Positions 1 to 36,252 of a DNA stretch of 36,252 nt are shown in pieces. Numbering within the stretch: position 1 is the first letter of the stretch; each line of letters starts with the position of its first letter. Under the pieces are notes generated by a model. It was not told where the DNA came from. It saw only the letters and a program-made list of their open reading frames with translations, and did no database searches. This DNA is from an archaeon (GTDB lineage: Archaea > Asgardarchaeota > Heimdallarchaeia > Hodarchaeales > S146-22), in contig JAJRXH010000754.1 in NCBI GenBank assembly GCA_024276395.1, positions 1 through 36,252 on the forward strand, read 5' to 3'. A program made the translations under genes and the position numbers.

Positions 1-1129
1 ATGTTATCAGCAAATGAATATTTAGGAAAAAACTCAAGAACATCCCGAAACTTAAGGGGCTGTAACTTGATTTGAATGGACCTTCTCCCATATAATATAC
101 GGATCGTGTTGTTGACAGTTAATTAAACCGTGGAATGACCAGCTTTTTGTCTTGATAGCATGTTATTGTCCATCATCTGGGATGGTATCATCTTTGATGT
201 TACATCCATTCTAAAACGCAAGTGGTTTTCGATCTCTTTCATTAGAATTTGGAGATGATTGCAAGTGGCCTAGTTATGTTCTTGCTTCAACGTTCTAAAG
301 TCAGCTAGATACATTGATGCGGGATGATGACTTGTGTCTTGCTGGAATGTTTGATATGACAACGGAAACAAGAGCATCATTACTGGCACGTGTTAGGATT
401 GTAGTTGGCAAGGTAGCGTGTTACAAGTGTATGACATCGTGAAAGTGACCCAGGAATCACTAGAGAAAGCATTCGGATGTTAGGAGATGTGGGGGCGCTA
501 GCGGCGTCGCGCAGTTGAGACCTTTAATTCGTTCTCCTCCATTGATTTGTCATGAATTTCATTACTTGATGTGTTTTGTAAAAAACCTACGTTATGTGAT
601 TGAATTTCTCTTGTAATCATTCTTGATATTGGCGATTCTCTTGGGTTCGATATTTTCATCGCTCAATTAGGTTTCGTAATTCAACTTTGAAGTTAGGAGT
701 CCTTATCCATGAAAAAGTAAGGCAATCTTGTCATACGTTCATTCAAGAAAGATATTTGCCGTGATGTTGGTGCATTTTTCCTCGATTTTTTTTACATCTT
801 GTCTTGATGATGAAAAAGTCGCCTCTAAGAATTCATTAATAGCTCAATTATTGTTATTTTGATAAGGTAAGATGTACTACGAGCTGGAAGCTAAGCCATC
901 ATTCCGATGCAAGGTTCTCGGGAAATGTTTGTACTTGTATTAGATTCATTGAAGGTAAAATAACCTTTTCAATTACCTTATTCTTGTCGTCACGTGCTTC
1001 GATTGGTGGGATTCTCGCTTACATTCAGGTTATGATCTGTTGTCAGCCTTGTTGTTCTCGTTTTTATGTTCTCCTTGTTGTTTGGTCATTTGTGAATTGA
1101 ATGTGAATGTTTACATGATGATATGAATC

Positions 1130-1696
1130 ATGATGTTCATTGACAGAAAAAGTGAGTTCCAAGCATTGTTGAAAGAGTTTCGGACTAATGGCTTCCGACT
1201 CATCGTCATTTATGGAAGGCGTCGTGCTGGTAAAACGAGGTTGTCTGTTGAAGCAGCCAGAAGACAGGGATTGTACTTTTATTTTTTGTGTGATGAAGGA
1301 AAGATTGAGGACAATGCGATGCTTTTTGCTCGAAGAGTAGCTGAAATTCTGAATGATTATGAACCACTGGTGAATACTTTCGAAGAGACTTTTGATCATC
1401 TTAAAAAATGCATTGGTGACCAGTTAGCCATCGTAATCATTGACGAGTTTCCTTACCTCGTAAAGAGTGATTCCACGATTGTTAGTCATTTCGAACGAAT
1501 CGTGGGTGACACTCTCTCTGAAACGAACATCAAGCTCATTCTGGTTGGGTCTAGTATGGGGATGATGGAGAGCCACGCGCTTAGTTATCAGAGCCCATTG
1601 TATATGGATCTTGAGAGATTCAGTCATTCCCGTCATTTAAAAGACGTTTTTAAAACTTACTTGTTTCTTTATAATTCTCCAAGGACAAGTGAATGA
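1130..1696 (+). pseudogene. C-terminally truncated 'archaeal ATPase' family (PF01637-like P-loop/AAA+) gene fragment
   Basis: N-terminal FIDRKSEFQAL, Walker A GRRRAGKT and Walker B-like AIVIIDEFPYL are typical of this family. It is only 188 aa where the family is usually about 350-450 aa. Family-like sequence ends right after SPLY. The last ~28 codons and the TGA stop lie inside repeat copy 1 (1613-1700). Confidence 0.6.
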
Positions 1697-1700
1697 CTCC
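1613..1700 (+). repeat. MITE-like ~90-bp element, copy 1 (most diverged left end)
   Basis: gagagattcagtcattcccgtcatttaaaagacgtttttaaaac...ctccaaggacaagtgaatgactc aligns by eye with copies at 21127-21218 and 22729-22819. All three are in the same orientation. Confidence 0.7.
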
Positions 1701-1749
1701 GAATATAGGTTCAAAAGGAGAAATCTGGCAACTGAAAAGACCTCTCACC

Positions 1750-2163
1750 TCATCTTGGATTAAATGGAATGACCGATAATTGATGAATTTTATTAAAATG
1801 AGGCACGTTTCCAGTCACTACCGCAGCATCATTTTCTAAGGCAATGCTTGCAATGGCCACGTCTGCAAACCCTATATCTGCACCCTGCTTGATCAAGTCG
1901 CTTCTAAGTTTTCCATAAATTTCAGCTGCTTGAGAACCAAAGTCAATGATTTCTAGCGAATCAAAAAGACCACGCAATGCTGAGAGCCTTTTTGAACTCC
2001 AATCCTTCTTGTAGGCTCCATAAAACATTTCTGCTTTATTTATCACCGTGGTCGCAAGCATCATCTCATCTCGTAACAATGACTCTAGCCTATTAATGGC
2101 AGCTGGATGACCAATGAGATAATAAGAAAGAAAGTCCGTATCAAGTATTACCATGGATGCCAT
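1750..2163 (-). CDS. vapC: PIN-domain ribonuclease toxin VapC
   Basis: N-terminal ILDTDFL acidic motif and C-terminal ENDAAVVTGNVPHF are typical of PIN/VapC. It is 137 aa and its start overlaps the stop of the upstream small antitoxin ORF. Confidence 0.8.
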   Translation of the reverse strand: MASMVILDTDFLSYYLIGHPAAINRLESLLRDEMMLATTVINKAEMFYGAYKKDWSSKRLSALRGLFDSLEIIDFGSQAAEIYGKLRSDLIKQGADIGFADVAIASIALENDAAVVTGNVPHFNKIHQLSVIPFNPR

Positions 2164-2374
2164 CTTGCCAGGCCTCTTTCGATGTCTTGATGAATTCTTC
2201 GACGTCTTTCTCTGTTAACTCATCTTTCAAAACACCTAATAGCGCTATAAATTTTTCTAAATTTGGTTTTTTGGTAAGACGGAGGATCACGTCGCTAAAA
2301 GATTCCCCCTCACGTTTTTCTTTCCGCAAAGCTTCATAAGCTTCCATATTCACGCTTATGGTCTTATATGGCAT
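2141..2374 (-). CDS. vapB: VapB-type antitoxin (small ISVNMEAYEAL..SFSDVILRL family)
   Basis: This 77-aa ORF sits directly upstream of the PIN gene and overlaps it. KTISVNMEAYEALRKEKREGESFSDVILRL resembles the archaeal antitoxin family that pairs with VapC. Confidence 0.7.
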   Translation of the reverse strand: MPYKTISVNMEAYEALRKEKREGESFSDVILRLTKKPNLEKFIALLGVLKDELTEKDVEEFIKTSKEAWQDGIHGNT

Positions 2375-2704
2375 TTTTCTACACCCACTTCATACTAGCT
2401 TTCTGATCTCGAAATCTCACATCTTGTCATGTATATTATTCCATGCATTATTCTTAAATACCTTTTTGCAAGACAAGTTGGTAATGATGAACAAAAAGAA
2501 CGAGTTATGAGGACGAATAAAACAAGTACATGAAAAATGATGTCGTAGTCTATCTGGAATGCTCATCAGAAGATTTGACATGTATGCCAAGAAGACCTTC
2601 ATCCAGCATTTGCATTCTTCCTAATATCGTGATGTTACCAGTGATTTTTTCACGAGATAACCTTGTTTTTGTTTAGATGAACAGAGACGGGATTGAGCGT
2701 GGCA

Positions 2705-3250
2705 ATGATGAAAATATGCCTGTTACAACTAATGGAGTGGCTAGGGGAAAATGGATATTATGCAAGGAGTGAACAAGAATTAGAACTGCTAGGAAAACTT
2801 GCTGAAAAAGGACTCGTCAAGTTAAAGAGAGGAACAAGAAAGGTTTACGTGATTACCGAGAAGGGAAGAATGTATTGGAAAAAACAAGCGTTGAAAGAGA
2901 CCCTTCAAGTTCCCAATGGATCACGACCGCATCCCGATCCCAAAACAATGTTAGAACAAGTATCTGAAGAGCAGCTGATTGGACTCGTGACAGAGGCGTA
3001 TCATCAATTGGCGACCGACATGAGACCACTAGTTCAACTCCCTGAACTCCGAAAGATCATTTTAAAACAGCTAGGAATGAATGAAGAAAAGCATGACCCA
3101 AAGATCTGCAAGCGACTAGATGACTTGCTCTTGAAACTCCATCACGAAGGCAAAATTACCTTACAAAGAGCAATGACCGCACGTGATGCACCAGATGGTA
3201 TTTGGACACCTAATGGCGTCTTTTATTACGTGACCATTCAACAGCAATGA
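2705..3250 (+). CDS. Winged-helix DNA-binding protein, probably two wHTH-like modules
   Basis: LLGKLAEKGLVKLKRGTRKVYVITEKGRMYW is a classic recognition helix plus wing. The C-terminal LPELRKIILKQLG...LLLKLHHEGKITLQ looks like a second WH. The ORF track starts at TTG 2693; the first ATG is at 2705. Confidence 0.6.
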   Translation: MMKICLLQLMEWLGENGYYARSEQELELLGKLAEKGLVKLKRGTRKVYVITEKGRMYWKKQALKETLQVPNGSRPHPDPKTMLEQVSEEQLIGLVTEAYHQLATDMRPLVQLPELRKIILKQLGMNEEKHDPKICKRLDDLLLKLHHEGKITLQRAMTARDAPDGIWTPNGVFYYVTIQQQ

Positions 3251-3456
3251 CCAAAATCGAAGAACAATCTAGATGCTGCATCAAGCAGAATCTCGCGGAT
3301 GATTGAGCTAAAAAGTATGATTCTAACCAAGAAGAAGAAAGACTTTCTCTCAAGCGAATGCACACGCGTTTTGAGAAATTAAAGAAGGAAATGAAGAAAG
3401 AACAAAGATTTGGAATGGGAATGAAGATAGGGTAAGTAATTAGAGGGAAAAATATC

Positions 3457-4869
3457 ATGTCTCATCAAAAAGCAATGGCAATCATCCAACAAAATCCTTT
3501 CAGTCGCTACATTTCTCGAGCAGACATGCCAGATGTGATTGATCTCCCACGTCCACGCCTAGAAGCCGAGGAACGAATTCGCCGATTAGTAGAAATGACT
3601 CGACAGACAAAAATACCTAAAGTACTCCCCATACTAGGTGAAGCAGGCCTTGGAAAGACCCATTTTTATTGGACTTTGCATTCACGACTCTCTGATGTGC
3701 TACTAGTATATGTACCCCCACCGACTACACCAAATAGCATCATGGCCAATTTTTACTTTTCTATCATCCGTGCGCATGGCAAGTTTCTCCTCAAGAACGC
3801 TGCTGAACAAGTTGTTAGCCGATACGGATCCATTGAGAATGCCCTTCATAGTTATGCTGGTAGTTGTGCAAATATGATTGAAGCCTTGTTCGTGTTGCAA
3901 ACAGATCCTTCCTTGAGCAAGTATGCTCTAAGATGGTTAACTGGATTAGAAATTGATCAAGATTCACTAAAGATCAGCAAGACCATAATGGATGACGAAG
4001 GTCTCGCATTAGAAGGCATCAAGGTTCTACTGCAAGAGGCGCCCGTGCCCATCGTTTTTTTTGTTGACGAACTAGAATCATTATTCATCTCAATGGGACA
4101 AGAAGCCGAGCTGCAATTCCTCGAAAGCATCAAGCGATTGGTGAATGAAGTCCCAAATTTCGTGTTAGTACTCTCCTGCATTACCAGCCTATGGGATCGA
4201 ATCTTGGAGCTTTCAAGCACCGCTTTTCAATCCCGATTAGAACCCCCCGTGGTGCTCAAGCGATTCACGAGACAAGATCTTGCTCAATATGCTGCGCTCA
4301 TCCTTCAAAAATTTTGGACGAGCGTGAACCTTGAACCAGAAGCCCAAAACCCTTATTGGCCCTTGGACAATGCCGACATCGAGGCTAGTTATGCCTATTC
4401 CCATGGTAATCCACGCGAAGCCATCAAGTACCTGCAAAACCGGCTTGAAGAGAAAAAGTTAGATATGCTCAAGGAATTCATTCACCAAGACAATTCATAT
4501 CGTACCAAGATTGAGTTTGCACGAGAAATTGCCAATCGTATCAAGCAGACCTTCCCCAATCTCAATCTAGGGGTGTTCACGCAGAAATCCTCCATCTTTG
4601 TTCTCCTCGCAAGAGAACATCTCCGATTACTCATGGTCATCCCCCCAGATGCAGCTGCCAGTAAAAAAGAAATCACGGAGACCTGGGCACAAGTGGAAGA
4701 CGCACTGGATCGCCAGTTATATCAAAAAGTTCTGCTCATTCATCCTTCTCAAAAAGTACTCTCTCTCCAGCCTCCAACCTTAGAGAATGATCAAAGAATT
4801 CTCATCATGAACGACAAGAACGTGGATTCTGTCATTGATTCATTGCTCCAATTCTTTCAAAGTTCATGA
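3457..4869 (+). CDS. P-loop NTPase of the ORC/Cdc6-like / archaeal-ATPase AAA+ type with an uncharacterised C-terminal domain
   Basis: N-terminal NPF motif, Walker A GEAGLGKTH and Walker B IVFFVDELESL. The GNPREAIKYL helix is typical of ORC/Cdc6-like AAA+ lids. The ~130 C-terminal residues have no recognisable motif. Confidence 0.65.
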   Translation: MSHQKAMAIIQQNPFSRYISRADMPDVIDLPRPRLEAEERIRRLVEMTRQTKIPKVLPILGEAGLGKTHFYWTLHSRLSDVLLVYVPPPTTPNSIMANFYFSIIRAHGKFLLKNAAEQVVSRYGSIENALHSYAGSCANMIEALFVLQTDPSLSKYALRWLTGLEIDQDSLKISKTIMDDEGLALEGIKVLLQEAPVPIVFFVDELESLFISMGQEAELQFLESIKRLVNEVPNFVLVLSCITSLWDRILELSSTAFQSRLEPPVVLKRFTRQDLAQYAALILQKFWTSVNLEPEAQNPYWPLDNADIEASYAYSHGNPREAIKYLQNRLEEKKLDMLKEFIHQDNSYRTKIEFAREIANRIKQTFPNLNLGVFTQKSSIFVLLAREHLRLLMVIPPDAAASKKEITETWAQVEDALDRQLYQKVLLIHPSQKVLSLQPPTLENDQRILIMNDKNVDSVIDSLLQFFQSS

Positions 4870-5636
4870 GTGATTCTTTCCAATTCCTCTCTTTTCATGG
4901 CAAACACTTAAAAAAACCCAGCGATATTTTCTTCATGGTAGATGCCATTAGCAACAAGGAGTTGAAAGTCGTGTCCCAAACAGATGTCGGCGTCATCGTG
5001 GTCCGCATCCTAGATGGAGTCCTAGATCAGTGTTTAGATAAGATTGATGAAGAAATCGAGCGATTCCTCCAAGAATCGTTAAGAGATAACACGAGATTTA
5101 GGGGCGGATATGTTTCCATCTCAGATACAAGAACGATGTTAAAAAAATTAGGTAGCCTCATCAGAGATCTAGTATATGATACCTTCTCAGAAGCTTATCC
5201 GGATATCACGGATGAAGTCAGGAATCGCCTCGATAACATCGTGAACTCCCTCAGTGGACTGCACCAAAACATCGAACTCTTGCAAAAAAGCCTTAATGAC
5301 AAGGAACAAGAGATCGAGAAGCTAAAAACCGAAAATCAGGCACTATTACAACATAAAAAGCAGCTAGAAGAATACATTGAACAACTCAAGCGATACTATG
5401 AAAACATCATTCAACAACTGCAACAAAAAATTAGCAAGGAGCAGCCTTCTGCTCCGATTCAACAAGATCAAGAAGCACTCATCCAGCAAATGCACCAACT
5501 CAACGAAGAATGGACCAAGCGATACCAAGAACTGGAAAAACGCTGCAAGGAATTGGAACGAGAACGAGAAGAACTGCGACAAGCATTGCAACTCAAGAAT
5601 CTGGCAGATACCATCGCAAAAGACGAAGAATCCTAG
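4866..5636 (+). CDS. Coiled-coil protein (small N-terminal alpha/beta domain plus ~120-aa Q/E/K-rich coiled coil)
   Basis: The ATGA start/stop overlap with the ATPase gene suggests translational coupling. The C-terminal half (LQKSLNDKEQEIEKLKTENQALLQHKKQLEEYIEQLKRYYENIIQQLQQK...) has heptad character. Confidence 0.6.
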   Translation: MSDSFQFLSFHGKHLKKPSDIFFMVDAISNKELKVVSQTDVGVIVVRILDGVLDQCLDKIDEEIERFLQESLRDNTRFRGGYVSISDTRTMLKKLGSLIRDLVYDTFSEAYPDITDEVRNRLDNIVNSLSGLHQNIELLQKSLNDKEQEIEKLKTENQALLQHKKQLEEYIEQLKRYYENIIQQLQQKISKEQPSAPIQQDQEALIQQMHQLNEEWTKRYQELEKRCKELEREREELRQALQLKNLADTIAKDEES

Positions 5637-5648
5637 GATGCAACCACC

Positions 5649-6770
5649 ATGAAAAGAAAACTCCTAATAATAGGAGCGACGGGATTTGTAGGAAGGCATT
5701 TTGCTGACGAAATGGCTAAAAGTAATGAGAAATACTGGCATCTCGTTCTCAACATCCCTCCGGAACATCCGTCACGACAGGCATTCATCAATGCTTCAGA
5801 AAAAGAAGGCAATTTTTCCGTCGCTTGGGCTGACATTGAAGATTATTATGAATTGAGGGACATCACGAGAGACGTGAAAGCCTGCATCAATTTTTCTCGA
5901 ATACCTTGGAACTTGAAGCCAGAGAGAAAAGCTAGAATCGACTACGAAAATACGGTTGATAACATCTTCCAAGCTTGTTTAGGTAATGGCGTTCAAAAAA
6001 TAATACACGTCACGTGTGCGCTCGTTTTTGGTCCCACGAATCAAAGAAGAAAGTCGTCCATAAATGATCAAATACCCCGACAGCTAGGTTCGGTTTCTCG
6101 TTCACTACCACGATTCATCAAGGCCCTCGAAAGTGAATTTCATCACCTACAGCAATACGTCGTGGAACGACTCTTCCCCATTAACGTGGTCTATCTTCCA
6201 TTTCTATTTGGGCTGGGAGAAAACCGCATCATCGGCGAATTGATGATTGACTACTTGCTAAATGAAGAACCAGTGCTACAATTTCTCGTTCAAAGAAAAA
6301 ATAAGGGAAAAAATAGAATCAACCTCTTACACGTGTCGGAAGCGGTGTCAGCTTGCAAGCACGTACTCAGTGAATCATATCCCTCTCGCCAATACTTAAT
6401 CGCTGGAGAGGATATCACTTTACAAGAACTCCTAGAAGCTTGGAGAGACGCTGGATTCTCTAGAATGGACATCGAACCTGACAAGCTCATTCAAGCACTT
6501 GACCAATTGAAGTTCCATTGGATGAACAAATTCTTGATAAAAAAACGCTTCACCTTTTTGTTCAAAACAACACGTCAACAATTAAAGATCAAGAAAGAAA
6601 ACAAGCAATTATTGAATTTATTAAACTATGATTGGAGTTTTACTCCCATCAATTGGCATGGTGAAGTCAAGAACACCATTGAAAAGACCATTTCAACTCT
6701 CAGAGCCTTTGAAAGAGAAATACTCAGGGTTGTTGAAGAAGGTGAAAAAGCTCAGAATCATCCAAACTAA
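5649..6770 (+). CDS. NAD(P)-binding Rossmann protein, extended/atypical SDR (epimerase/dehydratase-like)
   Basis: The N-terminal LLIIGATGFVGRH is a TGxxGxxG dinucleotide motif and IIHVTCALVFG is SDR-like. I could not find a clear catalytic YxxxK, so it may be an atypical SDR. Confidence 0.6.
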   Translation: MKRKLLIIGATGFVGRHFADEMAKSNEKYWHLVLNIPPEHPSRQAFINASEKEGNFSVAWADIEDYYELRDITRDVKACINFSRIPWNLKPERKARIDYENTVDNIFQACLGNGVQKIIHVTCALVFGPTNQRRKSSINDQIPRQLGSVSRSLPRFIKALESEFHHLQQYVVERLFPINVVYLPFLFGLGENRIIGELMIDYLLNEEPVLQFLVQRKNKGKNRINLLHVSEAVSACKHVLSESYPSRQYLIAGEDITLQELLEAWRDAGFSRMDIEPDKLIQALDQLKFHWMNKFLIKKRFTFLFKTTRQQLKIKKENKQLLNLLNYDWSFTPINWHGEVKNTIEKTISTLRAFEREILRVVEEGEKAQNHPN

Positions 6771-6789
6771 CTACTACTCAACTGTCCAC

Positions 6790-7851
6790 GTGTTTGGCAA
6801 CTTTACCTGGGATTCATTTTCACGAGAAAATACTGACGAAAAATCACTAGGAGGTCCACCCCGCTTTCAGGCTCCCTTGCTAGTAAAACTTGGCTATCAA
6901 CCGTGCCTTCATACACGAATCACGAGAGCGCAGTTTCAGCAATTTCAGATTCTGATGCGTCAGTTCATTAGTAAGAAAGAAAAGATGATAAGCCCATTCG
7001 AAACAGAACATTTGATTTTTACATCCAAAGCTACCATATTCAAGCATATATATGTCGAAAGTGGCGCAAGAAAGAGCTCTCTCCTTTCTAATGCCGGTCA
7101 CATCCCACTCACCCAATTAGGGACACGACACTTTAAACAAACCACGAGAAAAAAACATGTAGCCATCATCATAAGCCCCGTGTTCTATGAATTATTACCA
7201 AATGAAATCATTTCCCTCTCAAAAAAGACTGACATTCCTCTTTATCTTGATCCTCAAGGATTTCTTAGAAAAATTAACCCCAATACATCTCAAGTCGTGG
7301 GACATCGTTTTTGGAACCTAGAACTCTTTAATTCCGTTGATGTCATCAAGATCTCTGAAGAAGAAATGATGTGTTTATGCCCTCCAACGATCACGGAAGG
7401 ACTGTTAAAAGAATGGAACGCCTCAACAATTCATAAAATGATCTTGAAAGATCTTCAGAAAAGGAATCACGGAAAGATTCAATGGCAAAATCTGCGACCA
7501 AAAATGATCATCGTCACGAAAGGAGCTAAGGGTGCCGAACTAAGCATGACGCTCCACCAGAAAGGGAGCCAACAGCCCTCCTTCAGGCTATATTCATCTC
7601 CATCCTTCCCCACGAAAGTAAAAAATCCTACCGGTGCTGGAGATGCATTCCTGGTTGGATTCATCCATGGCTGGCATATCAGCAAGAACATCGAGTCGTC
7701 CCTTGCCCTTGCCAACGCCATGGCCTCCTTTCAAATTTCAGAACCAGAAATATTGTTTTCTAGCGAAGGCCACGAAGAAATAGAAAGAAGAATGAATTGG
7801 ATTCATGACAAGATTATCATAGATTTCCCCCTGGACAATTCCTCCCTTTAG
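6790..7851 (+). CDS. PfkB-family carbohydrate/nucleoside kinase
   Basis: IIVTKGAKGAEL and the PfkB signature NPTGAGDAFLVGFIHGW. The longest ORF starts at ATG 6628 but overlaps the upstream gene by 143 nt. The in-frame GTG at 6790, just before FGNFTWD, is the more plausible start but remains uncertain. Confidence 0.65.
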   Translation: MFGNFTWDSFSRENTDEKSLGGPPRFQAPLLVKLGYQPCLHTRITRAQFQQFQILMRQFISKKEKMISPFETEHLIFTSKATIFKHIYVESGARKSSLLSNAGHIPLTQLGTRHFKQTTRKKHVAIIISPVFYELLPNEIISLSKKTDIPLYLDPQGFLRKINPNTSQVVGHRFWNLELFNSVDVIKISEEEMMCLCPPTITEGLLKEWNASTIHKMILKDLQKRNHGKIQWQNLRPKMIIVTKGAKGAELSMTLHQKGSQQPSFRLYSSPSFPTKVKNPTGAGDAFLVGFIHGWHISKNIESSLALANAMASFQISEPEILFSSEGHEEIERRMNWIHDKIIIDFPLDNSSL

Positions 7852-8011
7852 GGCAAGGAGAACATCAATTTTCAAGAAATATCCTTGTCCTCCTGAAAAA
7901 TGATGAAAACTGGACGATAATGTACTAGACTAACGACAAGAATCACGTGAGTCTCACAGAAAAAATGGAAAGATGACTAATTGATGAATGATCATTAGTA
8001 GACTGTTGTTG

Positions 8012-8662
8012 TTAATAGAAAAAGGCTCTCAACTCTGGATCTTGTTGCAATAATTCACAAACTTGAAGGCCCAGGGCAGTAAGCTGCCACCCACCACTCT
8101 CACTCCGTTCGACGAGACCTATTTCTAGCAGAGAGGTACTATACTTTCCTGACTTGATGTGGCTCCGAATGGTATCCAGCCCCACTCCTAAAATCTTGCT
8201 AAGTTTCTTGTATCCGACAGAGTCCTTGTATAATTCAATTAGAATCCGTTTTTTTGTTCTTCCCATCCGCTTTACAATCTCTTCGGGAGTCTTTGGGATG
8301 TTCCTATTTCTTGATGGCACCCCATCAGAATTCACATTCCTTGAAGATACCATGGTTCCTCGGCCATCATTCGGCTCCATCCGACCATTTCGAACTCGTG
8401 ACGATGAGGAAGAAGAGACATGATGATGTTCCTTTCGTCTTTTTCGATCGCGATGTCGTCTCGCTGGAACTCCGTTAGAAGATCGGGAAGATCGAAATGA
8501 AGACGAAAAACGACGACGAGGCTTCTCGTTCCCAAAAGAGAGTACATCACGCGATGTCGTCCATCCACGCCGACTTTTTCCAGAATTACGAGATTGTTTC
8601 TTCCCACGAAAATTTTGGTTTTGAGACGTTTTTTCTCCTTTTTCCTTATCATCTTCAGACAT
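8012..8662 (-). CDS. Protein with ~130-aa Arg/Ser/Lys-rich low-complexity N-terminus and C-terminal winged HTH
   Basis: N-terminus SRRGWTTSRD...RRRFSSSFRSSRSSNGVPARRHRDRKRRKEHHHVSSSSSSRVRNG. C-terminus KRILIELYKDSVGYKKLSKILGVGLDTIRSHIK...GLVERSESGGWQLTALG is a wHTH. Confidence 0.6.
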   Translation of the reverse strand: MSEDDKEKGEKTSQNQNFRGKKQSRNSGKSRRGWTTSRDVLSFGNEKPRRRFSSSFRSSRSSNGVPARRHRDRKRRKEHHHVSSSSSSRVRNGRMEPNDGRGTMVSSRNVNSDGVPSRNRNIPKTPEEIVKRMGRTKKRILIELYKDSVGYKKLSKILGVGLDTIRSHIKSGKYSTSLLEIGLVERSESGGWQLTALGLQVCELLQQDPELRAFFY

Positions 8663-8700
8663 TAGCTCCGCACCCTACAAAAAGATCGTGACCATACGAG

Positions 8701-8731
8701 AAAAATAAAATAAAAAATAAAACAAAAAAAA
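8701..8731 (-). terminator. Oligo-T tract downstream of the eL42 gene (archaeal intrinsic-terminator-like)
   Basis: The plus strand is almost pure A (aaaaataaaataaaaaataaaacaaaaaaaa), giving T-runs on the minus strand about 60-90 nt after the eL42 stop. Confidence 0.4.
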
Positions 8732-8792
8732 GGACTTCCTACACTCCTTGAGGCAAGTCCCCCTCATAGTAATTAATGTTTATTCCAACTAT

Positions 8793-9092
8793 CTAACGAA
8801 TTAACTCAACTCGCTTGGCTCTGGGGCGGCTTCGTGCCCATTGTTTACCACAAGTCTCACACTTTAACCGTAGATCAACTCGTTTTGTAGTTTTTGAAGT
8901 TCGACTCCGCTGGCTGATGGGACGTTTTGAATACCGACCCTTGTTTCCATATCCCTTCGTATGTCGTTTCTTCCGTCGTTGACCCTTGCTCCTACCGCCA
9001 CCCCGTTGCCGTGTTTTTTCAATGGAAACTTTATGCGTAGTATGTGATCGACATTTACGGCAATATGTCCTCATTTTTGCTGGAATCTTCAT
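8793..9092 (-). CDS. rpl44e: Ribosomal protein eL42 (L44e)
   Basis: MKIPAKMRTYCRKCRSHTTHKVSIEK...GYGNKGRYSKRP...RVDLRLKCETCGK is the characteristic L44e zinc-ribbon protein. I chose the MKIP start; the ORF track extends 14 codons further to 9134. Confidence 0.9.
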   Translation of the reverse strand: MKIPAKMRTYCRKCRSHTTHKVSIEKTRQRGGGRSKGQRRKKRHTKGYGNKGRYSKRPISQRSRTSKTTKRVDLRLKCETCGKQWARSRPRAKRVELIR

Positions 9093-9196
9093 GCAACACA
9101 CTTCCCCACATCGTGCTTCTTCTAGCGGTCTCAACTAAAAAGATTATCTTCGACATCCATCCAACCACCACTTTTAAAATATGTTGTGCTTCAAGA

Positions 9197-9208
9197 ATTT
9201 TTTTAAAA
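9197..9208 (+). promoter_or_regulatory. TATA-box-like element upstream of the JAMM gene
   Basis: atttttttaaaa lies about 25-35 nt upstream of ATG 9233, spacing that fits a leaderless or short-leader archaeal transcript. Confidence 0.35.
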
Positions 9209-9232
9209 CAGGTAACCATCTCATCACCTGAA

Positions 9233-10255
9233 ATGAACGGCATCATCCACATGAAGGCGAATGCTTACAAGAAATTCCTAGAATTCGCCATGAAACACGC
9301 ACATCCAAAATTGCCACGCTCCCAATGGCAAGAAGTCCTAGGAGTGCTAGTAGGTAGATTTACGGAAGACCATATTGTCATCATTACTGACGTCATCCCT
9401 CTTGCTGTAGGGTCTGGATATCACGTTGAAGTTCACGACTACACGAAAATCTTCTCCGTTCTTCCACCAGAACGAATGGAAAGAGGAGAATTCATCGTTG
9501 GATGGATTCACACGCATCCCGGCCTGGGGTTATTCCTCTCAAGCACCGACGTCCACACGCAATCTCTATATCAAAAACTCGACTCACGAAGCGTTGCCAT
9601 CGTGTGCGATCCCACGAAAATCTCACCTTCATATCCAGGAATGAAAGCCTTTAGGATAAAAACTGTAAACAACTTGATGACCTCTTCATTACAAGAAATA
9701 CCCCTCATCATCACGGAAATGGAAGAAAAAGATTTCACTACCATTCACCAACATATCGCTGACCAGCTGCTAAGAAAGAAAATGATCCCAATCATCACGA
9801 CACTTCCACCACGTGAAGCAACAAGAAGGCTGTACTTGTCTCCAGATGAACTCTTGAGAACCGTGGTCATCCATAACTGGGGTGAAGAAAGCACGATTAC
9901 TCTTCAATGGATTTGTCCACATCCCAAAAAGGACCTAGAAATCAACGTGAAATTGACTCCCAACGATTCAATGCCACTTTCTTTTCCAGAAAAAGATATC
10001 AACTCCCAACATTCGATCGATCTTGGTGCCACCCCTACTGATTTTGCTACCTCCGTTAAGGAAGATTTCTTGACGAGTTTCACGGAAATACACTTGAAAG
10101 TGCAAACTCCTCCACCCAATGAATGGCCGCCAAGATTATTGCTTCCAGTCATCCCGCTAGCAACCTGGACACTGCCTAATGAAATGATCAAGAATTTGCA
10201 AATCATCATCACCAAGGGAAGCTGCTTCACCTATCCCCCCCTTTTGGTCACATGA
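9233..10255 (+). CDS. JAB1/MPN/Mov34 (JAMM, MPN+) metalloprotease with ~200-aa uncharacterised C-terminal extension
   Basis: Upstream Glu in QEVLGVLVGR and an exact JAMM motif HTHPGLGLFLSSTD (HxHx7Sx2D). I chose ATG 9233 (MNGIIHMKANAY). The longer track ORF from 9044 overlaps the divergent eL42 gene. Confidence 0.8.
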   Translation: MNGIIHMKANAYKKFLEFAMKHAHPKLPRSQWQEVLGVLVGRFTEDHIVIITDVIPLAVGSGYHVEVHDYTKIFSVLPPERMERGEFIVGWIHTHPGLGLFLSSTDVHTQSLYQKLDSRSVAIVCDPTKISPSYPGMKAFRIKTVNNLMTSSLQEIPLIITEMEEKDFTTIHQHIADQLLRKKMIPIITTLPPREATRRLYLSPDELLRTVVIHNWGEESTITLQWICPHPKKDLEINVKLTPNDSMPLSFPEKDINSQHSIDLGATPTDFATSVKEDFLTSFTEIHLKVQTPPPNEWPPRLLLPVIPLATWTLPNEMIKNLQIIITKGSCFTYPPLLVT

Positions 10256-10522
10256 ACCCATCGCAATTACAACAAAATAACCAAAACACGATGATGAATG
10301 AGTGGGAAAAAGGAGAACTCACGATCGTCGAACATCACGAACTTCCAAGTTAACTGGAATAAAAATGAATGAATCAACAACGATCCTTCGTTCTTTATCT
10401 AAAACATAATGATTCAAAAGGGATAAGAAAATCGTGCTCATGATACCCGTGCTCACGTTCGCACGACAAATAACTGGGGAAAAGAAGGGGAGAGAAAAAT
10501 TCTCTTTCTCTCATCTTCCCTT

Positions 10523-10798
10523 CTAATAATGCTTTCTTTCATCTTTTGAGCGAATGTGAACCACTCCTCGATGAACTGCACAATTCACGCAATAATATAC
10601 GATCTCTGGAATTCGGGGAACATAAACCTTTTGCCTTCTTAATTCACGGCCAATCTGATAATCAACGAGCGTTTTGTATCGGGTTCTTCTTTTCGCCTTT
10701 CCGCGTGGTACCCGTTTCCCGCACATTGAACAGGCCACGTATTCGTCTCGTCCTTTAGATCCTTTGGATCTTCCTCCAGATTTTCTTTTCTTTGGCAT
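10523..10798 (-). CDS. rps26e: Ribosomal protein eS26 (S26e)
   Basis: MPKKRKSGGRSKGSKGRDEYVACSMCGKRVPRGKA...YYCVNCAVHRGVVHIRSKDERK matches the eS26 pattern KKRRNxGRxKxGRG..C..C...VP.DKA...YC.SCAIH..VVR.RS. Confidence 0.85.
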   Translation of the reverse strand: MPKKRKSGGRSKGSKGRDEYVACSMCGKRVPRGKAKRRTRYKTLVDYQIGRELRRQKVYVPRIPEIVYYCVNCAVHRGVVHIRSKDERKHY

Positions 10799-11476
10799 TT
10801 CACTTTTCTCCGTTCACGGTTGTCAACATTTCTTTCTTCGTGGTTGTTTTGCTCATGTCCACAACCATTTCCATCATTTATCAAAGTTTCCTCTCAAGAA
10901 GATCTTCACGCAACATTGGTAACAGGCAAACACATCAACCGGAATGAAGCCTAAAAAGCTGCACACCAGCTTCGAAGGGAAAAACAACTCCCGATTGCAC
11001 TCTCGACTAAATTGAGGCACGTGAATGAACCCTCTTGCACGCGCAGCACGCCACTCGCATAAGGAACCACATCCAACGACCCAGTTTTCCAAACTCTGTT
11101 ATTTAAGAAACACGCCCAAGTTTTTACTAATGCTCACCCACGTGAGGAAGCATGCCGATTAATCGTGAAAAAAGGAAGCAGATCTGTTGCTTTTTGTTGG
11201 CAGGAGCTCCGAACAAGGCGACGATGTTCCCCTTTAATCCGTTTTTCATCGGCACATTTTGAGAAATAACGAACCTTGAAAATGAGGGTTCAATGGTGTC
11301 CAACTTTTTCGCAAAGCCTTAGGATCCGTGTTTCTTCACATCGAGAGAGATTCTAACACCCCTTGGAACCATTCGGCACGTCTACATCAATCTGAGGGGT
11401 CCCAATCGCTTCTCTCCAAGTGTCATCGCGTTCCAATGAAGATCCTCCCTATAATTCTAAGAAAAAGAGAAAATAA

Positions 11477-11579
11477 TGGCGCGGCCGGTGGGATTCGAAC
11501 CCACGGCCTCCTGATCCGAAGTCAGGCGCACTCTCTGGTCTTTTTTTGGCGAAAGATATCCAGGCTGTGCTACGGCCGC
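11477..11579 (-). tRNA. tRNA-Arg(UCG): tRNA-Arg (anticodon UCG) with ~25-nt insertion (intron) in the D-loop; CCA encoded
   Basis: Reverse complement: GCGGCCG UA GCAC AGCCUGG[AUAUCUUUCGCCAAAAAAAGACCAG]AGA GUGC G CCUGA CUUCGGA UCAGG AGGCC GUGGG UUCGAAU CCCAC CGGCCGC G CCA. The acceptor, anticodon and T arms are all perfectly paired. Confidence 0.85.
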
Positions 11580-11730
11580 TATTTTATTTCTTTACAATTG
11601 AGCATGTAACCATTGCTAGTAATTCAATAAAAGGATTTATGTTGTTCTCCGTCGATGCAAAGTATATTAAAAAGCCACATATATTAACTAAATAGAACAG
11701 AGGCATCCCCGACAAACGGAGCGCACGTCC

Positions 11731-12531
11731 ATGACAGATGAATTTCCGTATAAAATAGAGACCACGAAAAAATTCGGACAAATTTTACCAGATGACTTGA
11801 TCAGAAATCAAGTTGACGTGAAACACGTGACGAACCAAGCCAGAACCATCGTGTTGACCCAAGGGCTTGGAAAGGCTCCATTGAAGAGACGACATGATGC
11901 TCTTGCCTTTCACTTCCTTGATAAAGCACGAGTGGTTCTGATGCTCGTGGAAACACAAGACCACAAGGAAACAGCGATGAAGACGCTTGAATTTCTTCAG
12001 AAATATCTTGAAATCAATGAAGATCATCAATTACCGAGGAACTTGCCGCAATGGGAAGAACTCATCACGAATCTCTTTTTAAGAATGAATGAACATTTTT
12101 TTACAGATTCATTATTTTTAAACGCTAAACTCTCATTAGTTTTGGGTTATCTGAAAAGAAATGACTTTTACTGGACATCTATAGGAAAAAATCACATCTT
12201 TCACTTTGATTTAACTCGAAAAACCATTGATCCTTTTAGTGCTCGGATCAATTATCCCAGAGCACAGTTTTTACCAGCGGACATCAATGCTGAAAAAATG
12301 AAAGCACGAATGGAATCAGGTCATCTTACCGTCATTTCTAATCATTCGCTAATCATAGCTTCTGATGGCGTGATTTCGGCCAGAGGTGGCATTGAGGTCA
12401 TTCGATCACATGATCTGTTTCAGATCATCCGTCACAAGCGAACTGCACTCTCATCAGCCCACGAAATCGTAAAAAAAATGAAAGAGATTGGTTCCAGAGA
12501 AAATTTTGCGTTCATAACCATCAAAACATGA
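11731..12531 (+). CDS. Hypothetical protein, possibly a degenerate PP2C/SpoIIE-fold (PPM-like) domain
   Basis: The block order resembles PPM phosphatases (RHDALAFHF; VLMLVETQDH; WTSIGKNHIFHF; LIIASDGVIS; SRENFAFITI), but the metal-binding Asp/Gly motifs are mostly substituted. Confidence 0.35.
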   Translation: MTDEFPYKIETTKKFGQILPDDLIRNQVDVKHVTNQARTIVLTQGLGKAPLKRRHDALAFHFLDKARVVLMLVETQDHKETAMKTLEFLQKYLEINEDHQLPRNLPQWEELITNLFLRMNEHFFTDSLFLNAKLSLVLGYLKRNDFYWTSIGKNHIFHFDLTRKTIDPFSARINYPRAQFLPADINAEKMKARMESGHLTVISNHSLIIASDGVISARGGIEVIRSHDLFQIIRHKRTALSSAHEIVKKMKEIGSRENFAFITIKT

Positions 12532-12622
12532 AGGAACGAACTGACCGACATGGAAAAAGCATAGAAATTTATCCGTGGCTTTTCTTATCTTCCTTTCGTC
12601 TCGAAGTCGTGAGTACCTTCCG

Positions 12623-12976
12623 CTAATAACGAGGGATGGAAGGATCAACCTCACGTGAATAGGCGTCAATACCTCCTACAAGATTTTTCACTTGATCAAA
12701 GCCCATCGATTTCAAGTAAGCCACGGCTTGAGCCGATCGCCTTCCATGATGACAATAAACAATGATGAGTTGATTTTTGTTTAAGGCATTTAGGTGTCGT
12801 GGAAGGACTGGCAATGGAATCAACTTGGAACTAGGAATGCGACAGATGCGGTATTCGTGAGGATTTCTCACATCAATGAGTTGCAATTCTTCGCCATTAT
12901 TTAACAATTCTGCCAATTCTGAGGGAGTAATTTCGTCATCTCGTGGAGTTTTTTTCATCATTCTAAAAAATTTCAT
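12623..12976 (-). CDS. Single-domain rhodanese-like sulfurtransferase
   Basis: ITPSELAELL...LQLIDVRNPHEY, active-site loop VYCHHGRRS and C-terminal GGIDAY. ATG 12976 is preceded by a GGTGA Shine-Dalgarno-like motif. The track start is GTG 12988. Confidence 0.85.
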   Translation of the reverse strand: MKFFRMMKKTPRDDEITPSELAELLNNGEELQLIDVRNPHEYRICRIPSSKLIPLPVLPRHLNALNKNQLIIVYCHHGRRSAQAVAYLKSMGFDQVKNLVGGIDAYSREVDPSIPRY

Positions 12977-13135
12977 TGCATCACCCACCCTAAATCATCA
13001 ATTGTCCAAGAATGCTATTGAATTCACCGTTTCGCGAAAGTACCAACAAACAGCACGTTAATCACGTGAGTGACTCACGAACTAAATCTCCTTTTTCTGA
13101 AAGAAAAAATGAAGGAAACTAGTACATTAAGACAT

Positions 13136-14119
13136 TTAATGATCATTAATCAACTTCACGTGGTACGTTTCCTTTTTTACTACCATTGGTTCTTCAGAAG
13201 TCGCCACGTAATAGTGAAGCGTGCTGGAATTAGAAACAGCAGCACACTGGCCTCGTGCATCCATTGTTAAGACTTGTAACACTCCACTAGTCTCTAGCAG
13301 AGATAATTCTTGAAGGCCTTTCCGTGCTGCATCTAACGGTGACATTCCCATCGAAAGATAAGCCACCACCAACCGTGCTAGTCCAAGGCGAATAGCCAGT
13401 TCACCAGTACCAACACAAGCAGCCGCACCATATCGACGATCACAGTAATTTCCAGCACCTATGACGGGACTATCGCCAGCTCTTCCCGGGAACTTGAGAG
13501 CGAGACCACTAGTGGAGACGCCGCTACATAGTTCACCCGAGGTATCGAGAGCAATGACATTAACCGTGCCATGATACTCTTCGGACAATTTCAGGTACCA
13601 ACCGCGATAATCAAAAGAAGCTAACTGTTCCTTGATGTATTTATCATATCGCCACGCCAATTGTTCTATTTCCTGAGGAACTTTCAGGCCATCTAGCATT
13701 TTCTTTCCTTTCATGATATTTTGATGATAAATCTTGACTTCTTCATCATACAATTGGTCAGTCGGAGAAAAACCAATCGCTTGGGCAAAGCGCTCTGCAC
13801 CTTCTCCCACCAAAAGGACGTGAGGTGTTAACTCCATCACCTTCCGAGCAATGGAAATGGGATGACGATAATGCTTGATGCCGGCAACGGCACCTGCGGC
13901 ACGTGTAGAGCCAATCATAATGGAGGCATCCAGCTCCACTTCACCAAGTAGGTTGGGGAAGCCATTGTATCCAACACTCCAATCTAAGGGATTGTCCTCC
14001 ACTTCCTTGATGACCGCTTCTACGGCATCAACGGCAGAACCACCTTCTTCTAAAATGTTCCTTCCAATTTCTAGGTATTTTCCCGCGTTCCTTGTCCCGC
14101 AGATTGCCCAGTGTTTCAC
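13136..14119 (-). CDS. Ntn-hydrolase of the asparaginase_2 family (isoaspartyl peptidase / L-asparaginase / glycosylasparaginase-like)
   Basis: Autoprocessing/nucleophile motif HGTVNVIALD and GVSTSGLALKFPGRAGDSPVIGAGNYCD match the plant-type asparaginase/taspase family. Confidence 0.8.
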   Translation of the reverse strand: MKHWAICGTRNAGKYLEIGRNILEEGGSAVDAVEAVIKEVEDNPLDWSVGYNGFPNLLGEVELDASIMIGSTRAAGAVAGIKHYRHPISIARKVMELTPHVLLVGEGAERFAQAIGFSPTDQLYDEEVKIYHQNIMKGKKMLDGLKVPQEIEQLAWRYDKYIKEQLASFDYRGWYLKLSEEYHGTVNVIALDTSGELCSGVSTSGLALKFPGRAGDSPVIGAGNYCDRRYGAAACVGTGELAIRLGLARLVVAYLSMGMSPLDAARKGLQELSLLETSGVLQVLTMDARGQCAAVSNSSTLHYYVATSEEPMVVKKETYHVKLINDH

Positions 14120-14264
14120 TGCAGTTCACCACGATATTCCCATTCCAAGCTCCCTTCTCTCCTTTCCCTTAATAATTGTTCCTCTTTTGCCCTACTGCCC
14201 ATGCCGACACGTTAATAGGACACGCAATGATACCTTTACATGACGAAATGGGTGACACTGCTCG

Positions 14265-15125
14265 ATGAACGAATCGAATTTAATCATAGATGCCATTGGC
14301 CATGAAGTTCCACGTGATGAATATCAACGAGTGATTTCTCTCGTGCCAAGCATCACGGAAACACTTTTCGATTTCGGACTCGAAGAAAAGATCATCGGAG
14401 TTACCCGCTATTGCATCCATCCCTCCAAGGCTCAAGATCCGCCACGGGTGATCGTCGGGGGAAGTAAAAGTCCCAAAATCAATCTCATTAAGAAATTACA
14501 ACCTGATCTGGTAATCGTCAACAAGGAAGAGCAAAAATTAGAACATGTTCAACAATTACAACAATTTACTACCGTTTTCGTGACTTATCCGCGCACCGTG
14601 CAAGATTCTCTAACAATGCTCAATCAGCTTGCTCTTCTTCTAATGATTGAAGACGATCTCTCCGTGCAACGGATCATTTTTGAAACAGAAAAGATCATCA
14701 GGGAAGTCAAGACTTGGACAAGCACGATTGATGTCGCTGAAAAACCACGCGTGTTTTGTCCCATCTGGAAAAACCCTTGGATGACCATCAATCATGATAC
14801 TTACATTCACGACCTCATCGAAACAGCAGGCGGATGGAATGTCTTCCGCAATGAAAACGATCGTTATCCAGTCATTTCACTCCACAAGATCCGCCAACGA
14901 GAACCAGAAATGATTCTACTTCCAAGTGAACCCTATAACTTTACCCGAATGGAAGCTAACGAACTCTGCAACATCTTTCAACCAGAAAACGTGAAATCAA
15001 GTAAAATGGCATTCCATTTGGTTGATGGCAGCTACCTTAGCTGGTATGGATCACGGACAAGAAGAGGATTAATGATAATTCACGAGATCATCCGTCAACA
15101 CTACGAAAAAACAAGCAAGCGATGA
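14265..15125 (+). CDS. TroA/BtuF-like periplasmic-binding-protein fold (cobalamin/iron-chelate binding family), no obvious signal peptide
   Basis: VISLVPSITETLFDFGLEEKIIGVTRYC, LQPDLVIVNKE and EPEMILLPSEPY are typical of class III substrate-binding proteins. Confidence 0.55.
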   Translation: MNESNLIIDAIGHEVPRDEYQRVISLVPSITETLFDFGLEEKIIGVTRYCIHPSKAQDPPRVIVGGSKSPKINLIKKLQPDLVIVNKEEQKLEHVQQLQQFTTVFVTYPRTVQDSLTMLNQLALLLMIEDDLSVQRIIFETEKIIREVKTWTSTIDVAEKPRVFCPIWKNPWMTINHDTYIHDLIETAGGWNVFRNENDRYPVISLHKIRQREPEMILLPSEPYNFTRMEANELCNIFQPENVKSSKMAFHLVDGSYLSWYGSRTRRGLMIIHEIIRQHYEKTSKR

Positions 15126-15279
15126 ACAACAAGAAAAAAAATATGGAAAGTTGATGCTGATGTGAAAACTAAAAAATCGTTCAAGAGAAATGAGATGTTT
15201 CAAAAAGCATCGTAATCTGTAAATGAAGAAATAACTCGGAAAAACATAAGAACGGAAAAACTTGTTGAGTGGAAAACAC

Positions 15280-15714
15280 ATGAAACCCTTGAATGAAATG
15301 ACAGTCGAAGAAGACAAAACCGAAAGAACATTCACTTGGCATGCGCATCGCTTAAGCGGAATCATCATCATATTACTGTTAGGATTCCATACGATCTCCG
15401 TATTGACTGAAAGAGGCGCAACCATCGATTCCATTCAATCTCGAATAGGCAACGCGGATTATATAATCATTAATGTTCTCATGCTCCTCATTGTCCTCTT
15501 TCATGGACTTAATGGTGTCCGATTAATGGCTTACGAAGTCATTGATCGCATCTGGCCCACTAAAGACGGCATTACATCTCAAGAGACCACTATGAATCTC
15601 CGAAAAAAAAGAAAAATGAAACATCTCGTCACGTTGACACTGCTTCTCATCGGCACGCTTCTCACCCTTTATGGCACCAGTTTTCTCGTCCTATTAAAAA
15701 TGAAAGCAGCCTAA
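15280..15714 (+). CDS. sdhC: SdhC-like membrane anchor (succinate dehydrogenase/fumarate reductase cytochrome b subunit family)
   Basis: AHRLSGIIIILLLGFH and LFHGLNGVRLM resemble the SdhC HRxSG and HxxxGxR motifs, with three hydrophobic helices. I chose the ATG at 15280; the track start is TTG 15262. Confidence 0.5.
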   Translation: MKPLNEMTVEEDKTERTFTWHAHRLSGIIIILLLGFHTISVLTERGATIDSIQSRIGNADYIIINVLMLLIVLFHGLNGVRLMAYEVIDRIWPTKDGITSQETTMNLRKKRKMKHLVTLTLLLIGTLLTLYGTSFLVLLKMKAA

Positions 15715-15727
15715 CCACCACGAATTG

Positions 15728-16168
15728 ATGGAGGAACTGATACATATGTTCTCATCTTCAGCACGAATGCTCATGTACTGGATAAAATTGGCACGAAATG
15801 ACTTTCAAGCACATACTGAGAAAAGAATCCAACAAATCACGGGAATCTACATGGTGCTAGACATCATTGGACACATCTTAAACGTGGGACTCAGCGTTTT
15901 CCTCCCGGCGCAATATCAAGTAAACATTCTCTTGTTCACTGCCACTGTCCTTGGTCAAGCATATAACCTGCTTCTTTTCACGGTCTATTGTCTGCATGGA
16001 ACTAACGGAATCGGAATCATCATCAAAGATTATGGTATTGGCGGATCGTGGCAACAAGGCTTCATCACGATCATCCGAATAATTGCCTTCATTTTCTGGA
16101 TGCTCGGACTTAGTTACCTCTTGGCAGGCTATATAGGACTCGGTTTTGGCGTTCCTTCCATTGTCTAA
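15728..16168 (+). CDS. sdhD: SdhD-like membrane anchor subunit
   Basis: RIQQITGIYMVLDIIGH and CLHGTNGIGIIIKDY resemble the SdhD H...G....I.DY motif. The gene lies directly downstream of the SdhC-like gene. Confidence 0.5.
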   Translation: MEELIHMFSSSARMLMYWIKLARNDFQAHTEKRIQQITGIYMVLDIIGHILNVGLSVFLPAQYQVNILLFTATVLGQAYNLLLFTVYCLHGTNGIGIIIKDYGIGGSWQQGFITIIRIIAFIFWMLGLSYLLAGYIGLGFGVPSIV

Positions 16169-16205
16169 ACCGTCCTCATTCGATTGTCTAAACCGTCCTC
16201 ATTCG
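16160..16205. repeat. Perfect 23-bp tandem duplication spanning the stop codon of the SdhD-like gene
   Basis: attgtctaaaccgtcctcattcg occurs twice back to back (16160-16182 and 16183-16205). Confidence 0.95.
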
Positions 16206-16325
16206 CTGAGAATGACCAAGAAGAAGCCACTCCCGTCTTCCCATCAATCATGACAATATATAAGAACGTGCTCTCAGATAAAGTATCATGGGCAAAGGTC
16301 ACCTCTTGAAAAAACGCTATTTGGG

Positions 16326-16433
16326 AGCGGCGTGGGCTAGCCAGGCCTAGAATTCTGCCATGGCTGGCAGTATGGGCAAGCCGCCGGGCTCATAACCCGG
16401 AGATCCCTGGTTCAAATCCAGGCGCCGCTACCA
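16326..16433 (+). tRNA. tRNA-iMet(CAU): Initiator tRNA-Met (CAU) with ~30-nt insertion (intron) in the D-loop; CCA encoded
   Basis: AGCGGCG UG GGCU AGCCAGG[CCUAGAAUUCUGCCAUGGCUGGCAGUAUGG]GCA AGCC G CCGGG CUCAUAA CCCGG AGAUC CCUGG UUCAAAU CCAGG CGCCGCU A CCA. The A1:U72 pair and three G:C pairs closing the anticodon stem are archaeal initiator hallmarks. Confidence 0.85.
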
Positions 16434-16570
16434 GCGGCCTTATTTTTCTTTTCATAATATTTTTATTTATCCTCATTTGGTGTTTTTTTGCTGTCATTCA
16501 AATGTTTTTCATTTTCATTGAACACGACAAAGATGCGCGGGAAAGTTGCGATATAATACTCATTCACCTA

Positions 16571-16604
16571 ATTTCTCTTGAAAAGCAATTTCTCTTGAAA
16601 GGCA
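16571..16604. repeat. 17-bp tandem duplication (1 mismatch)
   Basis: atttctcttgaaaagca followed by atttctcttgaaaggca. Confidence 0.9.
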
Positions 16605-16617
16605 CGCACGTTAATCT

Positions 16618-16653
16618 TAATCTCAATGATACTATAATCTCAATGATACTATA
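16618..16653. repeat. Perfect 17-bp tandem duplication
   Basis: aatctcaatgatactat occurs twice (16619-16635 and 16636-16652). Confidence 0.95.
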
Positions 16654-17458
16654 TAATTAATCATATATTTTCTAACAATTAAGAGATCGTCCGTGCAACA
16701 TCCTTCATTTTCCGTCATTCTTCCAAACAACGGATTCTTGGTATGACTAAAAGTAAACATGTGAGAAAACCTTAACATATCAATAATTCTGCCAACAAAT
16801 ACTTATCATGGAAAATCTTCCAACAATCATCTCCATCAAAGGCAGGAAAAGAAAACGCTAGCCTCTTATTTTTAACATCAACATGGAACTAAAGAATGAG
16901 TGGGATGGCAACAACACAAGATCTTAAAAATACATTCAAATATCTGTTAACACGTAAGATTTTACAACATTACATTCTCTCTTTTACCCAAATGAAGGAT
17001 GTGACAACAATGGATTCTAGAACGTATTAAAAATCGCAACACATCCCTCCTATGATCAATTCAGATGAACGGATTCTAAAAACATCAAGAATTCATCTCT
17101 CAAAACACATCATCACACTAAATGTCAAGATGCTGTGCTGCGGGCAAATCTTTGTTGCTTTCTCTGATATCAATCTGATATTCACTCCAATGCTCTATCT
17201 AAACATTTCTCACTTGAAAACAAGTTTTTCAAGGAAGAAAGGAAGAAAATATAAGCTATCTAAACTACCTTCAATGATTTGAAGGTAATTGAATTGAATC
17301 CATCAACAATCACATCATAAAGCATGTAAATAAAAAATGTGAAAAAATCCATACAAAAATAACCTACCAAAAACAAAATACCAACAAAATAACGATACTA
17401 AAACGAATGAATCACTTAACAAGTAAAAAATGACATCAAAAAGAGGCAGGTAACTAAT

Positions 17459-19900
17459 ATGGCAAAGTTTAAGGTAGAAGAAGCCGTTGAAATGATGAAA
17501 AAACTCGATTACGTACGTAATCTTGGTATCATCGCACATATTGACCATGGCAAGTCTACACTCTCTGATTCACTCCTTGCCAGCAGTGGTCTACTTTCTG
17601 AAGACATTGCCGGAATGGCACGTGCCACCGATACTCGTGAAGACGAGCAAGAACGTGGTATCACCATCAAGACTACTGGTATTAGCCTTGTCCACGAATA
17701 TGAAGGGAATACTTACATCATCAACTTGCAAGATACCCCAGGACACGTTGACTTCTCTGGCGAGGTAACATCTGCCCTAAGAGTTGTTGATGGTGCCCTC
17801 GTGGTGGTAGATGCTGTCGAAGGTGTTATGGTACAAACTGAAACAGTAACAAGACAGGCACTAATGGAATACGTTCGACCAGTTCTGATGATTAACAAGG
17901 TCGATCGCCTCATCACGGAAATGAAACTCCCCCCAGAAGAAGCCTATGAACGTTTCAAGCAAATCATCCGAGATTTTAACATTCTCATTGATACTTATGC
18001 TCCTCCAGAATTCAAGCAAAAATGGCGTGTTGATCCCCGAGAAGGTACCGTGGCATTTGGATCTGCCTTCCACCGATTCGGTGTAACTGTTCCTATGCTC
18101 GCACGAGTATGGGCAGAAAAAACTGGCAAGAACCCACAAACACTCGTCAAAGGGCTTTGGCAAAAGAAAAACTTCGTCCAAGGAGTACTGAATCCCCTCT
18201 ATCAGATTTATGAAGCGGCTTTCAACAAGGACATCGAATTCCTCAAGAAAGTGACCAAGCAACTCGGAATCCGTCTCACGGAAGATGATTACCGTCTTAA
18301 CGAAAAAGAACTTGCCAAGAAAGTTCTCTCTCAATGGATGCCCGTCGAGGTGGCAGTTCTCGACATGGTTTGTAAGCACTTACCCTCACCGAAAGAAGCA
18401 CAAAAATACCGCATTCCAGCCATTTGGGAAGGAGACATTGAAAGCGATGTTGGTAAATCAATGATTAATGCCGACAAGGATGGCCCTCTCATGATTGTTA
18501 TCTCCAAGATGATTCCCATGAGGGCCAAACAAATCGTTGCCATGGGACGCATTTTCTCAGGAACGGTGAGATCTGGTCACAAGGTAAACGTCCTCATGCC
18601 TGGATATGTTCCAGGTACTGGTGACAAAGACCGAAGATTCGGCGCAAACATTCAGATGGCCGCCATATTGATGGGAAAAGATACCGAACGCGTTGAAGAA
18701 CTGATTGCGGGAAACATCGTGGCCCTCTACGGCCTCCGAGGAGCCGTGGCCTCAGCCACCATCACCGATCTCGATGACGTGATGCCCTTCAAGGCACTGA
18801 CTTTTGCCGTTGAACCAGTGGTTCGTGTTGCTCTTGAACCTGAAAAGCCCTCTGACCTACCCAAGCTGGCTGATGGTCTTCGGTTAATGCAACTCATCGA
18901 TCCATCACTTCATGCTGAAATTAATGAAGAAACTGGTGAATACATTCTTGCTGGCACTGGAGAATTGCACATCGAAATCGCTGTCAAGGACTTGCAAGAT
19001 CTCCAACGCATCAAAGTCCGACAATCGCAACCCATTGTCGTCTTTCGAGAATCTGTTGAAGGTACCTCTGAATTCCCCGCCCTTGCCAAGAGTCCTAACA
19101 AGCACAATCGTATCTGGATGATTGCTGAACCACTTGACGAAGAGTCCATCCAGCTTATTGAAAGGGGTGAAGTCAGTCAATACATGGATCGCAAGCAGCT
19201 AGCACGTGTCCTCAGGGAAAAAGCCAACTGGAATACTGATGAAGGACGCAATGTTTGGGCCTTTGGACCCACTGATAACGAGCCCAATGTCCTCATTGAC
19301 GCTACCAAGGGTGTACAATACCTCCGTGAAGTAAAAGATTACATTAATCAAGGATTCCGATGGGCTGCCAAGGAAGGACCCCTATCTGGAGAACCATTCT
19401 ATGGCATCAAATTCAAGATAACAGATGTGCAATTGCATGAAGATCCAGTTCACCGTGGCGCGGGCCAGATTATGCCGACTGCCAGACGAGCGTGCTTTGG
19501 ATCAATGCTTCTTGCCAAACCGATCCTCTTGGAACCCATTTATCGAGTGGAAGTCCAAGTTCCCGAAACGTATCTTGGTGGTGTTTACAAGGTCATTACC
19601 AAGCGTCGCGGTAATATCATAGATACCAAGCGTCGCGAGGGCACACCCATCCAAATTGTCATTGGTGAAGTTCCTGTTGCCGAATCATTTGGTATTGTAG
19701 CTGAATTGCGTTCCGAGACCAGTGGATCGGCATTCACTCAGATGATTTTCAGTCATTGGGCAAAAGTTCCTGGAGATCCAATGAAACCAGCATCTGAAGG
19801 CGGTGGTCTTGCTCGAGAGTACGTTGAACAAGTCCGTAAGCGAAAGGGCTATCCTAGCATGACCCCGCCCAAACCAGAGGATTATTATGACAAACTTTAG
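17459..19900 (+). CDS. fusA: Translation elongation factor 2 (eukaryote-like, 813 aa)
   Basis: G1 [9 protein letters not shown], G3 DTPGH, G4 NKVD and diphthamide loop [14 protein letters not shown]. Long blocks match eEF2 as I recall it: [17 protein letters not shown] and the C-terminal EDYYDKL. Confidence 0.95.
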   Translation: [813 protein letters not shown]

Positions 19901-19935
19901 ATCCTCTAAATAACCAAAATCATTGAATAAAAGCA

Positions 19936-19958
19936 TTTTTTTCACCTTTTTCCCTTTT
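19936..19958 (+). terminator. T-rich tract after the EF-2 stop
   Basis: tttttttcacctttttccctttt begins about 35 nt after the TAG. Confidence 0.4.
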
Positions 19959-20528
19959 AAATTAGCTCTTTCCATCATCCAGTTTTTCCTATTTTCCCTT
20001 TCTTTACAAGAAATTCTCTCATAACCTAGAGATATCGTGTTCCTGTGTCCTCAGCAACGATAAACTGAATGGAGTCATCATTGCCCTATTGAAACTCATC
20101 AAAATTCACGTAATACCTCGTAAATATTTCACTCCACCATCACGACAATGTAGATGAAAATACCGAATATTCCACTGCAGAAACATTGTTAACCAATCCT
20201 GCAAGGAATAAATTACAAAAAAATTAGCCATCAACCAAAATGAAATGAATAAAAGCATCATAAATTGTCCAAAAATCACTAAAAAGTAATTTCGGGATGG
20301 AGGTAACTCACTCCTCTTCATAAAGCACTAATGTTCAAATTTCATCTCAAATTAGACGATTTTTAATGAAATAAGCAATGATGGAGAAAAATGGACAAAT
20401 CACAAAATAAACGTTTTATTATCCAGTTTATCATTATTTACAATTAATATCTTCATTTCGGGTAATATTTCTAGATCCCTTAAAAAAATAACCAACACCA
20501 TTATTTATTCATAGAGAGGTTTCATCTG

Positions 20529-20969
20529 ATGCCAGACTATCAAGGAATGTTCATCGTGATTTTTGCAGACTTTGGTCCCAAGGTAATTTTCAATTCGTCA
20601 ATTCTACCAGGTGATCTAGCACTTAACTTCGGAGTGCAGGGTCTCACGGCGCTTCAGCGCGGAGAAAATGAAACCTTGTATGGCCCACTCCCAGTTCCAC
20701 AACCGGGAATACTTGGATTGGTTCTAACGATGCGAATATTAGTGAAAAAGTCAATGGACAAGCGCTTTGTCAAATCAGGTCGTCCCGTGAACGTGTGGAT
20801 TCTCATAACAAAGACAATGCTTCATCGCGTGTTCGCACGATGGAATACCGTGGAAAGTGGACTCCGACGAATCATTCATCAATTATCATTGAAAAGCGAT
20901 GATGATCTCGTTGCCATCAAGCTTACTGAATTCGAGCGTAGAACCAGATCATTGCTTGAAAATATTTAG
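20529..20969 (+). CDS. Hypothetical small alpha/beta protein, possibly a longin/roadblock-like regulatory fold
   Basis: The secondary-structure-like pattern (MFIVIFADFGPKVIFNS ... LGLVLTMRILVKKSMDKRF...VNVWILITK ... long C-terminal helix) recalls longin-type domains. There is no diagnostic motif. Confidence 0.3.
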   Translation: MPDYQGMFIVIFADFGPKVIFNSSILPGDLALNFGVQGLTALQRGENETLYGPLPVPQPGILGLVLTMRILVKKSMDKRFVKSGRPVNVWILITKTMLHRVFARWNTVESGLRRIIHQLSLKSDDDLVAIKLTEFERRTRSLLENI

Positions 20970-21126
20970 ATTCACTCTTCTTTTAGAAAACAGTCATCGA
21001 TACATCACGTTCTCATGACAAGCTAGTAAAATATCAGGATCTATCATAAATATAAGTTCATATAATCAATTCTATTAATGCTTAAATAGAAATTGGTCAG
21101 AGTTTACTGAATTCTTCCTCAACAAA

Positions 21127-21218
21127 GAGAGTTATTCAGTTCTCCCCGTCATTTAAAAGATGTTTTTATAAACCTATTCTTCCTTTAAATGCTCCAAGGA
21201 CAAGTGAATGACTTTCTC
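21127..21218 (+). repeat. MITE-like ~90-bp element, copy 2
   Basis: gagagttattcagttctccccgtcatttaaaagatgtttttataaac...gctccaaggacaagtgaatgactttctc. Confidence 0.7.
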
Positions 21219-21548
21219 CAACAAATGGGGAAATCTTTTTCAGTTCTTCTTTAGTGAATTCTTACTAAAAGAAGTTCTCTTTTAATTAAACCTTTTGGGT
21301 TAGATTTTTAAAAAACAAGTGTTGAGGCGTCTTGAAAGAGAATGCAAAACCTTCCAACCAGATGTGGAGTCGAATCAAAGATAAATTAAATTTCATTTGC
21401 ATCTTGATCAGTGATTTCAATGTTAATTCATCATCACAAGTCACTCTCTCCCCGAATCTTTAACCTCATGAACAATTCACAATGGCACTCTTTCTTTCCT
21501 CCGTAAAAGGATAAAGATGGAATTGGAGGGGCTGCATGAATTAACATT

Positions 21549-22631
21549 ATGGAAATTTCTTACTTCATTAGAGGAGCGACCATCGTTGGTCTAGGGTTTG
21601 GGTTCTGGTATCTTTCCGCATTAGCACTATGGGATCACTTCACCCGACTAAGGTCCGTGAATTATATTGGTCTGGGATTTTTCTTCATAGGTCTTGGGAC
21701 CCTTAGTTATATAATGCGTCTCACCACATCAATCCCTGACATCACCATAGTAGGGCTGTCATCCCTGTTAAACAGCATCGGATTTTTCTTTGTCTGGATT
21801 CATTTCCAGTTCATTTCCAAGAAAATGTTTTCCATCCCAGTTTTTTCGATATTACTCATAATGTTGGCTGTCACGTCAGCATTCACAGTATTTCACGTGT
21901 TGTTTCTCCACCAGCAAATCTTCATCGACCTCTCCATCGCCAGCCTTGTCATCCTCAGCTCAATTAGTCTCTGTTTCCCGATAAAAACGGGAATTTCTGA
22001 ATATTGCCGCCGTCGTGATTGGTTATCATTGATCGAAGGGAAAAGTTTCTTGTTTCTCCTTACTGCCGTCATTGGATATTCTACATCTCATTTCACAAAA
22101 ATGACACCATTATTGTGGCTCTCTCACTTGCTATTAGTTATCAGTGCTGGCTGTCTTATCGGACTTTACACGTGGCATCCACGATTGATGCATCGCATCC
22201 CCTTCAAGGTAGGATATTTATTAGGACTCCATGACAGTGGACTTTTTTTCTTCAAGAAGGAGGTACAAACAACTTTCTTGAAACATGATGAACGAACGAG
22301 AAAAAAAATGCAGTATCTATCCAGCATCTTTTCAGCCATTGATACCCTGTTCAAACACATTCTCATGCAGGATATCGTGTATACGGCTCAAAGAAGCCTA
22401 TTCGTTGAAGTATTGTTCATTCGTGACCCAAAAAAACAGCTAGGCTATATCCTCATTGCTGAAAAGCATTCTTATTACTTGAAACAAGCCCTCAAGATAC
22501 TTCTAAAAATGACACCTAGAAGCTTGCTACTAACAGATATCAATGACACTGACTCCGTGCTGATAGATCAACAGCGAATTAATGAAAAACTCATGCCATT
22601 GGTTGAAAACATTTTTCCAGGTTTAAGCTGA
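21549..22631 (+). CDS. Polytopic membrane protein (about 6-7 TM) with ~130-aa cytoplasmic alpha/beta C-terminal domain; 3' end altered by a 79-bp duplication
   Basis: The first ~210 aa contain successive hydrophobic helices. The C-terminal GYLLGLHDSGLFFFKKE...LSSIFSAIDTLFKHIL...LGYILIAEKHSYYLKQALKILL has a roadblock-like pattern. The TGA stop is created at the duplication junction. Confidence 0.6.
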   Translation: MEISYFIRGATIVGLGFGFWYLSALALWDHFTRLRSVNYIGLGFFFIGLGTLSYIMRLTTSIPDITIVGLSSLLNSIGFFFVWIHFQFISKKMFSIPVFSILLIMLAVTSAFTVFHVLFLHQQIFIDLSIASLVILSSISLCFPIKTGISEYCRRRDWLSLIEGKSFLFLLTAVIGYSTSHFTKMTPLLWLSHLLLVISAGCLIGLYTWHPRLMHRIPFKVGYLLGLHDSGLFFFKKEVQTTFLKHDERTRKKMQYLSSIFSAIDTLFKHILMQDIVYTAQRSLFVEVLFIRDPKKQLGYILIAEKHSYYLKQALKILLKMTPRSLLLTDINDTDSVLIDQQRINEKLMPLVENIFPGLS

Positions 22632-22706
22632 CTCCGTGCTGATAGATCAACAGCGAATTAATGAAAAACTCATGCCATTGGTTGAAAACATTTTTCCAGG
22701 TTTAAG
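22549..22706. repeat. Perfect 79-bp tandem duplication (2 copies)
   Basis: ctgactccgtgctgatagatcaacagcgaattaatgaaaaactcatgccattggttgaaaacatttttccaggtttaag occurs at 22549-22627 and again, identical, at 22628-22706. Confidence 0.95.
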
Positions 22707-22728
22707 AGATCACAGAAAAAAAGAATCA

Positions 22729-22819
22729 GAGAGTTATTCAGTTATTCCTTTCTTTTAAAAAGTGTTTTTAAAAGAAGCCATGCTCCATTAAATACATCAA
22801 GGACAAGTGAATAACTCTC
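22729..22819 (+). repeat. MITE-like ~90-bp element, copy 3 (best-preserved terminal inverted repeats)
   Basis: It starts with gagagttattca and ends with tgaataactctc, an exact 12-bp inverted repeat. The interior has ttttaaaaagtgtttttaaaag and caaggacaagtgaat, shared with the other copies. Confidence 0.75.
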
Positions 22820-23060
22820 GATCAATTTTCAGAAGATTGCTCGATCAAGAACTTAAGTGCGGATTTTTCAAGGGAAAAAGTTATTCGATGTATTCATGTA
22901 GAAATCCAAATAACAGACCAGCTGTTGTTTTTTTGGCCGATGAAATACCTATTTATCTACAAATGGCTGCCCAAAAATTCTTGGAAAACTTACCAGAGAC
23001 CGTGAAACAACTGGAAGATGAAGGGAATTATCGAACGACAAAAGATACATCATTTGATTC

Positions 23061-23108
23061 TTCTTGTCTTTCAAAGAATGTTCCTTCCTGTCTTTCAAAG
23101 AATGTTCC
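23061..23108. repeat. 24-bp tandem duplication (1 mismatch)
   Basis: ttcttgtctttcaaagaatgttcc followed by ttcctgtctttcaaagaatgttcc. This produces SCLSKNVPSCLSKNVP in the doubtful ORF 22807-23166. Confidence 0.9.
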
Positions 23109-23421
23109 CATATTTAGATGCATCCATCTCATCTTATCATTAAACTCCATCCAAGTAACTAATTAGTAACATTCTTCTCCATAGGGCATTCAACTAAAAT
23201 TATCGAACCATTGAAGTTCAAAAAACAAGTTCACATTGTTTTCCGAGTGATGAGACGATTATCAAAACTATCTACCTTGCTAACAGATCAACGTGAACCA
23301 AAATAGAGATAATAAAAAAAGAAAAAATGTGGAAATCACGACCACAAGGCAACCAACACTGATTTAACTAATCTCATCGATTTCTGATTGATAATTTTGT
23401 TCTAACTAAGATATATTAACT

Positions 23422-26400
23422 TCAAATACCTTTTCTCATAGCAACGGCCGTGACAGCACCACCTGCAATCAAAAGAATCAAGCCAACACCCATACCTGCA
23501 GTAAAGGAAATGGATTGCAAGTTCCTTGCGCCATACACGGTATCTCGAAAATCATTGGCAAGATCCTCTGGAATTTCACCACCTTCTTCGACCCAAAGAA
23601 TGGGCATTATGGTCTTCGTGATGTTAGGATAAAATACATCCGTTGCATCAGTAAGAATGTTGATTTGAAGTCTTTTAGCGGCATGCATCACGACACCGGT
23701 TGTCGGTTCAACATCTAGGAAGGTATCATGCCTTTGCTCATCTGGAACAAGTCCTGAAACCTTCGTTAGCCATGACTGATCTGCGTCCAAGAAGTGAGGC
23801 TTGCTCAAGAACAAAGGTATTCCTACGGAAGAAGTCATATTGGCAAAGCCACGGATACTTTGATAATAATCGGGATTGATGGCCAGCACATCATCTGCAA
23901 GCACGAATCGATACAGCGTGATGTCATGAAGGGAAACCTCTTCCTTGAAGACAATCTTGACTGCTCTGAGCAAGTCACCGACCCAGGTAATCAAGGTTTC
24001 TTCTTTCTTGATTTCTGGATGGAATTGGGTGCCATCTGTACCCTGAACTTTCTCTGGTTTTTTCCATACGGTAATGGTATCGTTGTCGTGCCACTTGATG
24101 TAAGTATTTACGAGTGATATGTTTCCCTTGCCAGTATAGAAAGTACTAGTAGGTTCATCAAGTGCATCAGCAACCGAGGTCTGGTTGGTGAAGAAGTGAT
24201 TTTCTGCTTGAGCAAGATCATCTTGGAAAATAAGGGCTAATAATGGATCTGTATATGACCAAAGCCATTGATTCACTGTCCTAGTGCTGATGAGTCCTCC
24301 TCCAACTTCAAATACAGACTTGAGCACGTCAGTAACGAATGTAGCTATGAGATAATTAAGATAAGCACCAACAAGCGCTGCGTTAGATTGATCAAGGCCC
24401 CACAATGACTGAATGATGGAGAAGTTACCATTAGCAAGCAAAGTAAGAAATATACCAACTTCCGTGCTATTAGTGAAGCCATGAGAACCTTCCAAGAGAG
24501 TTTTGATGAAAGTCACGTTCTCAAAAGTAGCTGTGGTCCCTTGCACGTGATTTATCCACGCCCAGTACTCTGGATAGCCTGACAAGGTCGGATCAAAGTC
24601 TTTCACGCTCAATCCAGAGGTAACATTAGGCGATCCCCAATGCAAATAGGCGAGATCTACAAGTTCCGTTACACCAGCAGATGCAAACAACGCTAACATT
24701 CCGGGAATCACGAAAGTTTGATTAAAGTAAGCCAAGTATTCAGCCATCAATGAAGATTCCGTTTGACTGAGTCCCCACAATGACTGAATGGTAGAGAAAT
24801 TGCCGTTAGCAAGTAAGGTGAGGAACACGCCCACCTCCGTGCCATTAAAGAATCCGTGCGTTCCATTGAGTAATTCCTTGATGAAAGTCACGTTCTCAAA
24901 GGCAGCCGTGGTCCCTTGCACGCGTCTTGCCCATGCCCAGTACTCTGGATAGCCTGACAAGGTCGGATCAAGATCTTTCACGCTCAATCCAGAGGTAACA
25001 TTTGGTGCTCCCCATTGCAAGTAAGCAAGATCTGACAATTCTGTCACACCAAAAGAGGCAAATTGTTGAATGAGCAACGGAGGAACAACGTGATCCTTGA
25101 TGTTAGGAGTACCTGCGAAAAGCCAATTGAGAATTAAACTCAGCTGGAAATCTGTCAGATTGAAGGTTGTTCTCAGGAGATTCCGTGCGTTTGAATCACC
25201 CAATGATGCATTGATCCATATAAAGATGCCAGTATCATTTACGAAAGAACTCGCATTGGTAGGATCAAACAAAGCAATCGCTTCCGCAAGCGTGATGTTT
25301 GTCGAATCTGGAGTAGAAGCCAATGAAAGATCATCAATTCCATCTCCGGTGAGATCCACTCCACCTTCGATTCCCGTGCCATTAGTCCATTGAATGAGGA
25401 AGAAATACTCTGCTAGCCCAGCCGTCGTGAGATGAAGATTCTGAAAGAGGCTTGGGATTAACGGCTTTGAAACTTGTGCAAACACGTGAGCAGTGAGATA
25501 ATCGGCCAAAACACCAAGTTGCGTGTTATTCAATCCATAGACTGCTCCAGCTGTTGATAGATCTTGTTGGATCAAGGTAAGGAAACTAATGATACCGCTT
25601 CCGCTCTTTAAATCAGTAAGCCAGCCAGGAACTCCAAAAAGATCATTTCCGTACAGAACCTTTTCAATGGAAGAATTCGTAAAACTATAGGATGTTCCAG
25701 TATAATTGGCCACTCCTTTTAGTACAATGGGGCCAGCAATGGACTGTTGAAAGGCGGTACTATTGAAAAATAAGTTCCGAGCCATTGTGGTACCGTACAC
25801 CTGAGTAAGACCCTCAATGACCTTGTTAATCATTTGTGCTGCGACGGTTGCATTGATCACGATTGGCAACATTGCTGGGACCACTTCATTAAAGAGATGA
25901 CCAACGATGTAGTTGGCAAGGACGTCTAGCTGAGTTACATTAATCAAGTAACCAGCTGCGAGCTGTGTTTTGTCAATAGATTCATTCTGATAGGCTAACA
26001 AGAATCCCAAAAGTCCCGTGCCATTATCGGGATTATTCAACCATCCGGGTAACCCCAGGGTAGCATTTCCGTTGAGGATGCGATTGATGGCTTGAGCACT
26101 AAAGTTATAATCTGCTCCGGTAAAATTAGCCACGCTCTTGAATGGTAGTGATTGATAAGTGACATTATTGAACAAAGTAGCGTTGTCTGTCACGAATTTT
26201 ACGTTACTAAGAAGTATGGAGACAGCTATGGAAGCATTCACGATGGCTTGAACCTGAGAAATCACTTCAGTCTTGATTCCTGTCAGCACTTTAGGAATGG
26301 CTTGAAGAACTACTCCTGGTACGAATTCTGATTTCAAGTTGTCGATGCTCTGTTGAAGTGCTGTTCCCATGGCAGTGATAATGACTTTTTTCAAGAAATC

Positions 26401-26928
26401 TCCCTTAAAACCATCAAGAATCTGCTGCAAGGTTGGACCAACAAAGCCGACCATCAAGGCTTGTTCTGATCCGGCTTTTGCTAGTACACCTTGATAGGCC
26501 GGGTTAATGTTGATGATCTTGTCAGAAAGACTACCACTGGAAAGGGAAGGCTCAAACTTATAGTAGGTATAAGTTCTGAAAGTTACTTTTTGATTATTGT
26601 CTGCAAAAGTCACGTTGAGCTTACGATCATATTGTTGGAAGACATAAGGACCTAATTCCTCAAAAACTGGTTTGTCTCCATTGATATATCCGCCGGGATT
26701 AGTAAGATTCCACAAGTAAAATTTCTTGTATTTTGGAACATCACCAGGATCTTCGTTAGTAATCCAATCTTGATAATTTGGATCTTGTTTACCATCGATC
26801 ACCAAGGTATCTTCGATTCCTTTATTGAGCTGATTCTTGATCTCATTGTTAACAATGAGGCCACCACCAATGGACCCCAAACCTAATAATAATAGAACAA
26901 CACCAGCAATTAACTGCATTCTAACCAA
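23422..26928 (-). CDS. CD36 / LIMP-2 / SR-B scavenger-receptor family (PF01130-like) membrane glycoprotein with ~700-aa repeat-containing insertion
   Basis: It has N- and C-terminal TM helices. Conserved CD36 blocks include FYLWNLTNP...[52 protein letters not shown]...[26 protein letters not shown] and [8 protein letters not shown]. TTG 26928 lies 6 nt after AAGGTGA; the alternative ATG is at 26919. Confidence 0.85.
   Translation of the reverse strand: [1168 protein letters not shown]
24313..25062 (-). repeat. Two tandem ~375-bp (125-aa) intragenic repeat units inside the CD36-like gene
   Basis: Residues 623-747 and 748-872 are near-identical (FAS.[36 protein letters not shown]...[35 protein letters not shown]). 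The DNA shares identical runs of up to about 36 bp, for example cccagtactctggatagcctgacaaggtcggatcaa. Confidence 0.9.
25444..26142 (-). repeat. Two more diverged ~140-aa intragenic repeat modules of the CD36-like gene
   Basis: [34 protein letters not shown]...[26 protein letters not shown] aligns with [34 protein letters not shown]...[26 protein letters not shown]. Confidence 0.75.
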
Positions 26929-27475
26929 TAGAATTCACCTTTTCACGGGAAATATAACAGCATATTATAGCCAAATAAAGCTTATAAACCGTTCTCTCAC
27001 GTGACTTTAAAAGTATTTTTCCGTCAAGAACCAGCAATCATGAAGACCATCTGATGCATGATGTATCTGTAGAAGTCCAGATAAAATCAGCAAGACTGAG
27101 AACACAGATTGCACCACATAACTTCTGATTCAAACAAATTCAAGAAAGTCTAATGAATTGTAGATATCATTTATTTAATCGACATTTCACCCATTAAAAA
27201 GACATGAAATGTCGACAAAATGTTGCCAACAAGAGAGCAAGACACATAGAAAAGAAAACAATCAATGATGTTTATCATAAATTCAAAAAACAAAAAGATT
27301 CCTCAACAATCAAAAATATGGCACAAGAAGATATCCTCATTAATATCCAATTCCTTTAAACAAGTAACCTCAAGAAAAAAGGACAGAATAATGAAAAAAA
27401 TTTTAATTTACTCTAATTAGAACTCAAATCATTCTCTTGAATGGTCTTATTAGATTCTCGTCGATCTTACTTCAT

Positions 27476-27913
27476 TTATTTAATCAAACGTTCGATATCT
27501 TCAATGATCGGCTTCAAATCTGACCTTCTTCGTGAGAGGGCATCATATAACCGACGAGCACTTCTACGCAACACTCTAATGGCCAAGCCAAGAGAATGCA
27601 CGTCACGTGATGCACCAACTAGAATGTAATCACCAGCATTAGAAAAAATGGTATATCCATCCTCTCCTCTTACCACGACCTCATAAAGTTTGCCTGTTGT
27701 CATTCCCTCTGTAACCATATTAGCCGTATTAGATACTGCTGCTGTAAGAGCCGAAAATAGATCCGCATCTGATTCTCTATTTGAATAAAAGGCGATGGAC
27801 TCGCCAGTTCTTGTCGCAACGGCTAATGCTTCCAAGCTGGCATGTCGCACGATTTCCCGCAAGATTTGAATGAGCTGTCGTTTTTGTTCTGGGGTGAGTT
27901 GTGCTCCATTCAT
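27476..27913 (-). CDS. Roadblock/LC7 (MglB-like) domain protein
   Basis: LREIVRHASLEALAVATRTGESIAFYSN...FSALTAAVSNTANMVTEGM..GKLYEVVVRGEDGYTIFSNAGDYILVGAS is the typical Roadblock/LC7 alpha-beta-alpha pattern. Confidence 0.75.
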   Translation of the reverse strand: MNGAQLTPEQKRQLIQILREIVRHASLEALAVATRTGESIAFYSNRESDADLFSALTAAVSNTANMVTEGMTTGKLYEVVVRGEDGYTIFSNAGDYILVGASRDVHSLGLAIRVLRRSARRLYDALSRRRSDLKPIIEDIERLIK

Positions 27914-27988
27914 TTTCCATGCACTCTCTAACTGATAAATAACTCTTCTAAGGAAGTAATGATTCTAACACTTAAAAAGCCTTTCACA

Positions 27989-28870
27989 TCATGCTCTCAG
28001 ATATGGTAACCACTTGGGATCAGAAAAGAGTCGTTCAACAAAATAAATGAACAAATCGTTCACGCTCAACCGAACATTTCCCTGCGAATAACACTCCCAA
28101 ATAGAAGGGAGAGTTTGTCGAAGAAAATCTTGGAATTGATCAAGGTAATGCGTTAGATTTGTTGATTGCGTGCTACTTTCCATCACGTCTCCTTGATGAC
28201 GAAGATCACCATTTGCCTCTATTGGACTAGCTGTATCTTGTGAGGTTGATTCAAGCAAGTCTCTCTTTAATTCACGTGTCAGGGAGGTCGTTGAAATGGA
28301 AGCATTTCCTCGTGACGGAGAATACAATCGTAATTGTTGTCGTCTATTCCATTCTCTATAGAGTTCCTTCAAGAAATCTGGAAATAAACTAGGCTCTTCT
28401 TGAAAAATCTGGGAAATTCGCTGATAAACAAGATCATACAAACGTTTTCTAAGATTTTCACCTCGTGCCAAAAACAAAAGTCCCCATATTGGCAATGATA
28501 ATAATAGAGCTGCTTGCATCAAGGTCTGAATGCCATCAGATGTTGATAACAATGATAATGAAAAGACTTGCTCTGGATTCCAGAGAAAGGAAATTAGAAA
28601 CATCAATGCAATGCCATTAATGACAAGAAAGACGCCAAATCGACCATGTCTTAACAAGAGAGAAGAGAGATATCCCACGTTAGCCAGGAGACGGGCATTC
28701 CGGGTAAGAGCACGAGATGTGCGCTGTGTGAGATATGCATAATTACCCATCATAACAAGATGGGAAAAAATAATAAGCATCGACGGGGTAATGACGAATA
28801 AACGCGATACGAAATAAAATAACGGTAAGATCATTAAATCGATCACAACTAATGGGGGAATTCTCCTCAT
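27989..28870 (-). CDS. Hypothetical membrane protein (about 4 TM N-terminal half, soluble C-terminal half)
   Basis: Hydrophobic helices span residues ~5-135, followed by a charged or disordered linker. It lies 75 nt upstream of the Roadblock gene on the same strand. Confidence 0.5.
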   Translation of the reverse strand: MRRIPPLVVIDLMILPLFYFVSRLFVITPSMLIIFSHLVMMGNYAYLTQRTSRALTRNARLLANVGYLSSLLLRHGRFGVFLVINGIALMFLISFLWNPEQVFSLSLLSTSDGIQTLMQAALLLSLPIWGLLFLARGENLRKRLYDLVYQRISQIFQEEPSLFPDFLKELYREWNRRQQLRLYSPSRGNASISTTSLTRELKRDLLESTSQDTASPIEANGDLRHQGDVMESSTQSTNLTHYLDQFQDFLRQTLPSIWECYSQGNVRLSVNDLFIYFVERLFSDPKWLPYLRA

Positions 28871-29058
28871 CTACTTTTATCCTCCAACATAATCTAGCAA
28901 GAAAGAACTCGCAAGGAATGCCATAAATGATTCAAAGAAACTTGAACTGAAGTTAAATGAAGATCGAAATTACAATTGTAAAAGGCATAAAAAATGAAAA
29001 TAATCATTGAATCTGATCCAAGCCAATTTTCCAATGTTTAGGAAGCCAGAGAACCTTT

Positions 29059-29499
29059 TCACGGTTCTTGAGACACATTTGGATATTCATATGGAACAAA
29101 TTTATATCCATAACGAAGCACTGAATCATCAGATGCAGCGCCGTACTTTCTAAAGGCATACCGAACCTTCATTCCAGTTTTCACTCGTGAAAAAGGAACC
29201 CCTACTATTTGGCCAATTACCCGATGACCATCTTCAAGTTCAATAAGTGCAACAATGTAGGGAACTTCATCCTCACGATGCTCTTGAGCCATGTGTACCT
29301 CTGAAAAACTAATGACCTTGCCCACGCGACTAACGGGCCTCTCGCCTCGTGTTTTGACACCACAGTCAAGACACAAAGGACGTGGTGGGAAATACACGCT
29401 ACCACATTCTGGACATTCACGTCCAGAAAACCGATAACGGTGCCCAATCGTTCTCCAATATAAAGGAATAGAATCTTCTACCATTGATTTCACCACCAT
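29059..29499 (-). CDS. DUF35 OB-fold/zinc-ribbon protein (scaffold of the archaeal thiolase/HMG-CoA synthase complex)
   Basis: Zinc ribbon CPECGSVYFPPRPLCLDCG followed by an OB-fold segment (GKVISFSEVH...YIVALIELEDG.RVIGQIV). Confidence 0.85.
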   Translation of the reverse strand: MVVKSMVEDSIPLYWRTIGHRYRFSGRECPECGSVYFPPRPLCLDCGVKTRGERPVSRVGKVISFSEVHMAQEHREDEVPYIVALIELEDGHRVIGQIVGVPFSRVKTGMKVRYAFRKYGAASDDSVLRYGYKFVPYEYPNVSQEP

Positions 29500-29545
29500 T
29501 TAATAATAACCATCTTAATTATATTAGATAAATAATAAGTCACTA

Positions 29546-30754
29546 TCACTCATCAATAGTCAAAACGTTAACCAAAGCTGTCGCTCCAGTTCCTCCTAGT
29601 GACTGTGCCACACCCACCTTTGCATCTTTTATCTGTCTCTTACCAGCTTTCCCCAGCAATTGCAGGCATAACTCCACGATCTGCCCAACACCTGTAGCAC
29701 CAAGAGGATGTCCTTTGGCTTTAAGACCTCCTGAAGGACTAACTGGCAACGAGCCATTTAAAGAAGTTTCACCTTCGAATGTGGCTAATGCTGCCTTTCC
29801 AGGTTGATAAAAGCCCATTGACTCCAAAGCAATGAGTTCAGCAATGCTGAATGAGTCATGCGCCTCGATTACATCCACTTGTTCTCTTGGGTTGGTAATG
29901 CCCGCTTGCTTAAATGCCATTTTAGCTGCTTTCTTAACGGCTTCAAAAGTGGTCAGTGATTCCCGTGAATGCAATGCTAGATAGTCTTGTCCTTGTCCAG
30001 ATCCTTTTATCCACACGGGACTATCAGAATACTCTGGAATCTTCTCATCCGCTGCGAGTATGACCACGCTAGCTCCATCCGTAACTGGAGAGCAATCTAG
30101 AAGTCCTAAAGGATCTGCCACGATCTGTGATTTCAAAACTTGCTCTCGTGTAAATGCTCTCTTGAAATGGGCATTCGGGTTCAAGGTGGCATTAAAATGA
30201 TTTTTTTCCGGGACTGCGGATAGGTGTTCCTTATTCACTCCAAATTCTTCGAAGTACGCTCTCGCCATCATTGCAAATGCTGATGTATAAGTCAAGCCAG
30301 GCTCTACTTCCCAATCATGATCAAGCATTGTATTTGCCAAGATACTGGTCACTCGTGGATTACTTGTTTGATCCCACATCTTTTCTACTCCCACGACCAT
30401 GGCCGTATCAATCATTCCCGACTTCACGGCCAAATAAGCAGCTCTTAACGCTGCAGCACCTGAGGCGTCCGCAGCCTCTATCCGAAAACTAGGCACGTTC
30501 AAGAGGCCAGCTGCATCTGCAACCAACGCATTTACGTGTCCTTGTCCCACGAACATCTCCGCAGCAGCGTTACCGACAAACAAGGCACCAACATCGCCTT
30601 TATCAAAGCCACCTTTTTGAACGGAATCAAAAGCCACTTCTATCGCTAAAGAAGCTAACTCTCGCAACGATAAATCCCAATGTTCACCATAAGGGATTTC
30701 ACCTAGTCCAATGATTCCAACTTCATTCTTGCGAGTTGACATGATCATCACCAA
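29546..30754 (-). CDS. Archaeal-type thiolase-fold protein (acetoacetyl-CoA thiolase family) with Asp in place of the nucleophilic Cys
   Basis: The full length resembles archaeal thiolases (GIIGLGEIPYGEHW, VGVEKM, CSPVTDGASVVIL, NPSGGLKAKGHPLGATG). The conserved EAACASG motif reads EAADASG. The start may be ATG 30742 (MSTRK). Confidence 0.8.
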   Translation of the reverse strand: MVMIMSTRKNEVGIIGLGEIPYGEHWDLSLRELASLAIEVAFDSVQKGGFDKGDVGALFVGNAAAEMFVGQGHVNALVADAAGLLNVPSFRIEAADASGAAALRAAYLAVKSGMIDTAMVVGVEKMWDQTSNPRVTSILANTMLDHDWEVEPGLTYTSAFAMMARAYFEEFGVNKEHLSAVPEKNHFNATLNPNAHFKRAFTREQVLKSQIVADPLGLLDCSPVTDGASVVILAADEKIPEYSDSPVWIKGSGQGQDYLALHSRESLTTFEAVKKAAKMAFKQAGITNPREQVDVIEAHDSFSIAELIALESMGFYQPGKAALATFEGETSLNGSLPVSPSGGLKAKGHPLGATGVGQIVELCLQLLGKAGKRQIKDAKVGVAQSLGGTGATALVNVLTIDE

Positions 30755-30915
30755 CTTTAACCCAACTAAAGGTTAATGTCACTTATATTTAACTCACGAT
30801 ACCTATCATAATCTTCATTCAATAGAATTTGGTCCATTCACAAGCTTAACTGAATGCTACAATCTTTAGTTAACTCCATTCTCACGAAAATAATAAATGA
30901 ACCTTGCCATCTCAT

Positions 30916-30949
30916 TTCCACACCATCTGGTATTCCACACCATCTGGTA
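30916..30949. repeat. Perfect 17-bp tandem duplication
   Basis: ttccacaccatctggta occurs twice. Confidence 0.95.
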
Positions 30950-30990
30950 CTGGAAAGCCCTTGTTCAACCTAATCTTCCTCTTTTCATTA

Positions 30991-31016
30991 TACATCGCCG
31001 CATTACATCGCCGCAT
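30991..31016. repeat. Perfect 13-bp tandem duplication
   Basis: tacatcgccgcat occurs twice. Confidence 0.9.
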
Positions 31017-31214
31017 CGCAAAGCATTTTCTACGTGAATCTCCAGTGTCCTCAACATTTACCTAATCAATAATGCTTTGGTAGATTATCGTTCAAGATCG
31101 TGGCTCAAATGACAAGTCACTCATTATCTAAAAATAAAAAATGCCAAAGAATTGACGAATTGATTGTCCTCTGACATCAAAGAACTTCAATGACAACATT
31201 CTTTCTCTAACTTG

Positions 31215-32303
31215 CTACTCTCGTTCATGCTCTACGATTTTTCCTCTAATCTTCGCATATTCAGCATATGTAATGTTTTTCTTGTTGTTAATGTATTCAT
31301 CCACGGTTGGAGCTCTATCACGACGATCTTCAATTTCATCAGTAATTACAAAGCTGAAACTATCACTGCCTGCACCAGAACCAAAACTTGTCACTAGGAT
31401 ACGATCACCCTCCTTGGCCACATCCAGTACCCTTGCTAAACCCACCATTGATGCTCCAGAATAAGTATTACCAATGTATCTCACGGCCAGGGAGCGTTCG
31501 ACCTTCTCCAGTGGAAAACCTAACATCTTGGCAGCAGCAATCGGAAACTTCCCATTAGGCTGATGAAATACAACATAATCAACATCTTGGACAGTTAATC
31601 CCAGTCTCTCCATTAGTCCTCGTGTTGCTGAAACGACATGCTTGAAATATGCAGGTTTTCCAGTAAAACGTGAGCCATGACGAGGAAACATCTGACCAGG
31701 TCTTCTAAAGAAATCTGGAGTATCAGTCGTAAATGAATAAGTTCCTTCCAATTCAGCAATCACATGATCCGTTCCTATTAAGAAGGCCGCCCCCCCAGCC
31801 CCTGCCGTGTATTCAAGGGCATCACCAGGTCGGCCCTGAGAACAATCTGCACCTATGGCCATTCCATACCTGATCTGACCAGATACCGTCATCCCAGCTA
31901 TCATTTGCATTCCAGCAGTGCCAGCCTTGCAAGCAAATTCGAGATCTGCACACGTACAATGCGGGGCCGAACCGATAGCCTCAGCAACTGTTACTGCTGT
32001 GGGCTTAACAGCATAGGGATGAGACTCAGACCCCACATAAATGGCACCCACATCTTGAGGACTAATGAAAGGAACTTGTTTCATTGCATTCAAGGCAGCC
32101 TCGACAGAGATGGTAATGGTATCTTCATCAATATCTGGAACAGATTTCTCAATCACGTTGAGACCTTTACTGAGACTTTTACCATCTTCATTCCAGACAC
32201 GAGCTATCTCTTCAACAGACACTCGCAAGCGTGGAATGTACACGCCATAAGCAACAATACCAACTGGCATTTCAAAATCACTTCCCATTCTTTCCTTTTT
32301 CAT
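31215..32303 (-). CDS. Hydroxymethylglutaryl-CoA synthase (archaeal type)
   Basis: [35 protein letters not shown] (Glu), [12 protein letters not shown] (Cys), FHQPNGKF (His) and GNTYSGA. It is near-colinear with methanogen HMGCS as I recall it. Confidence 0.9.
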
Positions 32304-32418
32304 GATGATTGTAAGTGTCGTGCTTATCTTCTTGAGTGGAAAATATCTTTTAAGGCTTCAACCCAACCGTTATATCTTTCCCTTTATATTACCTTTGGTA
32401 TCATCGCAACCACGTGCC

Positions 32419-33210
32419 TCAGGAAGATTGCTTCTTTTTCTTCCATGATCCATAGACGCCCAATCCAAGATATGATGTTAGTAATAAAGCAAAGAACCAA
32501 ATATTATAAATGAGTATGTCTGGATTCGGAGGAGGATTTTCGACAAGGCTAAAAGTCAAGTTAAAAGGCAAGGTTAACTCATGAATTTCCGCCAACGTAT
32601 ATTGCGGTAAGGTAACCTGGGCTTTCACTTGAATGATGTAGGCACCATACTCCGGAAGAACAACATCAAATTCGATGCTTCCAGTATAACTGCCACCTGG
32701 TGGCACTAGAATATCAAAGGGCTCCTTATCACGGAATGTATGGGCATAAGATTGAATAGAGGCAACCGTCCCATTAGGATATTCCCGCAAGATGTTTACA
32801 TCATACTCTAGTACCGCCATTGAACTATTAAGCATAAAATTTTGGATGACTGCATCGATGCGCAAGCGACTTTCATTATAAAGAGAGGGTAGTCGAAGAG
32901 GATCTTCAAAATTCAGATCTAGCGGATCTTTAAAGGACTCCGACTGGTTGGCAATATAAACTCGTAATCCACGAAATTCCACGATGTTACTCAATTCTTG
33001 TTGATAGGACTCTGGAATCACGATAAAAGTATCTTGAACAGCTAGAGAACCTTGGGAGATGATGGCTGAATTGTATTGACTTGACTCTACTGAAGAATCA
33101 TCAAATGACGACAACATGATTTCTTCAGAAACAGATACTGCTAGAAAAGGCACGGAAACTGTCAACATGAATACAATCGTCAGGAACATGAATTCTTTCA
33201 CTAGTTTCAT
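32419..33210 (-). CDS. Type-I membrane / surface glycoprotein (signal peptide, beta-rich ectodomain, C-terminal TM anchor, Lys-rich tail)
   Basis: MKLVKEFMFLTIVFMLTVSVPFLAVS is a signal-like N-terminus. It has several N-x-S/T sequons and the C-terminal ILIYNIWFFALLLTSYLGLGVYG followed by SWKKKKQSS. I chose ATG 33210; the track ORF extends to 33276. Confidence 0.55.
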   Translation of the reverse strand: MKLVKEFMFLTIVFMLTVSVPFLAVSVSEEIMLSSFDDSSVESSQYNSAIISQGSLAVQDTFIVIPESYQQELSNIVEFRGLRVYIANQSESFKDPLDLNFEDPLRLPSLYNESRLRIDAVIQNFMLNSSMAVLEYDVNILREYPNGTVASIQSYAHTFRDKEPFDILVPPGGSYTGSIEFDVVLPEYGAYIIQVKAQVTLPQYTLAEIHELTLPFNLTFSLVENPPPNPDILIYNIWFFALLLTSYLGLGVYGSWKKKKQSS

Positions 33211-33770
33211 TCTCGTGTCACCCACATGAAAATCAACGTTCTTGTCTCTCAATCTTCTACATGATCGAATGTACAAGGAAATCTGGACAATAATTGCCCA
33301 TTTTTAATGATTTCACGTTTTCTTGTATTTTTCCCAGAAAGATGACCTTAAAGCCATTCTTAGCAGACATTTACAATTCATCAGCAATTACAATACTTTA
33401 TAAGAAACCATCCTCATAGATGCTCCAAGCAACCTTTCATGGTCTTCATTTTGCTTTGCTAGATGATTGATACTTGGTTTATCTTCTTTCATTCATCACG
33501 ATTTAAACCAAACGAAGCCTACCTCTGTTATTTTCTCATTAAACTAAATGTTAAATGAATCAAATAAATAAAAATTGAAATTAAAATAAACTTAATATAA
33601 TATAAAACGATTAATAAAGAGAGTAAAGCACTGATTTAAAGCCATTTTGATATAAAAATATTATATATTAAAATTAATAATTATTTTTCTCATAACCTTT
33701 CATCAACTCAAACATCAAGGGCACTCTGCTCACTTCAGGATGATTTCCCAAAGCATGATTAGCTAGCTCA

Positions 33771-34412
33771 TCATTTAAATAATAAATTCGCTATTTGTTG
33801 TCTAATCTTAGCTTTTCTGCGATCAAATATGCTCGTAATGGTATTGTCAACGAAAATGTTTCCTTTGTAGACAATGAGCCCGCCTTTATGAGTCAAGGGA
33901 AATTTTCTAACCCGGACTTCAATCTTTGTATCATTTCCGGTTTCCGCCTTGATCTTGGCGGTTGCAGCTTGGACATCAAACATCTTCTGATCATCTTCGG
34001 ATAATTCAACGATGAGTTCGCCACCTTCCAAGGACCTCCCAGCTTGCACTGCTAAATTCAACATGACCTCCTTGTATCTTGGCGTTTCGCGCATGCCATT
34101 AATCTTATTCAAAGCTTCATCAAAAATCGACGTGATCATTTCTTCTTGTGTATTAAGTCGCCTCATTTTATTTTCAATAATGGCCATCGCTCGTTGTCGA
34201 CGAATTTCTGTCTGCTTCAAAGATTCAGCCTCTTCACGAGCTCGTTGAAGAAGATGTTCTATTTCTTCAGTAATCTGCTTCTTGATCGATTCTGAATGCT
34301 CTCTAGCTTCATTAAGAATTAATTCACTCTTTTTTTTCGCATCTTCCAGGATTTCTTGCTTTAAAGATGAAATATCTGGTGGTGCTACGACGACTGCTTC
34401 AGCTTCCGTCAT
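33771..34412 (-). CDS. atpE: A-type (V-type) ATP synthase subunit E
   Basis: The N-terminal helix is charged (ILEDAKKKSELILNEAREHSESIKKQI...). The C-terminal globular part has GGELIVELSEDD, KGGLIVY and DNTITSIFDRRKAKIRQQIANLLF, matching archaeal AtpE. Confidence 0.85.
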   Translation of the reverse strand: MTEAEAVVVAPPDISSLKQEILEDAKKKSELILNEAREHSESIKKQITEEIEHLLQRAREEAESLKQTEIRRQRAMAIIENKMRRLNTQEEMITSIFDEALNKINGMRETPRYKEVMLNLAVQAGRSLEGGELIVELSEDDQKMFDVQAATAKIKAETGNDTKIEVRVRKFPLTHKGGLIVYKGNIFVDNTITSIFDRRKAKIRQQIANLLFK

Positions 34413-34487
34413 CTTGATTCACTTCCCAAGTATTATTCCGTCATTCCAGCAGTGAGACACGGCTTATAAGAGTTGTTTTAGCAGCGC

Positions 34488-35618
34488 TCAAGAGAGCTGT
34501 GATATCGGCACGACTGAGATTTCCTTATAAATATCCGTGCTCACGTTTTCAATGACTTCTTTGACGGTTCTTCTTGTCGCATCAATTTCTTCCTCGGAAT
34601 AAACTGAAAAAATCTTATCTTTCACGTTTCTTTGGATGGTTTCAGATAGAAGATCCGAGAGTGCATCCGAAAGAGTCATTGCACGTTCATACTTTCTTCT
34701 AGTCAAATCTTCAACCATCTCAATGAAGATCAAGCGTTCTAAATCAGGAAGTGAAAGTTTTTCAGCGAAGATGCTTGATATAACAATAACATTTACTTTT
34801 TTCCCTAGAATGCTTATAGCTGGAACGACAGTATTCTTGTAATTAGAAGTCTTGAACAAATTGTTAGATAATCGCACTCTAAAAATCCGCCGTGATTCAT
34901 CAGCCCATGAGCCCAATTTCGTCTGAGCAAGATGCAGAGCACGTCTCAACTTTAACATTTGCATGTATTGATTAAGCACGAAAGTTCCAGAGAGGGGAAT
35001 GGGTCTCTCGATGGGCAAACCTATTCGATGAAGCATCAAGATACGATCCGACATATGACGATGAAAGACTGCCGAAGGCTGAAATGGCTCACCCTTACGA
35101 AAAATAGGCGGAATCTTGCTCATATCCTTGAATGACTCACGTTCGGCGATTCTAAAATCTTCAATGGTAGGAATTCTCTTGGTTTTCAAGGCGATTTTTA
35201 TTGTATTATACATGTACAACACGAACAAATCATAATCATTATCATCAAGAAAACGTAGGAGAGGTGCCGTAACGGCAATCCAAACAAAGCGCGTGTCATT
35301 TTCACGTAATAACATCATTTCACGTGATGGAAAAAGATCATTTTCGTTTTCGACCGCCGAGGAGGAAGAACTCATCATTTTCTCAAGAATTGGCCCAAAG
35401 TCGTACGTGTGATACCACAATATCCCCATTCTGTTATTATTTCTCACGATAAATCCATCTAACGCTGTAAAACGAACTTGTTGCCCCAAAAAATAGGTAT
35501 CTTCATGACTAGATGCAAGTTCTTCAAATTTTTTTGCCAATGACTCTTCTAACAACAATCGTTGAGCTAAAGACATCCGTAAACGCGGATGAACCCAAGA
35601 AACATTTTTCTCATTCAT
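34488..35618 (-). CDS. Hypothetical protein (376 aa), no recognisable motif
   Basis: A long ORF co-directional with atpE. Coding-like composition is the only support. Confidence 0.45.
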   Translation of the reverse strand: MNEKNVSWVHPRLRMSLAQRLLLEESLAKKFEELASSHEDTYFLGQQVRFTALDGFIVRNNNRMGILWYHTYDFGPILEKMMSSSSSAVENENDLFPSREMMLLRENDTRFVWIAVTAPLLRFLDDNDYDLFVLYMYNTIKIALKTKRIPTIEDFRIAERESFKDMSKIPPIFRKGEPFQPSAVFHRHMSDRILMLHRIGLPIERPIPLSGTFVLNQYMQMLKLRRALHLAQTKLGSWADESRRIFRVRLSNNLFKTSNYKNTVVPAISILGKKVNVIVISSIFAEKLSLPDLERLIFIEMVEDLTRRKYERAMTLSDALSDLLSETIQRNVKDKIFSVYSEEEIDATRRTVKEVIENVSTDIYKEISVVPISQLS

Positions 35619-35676
35619 GTACTAATCGCCATTCGATTTCGTTAACTTGAAAGTGACCAATTATTAAAAACTCTGA

Positions 35677-36234
35677 TTAAAATCGAGTTCTAGCTCTAAG
35701 GTATGAACCCATAAACATCAGAGTAAAGACAATGAAAGCAACGAAGATTGCCAATGACTTGGCAATTCTAAAATCAACATTTGGAATGTAGCTCGTGATT
35801 AAATTTAGGGCTTGAAAGAATAGCAAAGTTGCCCACCCACTAATCGAGGTAGCACCGCGAGTAGGGGACAAACCTCTCCACACTCTGATGGTTATGATAG
35901 ATAAACCGACAATGATGGCAAACCAATGAATGAATATCAAGAAATCACCAAATGATTGAGGATAAATGACCAAAAGGCCTTCTAGGACCGCATAGATGAT
36001 GATTACAACGATGGTAATGGGAATTTCAGGTACTTGAATCGTGCGGTCAACCTCTCTTGCCCCCTCGTAAATCAAATAGATGACACCACCAAAGGTGACA
36101 CTATCCGCAAGAATGATCGTTGAGATATACATAAATTCTAAATTAGAAAGCCACGTTTCCAGCATTTTCTGAAAAAATGGAAGGATGCCGGAATAAAAAG
36201 CCCATGATACAATTAATGGTAAGGGTAGATACAA
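35677..36234 (-). CDS. Hypothetical polytopic membrane protein (about 5-6 TM), possibly 5'-partial at the window edge
   Basis: Hydrophobic helices run throughout. The track start is TTG 36234, but the frame stays open to the window end. There is no c-subunit GxGxGxG motif. Confidence 0.45.
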   Translation of the reverse strand: MYLPLPLIVSWAFYSGILPFFQKMLETWLSNLEFMYISTIILADSVTFGGVIYLIYEGAREVDRTIQVPEIPITIVVIIIYAVLEGLLVIYPQSFGDFLIFIHWFAIIVGLSIITIRVWRGLSPTRGATSISGWATLLFFQALNLITSYIPNVDFRIAKSLAIFVAFIVFTLMFMGSYLRARTRF

Positions 36235-36252
36235 GATACCGATTAGCAGAGA

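Follow-up and report, generated by a model that had tools for sequence, protein, structure and literature searches.

A gene coding for a true member of the CD36/SR-B family, as judged from both sequence and predicted fold, was identified in an archaeon of the order Hodarchaeales (Asgardarchaeota), and it belongs to the genome of the archaeon itself. The window, i.e., the whole stretch of DNA analyzed, comprises 36,252 nucleotides (assembly GCA_024276395.1, contig JAJRXH010000754.1). The complete coding sequence occupies positions 23422..26928 of the minus strand, on which all features given below lie; according to the ORF list, it begins with TTG, ends with TGA and encodes 1168 amino acids. 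Taken as a whole, the observations are probably best explained by a native Asgard CD36/SR-B surface protein acting as a lipid conduit, with an enlarged apex, from a family shared with the eukaryotic stem before LECA.

Sequence Similarity and Predicted Fold

The Pfam profile PF01130 matched the protein with an E-value of 2.1e-94 and a score of 317 bits, far over the cut-off of 26.5. The match was split into two stretches, residues ~41–145 and ~861–1135, separated by an insertion of ~715 aa, and the best-scoring stretch spanned positions 141–460 of the 463 in the profile. When phmmer was run against the PDB, LIMP-2 and CD36 were obtained with E-values of 8e-43 and 1.6e-40, respectively. In the HMMER alignment to LIMP-2, query residues 60–134 (first stretch) corresponded to the N-terminal part of LIMP-2, and residues 864–1129 (second stretch) to LIMP-2 127–403.

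The AF2 model of the whole protein had a mean pLDDT of 84, reaching ~90–98 in the CD36 core. Foldseek matched this model to CD36 (5lgd, E 3e-18) and LIMP-2 (4f7b, E 1e-17), with target-normalized TM scores of 0.58–0.62 and an rmsd of 2.5–3.1 Å over 277–289 aligned columns; identity to these structures was 26–29% over ~285 columns. As modeled, the ectodomain core has the asymmetric antiparallel β-barrel fold of 4F7B and 5LGD. Its N-terminal part (26494..26808, residues ~41–145, HMMER stretch) contains the β strands at 66–141 with pLDDT 93–98, and its C-terminal part (23524..24348, residues ~861–1135, pLDDT 90–98) was located by the other HMMER stretch and by Foldseek. Conservation is highest in the barrel core (pLDDT >95), in which many residues are invariant across archaea and eukaryotes.

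A preliminary description of this DNA had assigned the protein to the CD36/LIMP-2/SR-B family from blocks aligned by eye with human CD36, and had named the PF01130 profile and a comparison of the predicted structure with the CD36/LIMP-2 fold as checks. The family assignment was borne out by both, and the same blocks were recovered in the phmmer alignments.

Foldseek also recorded a weak likeness between the barrel core and Mycobacterium smegmatis LmcA (7shw, 7n3v; E 3e-3, TM 0.33–0.39), a prokaryotic envelope protein crystallized with xenon in its cavities. With 10–13% identity, no detectable sequence similarity and an rmsd of 8–14 Å, LmcA was rejected as evidence of homology.

The Enlarged Apex

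The size of 1168 aa is explained by a 715-aa apex insertion (24349..26493, residues ~146–860), which fills the gap between both PF01130 stretches and makes up 61% of the protein. The earlier reading as a full-length CD36 homologue was correct as to family; this insertion and the two-piece match had been missed. The insertion sits at the membrane-distal apex, at the α4/α5 position of the canonical three-helix bundle. No short apical three-helix bundle is present, the insertion being placed between the α4-equivalent (helix 143–152) and the α5-equivalent (helix 847–877). DSSP on the AF2 model assigned nearly all of it to helix, with the exception of two short strands at 394–404, and no Pfam family matched it. 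This deviation from the three-helix apex is also on record for many eukaryotic SR-Bs exceeding 500 aa (PMC10715195), so that lack of the bundle is no bar to family membership.

A single helix of 95 residues leaves the core (26182..26466, residues 155–249; DSSP on the AF2 model, pLDDT 68–81). Together with helix 847–877, it would form a stalk ~14 nm long, calculated with 1.5 Å per residue.

Two repeated units were detected by internal blastp. The copies of repeat A (25864..26184, residues ~249–355, the lowest-confidence part of the model; and 25453..25764, residues ~389–492) shared 37–41% identity, with E-values down to 1e-13. Those of repeat B (24685..25086, residues ~615–748; and 24310..24711, residues ~740–873) shared 60–86% identity, with E-values down to 1e-33. 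The last helix of the second B copy continues into the CD36 core, where model helix 847–877 is followed by a strand at 880–884.

A conserved module of ~110 aa (25117..25434, residues ~499–604) was recognized from invariant alignment columns, among them W514, W571 and W602, which are invariant across the Heimdall and Loki homologues. Alignment of the Loki insert with the window insert by hhalign gave a probability of 96% and an E-value of 6e-9. The HMM of the module matched 98 of 203 sequences, including those of Muranothrix (2e-6), Luapelamoeba (2e-4) and Rigifila (3e-4; all at Z=1e6), and the apex proved homologous to the apex regions of protist SR-Bs in blastp, with E-values of 8e-28 (Muranothrix) and 5e-19 (Luapelamoeba). 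On sequence similarity, the module is common to the window protein, the Lokiarchaeial homologues and large protist SR-B proteins. It was also seen in tandem arrays of 3–6 copies in prokaryotic proteins lacking a CD36 core.

Protist SR-Bs with an enlarged apex (Muranothrix P0038, Luapelamoeba P0044, Rigifila P0095, Stygiella P0120 and many metatranscriptome sequences) carry an all-helical insertion at the same apex position, and their ~110-aa module and B-type unit are demonstrably homologous to the archaeal ones. The protist proteins contain one copy of each unit in 740–950 aa, whereas Heimdall proteins contain 2–5 copies and reach 1648 aa; insert length ranged from 267 to 1182 aa among the Heimdall homologues. 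The protist apex expansions have been read as independent and lineage-specific, from a search outside which prokaryotes lay (Genome Biol Evol 2023, evad218). The shared module argues for a common origin of many of these expansions.

Membrane Ends and Ectodomain

Hydropathy peaks were confined to residues ~1–28 and ~1137–1165. The N-terminal transmembrane helix (26848..26916, residues ~5–27; Kyte-Doolittle peak windows 1–10; model helix 2–42) is preceded by a predicted cytosolic tail of four residues, MVRM, and aligns with the N-terminal transmembrane helix of eukaryotic SR-Bs. The C-terminal one (23443..23511, residues ~1140–1162; peak windows 1137–1150; model helix 1121–1167) is followed by the tail MRKGI. 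Both the hydropathy and the two model helices fit a hairpin topology with short (4–6 residues), positively charged tails, in agreement with the CD36 hairpin first proposed for this protein, with one transmembrane helix at each end.

The protein contains 37 N-X-S/T sequons compared with 11.2 ± 3.0 in shuffled sequences, and all of them lie within residues 74–1102, i.e., in the ectodomain. The large domain would face outward on the cell surface and is predicted to be heavily N-glycosylated.

Neither the window protein nor most of its Heimdall-clade relatives contain any cysteine (two relatives have 2–3), and the window protein is therefore without disulfides. No cysteine column was conserved in at least 30% of the non-metazoan sequences of the alignment, and conserved disulfide cysteines are lacking in the protist enlarged-apex SR-Bs as well as in the archaeal protein. 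Since ectodomain disulfide bridges of SR-Bs have been reported in Metazoa only (PMC10715195), they mark the metazoan subfamily and not the whole CD36/SR-B family.

The archaeal protein has the hairpin topology, β-barrel core, sequence blocks and dense N-glycosylation sequons in common with human LIMP-2/SCARB2, CD36 and SR-BI. In contrast, the human proteins are 472–509 aa long, as opposed to 1168 aa, and carry the α4/α5 apex bundle where the archaeal protein has its repeated helical insertion of 715 aa. The archaeal protein further differs in having no cysteines or disulfides, in tails of only 4–6 residues, and in its host, an archaeon with no known endolysosomal system and with membranes built of isoprenoid ethers.

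Genomic Setting and Occurrence in Asgard Archaea

A Shine-Dalgarno-like GGTGA, whose role is predicted from direct reading of the sequence, is found 6 nt 5′ of the TTG codon (26935..26939). The TTG start is supported by this motif and by the homologues, which likewise open with "MV...". Sequence reading also revealed a candidate archaeal promoter with A/T-rich, TATA-like elements (tttataa, tataata) 35–60 nt 5′ of the start (26963..26988) and a candidate archaeal terminator, a T-rich tract ~95 nt past the stop (23311..23327). The gene is intronless, and its GC (0.43) and GC3 (0.42) match those of the archaeal genes flanking it on either side. The archaeal neighborhood noted in the preliminary description was confirmed as a dense one, comprising eS26, A-ATPase E, DUF35/thiolase/HMGCS, Roadblock and EF-2.

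Homologues labeled Hodarchaeales, Kariarchaeaceae, Heimdallarchaeota, Lokiarchaeota and Promethearchaeia were found on contigs of 14–114 kb with archaeal neighbors; the relatives represent at least two classes of Asgards. On no fewer than six independent archaeal contigs, homologues stand beside archaeal genes such as those for TFB, HMG-CoA reductase, QueC and Arf/Rag-like GTPases; no conserved gene neighborhood pointing to a pathway was found at the homologue loci. Of the 3675 representative relatives, the best 150 were inspected, and all of these that could be labeled were Asgard or eukaryotic. A scan of GTDB species representatives with one narrow pattern gave four loci; the distribution among Asgards may thus be patchy, and this would be compatible with a transfer as well. 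No evidence for misassembly or contamination was found in the composition of the gene, its flanking genes or the independent homologous contigs.

The protein had been taken to be undescribed in archaea. This holds for the literature, in which no paper describing archaeal CD36 proteins was found, the Eme 2023 supplement included. It does not hold for annotation: the NCBI pipeline already names one archaeal homologue "CD36 family protein", and the archaeal proteins are therefore unrecognized in the literature only.

Relationship to Eukaryotic Proteins

In the maximum-likelihood tree, the Heimdall and Loki sequences formed two sister clades (local RELL 0.81, aLRT 10.5), and the archaeal clan joined the tree between the eukaryotic group with enlarged apices and that of ~500 aa. 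Bootstrap values were 98% for the Loki clade and 48% for the Heimdall clade, and the joint archaeal clan appeared in 26 of 82 replicates (~32%); it was not recovered in NJ trees. Distance quartets favored the archaea/eukaryote split at 59–65%. The average distance from Heimdall sequences to every eukaryote was 1.9–2.2, closer than the eukaryote-to-eukaryote median of 2.56, and no single eukaryotic donor lineage stood out in the distance comparison. Among the best 150 of 3675 relatives, the nearest named eukaryotic one of ~500 aa was that of the amoebozoan Cavostelium. According to a published analysis, LECA already possessed an SR-B (PMC10715195).

With a joint-clan bootstrap of only ~32%, vertical inheritance and ancient transfer are not separated. 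The preliminary description had offered a eukaryotic signature protein of an Asgard-type archaeon or a eukaryote-to-archaeon transfer; the Asgard host was confirmed, and the phylogeny decides for neither.

According to our preferred reading, the CD36/SR-B family, with an already enlarged apex module, would have been common to Asgards and the eukaryotic stem before LECA. It is possible, though we give it the lesser credence, that a protist SR-B with an enlarged apex passed to Asgards once (to the Heimdall/Loki ancestor, or to one class and then the other) and later diversified; the protein and its likely function would be the same, and history alone would differ. Such a transfer would suit a family that is large and diverse in eukaryotes, with ~25 archaeal representative clusters among the best 150 of the 3675 representative relatives, as well as the possible patchiness and the weak bootstrap for a clean separation of archaeal from eukaryotic sequences. 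In the maximum-likelihood tree, the sister of the archaeal clan is P0067, a eukaryotic transcript, and the nearest eukaryotic neighbors among the best 150 include Muranothrix and Stygiella, anaerobic sediment protists that co-habit with Asgards. However, no donor is evident: within the same 150, the closest eukaryotes, slow-evolving members of both main groups, are identical for the two archaeal clades, at no more than ~40% identity. The archaeal clan does not join within a single eukaryotic group but between two, each comprising more than one supergroup, and the composition of the gene is fully host-adapted. Since each archaeal clade corresponds to an Asgard class and the two are sister groups in the tree, any transfer would have to date back roughly to the divergence of Heimdall and Loki.

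Discussion

By analogy with its eukaryotic relatives, the protein is likely a glycosylated surface receptor and lipid conduit. The apex would bind hydrophobic or particulate ligands, as it does in those relatives, and lipid-like molecules may travel through the barrel, either toward the outer membrane leaflet or away from it. The enlarged apex, variable in copy number, could serve in recognition or as a spacer, with a long reach and rapid evolution.

A structural or adhesive surface coat, in which the CD36 barrel is a membrane-anchored pedestal and the helical apex mediates cell–cell or cell–substrate contact (e.g., with syntrophic partners) with no lipid transport, appears rather unlikely. 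It would account for a repetitive apex that dominates the protein and varies so widely in length among close homologues, for the tandem arrays of the ~110-aa module in proteins lacking the core, for the sequon excess, which suggests a glycocalyx component, and for the lack of a cytosolic tail fit for signaling. Against it, the barrel core is the best conserved part, which points to functional constraint on the core as such, similar to that in lipid-handling relatives. Moreover, adhesion and lipid transfer may coexist in one protein, as they do in CD36.

That eukaryotic DNA was misjoined into an archaeal contig or misbinned has a negligible probability and can be set aside, given the intronless gene with its TTG start and Shine-Dalgarno motif, the neighbor-like composition, the archaeal context, the homologues on at least six independent archaeal contigs and the clades of their own, apart from all eukaryotic sequences, that the archaeal proteins form in the maximum-likelihood tree.

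In Dictyostelium, the LIMP-2/CD36 homologues LmpA, LmpB and LmpC act in phagocytosis and phagolysosome biogenesis. Likened by description, they are non-metazoan family members, as is the archaeal protein, but their function needs an endolysosomal and phagocytic system, which archaea are not known to possess. Among Asgard archaea, the START-domain lipid transfer proteins StarAsg1 set a precedent for a lipid-handling fold of eukaryotic type, and common ancestry has been proposed for them (Lipp & Budin, bioRxiv 2025; PMC12139934). StarAsg1 has an unrelated fold and is soluble and cytosolic, whereas the CD36-type protein is an integral membrane protein and putative surface glycoprotein.

A more far-reaching proposal, which we regard as speculative and improbable in its full extent, is that the Asgard ancestors of eukaryotes already possessed the CD36/SR-B family, or gave rise to it, in the form of a glycosylated surface lipid conduit with a long modular apex. 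Asgards would use this conduit to take up or exchange hydrophobic molecules (e.g., fatty acids or other lipids from bacterial partners) directly into their membrane; passed on to eukaryotes, it would later have been put to use in phagosomes and lysosomes, the short three-helix apex of animal CD36 being a secondary reduction. If true, this would offer a concrete molecular path, open to testing, by which lipids could move between the archaeal host and bacterial partners in eukaryogenesis, bearing on the "lipid divide" problem. The CD36/LIMP-2 family, previously studied only in eukaryotes, now has a genuine archaeal member, from a relative of eukaryotic ancestors.

Family assignment and topology

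The CDS at 23422-26928 (- strand) encodes a protein of 1168 aa, and its identification by eye as a member of the CD36/LIMP-2/SR-B family was confirmed by profile and sequence searches. The Pfam profile PF01130 matched the protein with an E-value of 2.1e-94 and a score of 317 bits (Pfam threshold, 26.5), and phmmer against PDB sequences returned LIMP-2 at 8e-43 and CD36 at 1.6e-40, values far beyond chance. The conserved blocks that the preliminary description had matched to CD36 were reproduced in these phmmer alignments.

The gene starts with TTG, and a GGTGA motif 6 nt 5' of this codon and a T-rich tract 3' of the stop codon were read from the sequence. The nearest homologues likewise start with 'MV', a few residues ahead of the first hydrophobic segment. 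The ORF list also contains two ORFs antisense within the gene, of 107 aa (23794-24117, +) and 98 aa (25097-25393, +), which in all likelihood are mere by-products of the gene's length.

Hydropathy peaks of transmembrane grade were found only at residues ~1-28 and ~1137-1165, and the tails outside these segments comprise 4-6 residues with Arg or Lys; this fits the hairpin topology proposed earlier, with both ends cytoplasmic. The protein contains no cysteine. It carries 37 N-X-S/T sequons, whereas composition-matched shuffles gave 11.2 ± 3.0, and every sequon of the protein falls within the predicted external part.

An AlphaFold2 model based on a 93-sequence alignment reached a mean pLDDT of 84, with both core pieces above 95. 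In Foldseek searches of the PDB, the predicted core matched CD36 (5lgd) at E 3e-18 and LIMP-2 (4f7b, 4q4b, and others) at E ~1e-17, the latter with a target-normalised TM-score of ~0.6 and an rmsd of ~3 Å over ~285 columns. Weak similarity of the barrel core to LmcA of Mycobacterium smegmatis (7shw/7n3v) was also observed (E 3e-3, TM 0.33-0.39), a resemblance between model and structure that could point to a related lipid-cavity architecture in bacterial envelope proteins.

Genomic setting

As the preliminary description had stated, the gene is surrounded by archaeal genes. These include ribosomal protein eS26 (10523-10798, -), A/V-ATPase subunit E, tRNA-Met, and the DUF35/thiolase/HMG-CoA synthase trio of the first archaeal mevalonate steps (29059-32303, -), at a distance of 2-5 kb from the CD36 gene; genes for an 'archaeal ATPase' and a PIN protein are also present. 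Exact look-ups returned no identical entry for the CD36 protein, whichever of its two possible starts was used, or for the thiolase, and the assignment to Heimdallarchaeia is based on the closest homologues. Adjoining eS26 is a JAB1/MPN-domain protein of the ubiquitin-type isopeptidase family (403 aa, 9044-10255, +); Asgard genomes typically contain eukaryote-like features of both kinds. The EF-2/EF-G-type GTPase (813 aa, 17459-19900, +) is longer than typical archaeal EF-2 and may belong to the EF-2 paralogues of Asgard archaea.

The CD36 gene is flanked by two hydrophobic, apparently multi-pass membrane proteins that have no Pfam match (360 aa, 21549-22631, +; 293 aa, 27989-28870, -). Farther away, the gene for a 470-aa AAA/NACHT-like ATPase overlaps by 4 nt with the next gene, which encodes a 256-aa protein (together 3457-5636, +), and the pair may form a STAND-type module; only weak coiled-coil family matches were observed for the 256-aa protein.

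Base composition was in agreement with that of the neighbours: the GC content of the CD36 gene was 0.431 and its GC3 0.417, within the respective ranges of 0.39-0.47 and 0.34-0.44. Homologues were moreover present on independent archaeal contigs, namely four contigs of GTDB species representatives with Heimdallarchaeota or 'archaeon' in their titles, a Hodarchaeales contig that also carries TFB and HMG-CoA reductase (locus L005), and a 56-kb Lokiarchaeota contig with Arf/Rag-like GTPases (locus L009). On the basis of the neighbours, the composition, and these contigs, a chimeric join or contamination was ruled out for practical purposes.

Distribution of relatives

When 1.84 billion representative proteins were searched exhaustively with phmmer, 3675 relatives were obtained at E ≤ 1e-3, of which 445 reached E ≤ 1e-30. 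This search and the one using only the C-terminal domain as query were the informative ones; word-indexed searches with the full-length protein or the full-length archaeal alignment returned at least five matches, the candidates being swamped by repetitive words of the insert.

According to cluster look-ups, the top archaeal matches belonged to Hodarchaeales, Kariarchaeaceae, and Heimdallarchaeota (724-1648 aa; hereafter the Heimdall clade), and others to Lokiarchaeota/Promethearchaeia (733-971 aa, 2-7 Cys; the Loki clade). Eight of ten Heimdall-clade proteins (homologues P0001-P0004 and P0033-P0037 belong to this clade) lack cysteine and most are sequon-rich, with 1.0-2.6 sequons per 100 aa and 3.2 in the window protein. 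In contrast, Loki proteins (P0039, P0047, P0058, and others) contain 2-7 Cys, one of them conserved and clade-specific, and their sequon density is mostly at chance level (0.4-1.1 per 100 aa, with one protein at 2.8). This difference may reflect different stabilisation of the ectodomain.

Among eukaryotes, enlarged relatives of 750-860 aa were found in Muranothrix (ciliate), Luapelamoeba (Amoebozoa), Rigifila (CRuMs), and Stygiella (jakobid), and relatives of ~500 aa in Cavostelium, snakes, and Nematostella. Many further relatives of 740-950 aa are eukaryotic transcripts, as indicated by contigs that barely exceed the gene, one ending in AATAAA and poly(A) and another having a GC3 of 83%.

Apex insertion

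The PF01130 match was split between residues ~41-145 and ~861-1135, and the ~715 residues between them, which have no Pfam match, had been overlooked in the preliminary description. In the alignment with eukaryotic members, this insertion follows the conserved 'NxNPAY' strand and precedes the 'GGGLxTxRTVxEWLW' block, a site that corresponds to the α4/α5 position of the membrane-distal three-helix bundle. In the AlphaFold2 model, it is nearly all α-helical, opens with a single 95-residue helix (residues 155-249), and rejoins the core via helix 847-877. No Pfam family and no significant PDB fold match by Foldseek were found for it.

The insertion contains two kinds of repeats, type A at residues 249-355 and 389-492 (~38% identical) and type B at residues 615-748 and 740-873 (~80% identical). 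Among Heimdall homologues, insert length ranged from 267 to 1182 aa. With E-values calculated for a nominal 1e9-residue database, the window protein's insertion alone matched the ciliate (Muranothrix) protein at 8e-28 and the amoebozoan (Luapelamoeba) protein at 5e-19, and a profile of Loki insertions matched its residues ~517-603 with a probability of 96% and an E-value of 6e-9. All of the Heimdall and Loki proteins have the same three tryptophans in this stretch.

An HMM of this apex module (~110 aa, window residues 499-604, Z = 1e6) was run on the 203 collected sequences and matched 98 of them, including 79 full-length proteins of at least 640 aa, and none of the ~500-aa forms. The only full-length matches below 640 aa, with 580 and 593 aa, were shorter members of enlarged-apex clusters. 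Tandem arrays of 3-6 copies of the module were also observed in large proteins that have neither a CD36 core nor a Pfam match (P0063 at L007 6001-9384, P0093, P0094, P0097, P0137, P0143, and P0145), one of which is encoded on a 313-kb prokaryotic contig next to GatA/GatB; these look like an uncharacterised extracellular repeat family.

In the only broad study of the family, in which 165 eukaryotic proteomes were searched and SR-B was inferred in LECA, enlarged helical apices were taken as independent, lineage-specific, and without known homology (PMC10715195). The shared module challenges this view and argues for a common origin of many enlarged eukaryotic apices and the archaeal ones.

Phylogeny and origin

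Alignment of full-length sequences to the core profile with hmmalign lost the N-terminal part in long-insert proteins; the inserts were spliced out and the sequences realigned, resulting in a core alignment of 358 columns. Since the deep branching of NJ trees was unstable with both simple and ML distances, an in-house ML program was written (BLOSUM62-derived rate matrix, four gamma classes, NNI search only), the figures of which are indicative only.

The mean ML distance between the Heimdall and Loki clades was 1.69, compared with 2.06-2.21 between Heimdall and eukaryotes and 2.43-2.52 between Loki and eukaryotes; for each eukaryote against the other eukaryotes, the median of the mean distances was 2.56. 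Both archaeal clades had the same nearest eukaryotes, slow-evolving members of the two main groups, and no donor lineage stood out in these distances. Distance quartets favoured Heimdall with Loki against two eukaryotes in 65% of cases (bootstrap average 59%, random expectation 33%).

In the best ML tree of 125 sequences (lnL -82816.7, indicative), local RELL support was 0.99 for the Heimdall clade and 1.0 for the Loki clade, and the two were sisters (edge 0.048, aLRT 10.5, local RELL 0.81). This archaeal clan joined the tree between the enlarged-apex eukaryotic group and the ~500-aa group, with one GC-rich eukaryotic transcript as its neighbour. ML bootstraps (61 taxa, 82 replicates) recovered Loki in 98%, Heimdall in 48%, and the joint clan in 32%, the clan being broken mostly by a few long-branch eukaryotic sequences. 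A comparison of a search constrained to the archaeal clan (-82842.3, a worse local optimum) with the unconstrained one (-82816.7) was dropped as meaningless, because the unconstrained tree already contains the clan.

A scan of rare characters (Cys, indels, and diagnostic residues) found one single-residue indel separating archaea from eukaryotes. Five diagnostic sites were shared by Heimdall and eukaryotes but not Loki, one by Loki and eukaryotes but not Heimdall, and none by Heimdall and Loki but not eukaryotes; such characters are too few to be decisive. In our reading, the archaeal CD36 genes are old and follow Asgard taxonomy, and none of the sampled crown eukaryotic lineages has them nested within it. 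With the tree unrooted, the preliminary proposal of either a eukaryotic signature protein or a eukaryote-to-archaeon transfer is supported as an either/or.

Proposed function

In CD36, SR-BI, and LIMP-2, the apex binds ligands and a hydrophobic tunnel delivers lipids to the outer leaflet. By analogy, the window protein would reside in the cell membrane with its large, glycosylated domain outside, its apex contacting ligands or partner surfaces and its barrel passing hydrophobic molecules to or from the membrane. Judged from the model, the long helix (~14 nm for 95 residues) and the repeated modules could lift the binding end well above the membrane, and the variation in module copy number, with Heimdall inserts of 267-1182 aa, suggests that reach or specificity adapts rapidly. 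A rival explanation is that the protein serves purely in adhesion or as a coat, although such a role would be compatible with that of a conduit.

Gene neighbourhoods gave no pathway clue, and no conserved CD36 neighbourhood was found among four Heimdall loci. A Roadblock/LC7 gene (27476-27913, -) lies directly upstream of the window CD36 gene on the same strand, and in the Lokiarchaeota locus two Arf/Gtr1-RagA-like GTPase genes (L009 4320-6439) lie 1.5-3.7 kb upstream of the homologue, also on the same strand. These recall the lysosomal Rag-Ragulator setting of LIMP-2, but neither pairing recurred in the three other Heimdall loci. The mevalonate genes of the window and the HMG-CoA reductase located 7 kb from the Hodarchaeales homologue (L005 1-766) place isoprenoid-lipid genes near a putative lipid receptor; this may be coincidence, and the other loci showed no such proximity. 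In two Heimdall loci, right-handed beta-helix/NosD-type proteins, which are presumably exposed at the surface, are encoded 0.2-3.5 kb downstream of the CD36 homologues (L001 16665-19484, L005 13095-14624), their mutual similarity being below the conserved-neighbour criterion (E > 1e-8).

Novelty and significance

No relevant report of an archaeal CD36, LIMP-2, SR-B, or PF01130 protein was found among 8.3 million full texts, and the supplements of Eme et al. 2023 contain no mention of the CD36 family. Pipeline labels such as 'CD36 family protein [Candidatus Heimdallarchaeota archaeon]' and 'lysosome membrane protein 2' already exist, so the earlier statement that such a protein is undescribed holds for the literature but not for the databases. 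As far as can be told, the finding extends a known family to another domain of life, with members visible in databases and undescribed in publications.

CD36, SR-BI, and LIMP-2 have central roles in the uptake of lipids, in phagocytosis, and in the biology of lysosomes. To our knowledge, evolution of the family has previously been analysed within eukaryotes only and traced to LECA, and few of the eukaryote-type candidates in Asgard archaea concern the cell surface. With native members in two Asgard classes, a putative lipid-handling glycoprotein of the membrane surface joins this short list, and the family gains a prokaryotic comparison group. If the gene came from eukaryotes instead, Asgard archaea would have acquired a complex surface receptor by an ancient transfer, an unusual event in its own right. 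The finding is of high interest for eukaryogenesis and scavenger-receptor evolution, tempered by a function proposed by analogy and an unrooted tree. It makes direct experiments in cultured Asgard archaea possible, which would bear on the archaeal host's contact with its partners and its handling of foreign lipids.

Follow-up and report, generated by a model that had tools for sequence, protein, structure and literature searches.

A family of helical crown modules nested at the apex of an Asgard archaeal CD36 homolog

What is the insertion of about 700 amino acids that divides a CD36-like protein encoded by an Asgard archaeon, and what could such a structure do at the tip of a receptor? Proteins of the CD36/LIMP-2/SR-B group are receptors with a lipid tunnel and have been connected with phagocytosis, lysosome biogenesis and the uptake of lipids. 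The family was earlier described in eukaryotes only (Boohar et al. 2023, Genome Biol Evol, PMC10715195), where apex expansions of SR-B proteins are located at helices a4/a5, with motif M4 on one side and M6 on the other. According to the same study, these expansions consist of multiple α-helices without homology to known domains, occur in ectodomains of up to 2294 aa, and were proposed to have independent lineage-specific origins; the apex also holds the ligand-binding helices of mammalian CD36 and LIMP-2. The gene considered here lies in a stretch of 36,252 nucleotides, called the window below. A sequence-only reading of it had taken the insertion to be an expanded repeat array in the place of the apex helical bundle.

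The gene is a single open reading frame on the minus strand (23422-26928) that continues in one frame through the insertion and encodes 1168 aa. The start codon is TTG, with GGTGA 7 nt upstream, and the MVxxQ N-terminus is shared with the homolog P0004. A search of encoding contigs for an exact record of the protein, with either start codon, gave no match. The protein contains no cysteine in its 1168 residues. Its parts are as follows, in the order of the protein chain.

23422..26928, minus strand: whole gene, CD36/SR-B family (open reading frame; Pfam CD36, E 2.1e-94)
26848..26916, minus strand: N-terminal TM helix, residues ~5-27 (hydropathy scan; AF2 helix 2-42)
26452..26763, minus strand: N-terminal part of the CD36 core, residues 56-159, including the a4 equivalent NPAYQGVLAKAG at 142-153 (LIMP-2 alignment, jackhmmer, pLDDT >90)
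26146..26451, minus strand: ascending helical stalk/linker with diverged 24-aa repeats, residues 160-261 (AF2 helices 155-185 and 210-235, pLDDT 35-70)
25864..26145, minus strand: module A1, residues 262-355, with 6 sequons (self-BLAST; A-module HMM, E 1e-32)
25453..25722, minus strand: module A2, residues 403-492, 40% identical to A1 (self-BLAST; A-module HMM, E 1e-28)
25120..25410, minus strand: module C, residues 507-603, with the DxDxDG-like loop GGVDLTGDGIDD (C-profile, E 1e-30)
24712..25086, minus strand: module B1, residues 615-739 (self-BLAST, 76% to B2; AF2 of the module alone)
24337..24711, minus strand: module B2, residues 740-864, whose last helix runs into the a5 equivalent (self-BLAST; junction contigs)
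24301..24363, minus strand: equivalent of apex helix a5, YLNYLIATFVTDVLKSVFEVG, residues 856-876, descending into the core (alignment to LIMP-2 FLREIIEAMLKAY; AF2 helix 847-877)
23539..24300, minus strand: C-terminal part of the CD36 core, residues 877-1130 (Pfam, LIMP-2 alignment, jackhmmer, pLDDT >90, Foldseek)
23434..23520, minus strand: C-terminal TM helix, residues ~1137-1165 (hydropathy scan; AF2 helix 1121-1167)

The homology to CD36 is clear on both sides of the insertion. The Pfam family PF01130 matches with 317.1 bits (cut-off 26.5) in two stretches, the second of which covers residues 861-1157, and searches against PDB sequences recover LIMP-2 and CD36 with E-values of 1e-43 to 1e-40, split at a4/a5. 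In the alignment to LIMP-2, chain residues 31-104 correspond to residues 60-134 and chain residues 127-403 to residues 864-1129, and a local jackhmmer search delimits the conserved core as 56-159 plus 877-1130. This core has a pLDDT above 90 in the full-length AF2 model. A Foldseek search with the model returns 5lgd_A at E 8.2e-19 and 4f7b at E ~1e-17 (5lgd/4f7b range 1e-19 to 1e-17), with a TM-score of 0.57-0.62 on the CD36/LIMP-2 target structures, and by Foldseek and AF2 the core has the asymmetric β-barrel fold of LIMP-2/CD36. The mammalian proteins LIMP-2 (SCARB2) and CD36 (PDB 4f7b, 4q4b, 5lgd) likewise have a β-barrel ectodomain with two flanking TM helices and share sequence homology on either side of the apex; the identity is 26-29%. 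They differ from the archaeal protein in their apex, which is a three-helix bundle with ~20 residues between a4 and a5 compared to ~700 here, and in their conserved disulfides, which are a metazoan feature and not a family-wide one (Boohar 2023 table S4, PMC10715195). By these sequence matches, the window gene is an Asgard archaeal member of the CD36/class B scavenger receptor family.

Hydropathy scanning gives hydrophobic segments at residues 1-28 and 1137-1165. Operationally, an SR-B protein is defined by an ectodomain that lies between two flanking TM helices (Boohar 2023, PMC10715195), and this is the topology found here by hydropathy and AF2. With a TM helix at each end, the whole ectodomain, including the insertion, would be located outside the cell. 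Three hydrophobic stretches within the insertion (222-246, 349-367 and 739-757) were considered as additional TM helices and ruled out, since the two CD36 halves have to share one side of the membrane and sequons are found throughout the insertion. The characteristics of archaeal S-layer or PGF-CTERM surface glycoproteins, namely a signal peptide combined with a C-terminal sorting or anchor motif and known S-layer domains, were not found either; CD36 is the only family matched in Pfam/NCBIfam, and the topology is TM-ectodomain-TM.

The insertion itself is all-helical and is placed between the apex helices a4 and a5. The coordinates first given for it, 24298-26397, correspond to residues 178-877. 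The original observation that the CD36 homology is split around some 700 aa at the ligand-sensing apex is borne out by the Pfam match, the jackhmmer core and the LIMP-2 alignment, taken together with the published location of the apex (Boohar 2023, PMC10715195). At the level of sequence the apex helices are not replaced, however. For the family's apex helices (a4, a5 and a7), the LIMP-2 alignment reveals that the sequence equivalents of a4 (142-153) and a5 (856-876, YLNYLIATFVTDVLKSVFEV), as well as the TVNQWLW segment, are kept, and the two helices flank the insertion.

We now consider the internal repeats, which were searched by masked-segment BLAST of the protein against itself. Significant self-similarity was found. 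Residues 249-355 match 389-492 with 37-40% identity (E 1e-21), which corresponds to the two diverged copies that had been noticed at ~263-495 and that we call A1 and A2. Residues 615-752 match 740-877 with 74-77% identity (E 6e-60). These are the copies B1 and B2, seen before at 623-872; they are indeed duplicates with a period of 375 nt, but to call them near-identical was an overstatement, as the identity is 76% at the protein level and 76-85% at the DNA level. The link between A and B is weak in this search (411-478 vs 672-732, E 1e-3). The fifth module that had been suspected is C, at residues 507-603. The C profile matches the B modules in register and over the full length, and hhalign relates the B and C profiles with a probability of 96.2% (E 2.5e-9, 100 columns) and the A and B profiles with 92.2% (E 5.9e-7, 65 columns). 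B1 and B2 match the seed module profile, the consensus of which is YxQW...PEF/DG...LL/LFxxxN...FL/W...WGL/FNLxxT[EQ]...YL/WL, at E 1e-80, and invariant residues in the B-type alignment are few (W25, E48, Y117). In the stalk, a profile of the 24-aa repeat matches residues 162-179. From the modules' own profiles and the cross-profile comparison by hhalign, all five belong together, and we show here by these alignments that A1, A2, C, B1 and B2 are homologous, constituting one family of compact all-α modules that will be called crown modules. The same alignments show that the copy number in this protein rose by tandem duplication, recently in the case of B1/B2 and earlier in the case of A1/A2.

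The structure of the insert was predicted both in its context and for one module in isolation. Modelled alone, B1 folds into eight helices with a pLDDT of 96.7 and a pTM of 0.88, and a single crown module is thus predicted to be an autonomous, compact eight-helix domain. In the full-length model, low confidence (pLDDT 35-60) is found at residues 184-273, 487-499 and 738-782, which belong to the stalk and the inter-module linkers. A Foldseek search with the module gave no neighbor at E < 1 in PDB or BFVD, and sequence profile searches with the insertion or the module gave no match in Pfam, NCBIfam or PDB. The predicted fold is apparently new.

The number of N-x-S/T sequons in the protein, previously counted as about 37, is exactly 37, and 30 of them are located in residues 179-876, in agreement with the earlier statement that most belong to the insertion. 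Shuffling the protein sequence 2000 times gives 11.2 +/- 3.0 sequons and a maximum of 22. The density is 4.2 per 100 aa in the insertion compared to 1.9 in the core, and an enrichment of 2-4 times over shuffled sequences is seen across the family. Four sequon positions of the module (29, 65, 81 and 96) are common to B1 and B2. This pattern suggests that the crown is N-glycosylated.

The modules are not confined to this protein. Searching with the module profile alone among 1.84e9 representative sequences yields 289 proteins at E <= 1e-3, of which 152 are at E <= 1e-10. About half of the top matches are CD36 proteins, of both Asgard and protist origin, in which the modules likewise sit between a4 and a5. 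The copy number at this site is 1 to 7 in other CD36 homologs of Asgard archaea, and module C is present in every Asgard homolog examined. The C profile matches all 18 CD36 homologs of the first round, among which P0005 and P0017 are likely eukaryotic. Namely, the former was ruled out as archaeal by AATAAA and poly(A) on a transcript-length contig, and the latter is unlikely to be archaeal, being on a single-gene 2.4-kb contig and clustering with eukaryotes. Eukaryotic proteins with modules at the same site come from Mastigella, Pelomyxa, Platysulcus, Muranothrix, Aphanomyces and MMETSP transcripts.

In 72 of the 143 new top matches the CD36 core is absent, and 39 of these 72 coreless proteins are full-length, carrying 1-6 modules and a terminal TM helix on either side. 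Their named sources are Lokiarchaeota, Thorarchaeota, Promethearchaeota and one partial Kariarchaeaceae record, on contigs of up to 314 kb. Standalone Asgard proteins with the arrangement A-C(n), exemplified by P0117 (Lokiarchaeota), P0131 (Thorarchaeota) and P0118 (Promethearchaeota), are annotated as 'hypothetical protein'. Their entire ectodomain consists of the module series. They resemble the window protein in having the A module ahead of the C/B modules, in being enriched in sequons and in their TM helix at each end, and they differ from it in that the CD36 β-barrel is missing and that the number of modules is 1-6 instead of five. By its profile matches, the insertion is no private repeat invention but a nested occurrence of a domain family that has no annotation, and the idea of an array that expanded within the window protein has to be given up.

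A comparison with the CD36/LIMP-2 homologs LmpA, LmpB and LmpC of Dictyostelium discoideum (755-782 aa) is instructive in this respect. The literature cited by Boohar 2023 describes these as phagosomal/lysosomal membrane proteins. They share the TM-CD36-TM topology and a Pfam CD36 domain that is split in two, and LmpA and LmpB have an apex insertion between a4 and a5. A module profile built solely from Asgard sequences matches LmpB (E 7e-18) and LmpA (E 5.5e-8), both with Z = 1e5, locating a C module at residues 224-305 and a B module at 331-435 of LmpB, and a C module at ectodomain residues 197-291 of LmpA. LmpA and LmpB are, unlike the window protein, eukaryotic and cysteine-containing; the core identity is ~30%, and they have only two modules (C and B) as compared to five plus a stalk. 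In Phytophthora infestans SR-B_1 and Tetrahymena SR-B_2, no modules were found by the profile search, and judged by this search not all eukaryotic apex expansions are built of crown modules.

The expansion of the window protein, all-α, located at a4/a5 and with no known domain, is of the kind described for SR-B proteins by Boohar 2023 (PMC10715195). Those proteins are encoded by eukaryotes, whereas the present gene is on an archaeal contig and has relatives in Asgard MAGs. Compared to that study, the expansions of Asgard archaea, Amoebozoa, some stramenopiles, an oomycete and a ciliate appear here as one module family, which also occurs outside CD36. The strings 'archaea', 'prokaryot', 'repeat' and 'glycosylat' are absent from the text of this eukaryotes-only study, and archaeal members, module homology or a standalone family were not found in the literature searched.

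The archaeal surroundings of the gene are unremarkable. The contig is densely coded with archaeal genes, and an archaeal-type ATPase, EF-2, a thiolase/DUF35/HMGCS operon, Roadblock and JAB are encoded nearby. Homologous loci are restricted to Asgard MAGs in a set of 185,579 prokaryote species genomes, and the Asgard homologs have Heimdall-, Hod-, Kari-, Hermod- and Promethearchaeota labels. A conserved operon or gene neighborhood that would hint at a pathway was not found when the loci L001, L007, L008, L009 and L010 were compared. On the basis of these homologs, several Asgard lineages possess bona fide members of the CD36 family.

What could the function of the crown be? We consider it likely that the modules are nested at a4/a5 of an Asgard CD36 so as to extend its ligand-capturing tip. 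On this reading the window protein spans the membrane as a hairpin, with its two TM helices at the ends and an extracellular barrel of the LIMP-2/CD36 fold in which the helical stalk, followed by A1, A2, C, B1 and B2, is nested between a4 and a5. The crown would extend and diversify the tip over the CD36 lipid tunnel, so that particles, partner cells or hydrophobic cargo would meet a surface that is variable and glycosylated, and its height and specificity would be tuned by changes in copy number. A recognition or adhesion function of the insertion, as proposed at the outset, is plausible; the crown would be extracellular and glycosylated and would serve in either ligand capture or spacing. 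The option that its role is chiefly structural, as a glycocalyx or spacer rather than a binding surface, is, in our view, rather unlikely. Here, standalone A-C(n) proteins would coat the wall-less Asgard cells with glycoprotein, and the CD36 homolog would bear the modules only to let its tunnel mouth reach through this coat or join it. Doubly TM-anchored proteins consisting of modules only are about as common among the top matches as the CD36 fusions and are similarly enriched in sequons; the wide copy-number range of 1-7 is as expected for a spacer, and the scarcity of invariant module residues (B-type alignment) also fits. Against this, the insertion is exactly at the ligand-binding helices of mammalian CD36/LIMP-2 (Boohar 2023, PMC10715195), with both a4 and a5 retained. 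A spacer is in any case compatible with a binding role, and the two are not exclusive.

As to the origin of the insertion, several scenarios were considered. That it is an assembly chimera, or a repeat collapsed or expanded in assembly, is barely credible. Short-read unitigs of related strains do break near the B1/B2 repeat, but one ORF runs in frame through the insertion, the DNA identity of B1 and B2 is only 76-85%, and alternative joints were not seen in the independent public contigs that span the B2|B1 junction. Over 25 independent proteins of Asgard archaea, as well as transcripts of eukaryotes, moreover have the same architecture. It had been conceded that the insert might be a known independent domain fused by misassembly. 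An independent family it is, although not a known one, and misassembly is unlikely because independent contigs cross the junction and the architecture recurs in MAGs and in eukaryote transcripts. Another scenario, which we regard as highly improbable, is that the protein expanded its own a4/a5 helices in a lineage-specific manner, unrelated to the expansions of other lineages. The last helix of the B module does resemble a5, in that 802-877, including the a5 equivalent, aligns to 677-752; independent origins were proposed in the published analysis (PMC10715195), and the expansions of P. infestans and Tetrahymena are not matched by the modules. However, CD36 proteins from other Asgard lineages, Amoebozoa, stramenopiles and a ciliate match the modules at E 1e-10 to 1e-40, the modules occur in the 72 proteins that lack the CD36 core, and the Asgard-only profile detects both LmpA and LmpB.

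A third scenario is that Heimdall-type Asgard archaea acquired the whole gene together with its crown from a eukaryote by horizontal transfer. The crown would then be a eukaryotic invention and uninformative on the archaeal ancestry of CD36. Many diverse protist CD36 proteins bear modules, the family was previously reported from eukaryotes only (Boohar 2023, PMC10715195), and the deep branching is weakly supported in the NJ trees. We nevertheless judge a transfer to be unlikely. The Asgard sequences cluster together, forming an exact clade in the NJ tree that recurs in 17-30% of the bootstraps, with an overlap of >=90% in ~70%; these bootstraps used capped distances, deep nodes are weakly supported, and no rooting is claimed. 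The Asgard members span the five labels given above, the Heimdall-type proteins are without cysteine, and the window gene is located among ordinary archaeal genes. Finally, the named standalone module proteins are all from Asgard archaea (Loki-, Thor- and Promethearchaeota) and lie on long prokaryotic contigs, which favors an Asgard origin of the module.

The same domain at the same site suggests that archaea and eukaryotes share the history of the receptor tip. In a more far-reaching scenario, which is possible but which we put forward with some doubt, crowned CD36 counts among the eukaryotic signature proteins that derive from Asgard archaea. There, the crown module would first have appeared in standalone, doubly anchored surface glycoproteins. 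Its insertion into a CD36-like lipid-tunnel protein of archaea, at the a4/a5 apex, would predate the last eukaryotic common ancestor. That ancestor would have inherited this crowned CD36, which Dictyostelium LmpA/B and many protists would have kept, and animal CD36, LIMP-2 and SR-BI would owe their bare three-helix apex to a secondary loss. If true, this would reverse the published view of an ancestral three-helix apex with independent expansions, and the archaeal side of eukaryogenesis would come to include a receptor linked to the phagosome, the lysosome and lipid uptake.

It follows from the module matches that the 'lineage-specific' apex expansions of many protists represent one conserved domain family rather than independent inventions. 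This domain also lives independently in Asgard surface proteins. The result offers a testable handle on the evolution of the ligand-sensing tip and on the surface decoration of the archaea closest to eukaryotes, and for work on Dictyostelium LmpA/B it provides a defined domain for deletion or swap. At one locus (L005) the two kinds of gene are found side by side, a coreless module gene with no Pfam match adjoining a CD36-like gene.

At the apex of the window protein, the insertion is a copy, nested within CD36, of an ectodomain family that exists independently and carries no annotation. The whole feature is held by a single open reading frame:

23422-26928, minus strand: CD36/SR-B family gene, 1168 aa, TTG start

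A GGTGA precedes the TTG by 7 nt; at the N-terminus, MVRMQ of the window protein matches MVKVQ of a homolog. Pfam recognizes one family, CD36 (PF01130, E 2.1e-94), in two stretches, and the best matches among solved structures, LIMP-2 (E 8e-43) and CD36 (E 1.6e-40), both give split alignments. For LIMP-2, query residues 60-134 correspond to chain residues 31-104 and 864-1129 to 127-403. The window residues preceding the gap, NPAYQGVLAKAG, match the LIMP-2 segment NIPVLTVIEW, and those following it, FVTDVLKSVFEV, align to FLREIIEAMLKAY; we take these two LIMP-2 segments to be the apex helices a4 and a5.

Boohar et al. 2023 (PMC10715195) described expansions of the apex in SR-Bs from outside the metazoa, placed all eukaryotic ones at the a4/a5 position and proposed many independent expansions from an ancestral three-helix apex. 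CD36 apex expansion as a general phenomenon is thus already known. Since the gap flanks match a4 and a5, the site of these expansions, the alignment puts the insertion within the apex bundle; the sequence-only reading had it standing in place of that bundle. The window protein has no cysteine among its 1168 residues, and nearly all Heimdall-type relatives are also cysteine-free (homologs P0001-P0004, P0006, P0111, P0115 and P0119 examined). Animal CD36 relies on ectodomain disulfides. A second Asgard CD36 subgroup has 2-9 cysteines per protein.

The insertion contains five related modules:

residues 262-355: module A1
residues 403-492: module A2
residues 507-603: module C
residues 615-739: module B1
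residues 740-864: module B2

In masked-segment BLAST, residues 249-355 match 389-492 (37-40% identity, E 1e-21) and 615-752 match 740-877 (74-77% identity, E 6e-60), with a weak link between the A and B pairs (E 1e-3). Iterating local profiles over the 18 CD36 homologs that the first searches had given defined the B module, with two copies in the window protein and 1-6 in other homologs, and recruited the A modules onto B-profile positions 40-110. The C stretch was found in 18/18 homologs, and its profile matches the B modules in register over the full length. Profile-profile comparison gave a probability of 96.2% for B versus C (E 2.5e-9, 100 columns) and 92.2% for A versus B (E 5.9e-7, 65 columns). 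The "four, probably five" modules counted earlier are real, and they number five with C included. At the DNA level, the recent pair B1 and B2 repeats with a 375-nt period at 76-85% identity, and the data demonstrate that the crown, the module array on the CD36 tip, grew in copy number in this protein by tandem duplication. The B2/B1 junction is spanned by contigs from two independent public runs (a ~97% identical strain), with no alternative joints.

The stalk contains a second, independent element of variable copy number, made of helical 24-aa repeats in tandem (FVGPTLQQILDGFKGDFLKKVIIT-like) that follow a4 directly (window 26233-26451, residues ~160-232; residues 127-294 in the Hodarchaeales homolog P0001). 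Only one copy is significant in the window protein, whereas P0001 has seven near-perfect ones and P0004 has four. A DxDxDG-like loop, GGVDLTGDGIDD (window 25303-25338, residues 531-542), is present in module C and absent from the B modules; the Heimdall-type consensus is GGxDINGDGxxPDGFE, and the second subgroup has GVDIDGREPYNYPG. The loop may be a calcium-binding site.

The 37 N-x-S/T sequons reported for the protein proved exact, with 30/37 in residues 179-876; shuffled versions of the protein give a total of 11.2 +/- 3.0. Their density is 4.2 per 100 aa in the insertion versus 1.9 in the core, and it is also higher in the insertion in most Heimdall-type relatives. B1 and B2 have four conserved sequon positions in common.

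The full-length AF2 model has a mean pLDDT of 79 and a pTM of 0.58, with the CD36 core above 90 and low confidence in the stalk and linkers. The insertion is all alpha-helical, entered and left via long helices (155-185 and 847-877). Foldseek against the PDB returned CD36 and LIMP-2 first (E 1e-19 to 1e-12) and no match for the insertion. B1 modelled alone, from a 56-sequence module alignment, forms eight helices (pLDDT 96.7, pTM 0.88), and neither the PDB nor BFVD yielded a structural neighbour at E < 1. On present evidence the predicted module is apparently a new all-alpha fold. Topology, core fold, modular all-alpha crown and sequon enrichment are all demonstrated by these analyses. The next Foldseek matches to the core were Mycobacterium smegmatis LmcA (7shw, 7n3v; E 1e-3 to 9e-3, probability ~1.0), a model-based hint that the CD36 barrel has a distant relative in bacteria.

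We now consider the modules outside the window protein. Neither insertion nor module matched Pfam, NCBIfam or PDB sequences even at E <= 10. Searching 1.84 billion representative proteins with a profile built from 30 modules of types B and C gave 289 matches at E <= 1e-3, of which 152 reached E <= 1e-10. When the 143 new top matches were sorted with local CD36-core profiles, about half had modules between the CD36 N and C cores, and 72/143 lacked the core. Among these coreless proteins, 39/72 are complete, with a TM helix at both ends and 1-6 modules. The named examples are proteins of Lokiarchaeota, Thorarchaeota and Promethearchaeota, encoded on contigs of up to 314 kb; they have an A module immediately ahead of C/B modules, the order of the window insertion. 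Several standalone proteins are enriched in sequons 2-4x over shuffles. From the family matches and the coreless class it follows that the insertion is not a repeat private to this protein, and misassembly is very unlikely given the spanned junction and the recurrence of the architecture. The alternative of a known domain family joined by misassembly is borne out only as regards the family's independence, since the family matched none of the databases above. In one Promethearchaeota MAG (L005), a standalone A-C-C gene without a Pfam match lies next to a CD36-like gene in divergent orientation (4194-5906, minus strand; 6001-8265, plus strand). Another MAG (L008) has tandem CD36-like paralogs (2863-5310 and 5824-8526) with nearly identical N-terminal ~45 residues.

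Module-bearing CD36 proteins also carry eukaryotic names: Mastigella eilhardi, Platysulcus tardus, Muranothrix gubernata, MMETSP transcripts, Pelomyxa schiedti ("lysosomal integral membrane glycoprotein") and Aphanomyces cochlioides ("scavenger receptor class B", 2253 aa). The contig of homolog P0005 ends in AATAAA and poly(A). From the supplement to Boohar et al. 2023 we took SR-B sequences and compared them with a profile of Asgard modules only (Z = 1e5). Dictyostelium LmpB matched at E 7e-18 (C module 224-305, B module 331-435) and LmpA, a partial ectodomain, at E 5.5e-8. Phytophthora infestans SR-B_1 and Tetrahymena SR-B_2 gave no match, so that apex expansions are not all built of crown modules. 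The text of Boohar et al. 2023 (PMC10715195) has zero occurrences of "archaea", "prokaryot", "repeat" or "glycosylat". In the literature searched we found no paper linking CD36 to Asgard archaea, nor any mention of archaeal family members, the standalone family, the module fold or homology between the Asgard expansions and those of several eukaryote groups. The feature is a CD36 apex expansion in an archaeon, resolved here into a defined, shared and apparently novel domain family.

The eukaryotic members bear on the main evolutionary rival, namely that the gene was acquired from a eukaryote. The other window genes are archaeal and Asgard-like:

17459-19900 (plus), 27476-27913 (minus), 9044-10255 (plus), 3457-4869 (plus): eukaryote-flavoured Asgard genes, comprising an EF-2-type GTPase (813 aa), a Roadblock/LC7 protein, a JAB1/MPN protease-like protein and an AAA/NACHT-like ATPase
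29059-32303, minus strand: DUF35/ChsH2 OB-fold protein, thiolase and HMG-CoA-synthase-like protein
named among the window genes: "ATPase domain predominantly from Archaea" protein

When prokaryotes were scanned at one genome per species, relatives turned up only in archaeal MAGs, which bear the labels Heimdallarchaeota, Promethearchaeota, Hermodarchaeota or uncultured archaeon; the nearest proteins by database name are from Hodarchaeales, Heimdallarchaeota ("CD36 family protein") and Kariarchaeaceae. In NJ trees on the C-terminal core, poorly supported by bootstrap, the Asgard sequences form one group, an exact clade in 17-30% of replicates and at >=90% overlap in about 70%. It contains the Heimdall-type subgroup, which lacks cysteine and carries B modules, and the second subgroup, recovered in 89% of replicates, whose members have one C module plus an acidic helical region. 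Sequences without the insertion (from animals and some protists) cluster under BLOSUM62 distances; under Kimura distances they form no exact bipartition and are recovered in only 6-12% of bootstraps.

As to function, the crown would be extracellular and N-glycosylated, and could act above the CD36 tunnel as a variable platform that captures ligands or provides spacing. Its chief functional rival is a passive role as glycocalyx or spacer. Overall, the sequence-only observation stands with small corrections, and its interpretation in part.

The second-subgroup proteins (P0007-P0012, P0014-P0016) are 700-970 aa long; ahead of the single C module they have a helical segment of another kind, which is very acidic (LEDLVEFMVDAMP..., DFIVDLIFFWDVLHLFD...). 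The four eukaryote-flavoured neighbours have no obvious functional tie to the CD36 gene. The DUF35/thiolase/HMG-CoA-synthase-like operon is a gene set typically encoding the acetoacetyl-CoA/HMG-CoA complex of archaea. It shares its strand with the CD36 gene and is located ~2 kb upstream, with no evidence of co-regulation seen.
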